From Desulfosarcina sp. (lineage in GTDB: Bacteria > Desulfobacterota > Desulfobacteria > Desulfobacterales > Desulfosarcinaceae): a DNA stretch of 60,918 bases. The stretch is from assembly GCA_030145105.1 (NCBI GenBank), contig JAQYWF010000001.1, positions 1 through 60,918 on the forward strand. The letters run 5' to 3'. This document shows positions 1 through 60,918 of the stretch, piece by piece. The notes beneath the pieces were generated by a model. It had not been told where the DNA came from, ran no database searches, and was given only the letters and a program-made list of their open reading frames with translations. Position numbers and translations under genes: made by a program. Numbering within the stretch: position 1 is the first letter of the stretch; each line of letters begins with the position of its first letter.

Positions 1-449
1 AATCAATCATCAATAATAGATTCTTCTATCGCACGAAAAAATGCCTTGGGGAAATTGCAGATAGCTTGCCAGTATGTCGCCAAGTTGTTAGATTGTAGAC
101 CAATTACAAGTACCACTACATAATGTGGCGGCTGAATTGCCAGTTCAGTGCAGATTACATTTGGGAAAAAAATCTATCACAGAAATGTAGCGACCTGAGA
201 TTTATTGAGATCATCTTACCAACAAGAATCATAGCATTTATTTCCGATATGCTTTGATGATCTTGAACGTACCACGGGAACGGTTATCGGCGCATGATTT
301 GGTCCGCTGTGATTATTTTTCGGAATCGCATGAATTTTCAAAACTGATATCTGCATGGTCGTTGGAGATAATTTGATTTCGTAACGCTCTCTTGCTTGTT
401 CTTGTTACGGGCAAATACGCCCCGATGGTAAGCAATTGCTTCAACATTG

Positions 450-1112
450 TTAAGACGACGAGTAAATAAAGTCCATATCTGGTTTCTCCGTCGAATAGAA
501 ATGCACCCAAATGTAAGCGTGGCTAAACGCTGCGACAGCAAGTGCCGCAGAAGAATTAAAACCAATGGCAATGGCCCAAAACAAAAGAAAAGCATAAAGA
601 TACATGCCGTTACTCGTAAATCGAAAAATTCCCTGCCTAACAAAAGGCATGTCGCGGTATCGTATGTCAAAATGATCAGCACCCGCCGCTCGCTTTAATC
701 CAAAGTACCGCAAGACGCTGTACATAGCGTAGATACCGAGAACGGCAAAAATTCCGGCAATAGAAATTCGCTGAAAAACCCCAAGATGCAAACTTCCGCG
801 GTCCTCCCAAGCCAACGCAAACAAGGAAACGAATCGACCACCAAATAGCAGAAAAAAGAACACGAGATATCCTCGGAAGCCAATGATCTTGCTCGTTACT
901 GCTGATCCTAATTCAAACCTCCACGCCAACCATACGAAAACTTGGTGCACGATTGGAAAAGATACCGCGATCCAAAAAAAGCTTGGATACGGCTTGCCCA
1001 GACAAAACCAAATTACAGAAATACCAGCAAGTAGAGCCAGTAAGCAAAAAGTGTTCAGTCCCTGGCCACTCCATATACTAGGGGGTATTGCGGGTTTTTC
1101 TTTGTTCTCCAT
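450..1112 (-). CDS. Phospholipid/isoprenylcysteine methyltransferase-like membrane protein (PEMT/PEM2 family)
   Basis: Multi-TM protein with 'GADHFD..YR.MPFVRQGIFRFTSNGMY' and C-terminal 'YSTEKPDMDFIY'. Likely start MENKEK at 1112; the ORF track extends to 1223. Confidence 0.65.
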   Translation of the reverse strand: MENKEKPAIPPSIWSGQGLNTFCLLALLAGISVIWFCLGKPYPSFFWIAVSFPIVHQVFVWLAWRFELGSAVTSKIIGFRGYLVFFFLLFGGRFVSLFALAWEDRGSLHLGVFQRISIAGIFAVLGIYAMYSVLRYFGLKRAAGADHFDIRYRDMPFVRQGIFRFTSNGMYLYAFLLFWAIAIGFNSSAALAVAAFSHAYIWVHFYSTEKPDMDFIYSSS

Positions 1113-1301
1113 ACACAGGCCCCGTAACACAAATAAATATACAGTTCTGGATATCATCACAATTTTAATGTTATCTAATTGAGATACCGATCGTGTCGCA
1201 ATAAGGATATATTGAGGTATCACTGCTTTCCATTAAGCTCTTGAGAGCTGCAATATCTTGCAGTAATCCTAAAAAATAGAAAAACTCGTGAACGTTGGAT
1301 T

Positions 1302-2384
1302 CTACCTTTTGGATTTTTTTTCCTTCATGACAGATTTAACAAATTTTCCAAACTTTTTATCTTTTCGCTTTTTCTCTAAATATGACATTTCATAAAAAGC
1401 AGATTCTTTATTTAATTTTAGAAAATTTTGATAACGTTCCTGTGAAATTATTCCGTTCTTTAATGCAGCCACTATTGAACAGCCTTGCTCTTGTGTATGG
1501 GAACAATCACTAAAACGGCATTGATTTGATAACTTTTCTATTTCATCGAATGTGCTATGAATACCAGTAGTAACAGCAAAATTGCCGATTTCTCGCATAC
1601 CTGGTGTATCTATGATCATTGCCTCGTTTTTCAAGTTTATTAATTGACGGCGGGTCGTTATATGTCTTCCTTTTCCATCTTTTTCTCTAACACTATGCGT
1701 TTTAAGTCGCACTTCATCCAGAAGGTTATTTATTAAGGTGGTTTTACCAACCCCCGATGATCCAAGCAAACAATACGTTTTCCGAGGAACCAATAATTCT
1801 TTAACAAGTTTCAGCCTCGCATTGTCTTTATTGCTAAAAGGAACTACTCGAATGTCAGGAAATAGAGCATGAATTTCAGTAATTTTTTTATCTATCTCAT
1901 TAATGGGCAGCAGATCACTTTTACTCAATAATACAACAGGCTGGATATCGCTCTCATTTATCATGACCAAATAGCGTTCTAATCGTCTGAGGTTATAATT
2001 GGTGTCAAGTGACTGAACGATTAAACCGGTGTCGATATTAGTGGCTATTAATTGAAACTCAATTTTCTTACCGGATGTTTTTCGTTTTAGTACAGATTTT
2101 CTTGGAACAATCTCATTAATGATGGCTAAAGAATTTTTATCATAATATCGGGCAATTACCCAATCTCCTGTGGCTGGGAAGTCTAACGGAGAATTAGCAC
2201 TGAACATCAGTTTACCAGTTGCTTCGGCCGATACATCGCCTTTGCCGTTGTTAACCGTATAACTATCCTTATTTACAGCAGTGATTCTTGCAATTTGGTG
2301 ATCAATTAATTTTGTAGGATCAATTCTATCAAGAAACCACTTATCGAAACCTAATTGTTCTATCTTCATTGGCACATTTTTCAT
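1302..2384 (-). CDS. rsgA: Ribosome small subunit-dependent GTPase A
   Basis: Circularly permuted GTPase: SKSDL, GSSGVGKTT, GRHITT, DTPGMRE, Zn-finger CRFSDCSH...GC. Alternative start at 2369. Confidence 0.93.
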   Translation of the reverse strand: MKNVPMKIEQLGFDKWFLDRIDPTKLIDHQIARITAVNKDSYTVNNGKGDVSAEATGKLMFSANSPLDFPATGDWVIARYYDKNSLAIINEIVPRKSVLKRKTSGKKIEFQLIATNIDTGLIVQSLDTNYNLRRLERYLVMINESDIQPVVLLSKSDLLPINEIDKKITEIHALFPDIRVVPFSNKDNARLKLVKELLVPRKTYCLLGSSGVGKTTLINNLLDEVRLKTHSVREKDGKGRHITTRRQLINLKNEAMIIDTPGMREIGNFAVTTGIHSTFDEIEKLSNQCRFSDCSHTQEQGCSIVAALKNGIISQERYQNFLKLNKESAFYEMSYLEKKRKDKKFGKFVKSVMKEKKSKR

Positions 2385-2800
2385 AAATATTGCTCAATTT
2401 CATAAACCACGGTTGGTGCCGCCTGTTGTGGCTGGGCTCAACATTAAAAATTTTCAGATTGATAAAATTTCCAGTTCTTTACAATTTCAGATAGCATCGT
2501 TTTTGGATCTCAAATAGACTTAGATTATGCATCCAATTCCTTATGGTGACTTCAGTAGTATCCCCATTTCCACTTTTTTGGACTCAAGTGATCATCAGCC
2601 AATGACCCGATGTTCAAGTTGTCAGACCGAGCCCGAATGACATCCCTGTCGGCTCTATTTGTTGTTTTAATTTGATTCCAGTTCCATTACACTACTTTTT
2701 TTTAAAATGACCCACTTGGACTTTTATATTGTCAAACCTGTTGCTGCCGCAATAACGACGTGGTGCTTAGCCAACTATTTTATAGCAAAGGACGCCAGTT

Positions 2801-4651
2801 ATGCAACGTATCGTGGCGATTGTTTTGCTCTTCCTATTGGTGATCACAGGGTCAGCGTGGGCCCAGCCAGTCCAGACGCCCCAGCTGATGGCCCAAATTA
2901 AATGGACCGGCACCTCCTGGTTTGCTGCGCCGATTATTCATGATCTGGGGACAGGCATTCCCAAGTTGATCGGCACGTTTTACAGCATTTATGTGTGGGA
3001 CAAAAATTTTACCGAACTAGCGAAGATCTCACGCAACGGACGCATTTACGCCCCCGTGGTATGCGCCGACCTGGAGGGTGACGGGATCTACGAGATCATT
3101 TACGGCAGCACCAACGGGGAGGTCGGGGCCTACGAGTGGCGCGCCAACACGGTAGTCCTCAAAAGCGGCTGGCCCGCCTCTTCTTGCGATGCCGACCAGT
3201 GCCCCGAGGTACGCGGTTTAGCCGCGGGTGACCTGGACGGCAACGGCACCATCGAAGTGGTGGCCACCACCACGCAGACCAATGGCGGCGCCCAGGTTTT
3301 TGTCTTCAATCCCGACGGCACACGCTATCAACCACCCGGCATCAGTTGGCCCGCCTGGCCGCGCTACAACACCCTCACCGGCACCGGCAATGATGCCGAC
3401 GCCAACGGCCAGGGCAACCTCGGCTACGGCTGCTATGGCTTAAATGTGGGCATCGGCGATCTGGACGACGACCCGGAACTGGAGATCCTGGTCACCTTCG
3501 ACAACCACCAGATCAACGCCTTCGAACACACCGGAGTGAGTTTGCTAGCCAGTGATTATTTCACCAACCGCTCAAGCCAATACTATAATTACCGGCTTAA
3601 TTGGGGGCAGTTCATCCGCTGGTTCGATCCGCAGGTGGAGGAGAATCACTACGATTTGCACATCAACGACTGACCCCATCCCAGCAACGACAAATGGATG
3701 CAGTGGACCGCCTCGCCGCCGTCGGTGGCGGACATCGATGGCGACGGAAAAAATGAAGCCGTGGGCGTGTCCAACGTGGAAATGGATGTACCTTACGATA
3801 CCAAGCACCACGCCATCATGGTGCTGGAGGGAAATTACGGCGACGGGAGCCGCAGCGCCCGGCGGCTGGCTGGCTGGGAAAATCTGCCCTCATCGGGTTA
3901 TCCATTGAGCAAAACGATAAATTATTACCCGCCGTCAAACCCGCCGGCCCCCACCATCGTAAACCTGATAGGCGACGCGCGACCCGAAATCCTCTATGGT
4001 GCGCATGACGGCTACGTCTACTGCACCGGCCCCACCGCCACCCAGTTGTGGCGCCTCGATATCAGGCACGGCCGCAGCCTGATGTACGCGTCGGAAATCC
4101 TGGCGGCCGACCTCAACCGGGACGATATACCGGAATTGATCCTCACCACCTACGGTGAACCGGATGGTGTCGCGCCCGATGAGGCCCATGGCTATTTAAT
4201 GATCTTAGACCGCAGCGGTAACATACTTTATGATATCGAACTGCCTGAGCAAGGCACCAATGGCAACGGCAAAGGGGCGCCGGCCGCACCAACGCTGGGA
4301 GATCTGGACGCCGACGGCGATCTTGAAATCGCCGTGCAAACCTTTGGTGCAGGCTGTTTCGTCTATACGGTTCCCGGCTCCGCCGGAAATATGCCCCTCT
4401 GGCCGACGGCCCGCGGCAACTACCTGCGCGACGGAAGGCCTTGGCCTGCGGTCATGCCGGCCTGCAATGCAGATACCGATGATGACAACGATGTGGACGG
4501 TTCAGATCTGGTGGCGGTTGCCGCCGATATGGGAGTGACCGGTTGTGTTTCACCGTCTGACTGCCCCGGTGACATCACCGGTGACGGCAATGTGAACAAT
4601 GATGACATCGCCGCCATCGCTACGAATTTCGGACGGGCGCACTGTCCTTAA
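2801..4651 (+). pseudogene. Secreted FG-GAP/VCBS repeat protein with C-terminal dockerin-like Ca-binding repeats, interrupted by one in-frame TGA (3671-3673)
   Basis: ORFs 2801-3673 and 3698-4651 share a frame. Signal peptide (..GSAWA), repeated DLxGDGxxE motifs in both halves, and a 'DxDxDxDVDGSDL...GDITGDGNVNNDD' tail. Confidence 0.75.
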
Positions 4652-4806
4652 CATCATCGATAGTCCAATTGTTGACGACTTCGCTAAATCACCGAGAACC
4701 TGATATGATAGATGGTCTGATGAAAACCCCTCTAAGAGGTCCGAAAAAACGGGAATCGACGTCTATACATCAAAAGGTGTAACGGACAGCGACTGACCAT
4801 AAACCG

Positions 4807-5775
4807 ATGAATGTCCAACATCGAATGTTGCATATTGACATACCAGTGCCATCCACGCATTCGCTCTTGGTTTCGCGCCCCTATCGCCATATCCTTATCC
4901 TGGCCGATATCGAGGGCAGCAGCGGATGCGGCAGCTACCGAGCCTCGTCGTTCCTGACAAAGCCTTGGGCGAGCGCCTGCGCATCCATGTCCCGGGACGT
5001 GGACGCCGTGGTGAAGGGTCTCTTCGATGCCGGTGTCGACCGAGTGACAGTCAAGGACTTTCACCGCACCGGCTACAACCTGATGCCGGAGTTGATCGAC
5101 CGTCGCGCCCGACTCGTCTGCGGCTACCACCAAGGCCCCGTACCAGGTTTGGGCGATCCTGAAGACGCCGATGCGGTGATGATGATCGGCATGCACGCGG
5201 CAGCGGGCACCAGCGGTTTTCTGGCCCACACACTGACATCGCGCCTGACATCTCTGGTTGTCAACAGCCGCCCCCTGGCCGAAGTGGAATTGTTCGCTGC
5301 ATCCCTGGCCCCTTTCGGCATTCCGGTGGTGTTCTTTTCCGGCTGCCCGGTGGCCTGCGCCCAGGCAGACGAACGTATCGCGGGCATTCAAACTTTTCCC
5401 ATCGACAAAAGCATTCCCCCGGAAGCGCTTGACGCAGGCCAATGGCGAAGCGATCTCGCACGGGCAGCGATCGACTCCTTGTCCAACATATCGGCGGCAC
5501 CCTATTGTCCCGACGGTCCCTTCCGCGCAGAGATCACCATCCGTGAAGGGACAGCGGCTGCCGCAAAAATGGCCGACCCGTGGAGATTCAAACGCTGCGG
5601 CGCCACCGTGCGTATCGATGCGGATGATATTCACGCGCTGTACACCAGCCTGATCCGTCTTTGCTACCTGCCCCCGCTGGCCGAAAAGACCCTTCCCTTC
5701 AGCCTTGGCATTTACAATCTGGTCGGTCGCCTGGGCCGTCTGTGGGCCCGCCGACAGTTGAAGATCGAGTCCTGA
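4807..5775 (+). CDS. M55 family (DppA-like) D-aminopeptidase
   Basis: 'LADIEG', 'VTVKDFH', 'MIGMHAAAG...LAHT', 'GIPVVFFSG' match the M55 metal-binding pattern. Start uncertain. Confidence 0.75.
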   Translation: MNVQHRMLHIDIPVPSTHSLLVSRPYRHILILADIEGSSGCGSYRASSFLTKPWASACASMSRDVDAVVKGLFDAGVDRVTVKDFHRTGYNLMPELIDRRARLVCGYHQGPVPGLGDPEDADAVMMIGMHAAAGTSGFLAHTLTSRLTSLVVNSRPLAEVELFAASLAPFGIPVVFFSGCPVACAQADERIAGIQTFPIDKSIPPEALDAGQWRSDLARAAIDSLSNISAAPYCPDGPFRAEITIREGTAAAAKMADPWRFKRCGATVRIDADDIHALYTSLIRLCYLPPLAEKTLPFSLGIYNLVGRLGRLWARRQLKIES

Positions 5776-5777
5776 CA

Positions 5778-5806
5778 TTGACACCTGGACCGCCTTCATC
5801 TATACC
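5778..5806 (+). promoter_or_regulatory. Candidate sigma70 promoter upstream of the ABC-F gene
   Basis: TTGACA-N17-TATACC. Confidence 0.35.
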
Positions 5807-5983
5807 TCCACCCGTGTATAATAACTAGGCCAGCTATCTGTGTTGGACGGAATGGTTTGGACCAGCAGGCCTGTGCCGGTGCCGATCCACAAATGGTAGG
5901 TTGCGTTTCAGGCCAAGACCGAATTGAGGCGTTAAGGCATAGTTAACGTCAACTGATTAATACTTCAGGAAAATACAGATTCA

Positions 5984-6108
5984 GACGGCTTTGTAAAAAG
6001 TTCGAGATCAAGGCTTGCGAACACCGAGGAGCGAGGTGTATCGGGAATACTCCGCAGTGACGAGGGATGAAGCGTAACGCAGATATCGAGCTTTTTTACG
6101 AAGCCGTC
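5984..6108. repeat. 125-bp palindromic MITE/ERIC-like element, copy 1
   Basis: Terminal inverted repeats GACGGCTTTGTAAAAAG / CTTTTTTACGAAGCCGTC. 41 bp (6048-6088) are identical to 36857-36897. Confidence 0.85.
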
Positions 6109-6119
6109 CAATATAAAAT

Positions 6120-7982
6120 ATGATTAGTATCGACAATCTATACAAGAGCTTTGGCGGCCGCGTGCTTTTCGACGGCGTCAGCTTCAAGATCAACGCAAAA
6201 GAGCGCATCGGCCTGGTGGGGCGCAACGGCCACGGCAAGTCGACCCTGTTTCGCATCATCGTCGGCGAGGAAAGTTGCGATGACGGCGCCGTCACCATGC
6301 CCAAAAGCTATCGCATCGGTTACGTTCAGCAGCACATCCAGTTTACCGAAACCACCGTACTGGCCGAGGGCATGAAAGGCCTGATCGCATCCGAAAAAGA
6401 TCACCACTGGAAGGTGGAGAAAATCCTGGCCGGCCTGGGATTCTCCGACGGAGACATGGTCAGAAGCCCCCATGATTTCTCCGGCGGCTTCCAGGTGCGG
6501 CTCAACCTGGCCAAAGTGCTGGTCTCGGAACCGGATCTGCTGCTGCTGGACGAGCCCACCAACTATCTTGACATCACCTCCATCCGCTGGATTGAAAATT
6601 TTCTGCTCTCCTGGCCCCATGAACTGGTGCTGATCACCCACGACCGCGGATTCATGGACAAGCTAGTGACCCACACCGTGGGTATTCACCGCAAAAAGGC
6701 CAGAAAGATCGAAGGCAATACGGAAAAGTACTACGACCGAATCGCCCAGGATGAGGAAATTTACGAAAAGACCCGGCTAAACGACGAGAGACGCGAAAAG
6801 GAGATCCACCTCTTCATCTCGCGGTTTCGAGCCAAAGCCCGGCTGGCCAACATGGTCCAATCCCGGGTCAAAACCCTGGCCAAGATGGAAAAAAAGGACA
6901 AACTGGAGCAGGCCAAAAACCTGGAATTCTCCTTTCGCTACAAGCCTTTCAAGGCCAAGCAGGTGTCTACCGTTGAAGGTCTCTCCTTTGCCTGGGGGTC
7001 GCACCGGCCGCTTTTCGAAAATATGAACTTCTCCATTCTGGCCGGGGAACGCATCTGCGTCGTGGGCAAGAACGGCAAGGGTAAGACTACCCTGCTCAAA
7101 GTACTGGCCGGCAGTCTGCCCTCGGCATCGGGCCAGGTCACCTATAACCCGCAGGTCGAGTCCGGCGTGTTCGAGCAGACCAACGTCCAGAGCCTTGTGG
7201 ATAGCCGGACCGTTGAGGAGGAGCTTCTTTACGCCCAACCGGACGTGGACCGCCAGAAGGCCCGCAACATCTGCGGCGCCATGATGTTCGAGGGTGACAA
7301 CGCCTTGAAGAAGATCAGCGTACTCTCCGGCGGCGAAAAAAGCCGGGTGATGCTGGGCAAACTACTGGTCACCCCGGTGAACCTGCTGATGCTGGACGAA
7401 CCCACCAACCATCTGGATATGGACGCCTGCGACGCCCTGTTGGCCGCCATCGACAATTTTGACGGTGCGGTGATCATGGTCACCCACAATGAGATGTTTC
7501 TGCACGCCCTGGCCGACCGGTTGATTGTCTTCGATGACGTCGGTGCCTACATGTTCGACGGCAGTTACCAGGAGTTCCTGGAAAAGGGCGGCTGGGGGGA
7601 CACGCCGGCAATGACCCGGCGGCAGGATGATTCGGAGGTCGATCGATCACCCGACCCTCCCCGTCTCACGAAAAAGGAACTCAGGCGCCTGCGATCGGAA
7701 ATCATCACCGAAAAGTCAAAGGTGCTGAAGCCCATGGAAGATGCAATCGCAGTGGCCGAAAACAGTATTGAAAAAAATGAGGCCCTGCTCGACCAGTTGA
7801 ACCGGGAGATGGTCGAAGCGTCCGAGCAAGGCGATGGTGCCCGGATCGGCCCCCTCTCCCAGAAAATCCGCACCTGCCAGGAAATCATCGAAACCCGTTT
7901 CGCCGACATGGAGCAAATGGACGAACAGCGGCAGCGGCTGGAAAAGAAATTTGAAAGGCGTTTGGCTGGGCTGGAAGCCTGA
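6120..7982 (+). CDS. ABC-F family ATP-binding protein
   Basis: Two NBDs (GRNGHGKST/FSGG/LLLDEPTN; GKNGKGKTT/LSGGE/LMLDEPTN), no TM segments, C-terminal coiled coil. Confidence 0.93.
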   Translation: MISIDNLYKSFGGRVLFDGVSFKINAKERIGLVGRNGHGKSTLFRIIVGEESCDDGAVTMPKSYRIGYVQQHIQFTETTVLAEGMKGLIASEKDHHWKVEKILAGLGFSDGDMVRSPHDFSGGFQVRLNLAKVLVSEPDLLLLDEPTNYLDITSIRWIENFLLSWPHELVLITHDRGFMDKLVTHTVGIHRKKARKIEGNTEKYYDRIAQDEEIYEKTRLNDERREKEIHLFISRFRAKARLANMVQSRVKTLAKMEKKDKLEQAKNLEFSFRYKPFKAKQVSTVEGLSFAWGSHRPLFENMNFSILAGERICVVGKNGKGKTTLLKVLAGSLPSASGQVTYNPQVESGVFEQTNVQSLVDSRTVEEELLYAQPDVDRQKARNICGAMMFEGDNALKKISVLSGGEKSRVMLGKLLVTPVNLLMLDEPTNHLDMDACDALLAAIDNFDGAVIMVTHNEMFLHALADRLIVFDDVGAYMFDGSYQEFLEKGGWGDTPAMTRRQDDSEVDRSPDPPRLTKKELRRLRSEIITEKSKVLKPMEDAIAVAENSIEKNEALLDQLNREMVEASEQGDGARIGPLSQKIRTCQEIIETRFADMEQMDEQRQRLEKKFERRLAGLEA

Positions 7983-8023
7983 TTTCAGGGGTCGTCGGTC
8001 TGGTCACAGAAGTTTAAAAACAT

Positions 8024-8046
8024 ATCGCGGCTGGAAGCCGCTCCAA
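8024..8046. repeat. Single REP-like palindrome
   Basis: ATCGCGGCT-GGA-AGCCGCTCCAA (stem GCGGCT/AGCCGC), in the style of GTGG/GTAG-class REPs, downstream of a stop codon. Confidence 0.5.
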
Positions 8047-8156
8047 TACCTTAATCCCTGAATCCCTCAATTCGGTATTCTGCATTCGAATGGCAGCTGT
8101 GTCGATGACGATGGTCAGCCCGCTGTCACAAACGCATTCTGGGAGTAATTGTTTCA

Positions 8157-9695
8157 ATGGCAGACCGATCCATCCTGCTGATCAATCCACCGGTCACCAA
8201 ACCCTGCGAACCCCCGGCAGGAATGGCCAAACTGGCCTGGGCGCTGCGTGCCCAAGGGGTCGACTGCCGAATCTATGATGCCAGTATCGATGGCATCCTG
8301 GGCCTGCTCCACCAACCGATTGCGGCCGACGACACCTGGTCCCGGCGGGCACTGGCAGGCAGGGCGGCCAACCTCCATGCCCTGCGGTCCCTGGACCTGT
8401 ATCGCAACCGGGACCGCTACAAACGGGCCGTCATGGACACCAACCGGGCCCTTCACAAGGCTGGCCTTGAATTCGATGTCACCCTCTCCCTGTCCAACTA
8501 TGGATCGCCAGCCCTTTCACCGGTTCGCAGCGCGGATTTATTGCGGGCGGCCGAACAATTCGAATCCAATCCGTTTTATTCAATTTTTTCTGCAACGCTG
8601 TTGGATCTTTTCGATCAACGGGAACCGGCGTTCGTCGGCGTGTCGATCAATTTCATGAGCCAGGCCCTTTCTGCCTTTGCCATGATGGGTTTTATCCGCA
8701 AGCGATTGCCCCGGATTACGATCGTCTGCGGAGGCGGCCTGGTGACATCCTGGATGAACATTCCGAAACTTGGCAACCCATTTGCGGGACTGGTCGACCA
8801 AATGGTTTGCGGACCGGGTGAAAGCCGGCTGACCGAGATGTGCACGGGCAGAAAAGGCATTGAACCCACGATCACCGGCTATGATTTTTCTTGCGATGAG
8901 CCGGACCGCTATTTATCACCGGTGCACCTGCTGCCCTACAGCACCTCAAGGGGATGCTACTGGAAAAAATGCGCCTTCTGCCCGGAAACCGCTGAGGATG
9001 CGTCGTACTCGACCGGCACCCCACAGGCGCTGGTAGAAGATCTGAGACAGGTGGCCGCCCACAACTCAACCGGACTGATCCATTTTCTGGACAATGCCCT
9101 CTCACCACGGCTGCTGGGACACCTGATCGACCATCCGCCCGGCGTTCCCTGGTACGGATTCGCCCGGGTCACCCGGCACCTCACAGACCCCGGCTTTGTG
9201 AGCGGATTGAAAACATCCGGATGTGTCATGCTGAAGATGGGGGTGGAGTCCGGAGATCAGGATGTGCTGGATGCCCTTGGCAAAGGCATCCATATCGATA
9301 CCGTATCCCGTGCACTGGAAACCATTCACCAGGCGGGCATCGCCACGTACGTGTATCTTCTCTTCGGCACACCGCCGGAGGACGAGCACAGCGCCGCTAA
9401 AACGCTTAATTTTACCCTTGGCCATGCATCCTTCATCGATTTTCTCAATCTGGCCATATTCAACCTTCCGGCATACAGCGACGAGGCCGACAGCCTGGAT
9501 ACGGTGGACTTTTATGAAGGTGACCTTTCCTTGTACCGCGAGTTTATCCATCCCATGGGGTGGAGCCGGGAACGGGTGAGGCGTTTTTTGTCCAAGGCGT
9601 TTAAACGGCCTGCCGCCATCCGAGCGATCCTGAACAACGATCCGCCTTTTTTCACCTCCAACCACGCCCCTTTTTTCAATATGAAGAACGGTTGA
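8157..9695 (+). CDS. B12-binding-type radical SAM protein
   Basis: 'SRGCYWKKCAFC' CxxxCxxC, 'MGVESG', N-terminal 'LLINPP...PPAG'. Confidence 0.85.
   Translation: MADRSILLINPPVTKPCEPPAGMAKLAWALRAQGVDCRIYDASIDGILGLLHQPIAADDTWSRRALAGRAANLHALRSLDLYRNRDRYKRAVMDTNRALHKAGLEFDVTLSLSNYGSPALSPVRSADLLRAAEQFESNPFYSIFSATLLDLFDQREPAFVGVSINFMSQALSAFAMMGFIRKRLPRITIVCGGGLVTSWMNIPKLGNPFAGLVDQMVCGPGESRLTEMCTGRKGIEPTITGYDFSCDEPDRYLSPVHLLPYSTSRGCYWKKCAFCPETAEDASYSTGTPQALVEDLRQVAAHNSTGLIHFLDNALSPRLLGHLIDHPPGVPWYGFARVTRHLTDPGFVSGLKTSGCVMLKMGVESGDQDVLDALGKGIHIDTVSRALETIHQAGIATYVYLLFGTPPEDEHSAAKTLNFTLGHASFIDFLNLAIFNLPAYSDEADSLDTVDFYEGDLSLYREFIHPMGWSRERVRRFLSKAFKRPAAIRAILNNDPPFFTSNHAPFFNMKNG
9615..9678 (+). repeat. 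64-bp direct repeat, copy A (3' end of the radical SAM gene)
   Basis: Ungapped alignment to 16064-16127, 7 mismatches by manual count. Confidence 0.85.
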
Positions 9696-9982
9696 GGCAA
9701 TCGTTAAGCGGATCAGTATGTAATCGACATTCCGATGACAAATTGGTTGGACACAAGATGTTGGGCTGCCATTAATTCGGTTCTGATTCAATATTGGTTG
9801 ACCAAATTCCATCTAACTGGGTATAATACATCTATAGCTACCCTGATTCTCCAATACCATCTGATTTGAAGCGGTTTTATATTGGCAGAATTGAATCTTC
9901 TATTTCCCATCGAAATCTGCGGTCCTGCGAATAATCAAATACTGAGTTCTGTAGTTTAAAACCTTAAAAAAAGAATGCCATG

Positions 9983-10072
9983 ATGGCAGAAAAAGGTTTT
10001 AAACATTAGCTCGCCGCCATCATCAGCACCGACGCCAAACGTTACGGTCACCTCGTGTATGATGCTGAGGAA
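9983..10072 (+). pseudogene. 5' remnant of a class III adenylate/guanylate cyclase gene
   Basis: Reads MAEKGFKH*LAAIISTDAKRYGHLVYDAEE, resembling the 'RKLAAILSADVxGYSRLM' cyclase N-terminus. Internal TAG, no continuation. Confidence 0.55.
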
Positions 10073-10314
10073 CGATGCCCCCCAATCTGACGCCTTATGA
10101 TGTTTGGTGTCAAGGCCATTACCAAACCTTTTTTTTAACGCGAAGCTTATTGCCAAGGTAAAACTGCTTTTGAAAATACATAAGAAGATGCCAGACGATA
10201 AATTCAGAGAGATTGAAGTGCTTTTCATGGCTTTAATGTGGTTGCGATACCATCAGGAAAAACAGGAAATACCAGATCAACTTAAAATCGATCTCAAAAA
10301 AAAGGAGAAACATC

Positions 10315-10890
10315 ATGGAAAAACAAATCATCAATTATGAGACAATGCTTAAGGTTGCAAAGGCAATCTCTCACTCCAAAGACCCGGAAGAAGTTGCTTT
10401 AATTACTGTAGAAAGCATTAAGACAGCATTGAATGTCAAGGGGTGCTCTTTGTTTCTGTTCAATCGGAAAACAAAAGAACTGGAGCTGGCCACTTCATTC
10501 GGGTTGAGTGATGGGTATATAAGTAAAGGCCCTGTTAGTGCATTGCGCTCCATTGCCCAATCCTTGGAGGATGGGCCAGTGGCGATATATGATGTGATGG
10601 ATGATCCTAGAATCCAGTATCCTGAAGAAGCTCAAAAAGAAGGAATCTCCTCCATACTCTCGGTGCCCATCATTGTCGGGGGCAATTTGTTGGGGGCTGT
10701 GCGCGTTTATACCTCTGAACCCTGGGAGTTCACGCTGGATGATGTGAATTTTGTTGAGGCGCTGGCCCAAATAGCCGGAGGGGCAATAAATATGGCCAGG
10801 TATGTCAAAGGATTAAAAAGCAGCATCGAAGTCTTGAAAACGATGAAGGAAATTCAGACCCAGCGATTAACAAGCAAGACCCCCTTATAA
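10315..10890 (+). CDS. Stand-alone GAF domain protein
   Basis: AAGGAG RBS. 'SFGLSDGYISKGP', 'DPRIQYPEEAQKEGISSILSVPI', 'GAVRVY'. Confidence 0.85.
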   Translation: MEKQIINYETMLKVAKAISHSKDPEEVALITVESIKTALNVKGCSLFLFNRKTKELELATSFGLSDGYISKGPVSALRSIAQSLEDGPVAIYDVMDDPRIQYPEEAQKEGISSILSVPIIVGGNLLGAVRVYTSEPWEFTLDDVNFVEALAQIAGGAINMARYVKGLKSSIEVLKTMKEIQTQRLTSKTPL

Positions 10891-10932
10891 GGTAGTTCCC
10901 ATAAGTGTTTATATATCTTAAGGAGCAAGAAT

Positions 10933-11370
10933 ATGGAATTTATATCTGACAAACTGATCAAGCTAATTGAACGCGATGCTCACCAACTGACAAAAAACTG
11001 GTTAAATAATGTACAGAACCATTCTACAACGCCGACTTATCATACCTATGATCAGGATAAGCTCTATCAACGAGCGTTTCGAGTCTACAGCCAACTTGGT
11101 AAATGGATATCAAGGGAAACATCCAAAGAAGATATTGAAAAATACTACACAACGATAGGCAAGCAACGACGCAAGGAAGGATTCGCACTTTCGGAAGTGA
11201 TCCAGGCGCTCATTATCACCAGACGGCATGTGTGGCTCAAGGTGCTGTCGGAAGGATTGTTGGACACGGTTCTGGACCACCATCAGGCATTGGAACTGAA
11301 CAATCGGGTCATCCTTTTTTTCGATCGGGCCATCTTTTACGCAGCCCTCGGATACGAACAGACAGAATGA
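10933..11370 (+). CDS. RsbRD N-terminal-like (non-heme globin fold) sensor protein
   Basis: AAGGAG RBS. 'IGKQRRKEGFALSEVIQAL' and 'FFDRAIFY...GYE'. Confidence 0.6.
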   Translation: MEFISDKLIKLIERDAHQLTKNWLNNVQNHSTTPTYHTYDQDKLYQRAFRVYSQLGKWISRETSKEDIEKYYTTIGKQRRKEGFALSEVIQALIITRRHVWLKVLSEGLLDTVLDHHQALELNNRVILFFDRAIFYAALGYEQTE

Positions 11371-11392
11371 TTTTAAGCTAAAACGGATCGAT

Positions 11393-12385
11393 TCATTTTA
11401 TCTTGTTTAAGACAACGTCTTTTAACCCGGCATGCGAATATAGCTGATTCAGCTGATGGCAGGAATAGGTCAGCTTTAGGGTATGGACGTCCTTGGATGC
11501 CGACCCTTTTCTTAACAATGCGTCCCAGGAATGCGCCTTTGCATCGTAAACCCGGTCGAACCGGTTCCGGGGCATTACGGCCAGGATATGGGTCGTGATG
11601 CATGCGGTCAGAATATCCAGTGCATGCTCGAAATCCAGGAAATGTTCCTTAAGCATGAAAGCCGCATGCAGGCCGGTGATGCAGTGAAGGACCACAATGT
11701 CATGCGTCCGGTTGAACAAGGGAATCAAATGGTCCAACAATCCGCGGGCCTTTTCTCCTTCATCACCGTTGACGACAAAACCCGTCTGCAGATATTCATC
11801 CGAACTGTACAACGCCCTTAACCGTTGACCCAGTGAGGATTTGGATTGGATGATCCGCTGGACCGGCGCTGAGGCGGTCAGGTTTTCCATCTCCCCGGAA
11901 AATGCGGCAGCATCCACGTGGCGGCTGAACGTTTTGGCTTCCCGATAGCCCGTCAGGTAATATGCCAGGGCCCTTGCGACCTCATCCGTGGATTCCGGTT
12001 CCAGTCGATACCCTTCCATGGCATATCCGAGCCTGATCAATGTATGAAACACCCCCGAAGAGATGCCCGAGGGATAAGTCTTCAGCGTTTGTTTAACCAT
12101 TTGTTCCACGCCCTGGGAAACCATCGCTTCTTTGACGAGGTCCAGACAGGGTTCGTACAAATCACGCTGTCCGATGCATGTATCGATACTGTCCACTGCC
12201 GGGTAGTTGGATTGGAGGGGATCGGCACTGAAATGGTTTGCAAAATAAGCCGAGTATGTCTCAACCCGGTCCAGATCACTGGTCATCCGGTAAACCGCCA
12301 GTTGTGCCATCGGCAGGTGATTGATGAAGCTGCCCATGTATGGCCGGCATGATTCTGCATATCGATTGATGATTTCATGTAGCAT
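11393..12385 (-). CDS. Questin oxidase-like (DUF4243) protein
   Basis: His motifs 'NHLPMA', 'FHTLIRLGYA', 'LHCITGLHA', 'DVHTLKL'. RBS before MLHEIIN (12385). Confidence 0.7.
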   Translation of the reverse strand: MLHEIINRYAESCRPYMGSFINHLPMAQLAVYRMTSDLDRVETYSAYFANHFSADPLQSNYPAVDSIDTCIGQRDLYEPCLDLVKEAMVSQGVEQMVKQTLKTYPSGISSGVFHTLIRLGYAMEGYRLEPESTDEVARALAYYLTGYREAKTFSRHVDAAAFSGEMENLTASAPVQRIIQSKSSLGQRLRALYSSDEYLQTGFVVNGDEGEKARGLLDHLIPLFNRTHDIVVLHCITGLHAAFMLKEHFLDFEHALDILTACITTHILAVMPRNRFDRVYDAKAHSWDALLRKGSASKDVHTLKLTYSCHQLNQLYSHAGLKDVVLNKIK

Positions 12386-12481
12386 CGTTCCTCTTCCCTT
12401 CTCCGCTCTGCACACGCACAACACTGCACCGCGAGCACCCGCTGTATGTTTTGGAATTGAAGCCTCAAACCAACGGGTTCA

Positions 12482-12682
12482 CTAATGCTCTGGTTTTACC
12501 TTGGCCTTCCTCGGCGATGGCTCATCGCTGCCGTAGACCTCAACATAAGCATTATGCGAGGGGCATCCGCGCTTCCAATGATTCCTTACTTGTTTACCGA
12601 TAAAAGAATCCGGATATTTCCGCCCGATCTTGCATCCGGGGCAGACCTTATTCCATCTGGCCAGTATTTTTTTCATTTCCAT
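12482..12682 (-). CDS. Small Cys-rich hypothetical protein
   Basis: GAAAGGAG RBS. Motif CPGC...GCPSH.AY.EVYG. Confidence 0.6.
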   Translation of the reverse strand: MEMKKILARWNKVCPGCKIGRKYPDSFIGKQVRNHWKRGCPSHNAYVEVYGSDEPSPRKAKVKPEH

Positions 12683-13200
12683 GATCGACTCCTTTCTTCA
12701 TGGGCTTTTCACCCGAAGGATAAATACCTTTAAGCGATTGACAAATCGTAGGATCGTTACCGCAATTCACGGCTCAATAAACGATAGGCCAGAAAGAAGG
12801 GGCAACCAAAATGAACACTCAACCTGAAAATTTAGGACATATCTATTATGATGTCACAATCGGCTCTGAATCTGCCAACAATTAACCTGGGGAAACAAGT
12901 AACAAAATATAATATATCAAAAACAACTTTGTACTTAAAGCCAAGTGCAAGTAGCTGCTACATCTTTGTAATATATAGAAAATTACAGTAATCACGAAAA
13001 CTTGTGGTTTGCCTATGCAATTGATGACCATACTCAAATTGCATGTTTATTTTGACTAAAACAGGCCCGATGTGGGTTTGGCTGGTAAATAGTACTCCAA
13101 CGTAGGTGAAAATTCCATCTTCAATCTTTTGGTTGGATCCGTGGCAAGCTATCACACGAATCAATGGGGTCCATTTTTATGGGATCGCCATAGCGTACTT

Positions 13201-13308
13201 GAATCGCTTCATCTCACCAAAACGGTATGTCCTTTCCAACCGGTGGTAAAGGAGATCACCCTTCCATCTAACGGTACATCCGTTTTTACACTTATATGTA
13301 CTGTATCT
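13201..13308 (-). pseudogene. Degenerate duplicate of the adjacent HxlR gene (5' part, with internal deletion)
   Basis: Translates RYSTYKCKNGCTVRWKGDLLYHRLERTYRFGEMKR versus intact MRHSTYKCNNGCPV[EATLELIGG]KWKGVILYHLMEKTYRFGELKR. Confidence 0.8.
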
Positions 13309-13326
13309 CCCTAATATTCTACATTA

Positions 13327-13367
13327 GTATACTTTTAGTAACTACATAATTTTAATGTGCCTACTTG
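13327..13367. promoter_or_regulatory. Putative HxlR-family operator/promoter, duplicate copy
   Basis: GTATACTTTTAGTAACTAC...GTGCCTACTTG, matching 13875-13915 in length and ends. Confidence 0.6.
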
Positions 13368-13532
13368 ATTATGTTTAAAGTACTATCTACATTAATATCT
13401 CATTAACGAGAAAGGTTGTTTATGGCACGATAAATCAACTGTGACAAGACAGCCCAAAGATTATCGATAATAAATTGCCTATAAAATAATAAGGTCTATT
13501 AAGTAGCGGATGGTTTTAAATTCCAATACAAG

Positions 13533-13859
13533 CTACAGGCCAAAATGGTTCCGTCCCCAATCACGCATCATCATCATGACATCCCTAAAGCTTTCTCCAA
13601 CATCGGTAAGCGAGTATTCAACCTTTGGCGGCACCTCAGCATAAACCTTACGGTGGATAATCCCATCTTTTTCCAGTTCACGAAGCTGCTTGGTCAACAT
13701 GCGCTGGGTTACGCCCGGCATCGCCCGCTTAAGTTCCCCAAAACGGTAGGTTTTCTCCATCAGATGATAGAGGATGACCCCCTTCCATTTTCCGCCGATA
13801 AGTTCCAACGTCGCCTCTACAGGGCATCCATTGTTACATTTATAAGTGCTGTGACGCAT
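13533..13859 (-). CDS. HxlR/MarR-type winged-helix regulator
   Basis: 'CPVEATLELIGGKWK', 'RFGEL', 'LTKQLRELEKDG', 'EVPPKVEYSLT'. Confidence 0.93.
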   Translation of the reverse strand: MRHSTYKCNNGCPVEATLELIGGKWKGVILYHLMEKTYRFGELKRAMPGVTQRMLTKQLRELEKDGIIHRKVYAEVPPKVEYSLTDVGESFRDVMMMMRDWGRNHFGL

Positions 13860-13874
13860 TGATTTTCCTCATTT

Positions 13875-13915
13875 GTATACTTTTTGTTACTACAACAATA
13901 AAAAGTGCCTACTTG
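13875..13915. promoter_or_regulatory. Putative HxlR-family operator in the divergent promoter
   Basis: GTATACTTTTTGTTACTAC...AAGTGCCTACTTG directly upstream of the HxlR start, conserved in the duplicate copy. Confidence 0.6.
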
Positions 13916-14010
13916 CGTAATCAGATTGTACGAACTATTATACCAACACGTTGCTGAGGTCAATCGAAATGATGAATATTTTGTTAAGACGAAAACAAAA
14001 GGAGACAGCT

Positions 14011-14165
14011 ATGGATTACCAAGGCTACACAACATTCAAGGCAGAGACAAACGAAGCAGTTCTTACGGTTACCTTTGATTAGCTGATGAAAAAGGTTTCG
14101 AGAATGACATTGAAAACAAGCGTAACTGGAACGATGCCGTGATCGGCATTCAGGAGATCAAATAA
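14011..14165 (+). pseudogene. Internally deleted gene, probably an enoyl-CoA hydratase/isomerase
   Basis: AAGGAG RBS, then MDYQGYTTFKAETNEAVLTVTFD*, then in another frame ADEKGFENDIENKRNWNDAVIGIQEIK*, whose TAA overlaps the next ATG. Confidence 0.55.
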
Positions 14166-14983
14166 TGAGCAACAAACAAAAAACCATTCTTATTACCGGC
14201 TCCACCGACGGCATCGGGTTGGAAACCGCCAAGATGTTGGTCTCGTTGGGCCACAACGTCTTGTTGCACGGCCGAAGTACCGCAAAACTGGAAAACGTGG
14301 TAAGCGCGCTCTCAGCGATATCGGATGGCGGGCAGGTTGAAAGCTACGTGGCCGATCTATCACCTATGGCCGATGTCGAGGCACTGTCGAAGGCTGTCGC
14401 TGAAAAGCACGTTAAACTCGATGTGCTGATCAACAACGCCGGTATCTATCGCGTAGCGGAGATTATCTCGCAGGACGGACTCGATACCCGGTTTGCAGTC
14501 AATACGTTTGCTCCCTATCTGCTGACGCAGCGTCTTCTGCCGCAGCTTGGCGCGTCCGGACGGGTAATCAACCTGTCCTCCGCAGCTCAAGCTCCGGTCG
14601 ATCCGGAAGCGTTGGTCGGACGCGTCAAGCTGCCCGACGGTATGGCTTATGCACAAAGTAAGCTGGCGCTTACCATGTGGTCACGCAGTATGGCGCTTTC
14701 GCTCAAGGATGACGGCCCGGCCATCATTGCTGTTAATCCCAGGTCAATGCTCGGCAGCAAGATGGTGAAACAGGCCTATGGGGTGGCCGGCGGTGATCTC
14801 CGCATCGGTGCGGAAATACTTGCCCGCGCAGCCCTGTCAGATGAATTCGCAACTGCTTCCGGCCAGTATTTTGACAATGACATCGGTCGGTTTGCCTCGC
14901 CCCATCCCGATGCACTGAACACACAAAAATGTGAAGCAATTGTTCGTGTTATCGAGGCGGTTCTGGCTGAAATACTACAATAG
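14165..14983 (+). CDS. Short-chain dehydrogenase/reductase
   Basis: TGSTDGIG, LINNAG, YAQSK. Confidence 0.92.
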   Translation: MSNKQKTILITGSTDGIGLETAKMLVSLGHNVLLHGRSTAKLENVVSALSAISDGGQVESYVADLSPMADVEALSKAVAEKHVKLDVLINNAGIYRVAEIISQDGLDTRFAVNTFAPYLLTQRLLPQLGASGRVINLSSAAQAPVDPEALVGRVKLPDGMAYAQSKLALTMWSRSMALSLKDDGPAIIAVNPRSMLGSKMVKQAYGVAGGDLRIGAEILARAALSDEFATASGQYFDNDIGRFASPHPDALNTQKCEAIVRVIEAVLAEILQ

Positions 14984-15004
14984 TATGATAAATAGGAAAT
15001 AGCT

Positions 15005-15880
15005 ATGTATTACGAAGGAAAAGTATACCGTCCCTGGATAGAGGCCAACAGCCTGCTGATACAGACAACCCTGGGCTGTACCCATAACAAATGCACTTTC
15101 TGCGACATGTTCAGGGAGAAACGATTTCGCATCAGAAAGATCGAGGAGATTTTCAAGGATATCGATGAAGCAAGGCAGATTTATCCTCATGTCAGATCGA
15201 TCTTTCTCATTGATGGAAACGTACTGGCCCTGAAAACAGTGTTTCTTCTAAAAATTCTCGGAAAAATCACCTCAACTTTTCCGGAATGTTCAAAAATTGC
15301 CCTCTACGCCGGATTCAATGATCTCAGACGGAAATCCGTGGAAGATCTCAAGGAACTGAAGCGGGAAGGGTTAACGCTGGCCTATACCGGATTGGAGTCC
15401 GGCGATCCCGTCACACTCGAGCGGATAAAGAAAGGCCTGACACCGGAACAGGCCGAGAAGGGAATGGCAAAGGCTAAAGCCGCAGGCATCGACATCCTTG
15501 TGTCCATCATCTTTGGGATCGGCGGTAAGGAACGTTCCCGGGAACATATTGTTGAAACCACAAGACTGCTCAACATTTTGAAGCCTGAACAAATCGCTCC
15601 CATGGCCCTGGCGGTCCAGTCGGGCACTGAGCTGGCAAAGCAGGTTGAAGCCGGAGAGTTCATCCAGGCAACCCCGTTGCAGATCCTTGAGGAGGAAAAG
15701 TACCTCCTTAAAAATCTGGTGGGTTTTGAGACCATTTACTGGGGCGATCACGGCAACAATATCGTATCTTCGAGGGGTAATCTGCCGGAATCCAGAGAGC
15801 TTTTTCTGGGAAAGATTGACCATGCAATTGCCAATCATCCGGTTACGAAACAGGAAGTACTCGTGACATCACCATGGTAG
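15005..15880 (+). CDS. Radical SAM protein
   Basis: 'YRPWIEANSLLIQTTLGCTHNKCTFC', 'GLESG'. Confidence 0.9.
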   Translation: MYYEGKVYRPWIEANSLLIQTTLGCTHNKCTFCDMFREKRFRIRKIEEIFKDIDEARQIYPHVRSIFLIDGNVLALKTVFLLKILGKITSTFPECSKIALYAGFNDLRRKSVEDLKELKREGLTLAYTGLESGDPVTLERIKKGLTPEQAEKGMAKAKAAGIDILVSIIFGIGGKERSREHIVETTRLLNILKPEQIAPMALAVQSGTELAKQVEAGEFIQATPLQILEEEKYLLKNLVGFETIYWGDHGNNIVSSRGNLPESRELFLGKIDHAIANHPVTKQEVLVTSPW

Positions 15881-15912
15881 GCATGAACCAAGATCTCTAC
15901 AAAGAGAGGTAA

Positions 15913-16089
15913 ATGGAAATCTCTATAACGTACTGTGCACAGTGAATCTACAAACCTCAGGCAGTCAGTTTGGCTGCCAAAATAAAAAAAGCCTTGGGCA
16001 CCGAGCCTAAACTTATTCCTGATGGGCGGGGAATATTTGATGTAGTAGTTGAAGATGAGCTTGGCCATCCGAGCAATCCTGGACGATGA
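15913..16089 (+). CDS. SelW/SelT/SelH (Rdx) family selenoprotein with CxxU motif, C-terminally truncated
   Basis: GAGAGG RBS. MEISITYCAQ(TGA at 15943-15945)IYKPQAVSLAAKIKKALGTEPKLIPDGRGIFDVVVEDEL, with a SECIS hairpin downstream. Absent from the ORF track. Confidence 0.85.
15960..15978 (+). promoter_or_regulatory. Bacterial SECIS element
   Basis: GGCAGTCA-GTT-TGGCTGCC: 8-bp stem with one G-U pair. The loop starts with GU, 23 nt after the UGA. Confidence 0.75.
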
Positions 16090-16127
16090 TCCGCCTCTTT
16101 TCACCTCCAACCACACCCTTTTTTTCA
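16064..16127 (+). repeat. 64-bp direct repeat, copy B (orphan radical SAM 3' end)
   Basis: Encodes AIRAILDDDPPLFTSNHTLFF followed by INR*; copy A encodes AIRAILNNDPPFFTSNHAPFF. Confidence 0.85.
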
Positions 16128-16158
16128 TAAATCGTTGACAAATTGAATGATTTAAACC

Positions 16159-16177
16159 AAATTGGTTCAACCAATTT
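16159..16177. promoter_or_regulatory. FadR/LldR/PdhR-type GntR operator
   Basis: Perfect palindrome AAATTGGTT-C-AACCAATTT (AATTGGT-N3-ACCAATT), just downstream of TTGACA (16135-16140) and upstream of an operon encoding a FadR-type regulator. Confidence 0.8.
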
Positions 16178-16221
16178 ATATTGGTACGTTCATCAATCCT
16201 GAATTAGTATGAGTTGTCGAT

Positions 16222-17769
16222 ATGGTTGATATATTTTTCGTTAAATGGATTTTTGCTTTCTCTCCGATTTTGACCGTTCTCGTTTTAATGATTTTCAAGA
16301 ACTGGAGCGGCTCACGCGCCGGCGCCGCCGGCTGGTTCGTCTCACTGGTCACGGCAACGTTTGTTTTTGGGGCCCACCCCTTGCTTATCGCCTATTCCCA
16401 GGCCAAAGGCGCCTTGTTGTCCCTCAACGTCCTTTACATTATCTGGGCGGCGCTTTTATTGTATAACGTGGTCAACGAAACTGGGGCAATCAAGGCAATC
16501 GGCATCGGTATACAACGATTCAGCGGTGACAAATCTATTCAGATTCTCATCTTCGGATGGATTTTTGCCTCATTCCTTCAAGGTGTTGCCGGTTACGGTG
16601 TACCGATTGCGGTAGTGGCACCGCTCTTGGTGGGTCTTGGTTTTTCACCCGTTGTTGCCGTTGCCGTCCCGGCCATCGGACATTCATGGTCGGTCACCTT
16701 TGGTTCAATGGGAGCTTCTTTTCAGGCGCTCATGTCCGTATCCGGTTTGGGTGCGCAATATCTTGCACCGTGGTCTGCCATTCTCCTTGGAATAACCACC
16801 TTCCTATGCGGAATATGTGCCGTTCATGTGTATGGTGGCTGGAAAATGACGAAGCACAGTTTTTTAGCGATTCTTGTCATTGGCACGGCAATGGCTGGCA
16901 CCCAGTATATTCTTGCCATTTCCGGAATGTGGACGCTGGGTGGTTTCGGGGCTAGCCTGGTGGGGTTGGGCAGCGGCCTTGCGGTTGCAAAATTAAAAAT
17001 CTACAATCAGGTGCCACCGTCACAAACGCAATCGGAGATGGGACTGGGGTGGGCATTGTCAGCCTATTTAATTCTCATCGTGATTGTCTCTTCCGGCGTT
17101 ATGATTCCCCCCGTCAAGGCCTTTCTCGGGCAGATCAAGCTAACGTTGGCCTTTCCGGAAATAGTGTCATTTAAGGGATGGATAACCCAAGCGGGAGAAG
17201 GCAAGGCCATCAATATATTCGGCCATGGTGGTGCCCTGCTCTTATATGCGACCATTATCGGTTTTTTGGTTTATCGTTCCAAGGGTTTTTATCGTTCGCA
17301 TGCCTTGAACACAATCGTCCAAAAAACGATCAAGAGCGGTGTTCCGACCAGTCTGGGTATCGTCAGCATGGTATGTTTTGCCATGATCATGGATCACTGC
17401 CAGATGATAATCATCCTCGCTGAAGGCATAAGCCGGGTTTTCGGTTCCTTTTACCCCTTGGTTTCTCCATGGATCGGTTTGCTCGGTGCCTTTATGACCG
17501 GCAGCAACACAAACTCCAATGTTGTTTTCGGGGTTCTCCAGCAGGAGACTGCGCAACTGGCGGGTCTCAGTGCGAGTTTGATACTCGCTGCCCAGACAAC
17601 TGGCGGCGCGCTTGGAAGCATGATTGCACCGGCAAAAATTCTTGTGGGATGTTCTACCGTCGGCCTTTCGGGGAAAGAGGGTCCGGTTCTTAAGGCCACC
17701 CTTCAATACGGGCTGATTATAACCGGTAGCGTTGGAATGATTACCATGCTGTTTTCCTTTATCCGATAA
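16222..17769 (+). CDS. lctP: L-lactate/glycolate permease family transporter
   Basis: Multi-TM. 'SFLQGVAGYGVPIAVVAPLLVGLGF', 'GAFMTGSNTNSNVVFG', 'AAQTTGGALGSMIAP'. Confidence 0.85.
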   Translation: MVDIFFVKWIFAFSPILTVLVLMIFKNWSGSRAGAAGWFVSLVTATFVFGAHPLLIAYSQAKGALLSLNVLYIIWAALLLYNVVNETGAIKAIGIGIQRFSGDKSIQILIFGWIFASFLQGVAGYGVPIAVVAPLLVGLGFSPVVAVAVPAIGHSWSVTFGSMGASFQALMSVSGLGAQYLAPWSAILLGITTFLCGICAVHVYGGWKMTKHSFLAILVIGTAMAGTQYILAISGMWTLGGFGASLVGLGSGLAVAKLKIYNQVPPSQTQSEMGLGWALSAYLILIVIVSSGVMIPPVKAFLGQIKLTLAFPEIVSFKGWITQAGEGKAINIFGHGGALLLYATIIGFLVYRSKGFYRSHALNTIVQKTIKSGVPTSLGIVSMVCFAMIMDHCQMIIILAEGISRVFGSFYPLVSPWIGLLGAFMTGSNTNSNVVFGVLQQETAQLAGLSASLILAAQTTGGALGSMIAPAKILVGCSTVGLSGKEGPVLKATLQYGLIITGSVGMITMLFSFIR

Positions 17770-17775
17770 ACGGGA

Positions 17776-17958
17776 ATGACACTTATGGACAGTTTGTTAA
17801 AAAAACACAGTACCATCCTGAAAACCACGGCGTTAATCTTGATGCTTGTAATCCCCTTTTTGCTTTATGCGGCTGCATGGCATGGTTCGATCCTCCAGGT
17901 AAAACTACTTATAGCAATTTTTGTCGTCAATATGCTGTTTGTCATGAAAAACGGTTAA
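17776..17958 (+). CDS. Small 2-TM membrane protein
   Basis: Two hydrophobic stretches, tightly spaced within the operon. Confidence 0.5.
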   Translation: MTLMDSLLKKHSTILKTTALILMLVIPFLLYAAAWHGSILQVKLLIAIFVVNMLFVMKNG

Positions 17959-17984
17959 CCGTAGATTTCGTCGAGAGGCGCCCA

Positions 17985-18722
17985 ATGATTAAAAAACCGG
18001 GGAAAAGCTTGACCAACACCCTGAAAGCGGTTACCAAAACCAAACTTCATGAGCAGATCGTCATCCAGATACAGGCTCTGATCGATAAAGGACGATTGAA
18101 ACATGGCGATCAGCTTCCGCCTGAAAGAGAGCTGGCAACAATCTTCAAGGTGTCTCGCCATTCTGTGCGGGAAGCCATACGGACACTGGAACAAAAAAAA
18201 ATTCTAAAGAGCAGGCCGGGGAGCGGAACCTATATTATCCTGGAAGGCGAGTCGTCTGTTGTCGAATTTCTGGCCAGAGCGATTAACCAGGAGAAACACA
18301 CACTTTCTGAAATTTTTCAATTCAGAGAACTGCTTGAACCGCAAATCGCCGGATTGGCAGCACAAAACGCGACCGAAGCAGATCTCTCTTCCTTGCAGGA
18401 GATCCTTCACAGCCAACAAAAAGAACTGGATAACAACGCGACGTCAAAAGATCTAGATCAGGATTTTCATCGTGCGCTGGCCAAGGCTACCGGCAACGCC
18501 GTCCTGTTGCAGGTGGTAGAGCTGCTGGACCACATTTTCCTGAAAAGCCGGCATGCGTATTGGCAACGTCCACAGAGAAATCGACTATCTCTAAAAGGCC
18601 ACCAAGAAATTTTTAAGGCAGTCAAAAATGAAGATTCAAAGACTGCAAGGGAGTTGATGACCGGCCATCTTAATGCAATCCGGGAACTGTTAATCCCGTC
18701 CAACTGCCACAAAAAGACATAG
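17985..18722 (+). CDS. FadR/GntR family transcriptional regulator
   Basis: 'LPPERELATIFKVSRHSVREA...RPGSGTY' plus FCD domain 'DQDFHRALAKATGN'. Start MIKKP. Confidence 0.92.
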   Translation: MIKKPGKSLTNTLKAVTKTKLHEQIVIQIQALIDKGRLKHGDQLPPERELATIFKVSRHSVREAIRTLEQKKILKSRPGSGTYIILEGESSVVEFLARAINQEKHTLSEIFQFRELLEPQIAGLAAQNATEADLSSLQEILHSQQKELDNNATSKDLDQDFHRALAKATGNAVLLQVVELLDHIFLKSRHAYWQRPQRNRLSLKGHQEIFKAVKNEDSKTARELMTGHLNAIRELLIPSNCHKKT

Positions 18723-18733
18723 ATGAGGCCCGC

Positions 18734-19882
18734 ATGTCAATAGAAATGGAGACAGACCTGATCACTTCCGAAGCAGTTAATCAGGTTGCTGTCGGCGCCC
18801 AAAGCAACGATCATTCAGCTCACCTTGCCGGGGTTTCGACCAACCGCTTTTTCACGGACGCCGCCACGTTCGTTCAGGTTCAACTCTTGGTCACCGAATA
18901 CTATAAGCTCGATGTTCTCAGCAATTTCTGGGACGTGTATAATATTGAGGCCGAAGCGTTGGGACAAAAGGTTGTTTACCATCCTGGCGGGATACCCGAT
19001 ACGGATCGCACCCGCCCACTTATCGGCACGCCGTCGGATCTGGATCGCCTTTCACCTCCGAATCCATACCGTTCCGGTCGAATGCCATGGGTCCTGCAGA
19101 TCAACAAGAATTACCTGGAGATGGCAGGCAAGCTCGAACGTGTCTATTTTACCGCCCCATTCAGCCTGGCCGTTAATATCCGTGGATATGAGAATCTCGT
19201 AACCGATATGTTTGAGAGGCCCAGATTTGCGCACCGGCTTTTTAGATTTCTTTGCGATGACGTCCTCGGCCCGTACCTTGAAACCATGCGAGAAGAAGTC
19301 GACATCCCCGACCTGCTCATGGACGGGCGCGATGCATGGGCCTCTCCGCCGATGATCAACCTGGATATGATGGATGAATATATTGTCGCCTATACGGAAA
19401 GGTTGAGAAATAATCTGGGTGGCAATCTGATAACCAGAGGAAACTGGGGAGACGCCAAAAGTCGTGATCCGGAACGGTTCTTTTCCCAAAAATGCAGATG
19501 CAGTCCCGGCTCCTTGAGTGCATTGGACCCTGACCTGTGTGAAGTCGGACCCGAACGGGTGAAAAAGTATGCCCGGCAACACAATCTATCGGTCGCCGCA
19601 GGGATCGATGCAACACTGCTCAAGGATGGACCGATTGAGGCAATCGTGCAACGGATCAAGCGCTATATCGACAAAATGGCGCGAGATGGCCGCTGCATGA
19701 TCCATTTGAACCAGATTGCCGCCGAGACCCCGCCGGAACATGTTCACGCTGCCGTGGCCGCATGCCACACCTTCGGCCGCTTACCTATCCCTGAGAACAT
19801 AGACGATGTCCAATTCGACATACCCAGGAGCCCGCGCTTTTCAGAATTTGTGCGCGAAAAAATGGGAACGGCAGGCGTTTGA
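18734..19882 (+). CDS. URO-D/MtaA-like family protein (possible corrinoid methyltransferase)
   Basis: 'NIEAEALG', 'GRMPWV', 'APFSLA..IRG', 'GIDATLLKDGP', 'TPPEHVHA'. Confidence 0.75.
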   Translation: MSIEMETDLITSEAVNQVAVGAQSNDHSAHLAGVSTNRFFTDAATFVQVQLLVTEYYKLDVLSNFWDVYNIEAEALGQKVVYHPGGIPDTDRTRPLIGTPSDLDRLSPPNPYRSGRMPWVLQINKNYLEMAGKLERVYFTAPFSLAVNIRGYENLVTDMFERPRFAHRLFRFLCDDVLGPYLETMREEVDIPDLLMDGRDAWASPPMINLDMMDEYIVAYTERLRNNLGGNLITRGNWGDAKSRDPERFFSQKCRCSPGSLSALDPDLCEVGPERVKKYARQHNLSVAAGIDATLLKDGPIEAIVQRIKRYIDKMARDGRCMIHLNQIAAETPPEHVHAAVAACHTFGRLPIPENIDDVQFDIPRSPRFSEFVREKMGTAGV

Positions 19883-19911
19883 CAGTTTAGTCGTTCTTTC
19901 CATTTTTTCAG

Positions 19912-20589
19912 TCATCGCGGTTCCAACAGCGGCAGGATTTCCAGCGGGTGGTCTACCAGCGTCTGACAACCGTTCTCGCGGAGTTCTTTCGGTCCCTTGA
20001 AGCCCCAGGCCACACCCACGGCATGCATGCCAGCAGCTGTGGCCGTTTTCATATCCACGCTGCTGTCTCCCACAAACAAAAATGTGTCAGGCGATAGCCC
20101 CATCCGCCGGGCGATGTCAAGCGCCGACGCCGGATCAGGCTTGACCGGGAAATGGTCGTTCTGTCCCATGACGACCTTGAAATCCCACTTGCCAAAATAG
20201 GCGTTCACATACCGGACAGTAAAATCATGAGGCTTGTTGGAGAGCACCGCCAGTGGCAAACCCTTTGTTTTCAGGTGGTGCAACAGCTCCGTGATACCCT
20301 CGTACGGCCGGGTCTTGCAGTTCCAGTTCTCCCAGTAAAGTTCCCGTGCCCGACGGACACATGCATCGACCATCTCTTCCGAACGGCCTTCGATGGGCAG
20401 CGCCCGGGTGACCAACATCTGGATGCCGTTGCCGATAAAACGCCGGTAGTCATCCGTGGTGTGGCCGGGAAAGCCGTATTCCGCCAGCATCAGGTTAACC
20501 GAATCTCCGATGTCCGCCAGCGTATCCAGCAGTGTGCCGTCCAGATCAAAAATGATTGCCTGGAGGCCGTTGGTATGATGATCGTTCAT
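19912..20589 (-). CDS. HAD family hydrolase (phosphoglycolate phosphatase-like)
   Basis: FDLDGTLLD, LSNK, KPDP, VGDSSVD. Confidence 0.9.
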   Translation of the reverse strand: MNDHHTNGLQAIIFDLDGTLLDTLADIGDSVNLMLAEYGFPGHTTDDYRRFIGNGIQMLVTRALPIEGRSEEMVDACVRRARELYWENWNCKTRPYEGITELLHHLKTKGLPLAVLSNKPHDFTVRYVNAYFGKWDFKVVMGQNDHFPVKPDPASALDIARRMGLSPDTFLFVGDSSVDMKTATAAGMHAVGVAWGFKGPKELRENGCQTLVDHPLEILPLLEPR

Positions 20590-20651
20590 GTTCAGCCCAT
20601 TCTCCCTCAAACCGCCCTGTCCACGATGTCAATCGTTGCGCCTGCTTTTCC

Positions 20652-21950
20652 TCAACCTCGCCAAGGCACGGCAGGCAGATAAATGCACACGCGAGTTCCC
20701 CGGTCTATCTGCGATTCTACGGATATCCAACCGCCATAGTTTTTCACAATTCCATAAACCGCAGCTAAACCGAGCCCCCGGCCAACACCTTTAGTCGTGA
20801 AGAAAGGTTCGAACACCCGTTTTTGGGTTGCTTCATCCATGCCTCGCCCGCTATCCACGAGCGTCAAGGTGACATATGGACCGGGAAACAATCCCGGGAA
20901 AGCCGCTGCATCTTTTTTGGTGATCAATTCATTCCTGCAGGCGATCTTAATACGACCTTTGTCTTCGATTGCCTCCGCTGCATTGGAAAGAACAGCCGAC
21001 AAAACCATTAGAAACTGGGATGGGTCCCCCCTGGTTTTCAAGATGACATCGGGCAAGCTGGTCTCTAACACAATCGATGGATCAAGGGTGTGTTGAAGCA
21101 GGGGCAATGTGTTGCGCACAAAATCACTTAGTGAGATATCGCTGCCCTCATAATTACCTTTCCGGGCGTATGCCAGCAACTGGGTCGTCAGCTGCTCCAT
21201 GCGTTCCGCCGATTTCCGTATCGAGGCAATATACTGCGACGTTTTCTCATCCTTGGGCACATCTATTTCAAGCATGTCCAGGGTTCCCACGATCACGAAC
21301 AGCCCGTTATTGAACTGGTGGGCGATACCACCTGCCAGTTTGGCGATGGCTTCCATCTTTTGCGCTTGCTGCTGCTGCCATTCTAGTTTCTTCTGTTCGG
21401 TGATGTTACTGACGATGATTCGGGAATGCTTGAGGTTGCCGTCGCTATGGCTGACCAGCGTGCATTCAAGGTTCGCGTAAAAGTCGCTGCCGTCATTTCT
21501 CACCAACCTTATTCTGAAGGACTGCAAATTTCCGGATTCCAAAAGGTACTTGTGACGAAGGTAGTACACATCCTGGTCCTTGCGTTGGATAAAACGACTC
21601 AGCGGTCTTCCCACGAATGCTGATCGCTCCATCCCCATCAGGGTGGCGAAAGTGAGATTGGCCTCTATGATGGAACCTCTTTGATCGATTGTCAGGTAGC
21701 CGACCGGTGCAAAGTCATACAAATTGGAATATCGATCCCGGGCCGCTTCAAGCTCCTCTTGGATGCTGCGGAGCTCTTCGTTCTGCATGCGCAACTCGAT
21801 CTGGTGCACACGAAGCTCATGGATCATCTTGGCCAAGTCACTGGCCGACATCCCTTCAATGTCCTCGGCATCTGCGGACATGGTTTTCCTCTGCCTTTCG
21901 GCACGCACCCTGAGTTCCGAGCGGTCTATTTTTTCTTCGCCATTTTCCAT
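20652..21950 (-). CDS. PAS-domain sensor histidine kinase
   Basis: 'HELRVHQIEL', 'YDFAPVGY' PAS, 'LAGGIAHQFNN', 'DSGRGM', 'FEPFFTTK...GLGL'. No receiver domain. Confidence 0.9.
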   Translation of the reverse strand: MENGEEKIDRSELRVRAERQRKTMSADAEDIEGMSASDLAKMIHELRVHQIELRMQNEELRSIQEELEAARDRYSNLYDFAPVGYLTIDQRGSIIEANLTFATLMGMERSAFVGRPLSRFIQRKDQDVYYLRHKYLLESGNLQSFRIRLVRNDGSDFYANLECTLVSHSDGNLKHSRIIVSNITEQKKLEWQQQQAQKMEAIAKLAGGIAHQFNNGLFVIVGTLDMLEIDVPKDEKTSQYIASIRKSAERMEQLTTQLLAYARKGNYEGSDISLSDFVRNTLPLLQHTLDPSIVLETSLPDVILKTRGDPSQFLMVLSAVLSNAAEAIEDKGRIKIACRNELITKKDAAAFPGLFPGPYVTLTLVDSGRGMDEATQKRVFEPFFTTKGVGRGLGLAAVYGIVKNYGGWISVESQIDRGTRVCIYLPAVPWRG

Positions 21951-22317
21951 TTTCGCCCTAATTACCAGATGGCAACCACGCCAGATCCCGCTCCGTCGTC
22001 GCAATGCTCAATCGGTTGCCACTGACGTCCTTCACCAAAGGTGCAGAATAGGTTCGTTCCCTATTCAATTTAATGCGCGTACCTGACAGGATGCTTAAAA
22101 ACGCCATGAACGCATGCGGAACAAATCAAGATTTGGCGAATAAGCGGAGTTTATGGGTGAAAAATCAGAACCGGACCTTAGCACGAATGCCGGCCATTTA
22201 ACAGGCTGTGAAAAAGCGGTGTCAACGGTACAGGGAATCACTTGCCTTACGTTTGAGCCGGAACGGCCAGTACCTGTTGTTCGGTGGCTGCCGGCGGTTT
22301 AAAAGCGTTATTGGCGA

Positions 22318-22683
22318 TCACCCCCCGGACCGTCTGACCGTATATCCCATGCCTTTAAGTTCGACCACCAATACATCCCGGTGATCCCCTTGAATTTCGA
22401 TGGTGCCGGCCTTGATCGTGCCGCCGCTGCCGCATTTCTGCTTGAGTGTTTTGGCCACCTGCTTCAATGTCCCGTCATCCACAGGGATGCCGGTGATCAC
22501 GGTCACGCCTTTGCCTTTGCGGCCTTTGGTGGCCCTTCCGATTCTTACTATACCATCCCCTGCCGGCTGTGCCGGCGTTTTCCGGCAGCTACAGCGGTCC
22601 AGCTGTTTATTGCATGACGGGCAGGTTCGGCCATGCTCGGTGGAATATACCAGACGGGCATTCCGGTTTTCGTTTCGCGTCAT
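22318..22683 (-). CDS. yciH: SUI1/YciH translation factor
   Basis: 'LVYST', 'KGRKGKGVT', '[10 protein letters not shown]', 'IEIQGDHR'. Confidence 0.92.
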
Positions 22684-22714
22684 ATCCATCCTTTCCACGG
22701 GTCTTGCAGGAGGT

Positions 22715-23128
22715 TCAGAAGCCGACCTTGCGCCGTAACGCCTTCTGCTTTCCGCGCCGGGTCTTGCTGTCCACGCGCCGCCGCTCTGAACCACGGGTGG
22801 GGCGGGTGGGCTTTCGTTTTTTGACAGGTACCAGGGTGCTGCGGATGAGTTGCACCAGACGCATCAGCGCCGCATCCCGATTCTTTTCCAGAGTGCGATA
22901 TTGTTGGGCCTTGATCACGATGACGCCGCTTTTGGTGATACGCTGGTCCCGGCAACGCAGCACCTGCGCCTTGACGAATTCCGGCAGAGACGACGCACCG
23001 ATGTCAAAGCGCAGATGCACCGCCGACGCCACCTTATTCACATTCTGACCACCGGCACCCTGGGCACGGATGGCGGCGATTTCAATTTCATTGTCCGGTA
23101 TGGCCAATTGGTTGGATATCGATAGCAT
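22715..23128 (-). CDS. arfB: Alternative ribosome rescue peptidyl-tRNA hydrolase
   Basis: '[10 protein letters not shown]' GGQ motif and basic tail '[10 protein letters not shown]'. Confidence 0.95.
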
Positions 23129-23391
23129 TTGTTATCATCCGTCGTTGGCACTAAATGGTGAACGATCTTGCTACGGATCATATCAGAGCGGTTTCCCGGT
23201 TTGCAAGTCAGGCGGGATACAATCGATACAAGCACCATGCGAGCGCATCGCTACTGGCCAGTTAAGAGGCTGCCCACAGATATGAACCATTATCTACTGG
23301 TAAATTTTTGGGAAAAATATTTCATAGTTCATATTTCATTTGAGTGATATTTTATGATGTTGGCCACCATTTTCACATATTTTATATAACA

Positions 23392-23436
23392 TATCAAATA
23401 GTTATGAAATTTTGTGGCGGCGGCCTGATCTTTGCT
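23392..23436 (+). promoter_or_regulatory. IHF site plus sigma54-type -24/-12 promoter
   Basis: TATCAAATAGTTA (WATCAANNNNTTR) at 23392-23404. GG-N10-GC in GCGGCCTGATCTTTGCT (GG 23422-23, GC 23434-35). Confidence 0.55.
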
Positions 23437-23486
23437 ATCTATTTTTCATAGGATTAGCCTTCGATGTAAAAGGGGAGAAATTCAGA

Positions 23487-24284
23487 ATGTATGTAAGTGC
23501 AATAGGTTCCGCCACAGCCGGGGCATGGATATCTTCTGTACCAAGTATTAGGAATAATAAAAGAACGGAAGGTTCATGTATAAACCCTTTCTCTCCCGAT
23601 GGTACCTGCGCCAATCCGCTATTAGATCTCGTTACCTTGTCTTTGGAATCAATGCAATATACCGGCGAGGTGGCCACCCCTTCGTTTTTTTATAATTCAT
23701 TGTATTTCATGTATCCAAACCAATCCATTCGTGATTTTGCTTTGCATGTGATTGGTGTGAAGGCAGCTGATAGCAATGACGAAAAAATAGGTAAGATCGC
23801 CAGGTGGGTTCAAAGACATATACAATATAAGGAAGATATCGAAAATTATGGCTATGATGAATTTTGGGCACCTCCTATATTTACATTAACCAAAAGGTCC
23901 GGTGATTGCGAAGATGGTGCTTTTTTAATCGTTAGCTTGGCGCTCAATTCAGGTGTGCCGGGAAGCCGATTAAGAATGTATGGGGGCGAGGTGAAAGCGG
24001 GTAAAGGCGCTGCAACCGGCGGACACGGATGGGTTGGATATTTACGCGAATCGGATGATGAGTGGATCCCTGTTGATTTTTCCTACTATCCCAATCCGAA
24101 TATTGCTTCTATCAAGCCAATGTCTGAAGATGATCGGTATATTGATGATTTCTTTTTCATGAATGTGTTTGAATTTGTTGAAACGCCGGGAACCAATCGC
24201 GTTCGTGATCCCGAAGGTTATGATAATATGGCAAGGATTAAAAACCAATTGTGGATCGGTCATCTTATCGACAACTTCGTTTAA
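23487..24284 (+). CDS. Transglutaminase-like cysteine peptidase domain protein
   Basis: AGGGGAG RBS. 'W.PP..TL..SGDCEDGA' (Cys), 'GHGWV' (His), 'WIPVD' (Asp). AT-rich. Confidence 0.75.
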   Translation: MYVSAIGSATAGAWISSVPSIRNNKRTEGSCINPFSPDGTCANPLLDLVTLSLESMQYTGEVATPSFFYNSLYFMYPNQSIRDFALHVIGVKAADSNDEKIGKIARWVQRHIQYKEDIENYGYDEFWAPPIFTLTKRSGDCEDGAFLIVSLALNSGVPGSRLRMYGGEVKAGKGAATGGHGWVGYLRESDDEWIPVDFSYYPNPNIASIKPMSEDDRYIDDFFFMNVFEFVETPGTNRVRDPEGYDNMARIKNQLWIGHLIDNFV

Positions 24285-24872
24285 AAATAATAACCCCCCT
24301 CCAGGCCCCTTATAATCCTGAATCGTGTTGCCGCCGTCGATGACGATCATCTGGCCGGTAATGTAAGTGGCTTCATCGGATGCAAGAAAAGCAATCAAGT
24401 CGGCGACCTCCTGCGGTGTCCCGGACCGTCCAATGGGGGTATGCTCCCCCGCCGTTTTCTCTTCTTCGGTGGAAGAGGCCGTCTCGATCCATCCCGGGGC
24501 CACACTGTTGACGGTGATGCCTTCACGGGCCACTTCCATGGCCAGACTGCGGCCCATGCCGACCATGGCTGCCTTGGACGCACTGTACGCTGCCTCTCCC
24601 GGGTTGATCACCAGGGGACCGGTGACCGATGAAATGTTGACGATGCGCCCGTACTTGTTTTTCAGCATGTGGGGCAGCACCGCGTGGGTGACATTGAAGC
24701 AGGTGGTCAGATTGCGGTCGATGGATTTGTGCCACTCCCGCGGCGAAAGCTGCGCCAGGTGAATCATGGCCTCGGGATCGCCCACCTGGGACATGCCGGC
24801 ATTATTGACCAGGATGTCGATGCGGCCAAACTGGCTGATCACATCATCCACCAGGGCGCGGGTCTGATCCAT
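24281..24872 (-). pseudogene. 5'-truncated SDR (3-oxoacyl-ACP reductase-like)
   Basis: Has LVNNAG, YSASK, YITGQ..IDGG but no N-terminal TGxxxGIG. Removing one G from a G6 run gives a natural end KGPGGGYYF* at 24281 instead of running on to 24042. Confidence 0.7.
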
Positions 24873-24959
24873 ACAGGTCGCACTGCTGGATATTGCGCCA
24901 ACGCCCCTGTCAGAAAAGGCTCAAACAAGGCGGCAAGGTTCGTGGCGGGATGAGGTCGA

Positions 24960-25736
24960 TCACCCCAGTATCAAGCGTTGGGGATCGCACTTGTCTCTTA
25001 AGATGGATAGTTCTTCCGCGGATGGCGGCTTGATCTGTGTGGCCTGCGACGTGTCCACGGCAAAGCCCATGTTGTCGAGAATATCTTCTTTTCTCACGCC
25101 CTGGAAGCATCCATTCAGAACCATCCGCTTGGTTTCCGGATCGAATCCCATGATGGCCATGTTGGTAATCACGCAGGAAGGTCCCCCGTCCGGCAAGCCG
25201 GCCTTTTTTCGGCCGTCAGGCCCGTCGAGCCACCCGGGACTGGTCAGGTAATCCAGTTTGGGAACAAATTTTCGCTTGGCGTGCTGCATGAAGATGATCG
25301 TCCGGCTGACAAAGGATGCCACATCACAGGCACCGCCGCTGCCGGAAAACCGCACCGTCGGATGATGATAGTCGCCGATCACGGTGGAATTCAGGTTGCC
25401 GTATATGTCGATCTGGGCGGCACCCATGATGCCCACCACCTGGCGGCCGGTAAAGCGATTCTGCATGGTGGCGAAGGCATCCGCCAGGCCCCCGTTGACC
25501 GACGTGGCGAACATCACCCTTGGATCGCCCACCGCCAGGGGAACCTCCTCCAGTTGGGAGTCGATGGCGCCGGTTTCGAAAAAGATCACGCTGTTGGGTG
25601 CGCTGATATGCTTGGCCGCCATGGCGGCCAACATGGAAATGCCCGTGCCGCAGAACACGATATCGCCATCGCGGATTTCCCTGGCGGCGGCGACGGCCAT
25701 CATCTCTCGGCTGGTATACTCAATTTCAGTGGACAT
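24960..25736 (-). CDS. gctB: Family I CoA-transferase beta subunit (glutaconate CoA-transferase-like)
   Basis: 'VFCGTG', catalytic 'FETG', 'AAQIDIYGNLNST', 'GSGGACD', 'LTSPG'. Confidence 0.8.
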   Translation of the reverse strand: MSTEIEYTSREMMAVAAAREIRDGDIVFCGTGISMLAAMAAKHISAPNSVIFFETGAIDSQLEEVPLAVGDPRVMFATSVNGGLADAFATMQNRFTGRQVVGIMGAAQIDIYGNLNSTVIGDYHHPTVRFSGSGGACDVASFVSRTIIFMQHAKRKFVPKLDYLTSPGWLDGPDGRKKAGLPDGGPSCVITNMAIMGFDPETKRMVLNGCFQGVRKEDILDNMGFAVDTSQATQIKPPSAEELSILRDKCDPQRLILG

Positions 25737-25836
25737 GGGTCTATTAATCTCCGCGATGGTCGAACGTCGAATGATGAACTCGCTTTGCTCGACCCGTTTG
25801 TAAAAAGTGAGTCTACAGTTGACAGCATGCCAATCC

Positions 25837-25981
25837 AGTGTCGATTCGGAAATGGTAGATTGTGTTCCAGATCAAGGCCGCAGTGTTTTTGAAACCGGAG
25901 GCGTAGCTGGGCTACGTTGAGGATTTCAAAAACACGAGAACGCAGAGCTGGGACGCAAGATACCGTTTCCGGATTGACACT
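25837..25981. repeat. 145-bp palindromic MITE-like element (second family, shared core with 5984-6108)
   Basis: Ends AGTGTCGATTCGGAAATGGTA / TACCGTTTCCGGATTGACACT. Inner GTGTTTTTGAAA/TTTCAAAAACAC. Core AGATCAAGGC...AACGCAGA. Confidence 0.75.
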
Positions 25982-26959
25982 TCAGCGGCGATCCAGCCCT
26001 ACCGCATACCCCGTGCGCGGATCGGCCTTGATTTTCTCCAGCTGACGGTCGTCGATTCGCGCCAGCATCTCTTCATGGTTATGTGATGAGAAGACTTCCT
26101 TTTCCAGATAGGCCTGATATCGGTCATCGTCCAAGGCCGCGTCGCGATATTGGTACAACCGTGTCGGGTCATAGTCGTAATACCGGTAGCAGGCGGTGGG
26201 CCAGGCTCCCATGGGGACATGCACCACGGCATCCACATTAAAAAAGGGAATTTGGTTGCGTTCCGGTGCCCCGCGCAGGAGGTCGTCGTCGACCAGGGTC
26301 TCACAAGTGACGATGAGGTGCCTGGCAGCCTTGGCCTGTTCCACGTCGGCAAAGGGAAGGCCGCTGATGCGGGCGGTTCCCTGTCGGTCGGCTGCCTGTA
26401 CATGAATGATGGTGACATCCGGGTTGATGGCTGGCACCAGCACCACCCGCTCGGTATCGCACCAACCATCGAAGGGGTTGTCCATGACGACCAGTTTGCG
26501 ATCGGGAACACGCGCATTCGCCTGACGCGCCGTTTGCGAAAAACCCCACCGGTTGACGAGGTCTGATCCCAGCGATGAGCGCGTCGGCAGGAACGGTACG
26601 CCCATGGCACCGGCCATGAACCGCAGGGTCATCTGGTAGTTGGAGTAGTCCTCGACCGGCAGTTGCCCGGATTCGACCGCTTTGCGGAAGCGGATGCAGG
26701 TGGACGCGAACCGCCCGCTGCCGGCATAGGCAATCTCGAGCTGGTCCACGCAGCCGGCCCCGATCAGTTCGTCGACCCCCTGGCCGTTGGAGTGGGCGTA
26801 GAGATGCAGGTGGCGTTTTTTCTGGCGGATGATTTCATACACCGCCGCCATGGGATTCCGATTAATGGTAAATCCGCCGATGGAGATGTGGGCGCCGTCG
26901 GAGACGAATCGGGAAACGGCATCCGACAGGGACATCCGTTTGTTGCTGTTTACATTCAT
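25982..26959 (-). CDS. gctA: Family I CoA-transferase alpha subunit (glutaconate CoA-transferase-like)
   Basis: 'GGFTINRNPMAAVYEIIRQ', 'AGAMGVPFLP..S.LGSD', 'PAINPDVTIIHVQAAD'. Confidence 0.8.
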   Translation of the reverse strand: MNVNSNKRMSLSDAVSRFVSDGAHISIGGFTINRNPMAAVYEIIRQKKRHLHLYAHSNGQGVDELIGAGCVDQLEIAYAGSGRFASTCIRFRKAVESGQLPVEDYSNYQMTLRFMAGAMGVPFLPTRSSLGSDLVNRWGFSQTARQANARVPDRKLVVMDNPFDGWCDTERVVLVPAINPDVTIIHVQAADRQGTARISGLPFADVEQAKAARHLIVTCETLVDDDLLRGAPERNQIPFFNVDAVVHVPMGAWPTACYRYYDYDPTRLYQYRDAALDDDRYQAYLEKEVFSSHNHEEMLARIDDRQLEKIKADPRTGYAVGLDRR

Positions 26960-27056
26960 GGGTGATTTTTTCCTGAACTATTCGCTGGGATTGTCAACTT
27001 CGGACTAAGGGCATTGACTGACAAATCTTGCACCGTATTCCTGGTTTTTTTGTTAC

Positions 27057-27138
27057 CCACGGAGTTTGCCGAGACCGCAGAGAAACCTTTTTTGTGCCCC
27101 TTTTCATTTCTCTGCGCCCTCCGCGCGCTCAGCGGTGA
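27057..27138. repeat. GC-rich intergenic hairpin with 9-mer-like arms
   Basis: CGCAGAGAAA (27076-27085) / TTTCTCTGCG (27107-27116) perfect inverted repeat with degenerate outer repeats. Confidence 0.55.
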
Positions 27139-27171
27139 AACCTTAACCGTCATCGATTTAATGCCACCGTA

Positions 27172-28935
27172 TTACTGAGGGTCCGCATCCGGAAGCTGAC
27201 CCGTGTCGAGCCATCCTCTCAGGCGGTAATAGTCGTCAACCAGCTGTCTCAGATCTTCGGTAGCGATGCGGCGCCCGTCAGGCAGGGCCTCGTTCAACAG
27301 CCGCTTGGGCAGCCAGTCGTCCGTGGCACGCAGGCCCTCTCTCAAATTGAAGCGGCGGGCACTGTCGGTAACACGGGCAGCCAGCGCTTGAAGATCCTGC
27401 TTGTGCATGGTTTCACCGGTGGTCAGGGCGATCAAGTCGCCGATCTCTTCCCAGGGGTACAAATCACGATAAAAGCGGCAGACAATCAAGGTGTCGAAAA
27501 GCGTGCAGCGGTCCTCAAAATCGATGAACATGGCGGCTTTGTCTTCAATCTGGTCCGGATCAATGAGACCGCTCAACTCGGGCTTGTAAAAGGTGGTCCG
27601 CAAATGGCAGGCGCCACGGTCGGCCACGGCGTAGGCCAGGCCCATGCCCTTGAGTACGCGGGGATCGTAGCCCGACGGCTCTAGCCCCTTGACATGAACG
27701 GCGATATCTTCCAGGCCCAGTTCTTCGCTGGCCGGACGGATGCCATCGGCCAGCAGTCCGCCCACATCCTGCCGCAGCACAATTTTTTTGAGCAGTGCGG
27801 CGATCTGATCAGGCTGGTTGTAGTCGATTTCCAGATCGATTTTACCCCGTCGCCGGGCTTCAATGGCAAAAGCGGCCAGGTTTCCCGAACTCATGGTGTC
27901 CAACCCCATACGGTCGCACAGATCGTTCAGATAGACGATCTCCTCGATCTGGTCGACCATGCACAGCCCGCCGAAAGCGTAGATGGTTTCATACTCCGGC
28001 CCTTCCAAGGTCAATCCCTGGTGGCGCCCCTGTTGGACACGGACCGATTTGCCACACGCCAGAAAACAGGTCCGGCAGGCCTTGGGTTTTGGCTGGCAGC
28101 GCTGCTGCATGCTCTGGGCATTGATGGCTTCAACATGCTGCACCGATCCCTGCGACCAGTACCGGCTGGGAAATCCCCCGGCCTTGTTGAGAATATCCAC
28201 CATCATGGGTGTACCGTTATTGCGGTAGGCCTGGGTGACGGCGTGATCCTTGTAGAGCGCCAATTTCTCTTTGGCGTAGGCCCTTAAGCCTTCCGGATCG
28301 GCAAAGGGGCGCTTCTGGCTGCCGTGGAAAACGACGGCCTTGATTTTCTTGGAACCCAATACCGCCCCCATCCCCGTGCGCCCGCATACCCGCCATCCGT
28401 CATTTTTGACAACTGCAAAACGGACACAGTTCTCACCGGCCGGGCCAATCACCATAATTCACGGCGACTTGGCAACCACCCGTTTGCGGACGGCCGCCTC
28501 GGTCTCGAAGGTGTCCAGTCCCCACAGGTCATCCGCCTCGTGAAAAAAGACCCCCTGGTCGGAGATCTCCAGCCACAACGGGCGTTCCGAGGCGCCCTTG
28601 ATGACAAAGGCATCGAAGCCGGCCCGGCTCATGGCAATGGCCGCACTGCCGCCGGCATAGGATTCACTGTATAGACCGGTCAGCGGAGACTTGGCGAACA
28701 TGCCATGACGGCACGATCCGTGGATGGCGCTGTCCGATGCCGGGCCAAGGGCCAACACCAGGTGGCTGTCGGGAGAAAAGGGATCGACGCCGGCAGGGTT
28801 GCGATCCAACAGCAGCTGGGTCCCCAGTCCCTTACCGCCCATGCAGGCTCGCAGGAACGCGTCGCTCAGCGCCTCTGTCTGGGAGGATCGGTTGCTCACA
28901 TCGACTGTCAGGGCCTGTTGAAAAAAACCATGCAT
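27172..28935 (-). CDS. aor: Aldehyde:ferredoxin oxidoreductase (W/Mo-pterin), interrupted by one in-frame TGA (28459-28461)
   Basis: The two ORFs share a frame: 'KSPLTG..SES', 'IGPAGEN', 'GRTGMGAVLGSK', 'CRTCFLAC', 'GPEYE', 'CDRMGLD', 'GACHL'. Confidence 0.85.
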
Positions 28936-28972
28936 ATTATAATGTCCTTTGACCTTGATACGAATCCTTAAA

Positions 28973-30280
28973 TCAGGTACGCGAAACCTTTTCTAAACTT
29001 TCCTCGAGTATCGCCAGTCCCCTGTCCAGCTGTTCATCGGTGATGACCAGCGGCATCAGGGTGCGGATGACATTGCCAAAATTACCGCAGGATAGCAATA
29101 CCAGTCCCTTTTCATAGCAGCGGCTGACCAGTGCCTTGGCCTTGTCGGTGGCCGGTTTTTTGGATTCGCGATCCTCCACCAGTTCCATGGCCAGCATGGG
29201 GCCCTTGCCACGCACCTCGCCGATGATCTCATAGCGTTCCTGCATGGTGGAAAAGCGTGCCAGGAGGGTTTCGCCCAGCCGAACCGATTGATCGAGCAGC
29301 TTATCCTCGAACAGAATCTCCAGAACGGCAAGGGCCGCCCGACAGGAAATCGGGTTGCCGCTGTAAGTGCCGCCCAATCCGCCCACGTGGGGTGCGTTCA
29401 TCATGTCGGCGCGACCGATCACGGCCGACAGGGGCATCCCACCGGCAAAGCTCTTGGCCAGGGTGATAATATCGGGGATCACACCCCAATGGTCGATGGC
29501 AAAGAACTTACCGGTTCTGCCGACGCCGCTCTGGACCTCGTCCATGATCAGGGCGATGTCATACTTTTCGCAGATGGCTTTCAGTTTCCGGAAATACTCG
29601 GGTGGCGGGGTAACGAATCCGCCCTCGCCCTGGATGGGTTCGGCGATCACTGCCGCCGTCTGTTCCGCGGCCACATGACTGATAAAAAATTCTTCGAGGT
29701 AGTCGGCACAGGCAGTCCCGCAGGCTGGATAGGTCAAGCCGAAGGGGCAGCGGTAACAATAGGCAAATGGCATGCGGTAGACTTCCGGAGCAAAGGGTCC
29801 GAAGCCGAACTTGTATGGTTTCACCTTACTTGTCAGGGTCATACCCATCAGCGTGCGCCCGTGAAAGGCATTTTCGAAGCAGATGATCCCTGGTCGCTTG
29901 CTGGCGTAGCGGGCCACCTTGACCGCGTTTTCCACCGCTTCGGCGCCGCTGTTGGCAAACATGGTCATTTTGGCAAAATCCCCGGGTGCCAACGCATTGA
30001 GTCGTGCGGCCAGGTCCACGTAGGCCTCGTACATGGCCACATGAAAGCAGGTGTGGATGCATTTTCCGGCCTGATCCTGGATGGCCGCCACCACCTTGGG
30101 ATGACAGTGCCCCACGTTGTTCACACCGATGCCGCCAGCAAAATCGATCAGTTCACGGCCGTCGACATCCACCATGACCGCCCCGTGGGCATCTTTGATA
30201 AAAGCGGTGGTGGTGTTAAAGGGCCCCTGGGGTACGTGCTGGTTACGTTTTTCGAGCAATTCATGGTTGCGGGCTGACAT
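28973..30280 (-). CDS. gabT: 4-aminobutyrate/5-aminovalerate aminotransferase
   Basis: 'DFAGGIGV', 'NSGAEAVENAVK', 'FHGRT', 'EPIQGEGGF', 'DEVQSG', PLP Lys in 'LAKS', 'LGGTYSGNP'. Confidence 0.92.
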   Translation of the reverse strand: MSARNHELLEKRNQHVPQGPFNTTTAFIKDAHGAVMVDVDGRELIDFAGGIGVNNVGHCHPKVVAAIQDQAGKCIHTCFHVAMYEAYVDLAARLNALAPGDFAKMTMFANSGAEAVENAVKVARYASKRPGIICFENAFHGRTLMGMTLTSKVKPYKFGFGPFAPEVYRMPFAYCYRCPFGLTYPACGTACADYLEEFFISHVAAEQTAAVIAEPIQGEGGFVTPPPEYFRKLKAICEKYDIALIMDEVQSGVGRTGKFFAIDHWGVIPDIITLAKSFAGGMPLSAVIGRADMMNAPHVGGLGGTYSGNPISCRAALAVLEILFEDKLLDQSVRLGETLLARFSTMQERYEIIGEVRGKGPMLAMELVEDRESKKPATDKAKALVSRCYEKGLVLLSCGNFGNVIRTLMPLVITDEQLDRGLAILEESLEKVSRT

Positions 30281-30392
30281 ATGGTTGACTCCTTGTTGAA
30301 TGATTGATTAGGGGCACAAAAGGCGTTATTCATAAGGATCAAATACCCTTTTGTTCTTATCTGCGTGCAACATTTTGCTTGCCATCATCATT

Positions 30393-30412
30393 TTAATTGA
30401 ATATGCAGTTAA
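30393..30412. promoter_or_regulatory. Putative TetR (BetI-like) operator 1
   Basis: TTAATTGAATATGCAGTTAA, 16/20 to the palindrome TTAATTGAACGTTCAATTAA, in the gabT/tetR divergent region. Confidence 0.65.
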
Positions 30413-30612
30413 TAATCGTATGCAACACCCCATTGGCATGACAAACCCCAAACGCGTCGGAACTGTTTGAATCATAAAAACAGCACTGCCAATTCAAAAT
30501 ATATACTTTCAGATAATTATTTTGGCAAGCAGAACTAGGACGTCATAACCGTCGACGATCGAAAAAGACCAACCCATACCATCCTGAAAGTCCACAAAGA
30601 ACTGAACCGGTC

Positions 30613-31215
30613 ATGCGAAAAAATAAAAGTGCAGCACTCAGAAAACCGGACATCCTCGAGAGCTATTATCAGGTGCTCATCCAGGAGGGACTCGAAGGCA
30701 CCTCTATCAGCAAAATAGCCAGCCGGATAGGCATTCATCCGAGCCTTATCATCCATTATTTCAAGAACAAAGAGAATATGAAGCTCGAGCTCGTTGATCT
30801 GCTGATAGAAAAATATCAGTCTCCGGCAATGATCAACTTCGACCATATTGAGGATGACGAAGAACACTTCAATGCGATCATGGACGTGCTTTTCTCGTTC
30901 AAATGGAATCGAACCGTGGACCCGGGTGTGCATTTCGGTTTTTATTACCTGAGCTTGAGAAATGAACAGATCTTGGCACGCTTCAGGGTAATGTTCAAAT
31001 GGCTGCGGGACTACCTGTGTGAAAAGCTGATCTATTTCGATGAGAAAGGCATCATCAGCGTCACGGATGCGATCAAGGCTGCCGACTACATCGTTACCCT
31101 GATGGAAGGACTGGAGTTTCACTCCCAGTTTTTAGCAAACGGGAAGCATTTCGATGATTTTGCGCAATCCGCCCAAAAAATCCTGGTCAGCGCATTGAAA
31201 AACGGCGAATTTTGA
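30613..31215 (+). CDS. TetR family regulator (BetI-like)
   Basis: N-terminal HTH 'EGLEGTSISKIASRIGIHPSLIIHYFKNKE'. Confidence 0.9.
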   Translation: MRKNKSAALRKPDILESYYQVLIQEGLEGTSISKIASRIGIHPSLIIHYFKNKENMKLELVDLLIEKYQSPAMINFDHIEDDEEHFNAIMDVLFSFKWNRTVDPGVHFGFYYLSLRNEQILARFRVMFKWLRDYLCEKLIYFDEKGIISVTDAIKAADYIVTLMEGLEFHSQFLANGKHFDDFAQSAQKILVSALKNGEF

Positions 31216-31367
31216 TAGCATGAGCATGATTGGGTTGGCGCGCATTGTTATTCCGTCGGAATGCTTTTAGATAAACGAACCTAAGTGAGTGGCAGGGTCC
31301 CTGCTTAATCCGAGCCGACTATCTTTTTAGGGAGAAAGCATACAAACAGTATCTGTAGAAGAGAAAA

Positions 31368-31387
31368 TTAAACGAACGTTCAATTAA
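31368..31387. promoter_or_regulatory. Putative TetR (BetI-like) operator 2
   Basis: TTAAACGAACGTTCAATTAA, 18/20 to the same palindrome, about 85 bp upstream of the patA-aor start. Confidence 0.7.
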
Positions 31388-31471
31388 TAGTTTTCGAATA
31401 ACCAGTTTATCATTGAGTCACCGAACGCCGACCGTATTCGCGGTCGAACCATTCCAACGAAGGAGCATCGA

Positions 31472-34400
31472 ATGCGAGATTACGACGAGCATTTCAAAAG
31501 CGACTACCAGGGAAGAGACATTCAGTCGGCTTATGCCGAGGCGCGCAAGATGGTGGACACCATCCTGACCCCTCCGGACCAGACCCCCCTCGAGGTCCGC
31601 CAGGACATTGCCAAGAAAACGGTGCGCAATTTCCGGGACCACATCAACAAGGGGTTTCTGGAGTATCGTAAATCCGTCACCGAGGCCGGCAACTTCGCCT
31701 ACACGGAGTGGACCGGTCAGGGATCGGTGCTGGTGGATGCCCTGGGGCGCGAATTCTTGGACATCCTGGGCGGGTTCGGTCTATACTCCTATGGTATCCG
31801 CCACCCCAAAATCGTTGCTGCGGTCAAGGCCCAACTAGACCGATCCCCCCAGTACAGCCAGGAACTGCTCGATCCGCTCCGTGCTGAACTGGGTCATGTG
31901 CTGGCCCTGCTGACACCGGGAAAAATTCAATACGGTTTTTTTGCCAATTCCGGAACCGAGGCGGTGGAAGGGGCCATGAAGCTGGCCAAGCTGTACACCG
32001 GTAAAAAGGGCTTCATCGCCTGCCTCAAGGGGTTCCACGGCAAGACCCTAGGCAGCCTGTCACTCATCGGCAAGAAAGTCTTCCGCGAGCCCCTCATGCC
32101 GCTGCTGGACGGGGTGCAGCATGTGCCCTTCGGGGATGCCGATGCCGTTGAACAGATGCTGGCGGCGGCCAAAGCCGTGGGGCAGGACATCGCCGGCGTG
32201 GTGGTCGAACCGATCCAGGGCGAAGCCGGCGCCATCGTGCCGCCGGACGACTTCTGGCCGCGACTGAGAGAAGTGTGCAACCATTACGGCGTGCTGCTGA
32301 TCGCCGACGAGGTTCAGACCGGTTTCGGTCGCACTGGGAAGATTTTCGGTGTAGATCACTGGGAAGTGACCCCGGACATCATGTGCTTCGGTAAAGCCCT
32401 GGGAGGCGGCGTCGTGCCCATGAGCGCCTTTTTCTCCACCCCTGAAATCTGGTCATGCATGGAACCCAACCCCTTCATGCACACCACCACCACCGGCGGC
32501 AACCCGCTGGCCTGTTCAGCCGCACTGGCGGCCGTCACCGTGCTGATCGAGGAAGACCTGGCCGAGCAGGCCCGCAAGAAAGGCGAGTATGTTCTCAACC
32601 ATCTTGAAACGTTGAAAGCACGCTACCCCGGCGTACTGGCCAAAACCCGCGGACTGGGCTTGTTGCTGGGCATGGAGTTTCCCACGGACGGCATCGGTTA
32701 CAAGGTCGCCTCCGGGCTCTTCTCACGGGGCGTGCTCACCGCCGGAACCCTCACCAACGCCAAGAATATCCGCTTCGAACCGGCCCTGACCATTCCACAA
32801 GATATCCTGGACGAGGTGCTCAACCGTCTCGAGGATGTGTTTAAATCCATCGAGCGGCCCCAACGCGAAAAGGTCAGCAACCTATACGCCGGCCGCATGC
32901 TGCACATCGACCTGTCGTCCGGCAAGGCCACCGCCGAACCCCTCAACGAGGCGTGGGCCCGGGAGTATATCGGCGGCTGGGGACTGGGGGCCAAATACTA
33001 CACCGAATCGGTGGATCCCACAGTGGAACCCCTCTCCGTCGAAAACAATTTCGTAGTCATGACCGGCCCCATGGCCGGGACGCTGGCTCCGACCGGCTCG
33101 CGCACCTGCCTGGTCTCCAAATCGCCCCACACCGGGACGATCTTCGAATCCAACATCGGCGGTGCCTTCGGTCCCGAACTGAAATTTGCCGGCTATGACG
33201 GCATCGTCATCAGCGGCAAGGCCGATAAGCCGGTGTGGCTAAAAATCGAAGACGACGCCGTATCCATAGAGAATGCCGATTCCCTGTGGGGCAAGGGCAT
33301 TTTCGAAACCGAGCAAGCCCTGGAAGAGGAAGTCGGCCTCGGCATGAAAAGCCTGGCCATAGGCCCGGCCGGCGAGAACCTGGTGACCTTTGCCTGCGTC
33401 GGTTCGGAGTCCTACCGGCAGATGGGCCGGGGCGGCGTGGGCACGCTGTTCGGCTGCAAAAATCTCAAAGCCATCGCCGTCAAGGGAACCGGCGGCGTTC
33501 AGGTGGCCGAGATCGGTGAATTCTGGGGTAAGGTGTCCGAGCATCTGGAAGACAACCTGATGACCATCGACAATCAGTGGGCCAAGGATCAGGGCACTCC
33601 CATGCTGGTGGATGTGACCAACGAGATGGGCATCCATCCCACCCGTAACTTCACCAACGGGGTCAACCCCCATCGCCGCAAACTGGACGCCGACGCCGTG
33701 ATGGACATCAAGATCGGCGACCGCGCCTGTGCCACCTGCCCCCTGGGCTGCGGCAACTTCACATCGATCAACGGCGTCCAGGTCGAGGGCCCGGAATACG
33801 AAACCCTTTGCCTGGGCGGATCCAACTGCGAGATCAACGATATGGAGCAGGTCATGCGCTTTAACCGCAAGTGCGACGACCTGGGGCTGGACACCATGTC
33901 CACCGGCAATATCATTGGCTTGGCCATGGCCCTGACCGAGTCCGGCGCTGCCGACCTGGGCCTGACCTTCGGCGATGCCGAGGCTTACCTGCAGGTTCTG
34001 GATGAGATGGCCAACCGCTCCACCGAGCGCGGCCGCGATCTAACCCTGGGCGCCGCCAAACTGGCCGACAAATACGGCCGGCCCGATCAGGCGGCCCACT
34101 CCAAGGGACTGGAAATGCCGGCCTATGACCCGCGAGGCAACTACGGCATGGGCCTGGCCTACGCTACCAGCGAGCGAGGTGCCTGCCATCTGCGTGCCTT
34201 TCCCCTGTTTGCCGACGATCCTTTCAAGCTCAGAGACCTGGCCAAAGAGGTCGTGGCCATGCAAAACACCAACGGGGCCAAATGGTCCATGTGCTTCTGC
34301 GATTTCTGGGGATCGGTTGACACGACCATCATGGCCGACCTGCTTACGAAGGGCTTGGGGCGCCAGTTTTCCGCGAAAGATCTGGACAAGGTCGGCGAGC

Positions 34401-34639
34401 GGGTCTGGAACCTGGTGCGCATGTTCAACCTGGCGGCGGGATTCACCGCGGCGGACGACGTCCTGTCCGAAAAGTTCACCCGACGGGCCCTGGAAAACGG
34501 CCCCCACGAGGGCCGCGTCCTGGCCCCCGAGACGATGGAAGAACTCAAGGGTTTCTACTATCGCCAGCGGGGATGGGATGAAGACGGCCAGCCCAAGGCG
34601 GCCAAGCTTCATCAGCTGGGACTGAGCGACCTGAAATAA
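31472..34639 (+). CDS. patA: Fused putrescine aminotransferase (PatA/YgjG-like) / aldehyde:ferredoxin oxidoreductase
   Basis: AAGGAG RBS. N half: 'GFLEYRKSVT', 'FHGKTLGSLS', 'DEVQTG', 'FGKALGGG', 'HTTTTGGNPLAC'. C half from about 32885: 'YAGRMLHIDLS', 'IGPAGEN', 'CATCPLGC', 'GPEYE', 'CDDLGLD', 'GACHL', 'YYRQRGWD'. Confidence 0.93.
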   Translation: MRDYDEHFKSDYQGRDIQSAYAEARKMVDTILTPPDQTPLEVRQDIAKKTVRNFRDHINKGFLEYRKSVTEAGNFAYTEWTGQGSVLVDALGREFLDILGGFGLYSYGIRHPKIVAAVKAQLDRSPQYSQELLDPLRAELGHVLALLTPGKIQYGFFANSGTEAVEGAMKLAKLYTGKKGFIACLKGFHGKTLGSLSLIGKKVFREPLMPLLDGVQHVPFGDADAVEQMLAAAKAVGQDIAGVVVEPIQGEAGAIVPPDDFWPRLREVCNHYGVLLIADEVQTGFGRTGKIFGVDHWEVTPDIMCFGKALGGGVVPMSAFFSTPEIWSCMEPNPFMHTTTTGGNPLACSAALAAVTVLIEEDLAEQARKKGEYVLNHLETLKARYPGVLAKTRGLGLLLGMEFPTDGIGYKVASGLFSRGVLTAGTLTNAKNIRFEPALTIPQDILDEVLNRLEDVFKSIERPQREKVSNLYAGRMLHIDLSSGKATAEPLNEAWAREYIGGWGLGAKYYTESVDPTVEPLSVENNFVVMTGPMAGTLAPTGSRTCLVSKSPHTGTIFESNIGGAFGPELKFAGYDGIVISGKADKPVWLKIEDDAVSIENADSLWGKGIFETEQALEEEVGLGMKSLAIGPAGENLVTFACVGSESYRQMGRGGVGTLFGCKNLKAIAVKGTGGVQVAEIGEFWGKVSEHLEDNLMTIDNQWAKDQGTPMLVDVTNEMGIHPTRNFTNGVNPHRRKLDADAVMDIKIGDRACATCPLGCGNFTSINGVQVEGPEYETLCLGGSNCEINDMEQVMRFNRKCDDLGLDTMSTGNIIGLAMALTESGAADLGLTFGDAEAYLQVLDEMANRSTERGRDLTLGAAKLADKYGRPDQAAHSKGLEMPAYDPRGNYGMGLAYATSERGACHLRAFPLFADDPFKLRDLAKEVVAMQNTNGAKWSMCFCDFWGSVDTTIMADLLTKGLGRQFSAKDLDKVGERVWNLVRMFNLAAGFTAADDVLSEKFTRRALENGPHEGRVLAPETMEELKGFYYRQRGWDEDGQPKAAKLHQLGLSDLK

Positions 34640-34720
34640 CCAACTTGAACCGATCAATGCAATCAACCGGTAGCCAGCCAAACACTTAAGCGGTCGACCA
34701 CCGGAATAATGGAGGATCCA

Positions 34721-35266
34721 ATGGAAAAACACCTGATGGCCATTCCCAACCGATGTACCGGATGCAATCGATGCGTGTATGCCTGCTCAGCGGTCAAGGA
34801 GGGGATGTTCATACCCTCCAAGGCGCGGGTGCAGGTCAGCAACTTCACCCACGAAGGATACTCGGTGCCCAACGTCTGTTTTCAATGCCCTAAAGCTGCC
34901 TGCATGGAGGCCTGCCCCACCGACGCGATCTTCAAGAGCGACCGCGGCGTTATCGTCGTGGACGCCAAGAAATGCGACGGCTGCGGCAACTGCGTGGACG
35001 CCTGCCCCTATGGCATGATCGAGCAGTACGTTTCCGGCACGGCCTATAAATGCGACCTGTGTGGCGGCGCCCCGGCCTGCGTGGCCGAGTGCCACTATGG
35101 CGCCCTGGTATTCAAGGAAGCCGACAACGTGTTGCTCAAGTGCCGCAAGGAGCAGATGAAGCAACGCCAGAAAGAGGGAGGGTCGGCTGAGAAACGGCGC
35201 GCCCTGGCCGTTGAAGTGCTCAAAGGGGCTGAACGGGTACCCCGCACTGCCGGGTATATGGGCTGA
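34721..35266 (+). CDS. 4Fe-4S polyferredoxin (likely AOR electron-transfer subunit)
   Basis: GGAGG RBS. CTGCNRCVYAC, CFQCPKAACMEACP, CDGCGNCVDACP, KCDLC...CVAEC. Confidence 0.92.
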   Translation: MEKHLMAIPNRCTGCNRCVYACSAVKEGMFIPSKARVQVSNFTHEGYSVPNVCFQCPKAACMEACPTDAIFKSDRGVIVVDAKKCDGCGNCVDACPYGMIEQYVSGTAYKCDLCGGAPACVAECHYGALVFKEADNVLLKCRKEQMKQRQKEGGSAEKRRALAVEVLKGAERVPRTAGYMG

Positions 35267-35317
35267 GAAACGATAGTTCAAAAAAGGGGAGACGGATGTC
35301 CCGGTCAATGGTACGGT

Positions 35318-35465
35318 TCAGAAAACAAAAAAATACCCAAAAACCAAATGACAAATAAATAACAATAGCTAAAATTCCAAACAACTATTGGTTTGGATAA
35401 TGTTGAGAATTGGTTATTGCAATTTGGAATTTATTTGAGATTTGGTGCTTGGAATTTGTTGTTTC
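35318..35465. repeat. AT-rich long hairpin repeat, copy 1
   Basis: CCAAATGACAAATAAAT pairs with ATTTATTTGAGATTTGG. Three blocks are shared with 43774-43975. Confidence 0.75.
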
Positions 35466-35500
35466 AGAATAAGCATAGACAATTCAACTTTCGGGATCGA

Positions 35501-36598
35501 ATGATGCCCCAAACACGCACCAGCACACCATTGGAAGACGGCTACCGCATGCCCGCAGAATTTGAACCCCACCGGGGATGCTGGATGCTGTGGCCCGAGC
35601 GGGGAGATACATGGCGCATGGGCGCAAAACAGGCCCAGGCCGCCTTTGCCGAAGTGGCCGCGGTCATTGCGGCCTTCGAGCCGGTGACGGTCGGCGCCAG
35701 CCGCGGTCAATGGGAAAACGCCCGGGCCATGCTGCCCGATGCGGTCCGGGTGGTGGAGATCTCCTCGGACGATGCCTGGATGCGGGATGTGGGCCCCACC
35801 TTTGTGATCAATGAAGGCCAAGAGACCCGCGGGGTCGACTGGCACTTCAACGCCTGGGGCGGCTTGGAAGGCGGCATCTACTTCCCCTGGTCCCAGGACA
35901 GCATGGTGGCCAGGAAAGTTCTCGAAATCGAAGGCGCCGACCGCTACCGCGCCCCCCTGGTCATGGAGGGCGGTTCTTTTCACGTGGACGGCCAAGGCAC
36001 CTTGATCACCACCGAGGAGTGCCTGCTCAATTCCAACCGCAACCCCCAACTTACCCAGCAGCAGATCGAGGCCTCGCTGAAAACCTACCTGAATATGCAC
36101 AAGGTGGTCTGGCTCGATAAAGGGGTGTACATGGACGAGACCGACGGCCATGTGGACAACCTGTGTTGTTTCGTCAAACCCGGGGAAGTGCTGCTCACCT
36201 GGACCGATGATCCCGACGATCCCCAGTACGAGATATCCAGGCAGGCCCTGGAGAAACTTTCCGCCGCAACGGACGCACGTGGACGGTCGCTGGTTGTCCA
36301 CAAGATCCATCAGCCCGATCCGATGGTGGTCTCCGCAGCGGAATGCGAGGGATTGGACGCCAGCGAGACGGCCAAACCCCGTAAGGCCGGTGACCGGCTG
36401 GCCGCCTCTTACGTCAATTTTTATATCGCCAACGGCGGGATTGTCATGCCGCTTTTAGACGACACCCACGACCGGGCGGCCATGGACCTGCTCGCCCGGC
36501 TCTTTCCGGACCGAAGGGTCGTTGGCGTCAGAAGCCGGGAGATCCTGCTGGGAGGCGGAAACATCCACTGCATCACCCAGCAGATCCCGATGGGTTAA
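35501..36598 (+). CDS. aguA: Agmatine deiminase
   Basis: 'MPAEFEPH...WPER.DTW', 'DAWMRDVGP', 'FNAWGG', 'EGGS', 'ETDGHVDN', '[11 protein letters not shown]'. Confidence 0.95.
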
Positions 36599-36676
36599 TT
36601 CAAGGTCCGATTAAACGCAGATCTCGGGCTTTTCAGAATAGTCAATGTTGATGAGGTCGCATAAAGTCGCATTTTC

Positions 36677-36916
36677 GACGGTTTCGTTAAAAGCCCGATA
36701 TCAAGGTTTGCGAGCCGCGATAGTGAGCGTGATCACCGTCGTTTTTGACGGAATCAGCGAGCGAACTGAAAATCGATCGTCATCCATACGGCGAATCTTC
36801 CCCGCACGGTTTGCCGCGGGGGAGATTCAATCCCGAGGAATGAGGTGTACTTACCGTACTCCGCAGTGACGAGGGATGAAGCGTAACGCAGATATCGTGT
36901 TTTTTACGAAACCGTC
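36677..36916. repeat. MITE/ERIC-like element, copy 2, with a 115-bp nested insert
   Basis: Ends GACGGTTTCGTTAAAAG / TTTTTTACGAAACCGTC. Insert about 36714-36828 relative to copy 1. Confidence 0.85.
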
Positions 36917-36932
36917 AATATTAGAGGAGACC

Positions 36933-37808
36933 ATGGCCACCATCAAAGTGGCGGCAACCCAAATGCCGTGCAGTTCCAAAGTAGAGGAAAACCTTTCAGT
37001 CGCAGAGATGATAGTGCGAACCGCAGCAGGCCAGGGTGCAACAATTATCCTGCTTCAGGAGTTGTTCGAGACCCTGTACTTCTGCCAGGTGGAAAAGCCA
37101 GATTTCTTCTCGCTGGCCACCTCTCTGGAGGATAACCCGGCCGTCAGGCGTTTCTCGACAATCGCGGCAGAACTGCAGGTCGTTTTGCCGATCAGCTTTT
37201 TCGAGAAAAAAGGCCAGTCCTTCTTCAACAGCCTGGCGGTAATCGATGCCGACGGATCCGTTTTGGGAACCTACCGCAAAACCCACATCCCCGATGGCCC
37301 GGGGTACGAAGAGAAATACTACTTCAGCCCGGGCGATACCGGATTCAAAGTCTGGAAAACACGCTACGCCACCATCGGCGTGGGCATCTGCTGGGATCAG
37401 TGGTTTCCAGAAGCCGCCAGATCCATGGCGCTGATGGGCGCTGAGATGCTGCTCTACCCCACGGCCATCGGGTCCGAGCCCCTGAATCTGTCCTATGACA
37501 GCCAGCCCCACTGGCAGACCTGCATGCAGGGTCATGCCGCCGCCAACATCATGCCGGTTGTCGCCTCAAACCGCATCGGCAGTGAAACCATCGACGGGTC
37601 CACCCTGACCTTCTATGGATCATCGTTTATCACGGACAACAAGGGTGCACTGATTGCCCAAAGCGACCGACAGTCCATGGGCGTCATCGTTGCTGAACTG
37701 GACCTGTCGGCCTATTCCGCAGAACGAGCGGCGTGGGGCCTTTTCCGCGACAGGCGACCCGACGCCTATGAGAGGCTGTTAACCCTGGATGGTGACCACC
37801 CGTCATGA
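36933..37808 (+). CDS. aguB: N-carbamoylputrescine amidase
   Basis: GAGGAG RBS. Nitrilase triad 'LQELF', 'YRKTHIPDGPGYEEK', 'ICWDQWFPE', plus 'YPTAIGSEP'. Confidence 0.95.
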   Translation: MATIKVAATQMPCSSKVEENLSVAEMIVRTAAGQGATIILLQELFETLYFCQVEKPDFFSLATSLEDNPAVRRFSTIAAELQVVLPISFFEKKGQSFFNSLAVIDADGSVLGTYRKTHIPDGPGYEEKYYFSPGDTGFKVWKTRYATIGVGICWDQWFPEAARSMALMGAEMLLYPTAIGSEPLNLSYDSQPHWQTCMQGHAAANIMPVVASNRIGSETIDGSTLTFYGSSFITDNKGALIAQSDRQSMGVIVAELDLSAYSAERAAWGLFRDRRPDAYERLLTLDGDHPS

Positions 37809-38257
37809 AAAGGTTGACTGTCCAGCACCTCAGAAATGCAAAAGACCGCCTGCGGCATGCCGTCATCTATGAAATTGTGGGTCTGATCCTGGTCGTGCCG
37901 CTGGCGGCGTTGGGATTTGGTACGGACCTGTTGGACACCGGCGTTCTGGGCATCTTTTTCAGCATCCTGGCCATGGTCTGGAATATGATCTACAATCACT
38001 ATTTCGATATCATGCTCTTGAAAAATGGACGCAACCCCGCTCGGCGGGGCTTTTGGCTTCGAGCCGTCCACGCCCTATTATTTGAAGCGGGATTCATCAT
38101 CGTCAGCGTCCCAGCCATCGCTTGGTGGCTGTCTCTATCCCTGGTAAAAGCATTGGCCATGGACCTGGGGTTTACCCTTTTTTATATCGGGTACACCTAT
38201 GTGTACAATTGGGCCTATGATCGGATTTTCCCCTATCCGGTGCTTAAACCGGAATAA
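37805..38257 (+). CDS. PACE (AceI-like) efflux transporter
   Basis: 'RLRHAVIYE', 'WNMIYNHYFD', 'RAVHALLFEAG', 'YTYVYNWAYD'. Overlaps the aguB stop (ATGA). Confidence 0.9.
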   Translation: MKRLTVQHLRNAKDRLRHAVIYEIVGLILVVPLAALGFGTDLLDTGVLGIFFSILAMVWNMIYNHYFDIMLLKNGRNPARRGFWLRAVHALLFEAGFIIVSVPAIAWWLSLSLVKALAMDLGFTLFYIGYTYVYNWAYDRIFPYPVLKPE

Positions 38258-38528
38258 AGTGGTCCCCGACCCGGCCAGAAAGGCTGGACACCTTAATGCA
38301 ATACCTGGGAAGCGGCATCCTCGTGGCCCACAATGCCGCGTTCGATCTGCATCTTCTGAACCGTCTGATGAGGGAGCACCAAGGATTCGCGCTACAGAAT
38401 CTGGTCATCGACACCCCATTTTATTTCCCTCTGCTGGCCCGCTATTCGTTCCCATTGACAGTTCATTGAAAAAACTCATACTATTGAACCGTGACAACTT
38501 ACCAACTCATTTCTTGCGAATTGTAGCC

Positions 38529-39326
38529 ATGAAACCAGAGCAATCTGTTCACAAACGTAAGCAAAGGGATTTGTTCCGCCCTGAGCTCACGAAAATGATC
38601 GATCACGGGCATGGGCTAGTCAAACTTGCCAAGGCAGTCAACTGGGATCGCATGGACGCGGTGCTCACTGAACGCTATTGCCCGGGAAACGGCCGACCGG
38701 CTATCAGCACCCGGTTGATAGTATCGCTGCAATACCTCAAGTACATCTACCACCTCAGTGATAAGGATGTCGTTTACGGATGGGTAGAAAACCCCTACTG
38801 GCAGTATTTAAGCGGGAAGCAATTTTTCGAGCATGACCCGCCGATCAATCCGTCCAGCATGTCCCGATGGCGCAAACGAATCGGTGAGGCCGGAGCAGAA
38901 GCACTACTCAAGGAAACCATTGCTGCCGGGTTGAAGATCAAACCGGTCAAACCCCATCCGTTCAAAAGGGTCAACGTGGACACGACCTTACAGGAAAAAG
39001 ATCTAAAGCGTGGTTCAGAGATAATCGTCAGACTCTGGCATGGAAGAACACATATATCTTCAGCCGATACGTATGCTGAATTTATGAAAGAGAGGGCCGC
39101 ACCCGATTATAGATCCATAGACGGGTTGAAGAAACTTTATTTTCTCCGGCGAATCGATGAAGACGTGGCCCATTTCTTGTTGGTTACCATATGGGATTCA
39201 ATGGCGTCAGTAAAAAAGTTTGCCGGAGAGCATCCCGTGAAGGCCAAGTATTACCCAGAAGATGATTCTTTTTTGCTTGAAAAAGAAGAAACTTCAGCGT
39301 TGTATGAAATTTTTTTTGAAAGGTAA
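38529..39326 (+). mobile_element. Truncated IS5-family transposase fused in frame to an antibiotic-biosynthesis-monooxygenase (ABM)-like domain
   Basis: 'GRPAISTR...LSD...WVENPYWQY...SSMSRWRKRIG...VDTT' then 'IVRLWHGRT...HFLLVTIWDS...FAG...AKYYPED'. Confidence 0.8.
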
Positions 39327-39462
39327 TGCAATTACCTTTACAGCGGTTTCAGTTGGTATACGAGGCCTGAGCATTAAGAATGAAGATCGATTTCTAATTC
39401 GCTCGTTTACCCCGCTGTGAGCAGCTGGGAGTGCGCTGGCTATTGCAGTTCAGGATTTTCAG

Positions 39463-40866
39463 ATGATATTTGATCAACTGCGCCTTCGGAGCGAACTGCT
39501 TAAAGCCGTTCAAGACAGAGGTTACACTGCCCCCACCCTCATCCAGACCCAGGCCATTCCTGTTATTCTCGACGGACGAGACATTCTTGCCCGTGCCCAG
39601 ACCGGAACGGGGAAAACCGATGCATTCGCCCTTCCGTTGGTCGAAATCATGAGTCGGAAGACGGGCAACGGGCGACACCCCCGCGCACTTGTCCTGACCC
39701 CCACGCGGGAACTGGCGCTGCAGGTGGGAGAGCGCATCAAGACCTATGCAAGGCGGGTCTCTCTTCGATGCACGGTGGTACACGGCGGGGTTCGCATCAA
39801 TCCACAGATCGATCGGCTGAGACGCGGCATCGATATCCTGGTGGCCACGCCGGGCCGCCTGCTGGATCTGGCCGGCCAGCGGCATTTGAATCTTTTCCGG
39901 ATAGAATTCCTGGTTTTTGACGAGGCGGACAGAATGCTGGATTTGGGATTCAGCCAGGAGATTTCCGCGATCTTGGATCTCGTTCCTACAAACCGCCGGA
40001 CCATGTTGTTTTCGGCCACTTACACCCCACAGATTCGTGATCTTGCCAGAAGAATGCTGCAGGATCCCGAATATATCGAGGTAACGCCCCACCATACGGC
40101 GGCGGAGGCGGTCGTTCAGAAAGTATACCGGGTGGATCGATCCAACAAACGCGCGCTTCTCATCCACCTGGTTGCCAACGAAAACTGGAGCCGGGTACTG
40201 GTCTTCACCCGTACCCGACACGGGGCCAACACGCTCGCGGAGAAACTTGCCGCACATGGGATCAGGGCTGCTGCGATGCATGGCAACAAGAGCCAGTCTT
40301 TCCGGACAAGATCCCTTGAAGCCTTCAAAGCTGGTGAGGTCCGCATCCTCGTGGCGACCGATGTGGCCGCACGGGGTCTGGACATCAGCAATCTGCCCTA
40401 TGTGGTCAACTACGACATGCCGGGCATCCCCGAGGATTATGTTCACCGCATCGGTCGCACTGGCCGTGCGGGTGCAAGCGGCATTGCCGTTTCCCTGGTC
40501 AGTGACGCTGAAAAACCGTCCCTTCGGGCCATTGAAAAACTGCTGAAGCAAAAAATCCCGGTGGAAACGGTTGACGGCTATACCCAGGATAGCGACGTTC
40601 CGGACTATATTCTCTTTCGCCCGGACAGCGCATCCAGCCAAAAAAAGGCCGACAGCATTATAAAAGAGATCGTCGCCAGAAGAGATGCTGCTAAAAAACA
40701 ATCAAAAACTCGCAATGGAAAAACGGTCAGTTCCGGCAAAAGCCCCGGATCGAAATCGAAAACCCGATCCGGCAGAAAAAACGAAAAGGCAGGAAAAAAT
40801 CCGCCCCGATCAGGATCTCGCCGCACTCAAGCTTCAAGGCCGGGCAAACCCAGGGGAAGAAAATAG
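39463..40866 (+). CDS. rhlE: DEAD-box RNA helicase (RhlE-like)
   Basis: AQTGTGKT, PTRELA, TPGRL, DEAD, SAT, ARGLD, HRIGRTGR, basic tail. Confidence 0.9.
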   Translation: MIFDQLRLRSELLKAVQDRGYTAPTLIQTQAIPVILDGRDILARAQTGTGKTDAFALPLVEIMSRKTGNGRHPRALVLTPTRELALQVGERIKTYARRVSLRCTVVHGGVRINPQIDRLRRGIDILVATPGRLLDLAGQRHLNLFRIEFLVFDEADRMLDLGFSQEISAILDLVPTNRRTMLFSATYTPQIRDLARRMLQDPEYIEVTPHHTAAEAVVQKVYRVDRSNKRALLIHLVANENWSRVLVFTRTRHGANTLAEKLAAHGIRAAAMHGNKSQSFRTRSLEAFKAGEVRILVATDVAARGLDISNLPYVVNYDMPGIPEDYVHRIGRTGRAGASGIAVSLVSDAEKPSLRAIEKLLKQKIPVETVDGYTQDSDVPDYILFRPDSASSQKKADSIIKEIVARRDAAKKQSKTRNGKTVSSGKSPGSKSKTRSGRKNEKAGKNPPRSGSRRTQASRPGKPRGRK

Positions 40867-41045
40867 AGGTTTTGGCATAGGAGCAGTCTAACCGATCAAA
40901 TCCAAGCAACCTTTTTTTTAGAGATGCGTGATTACGATGCAATCAGCCATGCTTATGTTGTGGCGATGGGCGACCCAAGCCCCACGCAAACAATCATCGA
41001 CCGACAGGCCACCTGCGAGAAAAAAGTATTTTAAGGAGAGCCATT

Positions 41046-41837
41046 ATGGATCTGAAATTAGAAAACAAACTTGCTCTGATTTCTGGCAGCACGGCCGGAA
41101 TCGGTCTGGCAATTGCAAAAGCACTATCTATGGAGGGAACCCGAACGATCATCAACGGACGCTCCGAGACGTCGGTAGAAAGGACCATTTCCGAATTGGA
41201 GGCGACAGCAACCGGACAGTTATTAGGGTTTGCTGGAGACTTGTCAACAGCTGAAGCGGCCAACGAATTGTGCAGCAAGTATCTTGATGTTGATATTTTG
41301 GTCAACAATTTGGGTATCTACGAACCCGTATCCTTCGAGGAGATAAAGGATGAAGATTGGCGACGAATCTTTGAGGTCAACGTGCTGAGTGGCGTGCGCC
41401 TGTGCCGGCTATACCTTCCTTCGATGAAAAAACGCAACTGGGGACGTATCATTTTCATTTCAAGCGAGAGTGCCGTCCAGATTCCTACTGAAATGATTCA
41501 CTATGGAATGACCAAAACCGCTCAAATCGCCGTTTCCCGAGGACTGGCCGAACACGTTGCCGGGACCGGCATTACGGTCAACGCAGTCCTGCCAGGGCCG
41601 ACGAAGTCACGTGGCGTGGGCGATTTTGTGAACGAACTGGCCAAGAAAGAGGGAAAGACATTCGAGGAATTCGAGAAAGATTTTTTCGCAACCATTCGGC
41701 CGACGTCACTGATCAAGCGGTTTGCTTCAACTGAGGAAGTCGCTTCACTGGTGGCCTATGTCGCCAGCCCGCTCGCATCAGCGACAACGGGTTCAGCTCT
41801 GCGCGTTGATGGGGGTGTGGTGAAGAGCGCATTCTAA
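41046..41837 (+). CDS. Short-chain dehydrogenase/reductase
   Basis: AAGGAG RBS. SGSTAGIG, LVNNLG, YGMTK. Confidence 0.92.
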   Translation: MDLKLENKLALISGSTAGIGLAIAKALSMEGTRTIINGRSETSVERTISELEATATGQLLGFAGDLSTAEAANELCSKYLDVDILVNNLGIYEPVSFEEIKDEDWRRIFEVNVLSGVRLCRLYLPSMKKRNWGRIIFISSESAVQIPTEMIHYGMTKTAQIAVSRGLAEHVAGTGITVNAVLPGPTKSRGVGDFVNELAKKEGKTFEEFEKDFFATIRPTSLIKRFASTEEVASLVAYVASPLASATTGSALRVDGGVVKSAF

Positions 41838-41885
41838 CCGACTGCTGAAACCATACAATCAGGCCGATCCAAATAAGGAGTTATA

Positions 41886-42275
41886 ATGAGTTCATCGGTG
41901 AGCAGACCGCATGCAGCGGATTCCAAACGGGCGCTTGAACATTTCGAAAGCATGCTTGAGTTTGAAACCGATTGTTGGGACGTACATCACGCCATAAAAA
42001 ACAATCGCAAGGATTTTGTACTCCTCGATGTCCGCGGCGATGAGCTTTACAAAAGCGGCCACATCGAAAGTGCGATCAATCTGCCGCATACACGCATTAA
42101 TGAGACCAGCTTGAAAGAAATTCCATCGGACACGCTATTCGTGGTTTATTGTGCGGGCCCGCACTGCAATGGCACTGAGAAAGCCGCGATTCGGTTGGCC
42201 AGGCTTGGAAGGCCGGTTAAAAAAATGATAGGCGGCATAACCGGCTGGCTTGATGAAGGATTCAGCCTTGACTAA
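41886..42275 (+). CDS. Rhodanese-like protein
   Basis: 'LLDVR...GHI', 'VVYCAGPHCNG', 'GGITGW'. Confidence 0.9.
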   Translation: MSSSVSRPHAADSKRALEHFESMLEFETDCWDVHHAIKNNRKDFVLLDVRGDELYKSGHIESAINLPHTRINETSLKEIPSDTLFVVYCAGPHCNGTEKAAIRLARLGRPVKKMIGGITGWLDEGFSLD

Positions 42276-42300
42276 CAGATTGCTGAACAGCTTTGGATGA

Positions 42301-42591
42301 AAACTGTTTCAAAAGCACCCGAAGGTCTGTTTCGAGTTCGACATCCTGGCCGAACCCATATCGGCGCTTGACCCCTGCGATTGGAACATGCGCTACCAGA
42401 GCGTGGTCGGGTTCGGCAGGGCTTGCCTGGTTGAATCGGTCGAGGAAAAGCGACAGGCCCTGGAGATTATCACCGCCCAGTATGCCAAAGGATCTCATTC
42501 TTTTACGGAGCCCAAGCTGAAAGCCACAGCGGTAATCAAGGTGACCATCGACACCATGACCGGAAAGCAGTCCGGCTTCGATGCACAATAG
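42301..42591 (+). pseudogene. 5'-truncated pyridoxamine 5'-phosphate oxidase/NimA family flavoprotein
   Basis: Frame open from 42301: 'HPKVCFEFD...CDWNMRYQSVVGFG...EEKRQAL...MTGK'. No room for the N-terminus. Confidence 0.7.
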
Positions 42592-42687
42592 AACAAAAAC
42601 AGCCTGATTGGCCACGCTATATAGCGTTTCTCGGCAAATCAGGCTGGTTGGGTCGTCTTCAGCGACAACAATGCAGCGATAAACCCA

Positions 42688-43734
42688 TCAATGGGACTTG
42701 GCGCGCGTCCAGGCTTCATCCATAATCCGGTTGTCCTTGCCCAGATCCTTGGTGAAGTGAAGTTTTTTCATGATCGCGGGTGTCGGGTAAATTCCCGGAT
42801 TTTCCAGATCTTCAGGCGTGATGAACGCCTCGGCCGCCGCATTGGGGGTCGCATACTGGTTGTAGTTGGACAGCTCGGCACCGACTTCGGGCTCCAGCAG
42901 CCAGTTGATCCACTTGTGTGCGGCGTCCGGGTTGGGCGCTTTGCTGGGGATACACATGGAATCATACCAGATTTCACTGCCCTCGCTGGGGATGATGAAA
43001 CCCAGCTTGTCCGGCTCTTCGGTGACCGACTGAATGGCATCCCCGTTATAAACGATGGCCGCCACCGCCGTACCGGCGACCACATCGTTCTTGCCACCCA
43101 CGCCTGGCTTGAAGCCCATGCAGTTTTTCGACCGCTTGGCGGCCACCAGCAAGTCGGCAGCGGCTTTGAGATCCGCGGGCTTGGTACTGTTAAAATCCTT
43201 GCCCTGGTAAACCAGGGCGATGCCCATCATCTCGCGCACGGAATCGATCAGCCAGAATGCACCGGGCTGTTTTTTGGCATCGAACAACACCGACCAGGAC
43301 TGAGCGGCGGCGTCACTGACCTTGTCCTTGCGATACATCAGCCCCACCGTGCCCCACTGATAGGCGACGGAGTATTTGTTGCCCGGGTCATAGCTGGCTT
43401 CCCGGAAAAGGGGTTTGAGGTTCTTCAGGTTGGGAAGTTTGGCGTGATCCAGCGGCTGGACCAGCCGCTGGTTGATCAACACCGGCATGATGTAATCGGA
43501 AGGCACGATGATGTCATACTGACTGGCCCCGCCGGCCTGCAGTTTGGCCACCATCTCCTCGTTGTTCTCGTAGATGTCCAGACGGACCTTGATGCCGAAC
43601 TTCTCTTCAAAATCAGCCGGCATCTTTTCCTCGTCCATATACTCCGACCATGTGTAGACCCTCAATTCTTCGGCACTGGCCGCCATCCCGCCAAAAAGCA
43701 CCAATACCAACACAAGCAGGCTACATTTTCGCAT
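42688..43734 (-). CDS. potD: Polyamine ABC transporter substrate-binding protein
   Basis: Signal peptide, 'YTWSEY', 'YDIIVPSDY', 'YQWGTVG', 'PSEGSEIWYD'. Confidence 0.92.
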   Translation of the reverse strand: MRKCSLLVLVLVLFGGMAASAEELRVYTWSEYMDEEKMPADFEEKFGIKVRLDIYENNEEMVAKLQAGGASQYDIIVPSDYIMPVLINQRLVQPLDHAKLPNLKNLKPLFREASYDPGNKYSVAYQWGTVGLMYRKDKVSDAAAQSWSVLFDAKKQPGAFWLIDSVREMMGIALVYQGKDFNSTKPADLKAAADLLVAAKRSKNCMGFKPGVGGKNDVVAGTAVAAIVYNGDAIQSVTEEPDKLGFIIPSEGSEIWYDSMCIPSKAPNPDAAHKWINWLLEPEVGAELSNYNQYATPNAAAEAFITPEDLENPGIYPTPAIMKKLHFTKDLGKDNRIMDEAWTRAKSH

Positions 43735-43773
43735 CCTATCTCTCCTTTAGGGTTCCGGGTTTTTAGTTCCAAT

Positions 43774-43975
43774 TTCAGAAAACAACAATAGCCAAATGAC
43801 AAATAAATCACAATTGCCAATTTCAAAATTCCAAACCTGACGGTCTTGAAGGAAGGACATTCCAACCATCAATATTTGAGAAACCAATATAATAACAAAT
43901 AGTTTTTTTTACCCCGTTTGAGATATGGATATTGTAGTTTGGAATTTATTTGAGATTTACTATTTGTTGTTTGTG
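43774..43975. repeat. AT-rich long hairpin repeat, copy 2
   Basis: Shares CCAAATGACAAATAAAT, AAAATTCCAAAC and TTTGGAATTTATTTGAGATTT with 35318-35465. Confidence 0.75.
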
Positions 43976-44035
43976 ACTTATCAGTGCTTTGGATCACCGG
44001 TTCAGGTTTACAATGCCTCCATAACCCTGAATCTC

Positions 44036-44839
44036 TCAAACAATTTTTTCCTGCCGGCGGGTAAACCGCTCAGTCAACACGACCAAGACCACCGTGACCA
44101 GCATAATCAAGGTCGACAGGGCATGGATTTGCGGGGTAACTCCCCTTCGAACGGCTGCAAAAATAAACAGCGGCAGGGTTTGCGAATCAGGACCGGCAGT
44201 GAAAAAACTGATCACGAAATCATCCAGGGAAAGCGTGAAGGCCAGCATGGCACCGGCGATAATGCCCGGCATCAGCAGCGGCAGCATCACCTTTCTGAGC
44301 AGGTACCAGTTCGTGGCAAACAGATCCCTGGCCGCCTCCTCCACCTCCCGGCCGATGGCCACCAGGCGGCTGCGCACCACCAGGGCGACAAAGGCGATCT
44401 GAAAAGTGATGTGGCCGATGATCATGTTCAACAGGCCGGGCTCGAAAATGGACGATGCCAGTCGCAGCAGGCCGAATGCCACCACCAGGGATGCGGCCAG
44501 GATGATGTCAGGAATGATCACGGGAATGTGCAGGATGATATCCAGAAAATTGCTAGTCCGGGAACGCCAGGGAAAGCGATCCATGGCGATGGCCAGGATC
44601 GTACCCAGGATCGTGGCAATGATGGTGGATATCACCGCCAGCAGCAGGGTGTTCCAGGCGGCTTCGAGAATCCATTCGTTTTCGAAGAGCTTGAGATACC
44701 ATTTCAAGGTGAACCCTTTCCACACCATCCCTCGACGGGCGGCATTGACGGAGAATATCGCCACGCCCACCAGCGGCATGTAGAGAAAGGCCATGGTCAG
44801 ATAGGAAATCGCGACGACTAAGGGGTGCTGGCGCCTCAT
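44036..44839 (-). CDS. potC: Polyamine ABC transporter permease
   Basis: 'FTLKWY', 'EEAARDL', 'FTLSLDDFVISFF'. Confidence 0.92.
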   Translation of the reverse strand: MRRQHPLVVAISYLTMAFLYMPLVGVAIFSVNAARRGMVWKGFTLKWYLKLFENEWILEAAWNTLLLAVISTIIATILGTILAIAMDRFPWRSRTSNFLDIILHIPVIIPDIILAASLVVAFGLLRLASSIFEPGLLNMIIGHITFQIAFVALVVRSRLVAIGREVEEAARDLFATNWYLLRKVMLPLLMPGIIAGAMLAFTLSLDDFVISFFTAGPDSQTLPLFIFAAVRRGVTPQIHALSTLIMLVTVVLVVLTERFTRRQEKIV

Positions 44840-45750
44840 ATGACCTCGATCTCCTTGCCTTTACGGCGGTAAATTTGAAGTCCGATCATGGTCAACACCA
44901 TCAAACCCATGCTGATCGCCGCCCCGAACGGCCAGTCCCGGCTGGTGCCGAACTGCTGCTGGATGAGATTGCCCACCAGCATGTATTTGGCTCCGCCGAG
45001 CAGATCGGGAACGACGAACATGCCCATGGCGGGGACGAAGGTCAGGATGATTCCCACCGACAAACCCGGCATCGTCTGAGGCAGAATGGCCTGGGTAAAG
45101 GTCCTGAACCGCGAGGCATACAGGTCCTGGGCCGCTTCCACCAGCGACCAGTCCAGACGTTCCACGCTGGCGTATAGCGGCAGGGTGACGAAGGGCAGGA
45201 ACATGGAGACCATCCCCAGATATACGGCAAATGCATTGGGGTAAAGCGGCGCACCGTCCGGGATAAAGCCAAAAATCGCCGCCAGCCGGGCAAAGGGCAG
45301 CTCCGGTGACAAGATCAGGAACCAGGCGTAGGCCCGGATGACCATGTTGGTCCAGAACGGGATGATAACCAGGGTGAGCCACAAGTAACGGCTGTGCTCG
45401 GGTCGACCAGCAATGAAAAAACACAGGGGATAGGAGAGGATGACGGATACCAGGGTGGTAAAAAAGGCCACCACCACCGACCGCCAGAGGATCATCAGGT
45501 AATCCGGGGTCCAGCCGAAAAGAGTAAAACCGGCCAGCCGCTTGTAATTTTCCAGGGTGAAGACCCATTCCAGTTGACCATAGGCCCCCCGGGTGACCAC
45601 ACTCACGACCACCAGCACCAGGCTGGGCAGCACGAGAAACAGCATCAGCCAGAGCATCCCGGGCGTCAGGAGCAGTGACCCGCGTTTGAGCAACTGCTGC
45701 CGGGTGGTCAATTCCCCGTACCAGGTTAGTATCGAATCAGCGCGCTTCAT
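44836..45750 (-). CDS. potB: Polyamine ABC transporter permease
   Basis: '[14 protein letters not shown]', 'EAAQDL', 'QQF...RDWPFGAA'. Confidence 0.92.
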
Positions 45751-46798
45751 CTTCAAGAATCACCAATTCCTTGGAAGCCAGTTCCAGCCAGACCTCCCTG
45801 CCAGGATCGATTCGCCGGTAGGAACTGGTGCGCACCCGCAATGGCCCAGGTTCCAACCAAAGGTCGAAATTGGTTCCCCGGTAAACGATTTCAGTCACAC
45901 GCGCACGGATGCCATTGCGCTCAGGCTCCTTGTCGCCGATACCGATCCACTCCGGACGTATCGCCACGGTGCCCTCCTGCCAGACGGGCTCTTTGTCCAG
46001 GGCCAGGAAGCCGAAGGCCGTTTGAACACCACCCGGCGCTTTGGTGCAGGGAATCAGGTTGGCCGCCCCCAGGAATTTGGCCACGAAGCTGTCGGTGGGG
46101 TTGTCGTATACCTCTTCAGGCGACCCGCACTGGACCACACGGCCCTGGCGCATCACGGCCAGCCGGTCGCTGCAGACCAGGGCTTCAGATTGATCGTGGG
46201 TGACCAGAATAAAGGTCCGCCCCAGTTTACGCTGCAACCGCCGCAGGTCTTCCTGCACTTGGGCGCGCAGGCGCGCATCCAGGGCGCTCATAGGCTCGTC
46301 CAGCAGCAGCACATCGGGTTCGTTCACCAATGCCCGGGCCAGGGCGACCCGTTGCTTCTGGCCGCCGGACAGTTGATGGGGATGACGCTGGGCCATGGAG
46401 CTTAAATCCAACATCTCCAGCCGACGATTCACCCGTTTTTTGATTTCGGCATCCGGAAACTTGCGGGAACGCAGCCCGAAAGCGATATTTTCATAGATGG
46501 TCAGGTGGGGAAACAGGGCATAGCTCTGAAACACCGTGTTCACCTGGCGTTTGATGGCGGGCAGGCGGGTGATATCTTTGCCGCCACTGAAAACCTGACC
46601 CGAGTCGGCCAGTTCGAGCCCGGCAATGATTCGCAACAGCGTGGTCTTACCGCATCCCGACGGGCCCAGCAGCGTGAAAAATTCTCCCGGCGCGACGTTC
46701 AGGGTAACGTCGTCCAGGGCGATTACATCGCCGAACTGTTTGCAGATATGTTTTACCGTAAGGCCTTGGTCAGTCGTGGGATTCTGGTTCTGGTTCAT
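45737..46798 (-). CDS. potA: Polyamine ABC transporter ATP-binding protein
   Basis: GPSGCGKTT, '[13 protein letters not shown]', LSGGQ, LLDEP. Start MNQNQ with GAGG RBS. Confidence 0.92.
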
Positions 46799-46938
46799 AT
46801 CCTCGGAGATCCGGAAGCGTGATCCAAACAAAGCGTTAACAACAAAAGGCTGGCAATAAGCCTGCAATTGAAATCGGTTCGGGTCGAACAGTGAGAATAG
46901 AAACGACGCTTAAACCCAGACAACCGTCTGGCTGCGGT

Positions 46939-47193
46939 TCAACCGCCAAAAATGGGATGAAAAACTTTGACCAGGGCCCGGTCCGGCAATACATCCACTT
47001 TTTTTTGCCGCCCGGCCGTTGACCGACACGATACCGACCGAACGGGGGGGACGCCCAGATGGACGATCAAATCGGCAACCGTCGACTGGGCTGGCATGTG
47101 AACCACGCACCCCGTTTCTGGGTTGTATCCCGGGACCCATTTGTCCAGCGTCCCGTATAGCTTAATGAAAAGCTGTATGGTCATTGCCGTCAA
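46939..47193 (-). CDS. moaD: MoaD/ThiS family sulfur carrier
   Basis: 'KLYGTL', 'TVADL', C-terminal 'PIFGG'. The 'VSVNG' motif is displaced into another frame between two homopolymers. Confidence 0.8.
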   Translation of the reverse strand: MTAMTIQLFIKLYGTLDKWVPGYNPETGCVVHMPAQSTVADLIVHLGVPPVRSVSCRSTAGRQKKVDVLPDRALVKVFHPIFGG

Positions 47194-47333
47194 AAGTCAA
47201 AGGTCTTTTCCATGGCCTCGTCATCCACCATCGGTTTTGCCGACAAATCGACGCGCACAAACTTCATCGGGCCTCCTTTTCCAACTGATTGGGTCTGATC
47301 TCAACACCGCAGGAAGCGCGGCAATTTCCACGC

Positions 47334-48647
47334 TTACGCAAAAGACGGCGTGCGGGTATCCTGATTGGAACCGTCGATGGCACCCGGCTGACGTTTAGCG
47401 CCGTTTTTGCGACAATCACGGGAGTACAGGCTTTTTTGCTGCTGGGTTTCATCAATCGTCACCCCCAAATCGGCCAGGTTGCGGAAGCAATACTCACGGG
47501 CATCCGCCTCGAGTTGTTCAGGAACGAAAACCCCCTTTTCGGTAAAGGCATCATCCACCATCATTTTCACGAAGACCGATGCACACTGACCGGTCAGGTA
47601 GGCTTCATGGCTGAGGCCGGAGGTTTCAAAGGCTTCCACAAGGCCCGGACCCATGGCGTAACTGTCGATCTGTATGGGATTTTCATCCTTGTAGCCTTCC
47701 ACGCGCACCAAAAAGGCCGCTTCTTCGGCCACGACCCCGTCATTGATGATGGCTTTGAGTTCATCCGGGTATTTGGGTGCCGGCGGGCACAGCTTGAGGA
47801 TCAGGTCCATGGGAACGATTTTCGTGCCGTTGACATCCACCGGTTCATCGGAAAGCAACCCCATTCGGTAGAACAGTTCGCAGAGCTTCACACCGAAGCC
47901 ACCGTATTTGAACTCCACATTTTTGACCCCCTTGAGCACCTTGTCGGCCAGCAGCCCCATGGTAACCGGTTCATCGTGTTCGTGGTCCACCATGCGGGCT
48001 TCCCGATCGATGCCCCTCAATTTCATCCTGATTGGACGGCTGAAGGGTTTATCAGTGACGTGCTTTCCGTTTTCAAAGCGAAAGGTCTTGTAGGCCATAT
48101 CCCAGAAGGCCACTTCCGGTGACCACCAGAAAGGAGTAAATCGCTTGGTGAGAACATTCTCGAAGACAAAAATACTGATGGTTTCGCATCGGTCCATTTT
48201 CTCGACGGCTTGCCTGGCCATCACGTTGGCCAGACCGGGCGATGACCCCCCCCCGACGAGTGCGGTAAGCCCCTTGGCTTTGAATTTTTCATGCCATTCG
48301 GAAAAAAGCAGCTTGTAGCTTTCCACAAAACCGATGTCTTCCATGGGGCCCGCCATGTCAAAGTAGGAGGCATTGACCACCAGGGCCGCTTTCATGACAA
48401 GCAGGTTGAAATCCAGCGGCAAGCCGTTGACGATCAGATCGCACCCCTTGGCTGCCCGGATGACGTTGTCGACGTCACTGGCATCCAGTTGAAGGGCCGT
48501 GGCCTTGCTCAGGGAACTGCTCAGCGCTTCTGCGGCTTTGCGGTCATAATCCGCGCAGATGATTTCAGACACCCCCGGATGCTCATTCATTCGCTTGGCA
48601 ATCGTACTTCCCTGGGCGCCTACCCCAATCACAATGATACGTTTCAT
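47334..48647 (-). CDS. Saccharopine dehydrogenase / carboxy(nor)spermidine dehydrogenase family oxidoreductase
   Basis: 'IGVGAQG' Rossmann fold, 'YFDMA', 'GSSPGLANV', 'DHEHDE', 'GVFVPEQL'. Confidence 0.8.
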   Translation of the reverse strand: MKRIIVIGVGAQGSTIAKRMNEHPGVSEIICADYDRKAAEALSSSLSKATALQLDASDVDNVIRAAKGCDLIVNGLPLDFNLLVMKAALVVNASYFDMAGPMEDIGFVESYKLLFSEWHEKFKAKGLTALVGGGSSPGLANVMARQAVEKMDRCETISIFVFENVLTKRFTPFWWSPEVAFWDMAYKTFRFENGKHVTDKPFSRPIRMKLRGIDREARMVDHEHDEPVTMGLLADKVLKGVKNVEFKYGGFGVKLCELFYRMGLLSDEPVDVNGTKIVPMDLILKLCPPAPKYPDELKAIINDGVVAEEAAFLVRVEGYKDENPIQIDSYAMGPGLVEAFETSGLSHEAYLTGQCASVFVKMMVDDAFTEKGVFVPEQLEADAREYCFRNLADLGVTIDETQQQKSLYSRDCRKNGAKRQPGAIDGSNQDTRTPSFA

Positions 48648-48852
48648 AAATCTCCCTATTGGAATAAATTAAACCGTCAACGCGATCCGACAGCCGGGTG
48701 CAGGTCCCGACAGACAGCTTTTCTATTTAGAGTACTTAAGATTACCATCGGATTGCCTTGCGTGCCGGGCGCTGATGCGCCGCTGTCGACCGAGACGAAT
48801 ACTGCCCCCAGCTTCCACATAGAGGAATATAAAGCTTTTTGCAATAAATATT

Positions 48853-48881
48853 TTGACAAATTTAGCGTTAACCGTTATCTT
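48853..48881 (+). promoter_or_regulatory. Sigma70 promoter of the Lrp gene
   Basis: TTGACA-N17-TATCTT, followed by a TTAATTGAA half-site at 48893. Confidence 0.55.
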
Positions 48882-48948
48882 TTTAAAAAATATTAATTGA
48901 ATTCGTTTTTTTGGGCCAACAATATCAAAAAGCAGGGAGGTTTCAGAC

Positions 48949-49431
48949 GTGAAAGCAACTGCATCCGGGGTACAAAAGCTGAACCGTGTCGACCGAAAAA
49001 TGGTTTCCCTGCTTCAAAAAGACGGCCGCATGCCCATCGTCAGCATCGCCAAAGAACTCGGCATTTCGGAAACCACTGCCAGGAGCCGATTGAAACGACT
49101 GATCACTGAAGACGTCATCAAAGTGATCGCAGTCAGCAACCCGATCCGGCTCGGCTTTGAAATCATCGGGAACATTAAACTTAGCATCGACCTGAAGAAA
49201 AAAGATGCAATTCTCAGGGCCCTGAAAGAGATTGACACCTTGAATTACGTGGCACTGACCACAGGTGGCAACGATATCGATATCGAATTCATTGCCGGCT
49301 CCCTGTCAGAGTTCAAAACACTTATTTTTGAACGGATCAGCCAGATCGATGGCGTCAATTCGGTAGAGACGTCGCTGATTGTGGAGATTATCAAAGATAC
49401 GTGGGATTATGGCACAGCATGGGATGACTGA
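48949..49431 (+). CDS. Lrp/AsnC family regulator
   Basis: GGAGG RBS. 'LQKDGRMP...IAKELGISETTARSRLKRL', 'TTGGNDI', 'GVNSVET'. Confidence 0.92.
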   Translation: MKATASGVQKLNRVDRKMVSLLQKDGRMPIVSIAKELGISETTARSRLKRLITEDVIKVIAVSNPIRLGFEIIGNIKLSIDLKKKDAILRALKEIDTLNYVALTTGGNDIDIEFIAGSLSEFKTLIFERISQIDGVNSVETSLIVEIIKDTWDYGTAWDD

Positions 49432-49475
49432 ACGCGAAACATTTCAGCTGAGAAGTCTATTCTCTGATGTCGACC

Positions 49476-50102
49476 TCAAGGACGGCTGTCAAGTTCTATG
49501 GCCTTGTTAAAGGCGTTGTCCATATCCGGCAAATGCGTAATATCGGGCACGACCTGGATATAGCGTACGATGCCTTGTTTATCGACCAGCACGACAGATC
49601 TTGCGAGCAGGCGCGGGCCGTCGATCAGCAATCCGGTCGACCGCCCGAATGCGCCTTCTTTATAGTCGGAAAGGTAGTGAACATCCTCCAGCTTGGCTTC
49701 TTTTGCGAACCGTGCCTGGGCAAAGGGAGTATCCCGGCTGATGGTAATCCGTTTGATTGTTGCCGGCAATACATCACCTTCCTCACCCAGGTAATGGGTT
49801 TGGGCTTCGCAGACCGCGGTATCAATCGAAGGCACGATACTCAAAAAAAGGACGCTTCCCCGGTAATCATTCAGATCGATGGCCTTCATTGTTTTCATGT
49901 CGACCAGTTCGGTTTCCGGCATGCGTTGTCCGATTTCAATGGCAGTGCCGGTTAACGGTAAATTCTCACCCTTCTTTGACACCTGGGTGCCTGGAAAAAC
50001 GCTTTCTGTATCGACGATGACGCTGCCTTGGTTGGTAGCGCATGCGGTCAATAATGCAGTAGCCATCATACCGGCTGTCAAGACAAATAATTTTTTGATC
50101 AT
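49476..50102 (-). CDS. tpx: Thiol peroxidase (Tpx-like), lipoprotein
   Basis: Lipobox LTAC. 'VPSIDTAVC', 'ISRDTPFAQARF', 'LLARSV'. Confidence 0.85.
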   Translation of the reverse strand: MIKKLFVLTAGMMATALLTACATNQGSVIVDTESVFPGTQVSKKGENLPLTGTAIEIGQRMPETELVDMKTMKAIDLNDYRGSVLFLSIVPSIDTAVCEAQTHYLGEEGDVLPATIKRITISRDTPFAQARFAKEAKLEDVHYLSDYKEGAFGRSTGLLIDGPRLLARSVVLVDKQGIVRYIQVVPDITHLPDMDNAFNKAIELDSRP

Positions 50103-50514
50103 GAACCCTCCATGGTATGTCTGTTTTCTACCCTGATGCAATTTTTCTTCGATTTTGTCGCTGGCTGTCTTCGGTTGGTATCACAATAGCCATTTGTGGA
50201 TGGAAAATAGTTAAATAGTAGGTCATTTTCCTACAAGGCTAATACCGAAAATGCGTTGGTCAACCTTTCGACTTGAAGGGAGACCCTTACACGCATTGGC
50301 GGTTACCATGATGAGCATACTTCGTCACGCCGAGCCATTTCTTCCCAAGCGCTATGTCACACCCAACAGATCGGTAGGTTTGACCTATCGCCATACGATC
50401 AACGGTCTCACATTGCCGGTACCGTGAACGGCTGATTATTTTAACTTAAATTGATTTTAAGCGACTACCCGCAAATCGTGGTTGTTGGAAAGGTGAAAGT
50501 GGAGGAGACAAGCA

Positions 50515-51592
50515 ATGAAATGGTCATTTAAAATAGGCCGATTTGCCGGCATCGATGTGTTTATGCATTTTACCTTCATTTTGCTGATCAGCTGGGTAGC
50601 ATTGGTCCACTGGCGTCAGGGACAAAGCTTAACCGCTGCAATGGCCGGGGTTTTTTTTATCCTGACAGTCTTCATGTGTGTCGTTCTTCACGAATTTGGT
50701 CATGCGATGATGGCCAGGCGATACGGCATCAAAACGCGTGACATCATCCTGCTACCGATCGGCGGTGTGGCGCGGTTGGAAAAACTGCCGACCAATCCAA
50801 TCCAGGAAATGTGGGTCGCCCTTGCCGGCCCTGCCGTTAACGTCGTCATTGCTTTCGCGCTGTTCGTTTATTTCAGGGTCACCGCTTCGCTGGAGCCGTT
50901 GCAGACCCTGACAATCACCACTGGACCGTTTTTGGAGCGGATCTTGGCGGTCAACATATTTATGTTGGTTTTCAACATGATACCGGCTTTTCCGATGGAT
51001 GGTGGTCGCGTGCTGCGCGCCTTGCTGGCCACCCGGCAGGAATATGGCCGTGCGACTCAGATCGCGGCGACTATCGGACAGGGTATTGCGGTTCTCTTTG
51101 GCTTTGTAGGGATGTTCTATGACCCATTTCTTTTGTTCATCGCTCTATTTGTGTGGATCGGCGCAGCTCAGGAAGCCAGCATCGCCCAATTTAAATCTGC
51201 CATTGGGGGGTATCCCGGTTCAGCAGGCCATGATCAGTGATTTTAAACAGCTTGGAGTCAATGACAGCTTGAAGCGCGCCGTCGAACTGACCCTGACCGG
51301 ATCCCAAAAGGACTTCCCGGTTGTCGATAATGGCAGTCTGGAAGGCGTCCTGACGCAAACCGATCTTTTAATGGCGCTCGCCGATCAGGAAAACTACCCT
51401 ACCGTCGCATCCGCCATTCAGAGAAACTATGTCACGGTTGATTACCAGGATATGTTGGAATCTGCCTTTGCCAAACTTAACAGATGCGATTGTCACACGT
51501 TGCCGGTGATGCAAAACGGGAAACTCGTCGGGTTGGTAACCATGGATAATTTGGGTGAGTACATGCGAATTCAGGCCGCGATGAGCAATTGA
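50515..51592 (+). CDS. Site-2 protease (M50) with CBS pair; apparent +1 frameshift in G6 (51205-51210)
   Basis: HEFGH, 'AGPAVN', 'FNMIPAFPMDGGR'. CBS domains continue in ORF 51119-51592. Confidence 0.85.
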
Positions 51593-51602
51593 TGGTAGTG
51601 AT

Positions 51603-53037
51603 ATGAAATCAATTGACAGACGATTTAAGACCGGGCGTAAGTTGCAAAACAGAGGCCCACATGGATTTATGGCATTGTTTTTTATTGCCAGCTTCCTGTT
51701 CTCGGGCTGTCAATCCCATACCATCGACCCATCGCCGGAACCGTTGCAGAAAGGTGGCGTCGCTTACAGCATCCCTTCGCCGTCTTCAGAACCCGCCGAT
51801 CAAAATTGGTGGGCGTCGTTTAAGGATGCCAAGCTGGACGCAATTATCGGCAACGCATTGGATAGCAATTTTGACATCATGCGGGGCTTGGCCAGGCTCG
51901 ATCAGGCTGATGCACTCACCCGCCAGGCCAGGGCGGCCCGCCTGCCGCAGGTTGACCTCGAGGCCAATGTTCTGAGGGATTGGGCCGACGGCGATACGCG
52001 CAATCGTTTGGATTGGGTCGGCGGCGCATTGGCATGGGAAGTGGATGTGTTCAATCGGCTGGGGTCCGCCGCGCTGGCCCGTCAAAGTGAACGCGCCGCA
52101 CGCTTGGAAGATCTGCAAGCCATCCGGCTCAGTTTATCCGCCGAAGTCACCGATGCCTATTTTGATGCGGTCGAACAGCGCAGCGCGCTGGCTTTGCTGG
52201 AGCAACAAATTGAGGTTGACCGGGACTTGCTGGAACTGACCGAGCTTCGTTTCAAAGCGGGACTGACGGCTTCGGTGGATGTGCTGCAGCAAAGCAGTCA
52301 ATTGGCCGAGACAGAGAGCCTGGTGCCCCCCCACCGAAGCATTGCTGCGCGTTGCAGAAAACCGCTTGGACGTCTTGATCGGGCAGGCACCGGATGCGCT
52401 GGATCGCGTGAATGACGACGACAGGTTTGTTGCCATTGGAGATCTGCCGTTTGTCGGTGTCCCCTCGGACTTGTTGCTCAACCGTCCGGACCTGAGGGCC
52501 TTCAAAAACGAACTCATCGCAGCTGATGCAGAAATTGGACAAGCCATTGCCGAACGCCTGCCGCGGATTATGCTGGATGGCTCTTTTTTTTACGGAGTGG
52601 GTTCGGACTTCACCGGACCGGCAGGGGTATTGGTGGGATCGATCGTTCAGCCGCTGCTGGACTGGGGCGCCCGCAAGGCGGAAGTTGAACGCAGCCGTGC
52701 CCTGTATGTCGAACGATTGGCGCTATTTTCCCAGGCTTATCTGCAGGCAATCGAAGATTGCGTTGAAAACACGCTTTACCAGGAACGCAAACAGCGGGAG
52801 TTTCTGGAACGGCTGGAGCGTCGCCGTCGTTTTCTGGAACGCACCGTCGAAGAGACTCGGGATCGATACACCAACGGCCTGACGGATTTTCTGCCGGTCC
52901 TGGATGCGCTCAAGGAGCTGCAGCGAATTGAACGTATCATCGTTCGACAGGAGAGAGCGCTGCTGGGCTTTCGTATTCAGCTCCACCGCGCACTGGGTGG
53001 ACGAGTTAACGCAACCTCAAGTGAGGGTTCGATATGA
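51603..53037 (+). CDS. RND efflux outer-membrane lipoprotein (NodT/OprM family); apparent +1 frameshift in C7 (52326-52332)
   Basis: Lipobox FSGC, 'WWASFKD..L', 'WEVDVF', 'PSDLLLNRPD'. Confidence 0.85.
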
Positions 53038-54137
53038 TGAACCAAAAAACATATTTGACAGTCCCGCTATGGATCCTGCTGGCGGGGATAATTGGATTGC
53101 TTGGGATTGGTCGAGCAAGCGCTCAGCAGGCCGTACCCGTGATTGTCAAAGCAGTCGTGATCGATCGCTTCGTCGACCGTGTGGAGGCCCTCGGAACGCT
53201 GCGCGCCAACGAAACCGTTGAACTGACCGCGACCGTTTCCGAAATCGTGACAGGTGTGCATTTCGAAGTCGGTCAACGCGTAGAAGCCGGCAGTATCCTG
53301 ATCGAAATGACCAACGATGAGGAGCATGCCTTGATCGAAGAAGAGCGCTCGACCGTTGCCGAAGCCAAAAGACAGTATGATCGGCTGCGGCCCCTGGTCA
53401 AACGGGGAGCGGCATCCATATCGCTCCTCGACCAACGACGGCGGGAGTATGAAACTGCCAAGGCCCGACTCCGGGCGCTCGAATCAAAACTGCAGGACCG
53501 CCTGATCATCGCACCATTTTCCGGTATTGTCGGCTTTCGCAATATCAGCGTGGGCGCGCTGATTGAACCGGGGGATCTTATCACCACCATGGACGACGAC
53601 AGCGTCATGAAGCTCTATTTCACGGTACCCTCGATTCACCTGGCAAGCCTTGAAACCGGATTGCCCATTGTATCTACATCGCCTGCCTTCGTCGGGCGCC
53701 AATTCGAGGGCATCGTTGCCAGCATCAACAGCCGAATCGATCCGGTCACGCGTGCGATCGTTGTCAGAGCGATTCTACCCAATCCGGAACGTATGCTTAA
53801 ACCGGGGCTGTTGATGCAGGTCGCGTTGCTGAAAAATCTGCGAGACGTATTGGTGATTCCCGAGGAAGCGCTGATTCCGTCCGGGCGTGACAACCACGTG
53901 CTGGTTGTGGACCGATCCGTCCAACCCGCGATCGCCCAGCGTCGCCAGGTGACCACCGGCGGCCGCCGACCGGGAGAAGTCGAAATTCTGGACGGTCTAA
54001 AATCCGGTGAATTCGTGATCGTTGACGGGACATTGCGCGCCAAACCGGGAAAGCCGGTGGCCGTTATCGCCGTGGACAGCGGCGATGAACCCCTGGCCCG
54101 CCTGTTAAACCGGGAGCAGAAAGGCTCGGGCCAATGA
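53034..54137 (+). CDS. RND efflux periplasmic adaptor
   Basis: 'GTLRANE', 'IAPFSGIVG', 'RIDPVTR', 'LKPG', 'IPEEAL'. Confidence 0.92.
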   Translation: MMNQKTYLTVPLWILLAGIIGLLGIGRASAQQAVPVIVKAVVIDRFVDRVEALGTLRANETVELTATVSEIVTGVHFEVGQRVEAGSILIEMTNDEEHALIEEERSTVAEAKRQYDRLRPLVKRGAASISLLDQRRREYETAKARLRALESKLQDRLIIAPFSGIVGFRNISVGALIEPGDLITTMDDDSVMKLYFTVPSIHLASLETGLPIVSTSPAFVGRQFEGIVASINSRIDPVTRAIVVRAILPNPERMLKPGLLMQVALLKNLRDVLVIPEEALIPSGRDNHVLVVDRSVQPAIAQRRQVTTGGRRPGEVEILDGLKSGEFVIVDGTLRAKPGKPVAVIAVDSGDEPLARLLNREQKGSGQ

Positions 54138-57100
54138 TCCTTTCCGATGTTTCCGTCAAACGTCCAGTATTTGCCGCGGTGATCTCGCTGCTGTTGATCG
54201 TCTTCGGTCTGGTTTCCTTCGGCAGGCTGCCCCTGCGTGAATACCCGGACATCGATCCCCCCGTGGTGACCATCGAAACCCTCTATCCCGGAGCGTCCGC
54301 TAATGTGGTGGAAACACGCATTACCGAACTCATTGAAGAGCGTATTGCCGGCGTCGAAGGCATTCAGTACATCGCCTCGACCAGCGAAGATGGCCTTTCT
54401 GCGGTCACGATTGAATTCGATACCGGACGGGATGTCGACGGGGCGGTCAATGACATCCGGGACCGGGTCTCGGCGATTCTGGGGGATTTGCCGGACGAAG
54501 CCGATCCACCGGAAATCCAGAAAGTCGATTCCAACAACGATGTGATCATGTGGTTGAACCTGGTCAGCGATCGTATGACCGTACCCGCCTTGACGGATTA
54601 TGCCGATCGCTATCTGGTCGACCGGTTTTCGGTTTTGGATGGGGTTGCACGGGTGAGAATCGGCGGCGGTCAGACTTATGCCATGCGGATCTGGATCGAC
54701 CGCAGTGCCATGGCGGCGCGGGGGCTGGTGGTCAGCGATGTCGAAACCGCCCTGCGGGCGGAAAACCTTGAGCTTCCTGCCGGCAGCATCGAGTCCCAGA
54801 CACGCAGCTTTACGGTGCGGGTCAAGCGTGCGTTTCGATCGGCGGCGGATTTCAGTCGCCTGGTGTTGGCCCGCGGCGCCGACGGTCATCTGGTTCGCCT
54901 GGGTGACATTGCACGTGTCGAGCGCGGCACCGAAGAGGACCGGACGTTCTTTCGAGGCAATGGCGTGGCCATGGTGGGCATGGGCATCATCAAACAATCG
55001 ACCGCCAATACGATCGATGTGGCCCGCGGCGCCAAAGCGGAAATGCAGCGCCTGAACCCACCCTGCCCGAGGGGATGGAAATCAAGCAGAGCTACGACAC
55101 ATCCGTATTTGTCGAAGGTGCCATCAAGGAAGTCTACAAGACCCTGCTGATCGCCATCGGCCTGGTCATCTTGGTAATCTATCTTTTTCTGGGCAGCATT
55201 CGGGCCACGATCGTACCGGCCGTGACGGTTCCGGTTTCTATTATCGCCAGTTTTATCGTTTTGAACATACTTGGATTTTCCGTCAATCTGCTCACGCTGC
55301 TGGCGCTGGTCCTGGCGATCGGGCTGGTCGTGGACGATGCCATTGTGGTTCTCGAAAATATCTACCGTCGCATGGCGGAAAAAGGCGAATCTCCCTTGTT
55401 CGCCGCCTACACGGGCTCCCGCCAGGTCGGTTTCGCGGTGATCGCCACCTCCCTGGTGCTGGTCGCGGTGTTTGTGCCCATTGCCTTTCTGCAGGGGGAT
55501 GTGGGGCGCCTGTTTTCAGAATTTGCGATCACGATGGCGGCGGCGGTCTGCTTTTCCAGCATCGTCGCCCTGAGCCTCTCTCCCATGCTTGCATCCAAAA
55601 TCCTTAGACGTAAAACCGGCCAGCATGACCGACACACCCTTATGGACCGCTTGTTCGGATCCACGCGAAAACGATACCGTCGTTTACTGGGCCGCACCAT
55701 GAAGCGTCCCCTGCTGGTTGTCGGCCTATATGTGGCGCTGGTCGCTGCAATGGTGTGGTGGTTTGGGCACATACCCACGGAATATGCACCCAAGGAAGAC
55801 CGCGGCGCTTTTTTTGTCATCGTCAACGGACCGGAAGGCGCCTCCTATACTTACATGGAGGAGTATATGAATGAAATCGAGCAGCGGCTGATGCCCTTTG
55901 TCGAAAACAAAGAGGCAACCCGGCTGCTGGTCCGTGCGCCGCGAACGTTTTCGAATTATGAGAACTTCAACACCGGCATCGTGATTTTTGTTCTCAACGA
56001 CTGGGAGCAACGGCGATCCGCCTGGGCTATCATGGACGAGGTGCGCGCCAAACTGGCAGGGCTTCCGGGGGTGCGCGCCTTCCCTGTCATGCGCCAGGGC
56101 TTCGGCGCATCCATTCAAAAGCCGCTTCAGTTCGTCATCGGTGGCGGCACCTACCAGGAGTTGGACCAATGGCGCGACACCCTGCTGGCGCGGATTGAGG
56201 ACAACAATCCGGGACTGATCGGGATCGACTGGGATTACAAGGAAACCAAACCCCAACTGCAGGTGAACATCGACTATGATCGCGCGGCCGAACTGGGCGT
56301 GACCATCGGCAATGTCGGCCGCACCCTGGAAACCATGCTGGGTTCCCGGCGGGTGACCAGCTATGTCGATGCGGGGGAAGAATATGACGTGATTCTGGAA
56401 GGCGAACGCGACCGCCAGCGTACGCCGACCGATTTACAGAACATCTATGTGCGTTCATCGCGAAACGGCGACCTGATTCCCCTGTCCAATCTGGTCACAC
56501 TGGAAGAATTTGCCGATTCAAACGCTCTGAACCGGTACAATCGGGTCAGGGCCATCACCCTGGAGGCCAACCTCGCCGACGACCTGGCCTTGGGCGATGC
56601 GCTGACCTACCTGGAATGGCTGGTCAAGGACCATCTACCGGAAAACGTGATCATCGATTACAAGGGTCAATCCCAGGATTATAAATTCTCGGGCCGGTCC
56701 ATTATATTCGTTTTCCTGCTGGGGATCATGGTGGTGTTCCTTGTCCTGGCCGCCCAGTTTGAAAGCTATATCAATCCGATTGTGATCATGCTGACGGTGC
56801 CACTGGCGATTGCAGGCGGGTTGCTTGGACTTTACCTCACCGGAAGCACCTTGAATCTATACAGCCAGATCGGTTTGGTCATGCTGGTCGGCCTGGCGGC
56901 GAAAAACGGGATCCTCATCGTCGAGTTCGCCAACCAGCTCCGGGAGCGGGGCAAGTCGTTTGATTATGCCATCCTTAAAGCATCCGAGGTTCGGCTGCGT
57001 CCGATCGTGATGACCGGTATCACCACCGCAACCGGCGCCATGCCCCTGATTCTTTCCACCGGGGCCGGGGCAGAGACCCGCATGGTGATCGGTGTGGTCG

Positions 57101-57264
57101 TTCTGGCCGGTGTGTTGTCGGCAACGCTGTTTACCCTGTTTGTCGTGCCGGTGGCATACCGCCTGCTCTCCAGGCGAACGCATGCACCCGGGCAGGTCGC
57201 CCGCAACCTTGCAAAAGAGTGGGACATGCTGAAAACAGGCCAAAACATCAAGCCAACGGGTTGA
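54134..57264 (+). CDS. RND efflux permease (AcrB family); apparent -1 frameshift at the C run near 55057
   Basis: 'RPVFA', 'REYPDIDPP', 'GLVVDDAIVVLENI', 'KNGILIVEFAN', 'RLRPIVMT'. Confidence 0.9.
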
Positions 57265-57503
57265 ATGAACGAATAAAAGATTTATTTTCTGTTGTAAAAA
57301 AACGATTTCCCGCAATTCGGAAGGGAAAAAGAGTAAATCACTTCTATTTATCAACAACCTGTTAATAGGTTTCACCTACCACCATACAGTCAACCGTCCC
57401 ACATTGCCTCTATCATTAAACGCTGTAATTTTAAAGTCAGTTTATGTGGAATACGAAACCAACGGCACGCTAGTGAATACTCGGGGTTAAACCAGATCGA
57501 CAG

Positions 57504-57532
57504 GCAGAGCCTCTATGGAGACTTTGCTTTTT
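57504..57532 (+). terminator. Possible intrinsic terminator in the leader of the SOUL gene
   Basis: GCAGAGCCTC-TATG-GAGACTTTGC followed by TTTTT. Confidence 0.4.
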
Positions 57533-57569
57533 CACTTCAAACACGACAAAAGGCATTGGAGGCACGTTT

Positions 57570-58199
57570 ATGAATCGAGCTGCCTTGATTGTTCTGGCCA
57601 TAGCGGCCATGTTGACCGGAGCAACGGAGACGATGGCCATCGAAGAAGCCAAATACGAAGTAGTCAAAAAAGACAACAATTTTGAAATCCGTGACTATAC
57701 ACCTCACATTGTTGCCGAAACCCTCGTGGTGGGAAGCCTCGAGGATGCTGGTAGCAGGGCATTCAAAATACTGTTTGGCTACATCTCAGGCGAAAATCGA
57801 TCACGTCAGAAAGTTGAGATGACGGCGCCTGTTTCTCAACAGGCAAACCCTGAAAAAATTAAAATGACGGCGCCTGTGGGCCAGCAGCGGATGGAAGATA
57901 AGTGGGCCGTTAGCTTTATGATGCCGGCCTCGTACTCGCTTGAAACGCTTCCGGAGCCGGAAAATCCCAAGGTAACCCTGCGCCAGGTACCCGGTCGACG
58001 GATGGCTGCCGTACGTTATTCCGGCTTCTGGAGTGAGCAGGGATATCTCAAGAACAAATTAAAACTTGAAACATGGATTAAAGAAAACGGGCTCAAGATT
58101 GATGGCGATCCATTGTGGGCCCGATACAATGCTCCATTTACGCCTTGGTTTTTGAGGCGAAACGAGATTATGATTCCAATAGCTACGGATGCAAATTAG
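57570..58199 (+). CDS. SOUL heme-binding protein
   Basis: Signal peptide, 'FEIRDY', 'LFGYISGEN', duplicated 'MTAPV', 'YNAPFTPWFLRRNEI'. Confidence 0.92.
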   Translation: MNRAALIVLAIAAMLTGATETMAIEEAKYEVVKKDNNFEIRDYTPHIVAETLVVGSLEDAGSRAFKILFGYISGENRSRQKVEMTAPVSQQANPEKIKMTAPVGQQRMEDKWAVSFMMPASYSLETLPEPENPKVTLRQVPGRRMAAVRYSGFWSEQGYLKNKLKLETWIKENGLKIDGDPLWARYNAPFTPWFLRRNEIMIPIATDAN

Positions 58200-58278
58200 A
58201 AGCGCTTCCTTGGCAAGATGTATTGAATATGGGTTCACCGTGAACAGATACATCTAAACCTGGTTCGGAGAAACTTTC

Positions 58279-58719
58279 ATGGTGATCACAGCAGAGATCG
58301 AAATCAACGCCCCCTTGAGCGTTGTGTGGCGAACGTTCTCCCAGATGGAAAATTGGGATGACTGGAACACAGCCTGCCGCAGTTGCTGCATCGTTTCCGG
58401 GGACGAAGCCCTCTCCGCCGGGACCTGCTTTACCTTCGTTATTCGTCCATTGGTTTTCCCATTGAAAGTCCAGCCAAAAGTTGTAAGCTGTGATCCGGGA
58501 CGCGAGGTCGTCTGGGAGGGGGGCAAGATGGGAATTAACGCTTCACATACCTGGCAGTTTCGCGAAGAAAACGGAAAAGTCACCTTGCTCAGTGTCGAGC
58601 GCTTCACGGGGCCCATGGTTTGGGTGGGATATCTCTTACGTGTACCCAAGCGGTTGCACCGGTTGACACTAGAGTTTTTGCAGACGTTAAAATCCGCCGC
58701 GGAAGGGTGCAGCGCATAA
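58279..58719 (+). CDS. SRPBCC/polyketide cyclase family protein
   Basis: 'IEINAPLSVVW...W..WN', 'ERFTGP'. Confidence 0.75.
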   Translation: MVITAEIEINAPLSVVWRTFSQMENWDDWNTACRSCCIVSGDEALSAGTCFTFVIRPLVFPLKVQPKVVSCDPGREVVWEGGKMGINASHTWQFREENGKVTLLSVERFTGPMVWVGYLLRVPKRLHRLTLEFLQTLKSAAEGCSA

Positions 58720-58797
58720 ATGAGCGCACGTCGACCAGCAATGGCCACAGCGCGTTGTCGCCTGAATGACATATTCGCCCAAGACGGTGGGACCGCA

Positions 58798-59280
58798 ATG
58801 ATCAAACGTCTCTTTCGTGATAAAATCGGCAGACCGATCCTGAACTTGCTCAAGCAAGGCATCTCGCCTGAACGGCTGTCTCTAAGCATCGCCTTCGGCG
58901 TCGTGATCGGGATGTTCCCGGTTTTGGGGGCGACGACCCTGATCTGTGCCGCCATCGCCATCGTGTTGCGACTCAACCAGCCCGCTATTCAGCTATTCAA
59001 CTATCTGGTCTACCCACTGCAGATTCTTATGTTGATTCCGTTTATGAGTCTTGGCGCATTCATCTTCCAGGGGGATCCGCCTCCATTTTCGGTTCAGGAG
59101 TTAAGCGCGCTTTTCCGGCAGGATTTCTGGGGCACCATCGCTTCCTTTTTTGAAACGATACTATACGCTGTCGTCGCCTGGCTTCTGGTATGCACGCCGC
59201 TGTTTGCCGGAATTTATGCGGTATGTGTCCCGATACTGAAAAAATTCGGGCCTATCGCCAAAAATAACGTGTCTGATTGA
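58798..59280 (+). CDS. DUF2062 family membrane protein
   Basis: 'QGISPERLSLSIAFG...FPVLGATT...LRLN'. Confidence 0.75.
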   Translation: MIKRLFRDKIGRPILNLLKQGISPERLSLSIAFGVVIGMFPVLGATTLICAAIAIVLRLNQPAIQLFNYLVYPLQILMLIPFMSLGAFIFQGDPPPFSVQELSALFRQDFWGTIASFFETILYAVVAWLLVCTPLFAGIYAVCVPILKKFGPIAKNNVSD

Positions 59281-59343
59281 CGAAATCTTTCTCATGGTAC
59301 TCAGAAATTGTCTGCCAATATTTTTAGGAATCAGGAAATTATC

Positions 59344-59961
59344 ATGGACCTGAAGAAAACCCGCTTCACCGAAATGCTCATTGAGGCAAACGGCTTTAAT
59401 CCGGACGACTTTCAAAGTTGGCTTTTCTGTCCAGGCATGCGCTTTGATTCACCGGACAAGTGGTGGGGTGATTTGGGTCGGCGTGATTTCTCGCATGAGG
59501 GTATCGACCTTTGCCTGTATAGGGATGGTTCCGGGCGGGTGCGTCGCCTCAATCACGACACTCGCATTCCGGTGATGCACGACGGCGTGGTCAGATCCAT
59601 TTTTGCCGACTATTTGGGTCAGGCCGTGGTTATACAACACAAAAAGACCCAACCTGAAATTGATACGTTGATATCGATTTATGCCCACACGAGGCCACTG
59701 GATCACATAAAACCCGGTGTTATCTTATCGCTGGGGGATATCATCGCCACCATCGCCGACACAAGCCGATTAAAAGTAAACATCCTGCCGCATCTGCACG
59801 TCACGTTTGGGCTCCCGTCCCCGGAACTTGTCTTCGAAAAATTCATCTGGAATGACATGCGCGATCCCGGCCTGGTCGACCTGTTGAATCCACAGGGCGC
59901 CATCGATTGGCCCTGGCTCGCACTGGACCCACAAAAAACGAAGCGGCTATGTCCGGACTGA
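59344..59961 (+). CDS. M23 family peptidase-like protein
   Basis: 'HEGID', 'YAH', 'PHLH' zinc motifs. Confidence 0.75.
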   Translation: MDLKKTRFTEMLIEANGFNPDDFQSWLFCPGMRFDSPDKWWGDLGRRDFSHEGIDLCLYRDGSGRVRRLNHDTRIPVMHDGVVRSIFADYLGQAVVIQHKKTQPEIDTLISIYAHTRPLDHIKPGVILSLGDIIATIADTSRLKVNILPHLHVTFGLPSPELVFEKFIWNDMRDPGLVDLLNPQGAIDWPWLALDPQKTKRLCPD

Positions 59962-59973
59962 GGAACGCAGCTT

Positions 59974-60831
59974 TTGAAAACACCCCGCCGCCATCGCAAT
60001 ATCACAGCAACGCGTTTGTTCTCAGATGCTTACCAGTTTATTCGTGCCCAATCTTTTGTCGCTAACCGGTTCGGCAGGCAGTTTCATCCCAGCCGCAATT
60101 TCATTGAGATCGACATCACTTACCAGTGCAACTTGACATGCATAAACTGCAATCGTTCATGCACGCAGGCCCCGAGTAATCTGGAAATGCCTGTCGCCGG
60201 TGTAGAGGCCTTTATCAAGCAGAGCATTGAAAAAAAGATCGCCTGGAAACGTATCCGTATTCTGGGCGGAGAGCCAACCCTTCACAATCGTATTTTTGAC
60301 ATTATCGACCTGTTGATCAATTATCAGAAGACGTATAATCCTTCTGTAAGGCTGGTGCTGGGAACCAATTTCTTCGGGAATCGCGTTCATCGGGTGCTGG
60401 AGAAGCTGCCTGACGCGATCACGCTAAAAAGTACGCTGAAGTCTTCGCGCGTCAATCTATTTAGGCCGTTTAATGTGGCACCTGTCGATACGCGTTTTAA
60501 CCGATTCTCCGACTACACCTGCGGTTGCCGCATCATAAAAGAGTGCGGTTTAGGATTAACGCCTTCAGGGTATTACATGTGCGCCGTAGCCGGTGGGATC
60601 GACCGGATCTTTGGTTACCAACTGGGGAGGAATGAGCTACCGGATGACGCCGACACGTTGTCGGACCAGATGTCCGCATTTTGCCGTTTATGCGGCCATT
60701 TTGGCTTCCAGTGGCCGACACGGAGAACCAAACGATCCGAAACGTGGCGACTGGCCTATCGGCGTTTAAAAACCATTGAACCTCTTGCTGACAAGGTTAA
60801 GGATGACGGTCCCGCATATGAACCACCTTAG
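59974..60831 (+). CDS. Radical SAM protein with Cys-rich (SPASM/twitch-like) C-terminus
   Basis: 'CNLTCINC', 'GGEPTLH', C-terminal Cys residues ending 'CRLC'. Confidence 0.85.
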   Translation: MKTPRRHRNITATRLFSDAYQFIRAQSFVANRFGRQFHPSRNFIEIDITYQCNLTCINCNRSCTQAPSNLEMPVAGVEAFIKQSIEKKIAWKRIRILGGEPTLHNRIFDIIDLLINYQKTYNPSVRLVLGTNFFGNRVHRVLEKLPDAITLKSTLKSSRVNLFRPFNVAPVDTRFNRFSDYTCGCRIIKECGLGLTPSGYYMCAVAGGIDRIFGYQLGRNELPDDADTLSDQMSAFCRLCGHFGFQWPTRRTKRSETWRLAYRRLKTIEPLADKVKDDGPAYEPP

Positions 60832-60918
60832 AATACTGCATGTGATCGGACAGAGACCGGAAATGACCGGGAGTGGGATCTATCTTGAGGCGATGATCAG
60901 AGAATCTATGAAACACGG

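What the first reader, a model, noticed from the sequence alone, without database searches (positions are those of the whole stretch)
24960..38257. Complete anaerobic polyamine catabolic locus using aminotransferase + AOR modules twice
Seen: divergent arms around a TetR gene. Rightward: patA-aor, ferredoxin, aguA, aguB, PACE. Leftward: gabT, second aor, CoA-transferase alpha/beta. No NAD-dependent aldehyde dehydrogenase is in the window. Inferred route: agmatine -> N-carbamoylputrescine -> putrescine -> 4-aminobutanal -> GABA -> succinate semialdehyde -> succinate -> CoA ester, with AORs replacing PatD and GabD and producing low-potential electrons. This is the best candidate for an undescribed system here.
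Basis: partly seen in the sequence, partly recalled or inferred. Interest (0 to 1): 0.9.

Follow-up and report, generated by a model that had tools for sequence, protein, structure and literature searches.

The report
Transaminase–tungsten enzyme fusion for diamine breakdown
Sediment sulfate-reducing bacteria carry a conserved gene cluster in which a diamine transaminase is fused into one protein with a tungsten-type aldehyde oxidoreductase, and it likely breaks down putrescine and cadaverine without oxygen, which would give several unassigned tungsten enzymes a testable natural substrate.

Summary
All listed genes are present. patA-aor is one real 1055-aa protein (putrescine transaminase plus tungsten-type AOR). 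Its catalytic residues are invariant in 109 of 109 aligned homologues, and only one 50%-identity cluster among 1.84 billion matches it end to end. Databases call it only 'putrescine aminotransferase'. In 72 related loci the parts are swapped for functional equivalents: agmatinase for aguAB, a different AOR lineage, once a true aminobutyraldehyde dehydrogenase. This supports AOR doing the PatD/GabD job.

Corrections: aor2 has a nonsense codon in this assembly (Gly in three other runs; not Sec). The 'ferredoxin' is a four-cluster WorS subunit. The genome has a GabD-type enzyme elsewhere. The CoA-transferase is glutaconate/glutarate-type and often lies beside glutaryl-CoA dehydrogenase, so it likely activates glutarate from cadaverine rather than succinate. 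The full two-arm locus is restricted (9 of 72 loci); the fusion plus WorS is the core.

No description was found in the papers searched. Earlier scan notes saw unfused transaminase+AOR clusters on other DNA. Function is untested.

The parts
24042..24872 (-). SDR remnant; about 390 bp including the N-terminal NAD-binding part is missing relative to relatives
   Evidence: junction bridged in runs X8 and X11
24960..25736 (-). GctB-like CoA-transferase beta subunit, Glu54 aligned with the Glu of GctB
   Evidence: (1POI_B, E 9.5e-66)
25982..26959 (-). GctA-like CoA-transferase alpha subunit
   Evidence: 1POI_A, E 2.6e-66
27172..28935 (-). aor2, WOR large subunit; in-frame TGA at 28459-28461 in this assembly, Gly codon in other runs
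28973..30280 (-). GabT-type 4-aminobutyrate/5-aminovalerate transaminase
   Evidence: (TIGR00700 over cut-off)
30393..30412 (.). conserved imperfect palindrome between gabT and tetR, likely TetR operator
30613..31215 (+). TetR-family regulator (BetI-like, below cut-off)
   Evidence: in 47 of 72 loci
31368..31387 (.). second palindrome, upstream of patA-aor1, likely TetR operator
31472..34639 (+). PatA-AOR1 fusion, 1055 aa: putrescine transaminase (about 1-460), short linker, WOR large subunit (about 470-1055)
34709..35266 (+). WorS-type Fe-S subunit with 16 Cys in four groups
   Evidence: follows the fusion in 52 of 55 loci
35393..36598 (+). agmatine deiminase AguA (real start probably near 35501)
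36876..37808 (+). N-carbamoylputrescine amidase AguB (real start probably 36933)
37805..38257 (+). PACE-family transporter (accessory: 5 of 72 loci)
42688..46867 (-). potABCD-type polyamine ABC importer; directly behind worS in many relatives
   Evidence: 24-30 of 72 loci per subunit
47334..48647 (-). carboxyspermidine/saccharopine-dehydrogenase-like gene heading the pot operon
   Evidence: in 5 of 72 loci
48949..49431 (+). Lrp/AsnC regulator divergent from the pot operon

Best explanation
This is a conserved gene cluster of Desulfobacterales built around a single-chain PatA-AOR fusion, and it likely oxidises both putrescine and cadaverine without oxygen using tungsten-type aldehyde oxidoreductases in place of NAD-dependent dehydrogenases. 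Steps, all inferred unless marked shown: PotABCD imports agmatine and diamines. AguA and AguB (agmatinase in other lineages) make putrescine. The PLP domain of the fusion transaminates putrescine or cadaverine with 2-oxoglutarate to 4-aminobutanal or 5-aminopentanal. The tethered AOR1 domain oxidises this to GABA or 5-aminovalerate and passes low-potential electrons through WorS to ferredoxin. GabT and AOR2 repeat the two steps at the other end, giving succinate or glutarate. Succinate enters central metabolism without activation. The GctAB-type transferase activates glutarate to glutaryl-CoA for glutaryl-CoA dehydrogenase (Acd) and glutaconyl-CoA decarboxylase. TetR likely controls both arms through two palindromes. 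Shown: gene identities, the fusion, intact catalytic residues, purifying selection, co-conservation and the swaps. Not shown: any activity, the metal, induction, or channelling.
For: Fusion real and selected: all 120 listed hits carry the three Pfam domains at 70-91% identity. PLP Lys308, Asp279, the four Fe-S Cys and Thr709/Glu777/Tyr885/His906 are invariant in 109 of 109 aligned sequences, and the D455-G474 span is 20-21 aa. dN/dS is 0.05-0.07 (PatA half) and 0.10-0.12 (AOR half) against 7 relatives. PatA is in frame with AOR1 in all 55 of 72 loci that carry AOR1. Swaps: aguA/aguB in 25 loci and agmatinase in 13, never together. Unfused PatA is typically followed by a third AOR lineage (AOR3, in 16 of 72 loci, ~30% identical to AOR1/2, own starred clade). 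In L069 the same TetR-PatA context has an aminobutyraldehyde dehydrogenase over cut-off and no AOR. ALDHs occur in only 3 of 72 loci. AOR2 lies with gabT in 17 of 18 loci. C5 branch: best solved match of both subunits is glutaconate CoA-transferase, whose listed acceptors include glutarate (PMC8085960, passages). The close clade lies within 10 kb of Acd in 15 of 68 genomes. L058 has Acd, a succinate-glutarate CoA-transferase-like gene, a Na+-decarboxylase beta subunit and GcdA around TetR-PatA-AOR3-aguAB; L059 has GcdA. 5 of 5 close relatives have two Acd copies, and this genome has an Acd fragment at a contig edge, 95.8% identical. E. coli PatA/D and GabT/D use C4 and C5 substrates alike (PMC6265302, passages). 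Palindrome at <=4 mismatches in 43 of 47 TetR loci, 1 of 19 loci without TetR, 20 of 300 random windows. A TupA/TupB-like transporter is in the genome (TTTS motif recalled).
Against: No biochemical or expression data. The left arm is not universal: gabT 24, AOR2 18 and CoA-transferase 13 of 72 loci; only 9 of 42 loci with >=7 kb upstream have gabT+AOR2+CoA-T. Only 13 of 27 PatA-positive genomes hold the close CoA-transferase, against 82 of 250 overall. Acd is common anyway (162 of 251), so its presence says little. No GcdA hit in this 87%-complete assembly. A GabD-type enzyme exists on contig C20, so AOR2 may be dispensable; here it carries a nonsense codon. AOR1 has an invariant Trp938 where P. 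furiosus AOR has Asp489, of unknown effect. aguAB point to C4 input, so C5 input relies on imported cadaverine. Two genomes keep a fusion-type PatA with no AOR match in the region fetched (L160, L161). Related genomes are not independent samples.
Confidence: 0.6

Rival explanations
1. One reading: agmatine to putrescine to GABA to succinate, with the CoA-transferase making succinyl-CoA; cadaverine and glutarate play no part.
For: aguAB or agmatinase, which yield putrescine, are in 38 of 72 loci. PatA and GabT pass the putrescine and GABA family cut-offs.
Against: The transferase is GctAB-like and linked to Acd/Gcd. Succinate is not among the acceptors listed for EC 2.8.3.12 in the passage seen. 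Succinate needs no activation for oxidation (own knowledge).
Confidence: 0.16
2. The cluster serves nitrogen scavenging or polyamine detoxification. Amino groups are harvested, AOR removes the toxic aminoaldehyde, and the acids or excess diamines are exported rather than used for energy.
For: A PACE exporter ends the operon; AceI is induced by and exports short diamines (PMC8458285, passages). Most characterised WORs are assigned to aldehyde detoxification (PMC13328260, Table 2). The left arm is often absent.
Against: PACE is in only 5 of 72 loci, while high-affinity importers are in 24-30. A CoA-transferase and Acd/Gcd linkage make sense only for carbon use.
Confidence: 0.13
3. AOR1 and AOR2 are broad-range aldehyde enzymes, or act on other amines' aldehydes (choline/betaine type, in line with a BetI-like regulator); their position next to the transaminases is incidental.
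For: TetR's best NCBIfam hits are BetI, below cut-off, and the palindrome resembles the BetI box (recalled). Methylamine methyltransferase-like genes lie near L033 and L059. The genome has 11 AFOR_N matches.
Against: Covalent fusion with a fixed short linker; three separate AOR clades sit beside PatA/GabT; one locus has a PatD-type enzyme in that slot.
Confidence: 0.07
4. The locus is decaying in this lineage and no longer works as a pathway.
For: Nonsense codon in aor2, truncated SDR, IS5 remnant at 38199-39326.
Against: The stop is absent in 3 of 3 covering runs; dN/dS 0.05-0.12 for the fusion; all other ORFs intact.
Confidence: 0.04

Closest known systems
E. coli PatA/PatD + GabT/GabD route for putrescine and cadaverine (PMC6265302, passages)
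   Same: Same two-round logic (transaminate, oxidise); PatA and GabT homologues over NCBIfam cut-offs; C4/C5 promiscuity expected.
   Different: NAD(P)-dependent PatD and GabD are replaced by WOR-family enzymes; the first is fused to PatA; glutarate likely goes by CoA activation and Acd/Gcd, not O2-dependent CsiD/LhgO.
Pseudomonas aguA/aguB agmatine pathway (recalled; family models TIGR03380, TIGR03381)
   Same: AguA and AguB over cut-off.
   Different: Coupled to PatA-AOR rather than to gamma-glutamylation or SpuC/KauB.
Class II tungsten oxidoreductases, WorL + WorS (PMC13328260; part 1 of 7 read, main text and 3 supplement files term-searched)
   Same: WorL with Thr243/Glu313/Tyr427/His448 equivalents and four Fe-S Cys; adjacent WorS.
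   Different: N-terminal PLP transaminase domain; none of the five classes includes it, and the main text has no occurrence of aminotransferase, transaminase or putrescine.
Glutaconate CoA-transferase GctAB of Acidaminococcus fermentans (PDB 1POI) and anaerobic glutarate degradation (PMC8085960, passages)
   Same: Two subunits, best PDB match, Glu54 aligned; homologues lie beside Acd and GcdA.
   Different: Sits downstream of gabT-aor2 in a diamine cluster; substrate untested.
Fermentative putrescine and cadaverine degradation in Firmicutes (Schink laboratory; recalled, paper look-ups failed)
   Same: Anaerobic route via omega-aminoaldehyde, omega-amino acid, semialdehyde and, for cadaverine, glutarate (recalled).
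   Different: Described from cell-extract activities with, as recalled, pyridine-nucleotide dehydrogenases; I recall no AOR, fusion or sulfate reducer there.

Membership tests
Putrescine:2-oxoglutarate transaminase PatA/YgjG | Family model over cut-off | tested here: inconclusive
   PRK11522 640.6 > 612, but TIGR03372 493.4 < 658.65; best PDB match YgjG 4UOX, E 2.5e-137
Putrescine:2-oxoglutarate transaminase PatA/YgjG | PLP lysine and active-site residues conserved | tested here: met
   K308, D279, Q282, E251, F188, T340, Q127, F335, L427, R434 invariant in 109 of 109; roles in YgjG recalled
Putrescine:2-oxoglutarate transaminase PatA/YgjG | Activity on putrescine/cadaverine | not testable with these tools
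   needs assay
WOR/AOR family large subunit | AFOR_N + AFOR_C, four Fe-S Cys, Thr243/Glu313/Tyr427/His448 equivalents | tested here: met
   AOR1. AOR2: (120-121 of 121 rows)
WOR/AOR family large subunit | Acidic residue at P. furiosus Asp489 (pterin motif; role recalled) | tested here: not met
   AOR1 has invariant Trp938; AOR2 keeps Asp481
WOR/AOR family large subunit | Tungsten (not molybdenum) cofactor | not testable with these tools
   only indirect: TupA/TupB-like genes in the genome
WOR Class II (WorL + WorS) | Small Fe-S subunit gene adjacent | tested here: met
   52 of 55 fusion loci; 16 Cys in four groups
WOR Class II (WorL + WorS) | Composition limited to WorL + WorS | tested here: not met
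   WorL carries a 460-aa transaminase domain
E. coli PatA/PatD/GabT/GabD pathway | NAD(P)-dependent aldehyde dehydrogenases in the cluster | tested here: not met
   none in the window; 3 of 72 loci; GabD-type gene elsewhere in the genome, no PatD over cut-off among 5 of 6 ALDH matches scanned
GabT | TIGR00700 over cut-off | tested here: met
   538.8 > 506.65; other GabT equivalogs below cut-off
Agmatine deiminase pathway AguA/AguB | TIGR03380 and TIGR03381 over cut-off | tested here: met
Glutaconate/glutarate CoA-transferase GctAB | Alpha/beta pair closest to GctA/GctB with catalytic Glu | tested here: met
   catalytic role of Glu54 recalled
Glutaconate/glutarate CoA-transferase GctAB | Acceptor specificity for C5 dicarboxylates | not testable with these tools
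   context only
Selenoprotein (aor2 TGA read as Sec) | Cys or TGA at the site in homologues; SECIS | tested here: not met
   Gly/Ala/Thr in 120 of 120; Gly codon in 3 runs; no notable hairpin, z -0.9 to 0.35, although selA and selB are present
BetI repressor | Family model over cut-off | tested here: not met
   54 vs 118 and 50.6 vs 201.3
PACE transporter | NF033664 over cut-off | tested here: met
   141 > 80; AceI equivalog not reached, 101 < 180

The most novel reading that the evidence does not exclude
The 1055-aa protein is a bifunctional PLP/tungsten enzyme that turns a diamine into its omega-amino acid in one chain. It hands the aminoaldehyde from the PLP site to the tungsten site before it cyclises to pyrroline or piperideine, and feeds low-potential electrons to WorS. 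With AOR2 and the glutarate transferase it lets marine sulfate reducers, including a gutless-worm symbiont, respire putrescine and cadaverine completely, and it defines dedicated omega-aminoaldehyde and semialdehyde substrates for three separate WOR clades.
Probability: 0.3. Interest if true: 0.82.

Novelty: new variant of a known kind. Interest (0 to 1): 0.66.

Why it matters
A 2026 classification states that only five of 92 WOR clades contain an enzyme with a defined physiological role (PMC13328260, abstract). This cluster proposes specific substrates for three AOR lineages and adds an architecture that classification does not list: a WOR fused to a PLP enzyme. It predicts that sediment Desulfobacterales, and the Olavius Delta 1 symbiont (L026, P0400), use decay-derived diamines as tungsten-dependent electron donors and gain reduced ferredoxin at steps where aerobes gain NAD(P)H. 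Public annotation hides the fusion by calling the 1054-1058-aa proteins 'putrescine aminotransferase'. A one-chain diamine-to-omega-amino-acid catalyst would also be of biocatalytic interest.

Tried and rejected
Selenocysteine in aor2: rejected. Fusion as assembly artefact: rejected. A second gabT-AOR2 fusion family: only one partial protein (P0191) among the 120 listed long relatives, so not a family. Unfused AOR1 as ancestral state: the standalone AOR1 of L162 nests inside the fused clade (quick tree, local support 93-94, not starred) and begins at the linker Met, so fission is more likely; no topology test was run. Reductive 4-hydroxybutyrate route: no HpaB/AbfD-family match in this 87%-complete genome, weak evidence. 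AlphaFold model of the fusion: pLDDT 68.6, pTM 0.61, transaminase half poor; it says nothing on domain packing, and the fold search returned only separate AOR and YgjG matches. RNA runs: near-identical contigs from metatranscriptome libraries cover pieces of both arms, but DNA carry-over is not excluded and contigs give no level, so this was not used as evidence. Phylum sample: only 3 of 400 other genomes had a close PatA at E<=1e-150, with 4 candidates scored per genome; 0 of 7 sampled genomes of the window's own GTDB family had it. One search covered a wrong family accession and is irrelevant. Literature: searches returned 0 papers; some searches returned listings with no description of the fusion or of AOR-linked diamine catabolism. 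PMC12096430 (term search) has no occurrence of aminotransferase, transaminase or fusion; PMC7320173 passages were uninformative. The large Supplementary Dataset 1 of PMC13328260 was probably not among the 46,045 characters held and may list these proteins. Subscription journals were not searched.


Full report
Observation. The window is contig C21 of an 87%-complete genome. Its closest relatives for this locus are titled Desulfosarcina sp. or uncultured deltaproteobacteria, and near-identical DNA occurs in marine-sediment and salt-marsh runs. No aldehyde dehydrogenase is detectable in the window.

The fusion. patA-aor is a single 1055-aa reading frame with a class III transaminase domain and a complete WOR large subunit. 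It is not an artefact. Contigs from 4 of 4 runs bridge the junction. All 120 listed homologues have the same three Pfam domains. All 55 of 72 related loci that carry AOR1 have it in frame with PatA. In an order-level sample, 16 of 250 other genomes carry it in an open frame of about 1000 aa or more. PLP, Fe-S and tungsten-site residues are invariant in 109 of 109 sequences, the linker span is 20-21 residues, and both halves are under purifying selection. Among 1.84 billion 50%-identity representatives, only one cluster matches the whole profile in the best 150 listed, so it is likely a single invention. It is concentrated in Desulfobacterales: only 3 of 400 other genomes in a phylum-wide sample had a close PatA. 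Databases name it 'putrescine aminotransferase'. One oddity is an invariant Trp938 where P. furiosus AOR has Asp489. The downstream 'ferredoxin' has 16 Cys in four groups and follows the fusion in 52 of 55 loci; it is a WorS-type subunit.

aor2. It is interrupted by an in-frame TGA. The genome has selA and selB, but homologues have Gly (107), Ala (12) or Thr (1) of 120, and 3 of 3 covering runs read the Gly codon. This is a strain-level nonsense change or an assembly error. AOR2's catalytic residues are conserved in 120-121 of 121 rows. The SDR behind the CoA-transferase is truncated, also in other runs.

Does AOR do the job of PatD and GabD? The best evidence is interchange of parts across 72 loci (selected by similarity to the fusion). 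aguA/aguB (25 loci) and agmatinase (13; TIGR01230 over cut-off) never occur together. Where PatA is unfused it is usually followed by a third AOR lineage (16 loci carry it). AOR1, AOR2 and AOR3 are only 29-33% identical and form three starred clades in a quick tree. AOR2 accompanies gabT in 17 of 18 loci. Only 3 loci contain an ALDH, and in L069 an aminobutyraldehyde dehydrogenase over cut-off sits behind TetR-PatA with no AOR. Polyamine ABC importers are in 24-30 loci. A palindrome occurs upstream of tetR or patA in 43 of 47 TetR loci, 1 of 19 TetR-less loci with usable upstream sequence, and 20 of 300 random windows. The window has one copy before each arm, which suggests joint regulation. 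Against a strict replacement, the genome has a GabD-type SSADH elsewhere, and two genomes keep a fusion-type PatA with no AOR in the region fetched.

The CoA-transferase. Both subunits are closest to glutaconate CoA-transferase. A review passage says this enzyme type activates glutarate in anaerobic glutarate degradation and lists glutarate, not succinate, among its reactions (PMC8085960). Close homologues occur in 82 of 250 genomes; of the 68 with a listed Acd position, 15 have Acd within 10 kb, and 2 of 20 fetched loci also hold GcdA. L058 places Acd, a succinate-glutarate CoA-transferase-like gene (below cut-off) and a Na+-pumping decarboxylase with GcdA around TetR-PatA-AOR3-aguAB. Five of 5 close relatives have Acd, and this genome has an Acd fragment at a contig edge but no GcdA hit. 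E. coli PatA/D and GabT/D turn over C5 substrates as well as C4 (PMC6265302). I therefore read the left arm as serving GABA and 5-aminovalerate, with the transferase there for glutarate. The link is partial: only 13 of 27 PatA-positive genomes hold this transferase, and the complete two-arm set is in 9 of 72 loci.

Mechanism (inferred). Agmatine gives putrescine through AguA and AguB; cadaverine is imported. The fusion transaminates the diamine and oxidises the aminoaldehyde, passing electrons via WorS to ferredoxin. GabT and AOR2 repeat this to give succinate or glutarate. Glutarate is activated and goes through Acd and Gcd to crotonyl-CoA. PatA products cyclise (piperideine was detected from cadaverine), which offers a reason for tethering the oxidase.

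Comparison and novelty. The pathway logic is that of E. coli PatA/PatD/GabT/GabD, and anaerobic diamine fermentation is known at the enzyme-activity level in Firmicutes (recalled; not retrievable). The ferredoxin-type oxidases and the fusion were not found in print: searches gave no papers, and other searches gave nothing relevant. The 2026 WOR classification (part 1 read, rest term-searched) does not mention transaminases, nor does a 2025 review (term search). Earlier notes of this scan describe unfused transaminase+AOR clusters in Chloroflexota and a GabT+AOR pair in other anaerobes; these are unchecked AI notes and not counted as support. None mentions a fusion (one search found no note with those words).

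Verdict. Real, conserved and probably functional. It is a new variant of a known pathway, with an apparently undescribed PLP/WOR fusion enzyme as its core. Interest 0.66.

Noticed in passing
window 36712-36918: Interspersed repeat between aguA and aguB with 139 blastn hits on 102 contigs of the own genome and very high summed depth in DNA and RNA runs; similar high-depth pieces near 35330-35465 and 25800-25950. Looks like a REP/MITE-type element.
   Followed up: partly
window 47334-48647: Carboxyspermidine/saccharopine-dehydrogenase-like gene at the head of potABCD; homologues lie in PatA loci (L009, L024, L025, L041, L043, L172, L173) and are fused to a GabT-like domain in P0242. Candidate spermidine-cleaving enzyme.
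   Followed up: partly
G000:C275:4806-4879: tRNA-Pyl in the own genome; selA and selB also present, tRNA-Sec not found over cut-off.
   Followed up: no
L001, L002, L004, L007, between CoA-transferase beta and SDR: An extra PRK07046-type class III transaminase in the left arm of four relatives, absent from the window.
   Followed up: partly
L017:6825-8888 (also L001, L004, L015, L016): Sigma-54 activator (best hit PrdR, below cut-off) inserted between gabT and tetR in five relatives.
   Followed up: no
P0473, P0515: AOR large subunits fused to OMP-decarboxylase/hexulose-phosphate-synthase-like domains, a possible formaldehyde-handling fusion.
   Followed up: no
P0247, P0250, P0595: Rare fusions of class III transaminase with NAD-type aldehyde dehydrogenase domains, the NAD-dependent analogue of the fusion here.
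   Followed up: no
window 38199-39326: IS5-family transposase remnant run into an unrelated C-terminal piece; it separates the agu genes from the pot operon together with rhlE, an SDR and a rhodanese.
   Followed up: no
window 50515-57264: Several genes appear split into two overlapping ORFs (peptidase M50/CBS, outer-membrane efflux protein, AcrB), suggesting frameshifts or assembly errors in this contig.
   Followed up: no
L026: The Olavius sp. associated Delta 1 symbiont carries the fusion and WorS.
   Followed up: no

What the first reader, a model, noticed from the sequence alone, without database searches (positions are those of the whole stretch)
31472..34639. Putrescine aminotransferase fused to a tungsten-type aldehyde:ferredoxin oxidoreductase
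Seen: one uninterrupted 1055-aa ORF joins a complete PatA-like class III aminotransferase (about aa 1-460) to a complete AOR. The short linker (SIERPQREKVSNLYAG) has no stop, no Met/RBS and no homopolymer longer than 4. Known: PatA makes 4-aminobutanal or 5-aminopentanal, which cyclise spontaneously to pyrroline/piperideine, and the characterised next step is an NAD-dependent dehydrogenase (PatD/PuuC). Inference: the fusion hands the unstable aminoaldehyde to a pterin site and yields reduced ferredoxin through the adjacent polyferredoxin (34721-35266). I know of no characterised PLP-W/Mo-pterin-FeS bifunctional enzyme of this kind, but I cannot search to confirm this.
Basis: partly seen in the sequence, partly recalled or inferred. 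Interest (0 to 1): 0.92.

Follow-up and report, generated by a model that had tools for sequence, protein, structure and literature searches.

The report
Putrescine transaminase fused to tungsten oxidoreductase
Many sulfate-reducing bacteria, including one cultured strain, carry a single gene joining a putrescine aminotransferase to a tungsten-family aldehyde oxidoreductase, a protein that likely converts putrescine to GABA while saving the electrons as reduced ferredoxin instead of NADH.

Summary
The fusion is real. The 1055-aa ORF holds Aminotran_3, AFOR_N and AFOR_C, contigs from two public runs cross the junction without gaps, and 120 of 120 listed homologues share the architecture. The cultured strain Desulforapulum autotrophicum HRM2 has it too (WP_015903312.1, 70% identical). 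Both halves keep their catalytic residues. Fused copies form one clade on both trees, and 51 of 55 are followed by a WorS-type polyferredoxin inside agmatine/putrescine/GABA gene clusters. Most unfused close PatA relatives sit beside a different, distant tungsten oxidoreductase, almost never an NAD dehydrogenase. Both PatA partners have Asp after the last Fe-S cysteine, whereas the GabT-linked enzyme has Arg. Best reading: putrescine to 4-aminobutanal to GABA plus reduced ferredoxin. This is inferred, not assayed. Channelling and the metal are untested; split and secondarily broken forms exist. I found no paper describing the fusion. This scan earlier noted unfused aminotransferase/AOR polyamine operons on other DNA (Chloroflexota). 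Verdict: new variant of a known pathway, now directly testable.

The parts
31472..34639 (+). PatA-WOR fusion gene, 1055 aa (P0001)
31472..32854 (+). Putrescine aminotransferase (PatA/YgjG-type class III) half, aa 1-461; PLP lysine K308 at 32393-32395
32846..32893 (+). Short linker, aa 459-474; same length in 100 of 105 relatives, one residue longer in 5
32876..34639 (+). AOR/WOR large-subunit half, aa 469-1055; 4Fe-4S cysteines C753/C756/C760/C943, second-shell T709, E777, Y885, H906
34298..34303 (+). C943-D944: last Fe-S ligand followed by Asp, candidate amine-binding residue (inferred)
34721..35266 (+). Polyferredoxin, WorS/AorA-type small subunit (16 Cys in four groups read from the sequence)
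30613..31215 (+). TetR-family (BetI-like) regulator, found near 33 of 55 fused and 13 of 17 unfused loci
31368..31387 (.). Palindrome about 85-105 nt upstream of the fusion, unique in the genome at up to 2 mismatches; candidate TetR operator (inferred)
35501..36598 (+). Agmatine deiminase AguA (over cut-off)
36876..37808 (+). N-carbamoylputrescine amidase AguB (over cut-off)
28973..30280 (-). 4-aminobutyrate aminotransferase GabT (TIGR00700 over cut-off), divergently transcribed
27172..28935 (-). Second WOR (AOR2, Arg after the last Fe-S Cys), candidate succinate/glutarate-semialdehyde oxidoreductase; the in-frame stop at 28459-28461 reads as Gly in three DNA runs
24960..26959 (-). Two-subunit family I CoA-transferase; best solved relative of the A subunit is glutaconate CoA-transferase (1poi)
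42688..46867 (-). Spermidine/putrescine-type ABC transporter genes (potABCD-like)

Best explanation
The gene encodes one polypeptide with an intact putrescine-type aminotransferase and an intact tungsten-family aldehyde oxidoreductase, which likely work in series: putrescine (from uptake or from agmatine) is likely transaminated to 4-aminobutanal, which is likely oxidised to GABA with electrons predicted to pass through the neighbouring polyferredoxin to ferredoxin. Shown: the fusion, its residues, its conservation and its gene neighbourhood. Inferred: the substrates (cadaverine may be used as well), tungsten as the metal, ferredoxin as acceptor. The divergent gabT, second WOR and CoA-transferase would take GABA (or 5-aminovalerate) on to succinate (or glutarate) and its CoA ester, so both NAD(P) dehydrogenases of the E. 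coli route (PatD, GabD) would be replaced by low-potential WORs. The fusion most plausibly arose once, by read-through between adjacent genes, and gives co-production and proximity rather than a tunnel. Proximity could matter because 4-aminobutanal cyclises to 1-pyrroline and aldehyde-to-ferredoxin oxidation runs close to equilibrium at low aldehyde.
For: PatA half: all 13 E. coli YgjG PLP- and putrescine-site residues named in PMC4244111 are present; 11 are invariant in 105 of 105 relatives, F91 is F83/Y22 and Y402 is Y98/F7. WOR half: equivalents of PfAOR R76, R182, T243, C288/291/295/494, Y312, E313, D338, D343, Y427, H448 are invariant in 105 of 105; model matches 9mqx/1aor at rmsd 2.6 A. 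Context: 49 of 55 fused loci hold aguA, aguB, speB, pot or gabT; 51 of 55 hold the polyferredoxin; an ALDH lies in 3 of 72 loci. Interchangeability: 14 of 17 unfused relatives and 10 of 13 close unfused PatAs of an order-wide sample (partly the same loci) sit beside a different WOR (AOR11, about 30% identical); 7 of 9 family members with a divergent PatA carry PatA+AOR11 in the same gabT/AOR2/aguA neighbourhood. Asp after the last Fe-S Cys in 105 of 105 fused and 21 of 22 AOR11 proteins, Arg in 14 of 14 GabT-linked WORs; AOR11's nearest tree neighbour has Leu there. No PatD/PuuC among 6 ALDH matches in this 87%-complete genome (5 classified, 1 fragment); PatD-like NF010000 over cut-off in 8 of 401 genomes of the order, including 1 of the 28 long-frame carriers. 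TupA/TupB-like genes, MoeA and RnfC are present.
Against: No activity data. The WOR clade is not tied to PatA: of the stand-alone sister loci read, only L099 is a patA operon and L129 a pot cluster, while L078/L079 lie beside choline dehydrogenase and L100, L101 in other contexts. Asp at that position occurs in 23 of 144 other WOR cluster representatives, and in AaAOR the equivalent residue contacts the pterin (PMC10413684), so it may be structural; the pterin-binding D489 is Trp in 105 of 105 fused proteins. Among 27 more distant unfused PatA-like genes only 4 have a WOR nearby. 3 of 13 close unfused PatAs have no WOR in the stretch read, and G726 has neither this WOR clade, AOR11 nor a listed PatD. 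The genome has its own GabD-like dehydrogenase. TupA and TupB score just under their cut-offs (357/400, 293/320). Related loci are not independent samples.
Confidence: 0.75

Rival explanations
1. True substrate channelling: the two halves dock in a fixed way so that open-chain 4-aminobutanal passes from the PLP site to the tungsten site without equilibrating with pyrroline in solution. This extends the best explanation rather than replacing it.
For: Linker length fixed in 100 of 105 relatives. Surface-type residues R52, R55, K151, K202, G407 and Y107 are conserved in at least 101 of 105 fused PatAs but rare in 31 unfused ones, on a long stem branch (0.23-0.24). Both halves follow similar sub-clades.
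Against: Split orthologous operon exists (L099); L125 and L127 keep fused-type PatA without the WOR half; the separate AOR11 does the job in many relatives; linker is the least conserved part (mean column identity 0.63 vs 0.91 and 0.81); clade-specific residues are also expected from common descent alone.
Confidence: 0.18
2. The WOR half is a general scavenger of cationic or other aldehydes (betaine aldehyde, 3-aminopropanal, spermidine-derived aminoaldehydes) that is merely co-regulated with PatA; the fusion is a tolerated read-through and PatA's product is not its main substrate.
For: Sister WORs beside choline dehydrogenase and a CutC-like glycyl radical enzyme; characterised AORs are mostly broad-spectrum detoxifying enzymes (PMC13328260); Met and, in 8 of 25 cases, a ribosome-binding-like 4-mer survive in the linker (13% background).
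Against: Fusion kept across several families at 70-91% identity; independent recruitment of AOR11 to the same position; near absence of ALDHs beside PatA.
Confidence: 0.12
3. The enzyme runs in reverse as a biosynthetic route: reduced ferredoxin reduces GABA to 4-aminobutanal, which is aminated to putrescine.
For: AORs can reduce acids (PMC12096430 supplement table); TamH is a precedent for a reductase-transaminase fusion that makes amines (PMC9594044 abstract).
Against: Neighbours are uptake systems and enzymes that already make putrescine from agmatine (aguA, aguB, speB), plus gabT and a CoA-transferase.
Confidence: 0.04
4. The fusion is an assembly or annotation artefact of two adjacent genes.
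For: None found.
Against: Bridging contigs in two runs; 120 of 120 listed homologues fused; ungapped 1041-residue alignment to the HRM2 protein.
Confidence: 0.01

Closest known systems
E. coli putrescine transaminase pathway (PatA/YgjG, PatD, GabT, GabD; PDB 4UOX; PMC4244111, PMC9397018)
   Same: PatA fold and all listed PLP/putrescine-site residues; GabT next door; putrescine-to-GABA-to-dicarboxylate logic.
   Different: No PatD beside it or found in this genome; the aldehyde steps appear to be taken by WORs, the first of them fused to PatA.
Class II WORs (WorL + WorS) and clade-87-type AORs: PfAOR 1AOR, AmWOR1 9MQX, AaAOR 8C0Z, CaAFOR 9G7J (PMC13328260, PMC12096430)
   Same: Fold, Fe-S ligands, second-shell catalytic residues; polyferredoxin is closest to AmWOR1 WorS and AorA.
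   Different: N-terminal 460-aa PLP enzyme; D489 to Trp, L495 to Asp, Y452 to Phe; no NAD-linked subunit gene beside it; none of the classes described includes a PLP domain or an aminoaldehyde role.
P. furiosus FOR (1B25/1B4N), proposed glutarate-semialdehyde oxidoreductase
   Same: Uses a charged residue after the last Fe-S Cys (R492 by alignment); the window's second WOR has both R481 and R492 equivalents.
   Different: The fused WOR has Asp at that place. That R481/R492 bind glutarate's far carboxylate is recalled from memory, not found in a searchable paper.
TamH (PMC9594044), natural class III transaminase-thioester reductase fusion
   Same: N-terminal PLP transaminase fused to a redox domain that shares an aldehyde intermediate.
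   Different: NADH-dependent, biosynthetic, makes amines from acyl-ACP; no pterin or Fe-S.
Desulforapulum autotrophicum HRM2 protein WP_015903312.1 / ACN14525.1
   Same: Same fusion, 1052 aa, 70% identical without gaps.
   Different: Uncharacterised; databases name only one half. It is listed in the sequence set of a WOR tree (PMC12096430 supplement) with no mention of an aminotransferase in that paper's main text or in the genome paper's main text (PMC2702500).

Membership tests
Putrescine aminotransferase PatA | Score over a curated family cut-off | tested here: inconclusive
   Over PRK11522 (640.6/612), under TIGR03372 (493/659)
Putrescine aminotransferase PatA | PLP-binding residues K300, D271, F180, V273, G150, T151, T332 | tested here: met
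   Invariant in 105 of 105
Putrescine aminotransferase PatA | Diamine-specificity residues F91, Q119, E243, F327, Y402, L419 | tested here: met
   All present in P0001; F91 83F/22Y, Y402 98Y/7F, others invariant
Putrescine aminotransferase PatA | Putrescine:2-oxoglutarate activity | not testable with these tools
   Needs assay
WOR/AOR family large subunit | AFOR_N plus AFOR_C domains and AOR fold | tested here: met
WOR/AOR family large subunit | Four-Cys 4Fe-4S ligands and aldehyde-oxidising residues T243, E313, Y427, H448 | tested here: met
   Invariant in 105 of 105
WOR/AOR family large subunit | Both pterin-binding DxxGL(C/D) motifs | tested here: inconclusive
   First motif kept (D802, D807); second changed, D489 equivalent is W938 in 105 of 105
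WOR/AOR family large subunit | Tungsten-bis-pterin cofactor | not testable with these tools
   Genome has TupA/TupB-like genes and MoeA; metal not measured
Class II WOR (WorL + WorS, ferredoxin-linked) | Adjacent four-cluster WorS gene, no WorN/WorABC gene beside it | tested here: met
   Polyferredoxin follows 51 of 55 fused genes; best PDB hits are WorS/AorA; next genes are aguA/aguB
Class II WOR (WorL + WorS, ferredoxin-linked) | Enzyme consists of WorL and WorS only | tested here: not met
   WorL carries a 460-aa PLP enzyme at its N-terminus
Class II WOR (WorL + WorS, ferredoxin-linked) | WorL-WorS complex that reduces ferredoxin | not tested
   No complex prediction or assay
Channelling bifunctional enzyme | Fixed inter-domain interface or tunnel and protected intermediate | tested here: inconclusive
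   AF2 model pTM 0.64 with a poorly modelled PatA half; sequence hints both ways

The most novel reading that the evidence does not exclude
A PLP-tungstopterin-FeS bifunctional enzyme that channels open-chain 4-aminobutanal between its sites, heading an undescribed anaerobic polyamine pathway in which two charge-matched tungsten enzymes (Asp for the aminoaldehyde, Arg for the acid semialdehyde) replace both NAD dehydrogenases and yield two pairs of low-potential electrons per putrescine; the Asp/Arg position would predict substrates across the WOR family.
Probability: 0.2. Interest if true: 0.88.

Novelty: new variant of a known kind. Interest (0 to 1): 0.68.

Why it matters
Only five of 92 WOR clades have a defined physiological role (PMC13328260 abstract). 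This fusion names a likely substrate for one uncharacterised clade and, by gene replacement, for a second, and it suggests how sediment sulfate reducers could gain reduced ferredoxin from polyamines. PatA long-frame (fused-type) genes make up 28 of 68 PatA matches in a 401-genome sample of the order, so this is not a rarity. Databases label the protein by one half only, which hides it. A cultured strain (D. autotrophicum HRM2) carries it, so the claim can be tested now, and the fused versus separate forms give a natural test of whether tethering helps with an intermediate that cyclises.

Tried and rejected
Selenocysteine in the second WOR: the in-frame TGA (28459-28461) reads GGA in runs X1, X7 and X9 and close relatives are intact, so it is a window-specific error or allele. 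Full-length AlphaFold2 model: mean pLDDT 69, PatA half poor, nothing on the interface. Expression: RNA-run contigs touch both halves (X17) and the gene end plus polyferredoxin start (X18), none crosses the linker; these do not show transcription level or a single transcript. Internal restart at the linker: a ribosome-binding-like 4-mer precedes the linker ATG in 8 of 25 junctions versus 13% for other Met codons; weak, related sequences, absent in this window (one search used a faulty pattern and was redone). First C+1 tally captured only 34 of 120 fused proteins because of a pattern filter; redone on 105 of them by alignment. The 95 'stand-alone sister' proteins may include cut fusions (P0136 nests inside the fused clade). 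No Rfam match in 24000-48000. Literature searches listed no paper on this fusion or on a WOR in putrescine breakdown; one search was swamped by unrelated papers. Schut et al. 2021 (PNAS) was not held and Table_1 of PMC13328260 was too large to read; either could list the fusion.
Full report
OBSERVATION. The ORF at 31472-34639 (+) reads 1055 residues without a stop and carries Aminotran_3 (81-456), AFOR_N (474-673) and AFOR_C (691-1051). It passes NCBIfam's PRK11522 putrescine aminotransferase cut-off but not TIGR03372's. Its best solved relatives are E. coli YgjG for the first half and P. furiosus AOR for the second; no listed structure covers both. Contigs of runs X1 and X7 cross the junction without gaps. 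All 120 listed homologues (best of 1752 hits) have the three domains at 70-91% identity. The fusion is real.

DISTRIBUTION AND HISTORY. Of 72 GTDB loci returned (best 80 of 153 confirmed stretches), 55 have PatA and the start of the WOR in one frame, three of them broken later inside the WOR, and 17 have a free PatA. Named carriers are mostly uncultured Desulfobacterota; the closest are labelled Desulfosarcina sp. In a 401-genome sample of the order, 57 genomes gave 68 PatA matches, of which 28 lie in open frames of 850 aa or more (counted by hand; only three candidates per genome were scored). In a phylum sample 4 of 401 genomes matched, all four linked to this WOR clade. Fused PatAs form one clade (SH-aLRT 100; 25 fused, 17 unfused, 6 divergent rows), as do the fused WOR halves. 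L099 shows the split state: patA, speB, orthologous WOR (63%), polyferredoxin, speB, gabT. The linker has the same length in 100 of 105 relatives and 61 keep a Met where a free WOR would start, which fits a single read-through event. Two free PatAs nest inside the fused clade and end in linker remnants, so the WOR half can be lost again. A cultured carrier exists: WP_015903312.1/ACN14525.1 of Desulforapulum autotrophicum HRM2, 1052 aa, 70% identical over 1041 ungapped residues.

BOTH HALVES LOOK ACTIVE. Mapping E. coli YgjG numbering through the alignment, all 13 PLP- and putrescine-site residues named in PMC4244111 (part 2 of 4 read) are present; 11 are invariant in 105 of 105 fused proteins (105 of the 121 fused sequences were aligned). 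In the WOR half the equivalents of PfAOR R76, R182, T243, C288/C291/C295/C494, Y312, E313, D338, D343, Y427 and H448 are invariant; these are the residues that PMC13328260 (two of four parts of Results read) and PMC12096430 (passages and two sections) give for aldehyde-oxidising members. Departures: D489 is Trp, Y452 is Phe, L495 is Asp. The 181-aa gene behind it has 16 cysteines in four groups and is closest to AmWOR1 WorS and AorA; it follows 51 of 55 fused genes and 0 of 17 unfused ones. The layout is that of a class II WOR with a PLP enzyme added.

CONTEXT. The window reads: CoA-transferase AB, second WOR, gabT (minus strand); then TetR, fusion, polyferredoxin, aguA, aguB; potABCD-like genes 5-9 kb further. 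49 of 55 fused loci hold aguA, aguB, speB, pot or gabT, and only 3 of 72 loci hold an aldehyde dehydrogenase. This 87%-complete genome has six ALDH matches; the five whole ones are GabD-like, piperideine-6-carboxylate, P5C, benzaldehyde-type and acylating enzymes, none PatD or PuuC. A PatD-like family passes its cut-off in 8 of 401 genomes of the order, including one of the 28 long-frame carriers. TupA/TupB-like genes (just under cut-off), MoeA and RnfC are present.

INDEPENDENT SUPPORT FROM REPLACEMENT. 14 of 17 unfused relatives have a different WOR (AOR11, about 30% identical to the fused one) nearby. All 40 short-frame PatA matches of the order sample were fetched: 10 of 13 close ones (73-80%) sit beside AOR11, 4 of 27 distant ones (39-55%) have a WOR nearby, and 1 of 40 has an ALDH; several stretches end at contig ends and three repeat loci seen before. 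In the window's own family, 7 of 9 genomes with a divergent PatA carry PatA + AOR11 in the same gabT/AOR2/aguA neighbourhood. Two of three genomes whose close PatA has no WOR beside it hold AOR11 in another pot/agu cluster; G726 does not. So the step after PatA has been filled by WORs from two distant branches.

A SPECIFICITY HINT. The residue after the last Fe-S cysteine is Leu, Leu, Val or Ile in four broad-spectrum AOR structures and Arg492 in FOR (alignments). FOR has been solved with glutarate bound (PMC12096430); that R481/R492 hold its far carboxylate is my recollection and no searchable paper confirmed it. This position is Asp in 105 of 105 fused proteins, 21 of 22 AOR11 and 93 of 95 sister proteins, and Arg in 14 of 14 GabT-linked WORs, which also match R481. 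Among ten readable WORs of this genome Asp occurs only in the fusion and Arg only in the GabT partner. AOR11's nearest tree neighbour has Leu, so its Asp may be convergent (long branches flagged). Background is 23 Asp and 18 Arg among 144 cluster representatives, and the equivalent AaAOR residue contacts the pterin (PMC10413684 passage), so this is a post hoc hint, not proof. It fits an amine-bearing aldehyde for the PatA partners and an acid semialdehyde for the GabT partner; sister WORs beside choline dehydrogenase (cationic betaine aldehyde) fit too.

MECHANISM. Shown: one polypeptide, two complete catalytic modules, a WorS gene, a polyamine-catabolic neighbourhood, WOR-for-ALDH replacement in gene order. 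Inferred: putrescine (PotABCD uptake, or agmatine via AguAB or SpeB) + 2-oxoglutarate gives 4-aminobutanal + glutamate; the WOR oxidises it to GABA and passes electrons through 4Fe-4S and WorS to ferredoxin; GabT and the second WOR give succinate, which the CoA-transferase would activate. Cadaverine to 5-aminovalerate to glutarate is equally open, as E. coli PatA uses cadaverine comparably (PMC9397018 passage) and the transferase resembles glutaconate CoA-transferase. Why fuse: 4-aminobutanal cyclises and pyrroline dominates at basic pH (PMC10648994 passage), and aldehyde oxidation coupled to ferredoxin is barely favourable at low aldehyde (PMC13328260), so nearness may matter more here than for PatD. 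Against strict channelling: split and broken forms exist and the linker sequence drifts. For it: fixed linker length and six fused-specific conserved PatA residues, four of them basic. The structure model could not decide and no complex prediction was obtained.

WHAT IS KNOWN. Searches (listings only) showed no paper on this fusion or on WOR-linked putrescine breakdown. The 2026 WOR classification has no 'aminotransferase', 'putrescine' or 'polyamine' in its main text or in three readable supplements; its large Table_1 and Schut 2021 could not be read. The HRM2 protein is in the sequence list of the 2025 review's tree without comment, and the HRM2 genome paper's main text does not mention it (term search). 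TamH (abstract) is the nearest precedent for a transaminase-redox fusion but is NADH-linked and biosynthetic. Earlier notes of this scan describe unfused aminotransferase/AOR polyamine operons in Chloroflexota and a GabT/AOR pair; none reports this fusion. I did not check the Chloroflexota claims and do not count them as evidence.

VERDICT. Observation confirmed; interpretation partly supported. A conserved, apparently undescribed PatA-WOR fusion, best read as a ferredoxin-yielding variant of the putrescine transaminase pathway (0.75); true channelling about 0.2. New variant of a known kind; interest 0.68, raised by the cultured carrier and the testable Asp/Arg rule, lowered because all function is inferred.

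Noticed in passing
window 28459-28461: In-frame TGA splitting the second WOR; three DNA runs read Gly there and close relatives are intact, so not selenocysteine.
   Followed up: yes
L157:70-3201 (-), genome G726: A different PLP-WOR fusion: AFOR_N + AFOR_C followed by a Pyridoxal_deC domain (1043 aa; looks sphingosine-phosphate-lyase-like, a recalled resemblance), beside an FGGY kinase. A second aldehyde-forming PLP enzyme tied to a WOR.
   Followed up: partly
P0247, P0273: WOR large subunits fused to OMP decarboxylase/HUMPS-family domains, which may link a WOR to formaldehyde fixation.
   Followed up: no
L078:506-4028, L079: Stand-alone sister WOR + polyferredoxin directly before choline dehydrogenase BetA, suggesting a ferredoxin-linked betaine-aldehyde oxidoreductase in place of BetB.
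   Followed up: partly
window 35332-35465: AT-rich dispersed repeat between the polyferredoxin and aguA: 55 matches in the genome, folds as a long hairpin (z -3.5), many contigs in DNA and RNA runs, no Rfam match.
   Followed up: partly
window 31368-31387: Palindrome upstream of the fusion, conserved in close relatives, with similar sites before some unfused patA genes (15 of 81 upstream regions at up to 4 mismatches); candidate operator of the adjacent TetR.
   Followed up: partly
L125:6015-7454, L127:5991-7391: Stand-alone PatA genes nested in the fused clade and ending in linker remnants: secondary loss of the WOR half.
   Followed up: yes
L026:6195-9359: The Olavius Delta 1 symbiont carries the fusion and polyferredoxin; no paper on it was listed.
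   Followed up: partly
window 47334-48647 (-): Saccharopine-dehydrogenase-like gene next to the pot genes; similar genes recur beside PatA-like genes in relatives, possibly a spermidine/carboxyspermidine step.
   Followed up: no
window 38199-39326: Transposase remnant (DUF772) after aguB.
   Followed up: no
L158:2477-5560 (own genome): Another long class III aminotransferase fusion (APH + Peptidase_M23 + Aminotran_3, 1027 aa), unrelated to WORs.
   Followed up: no
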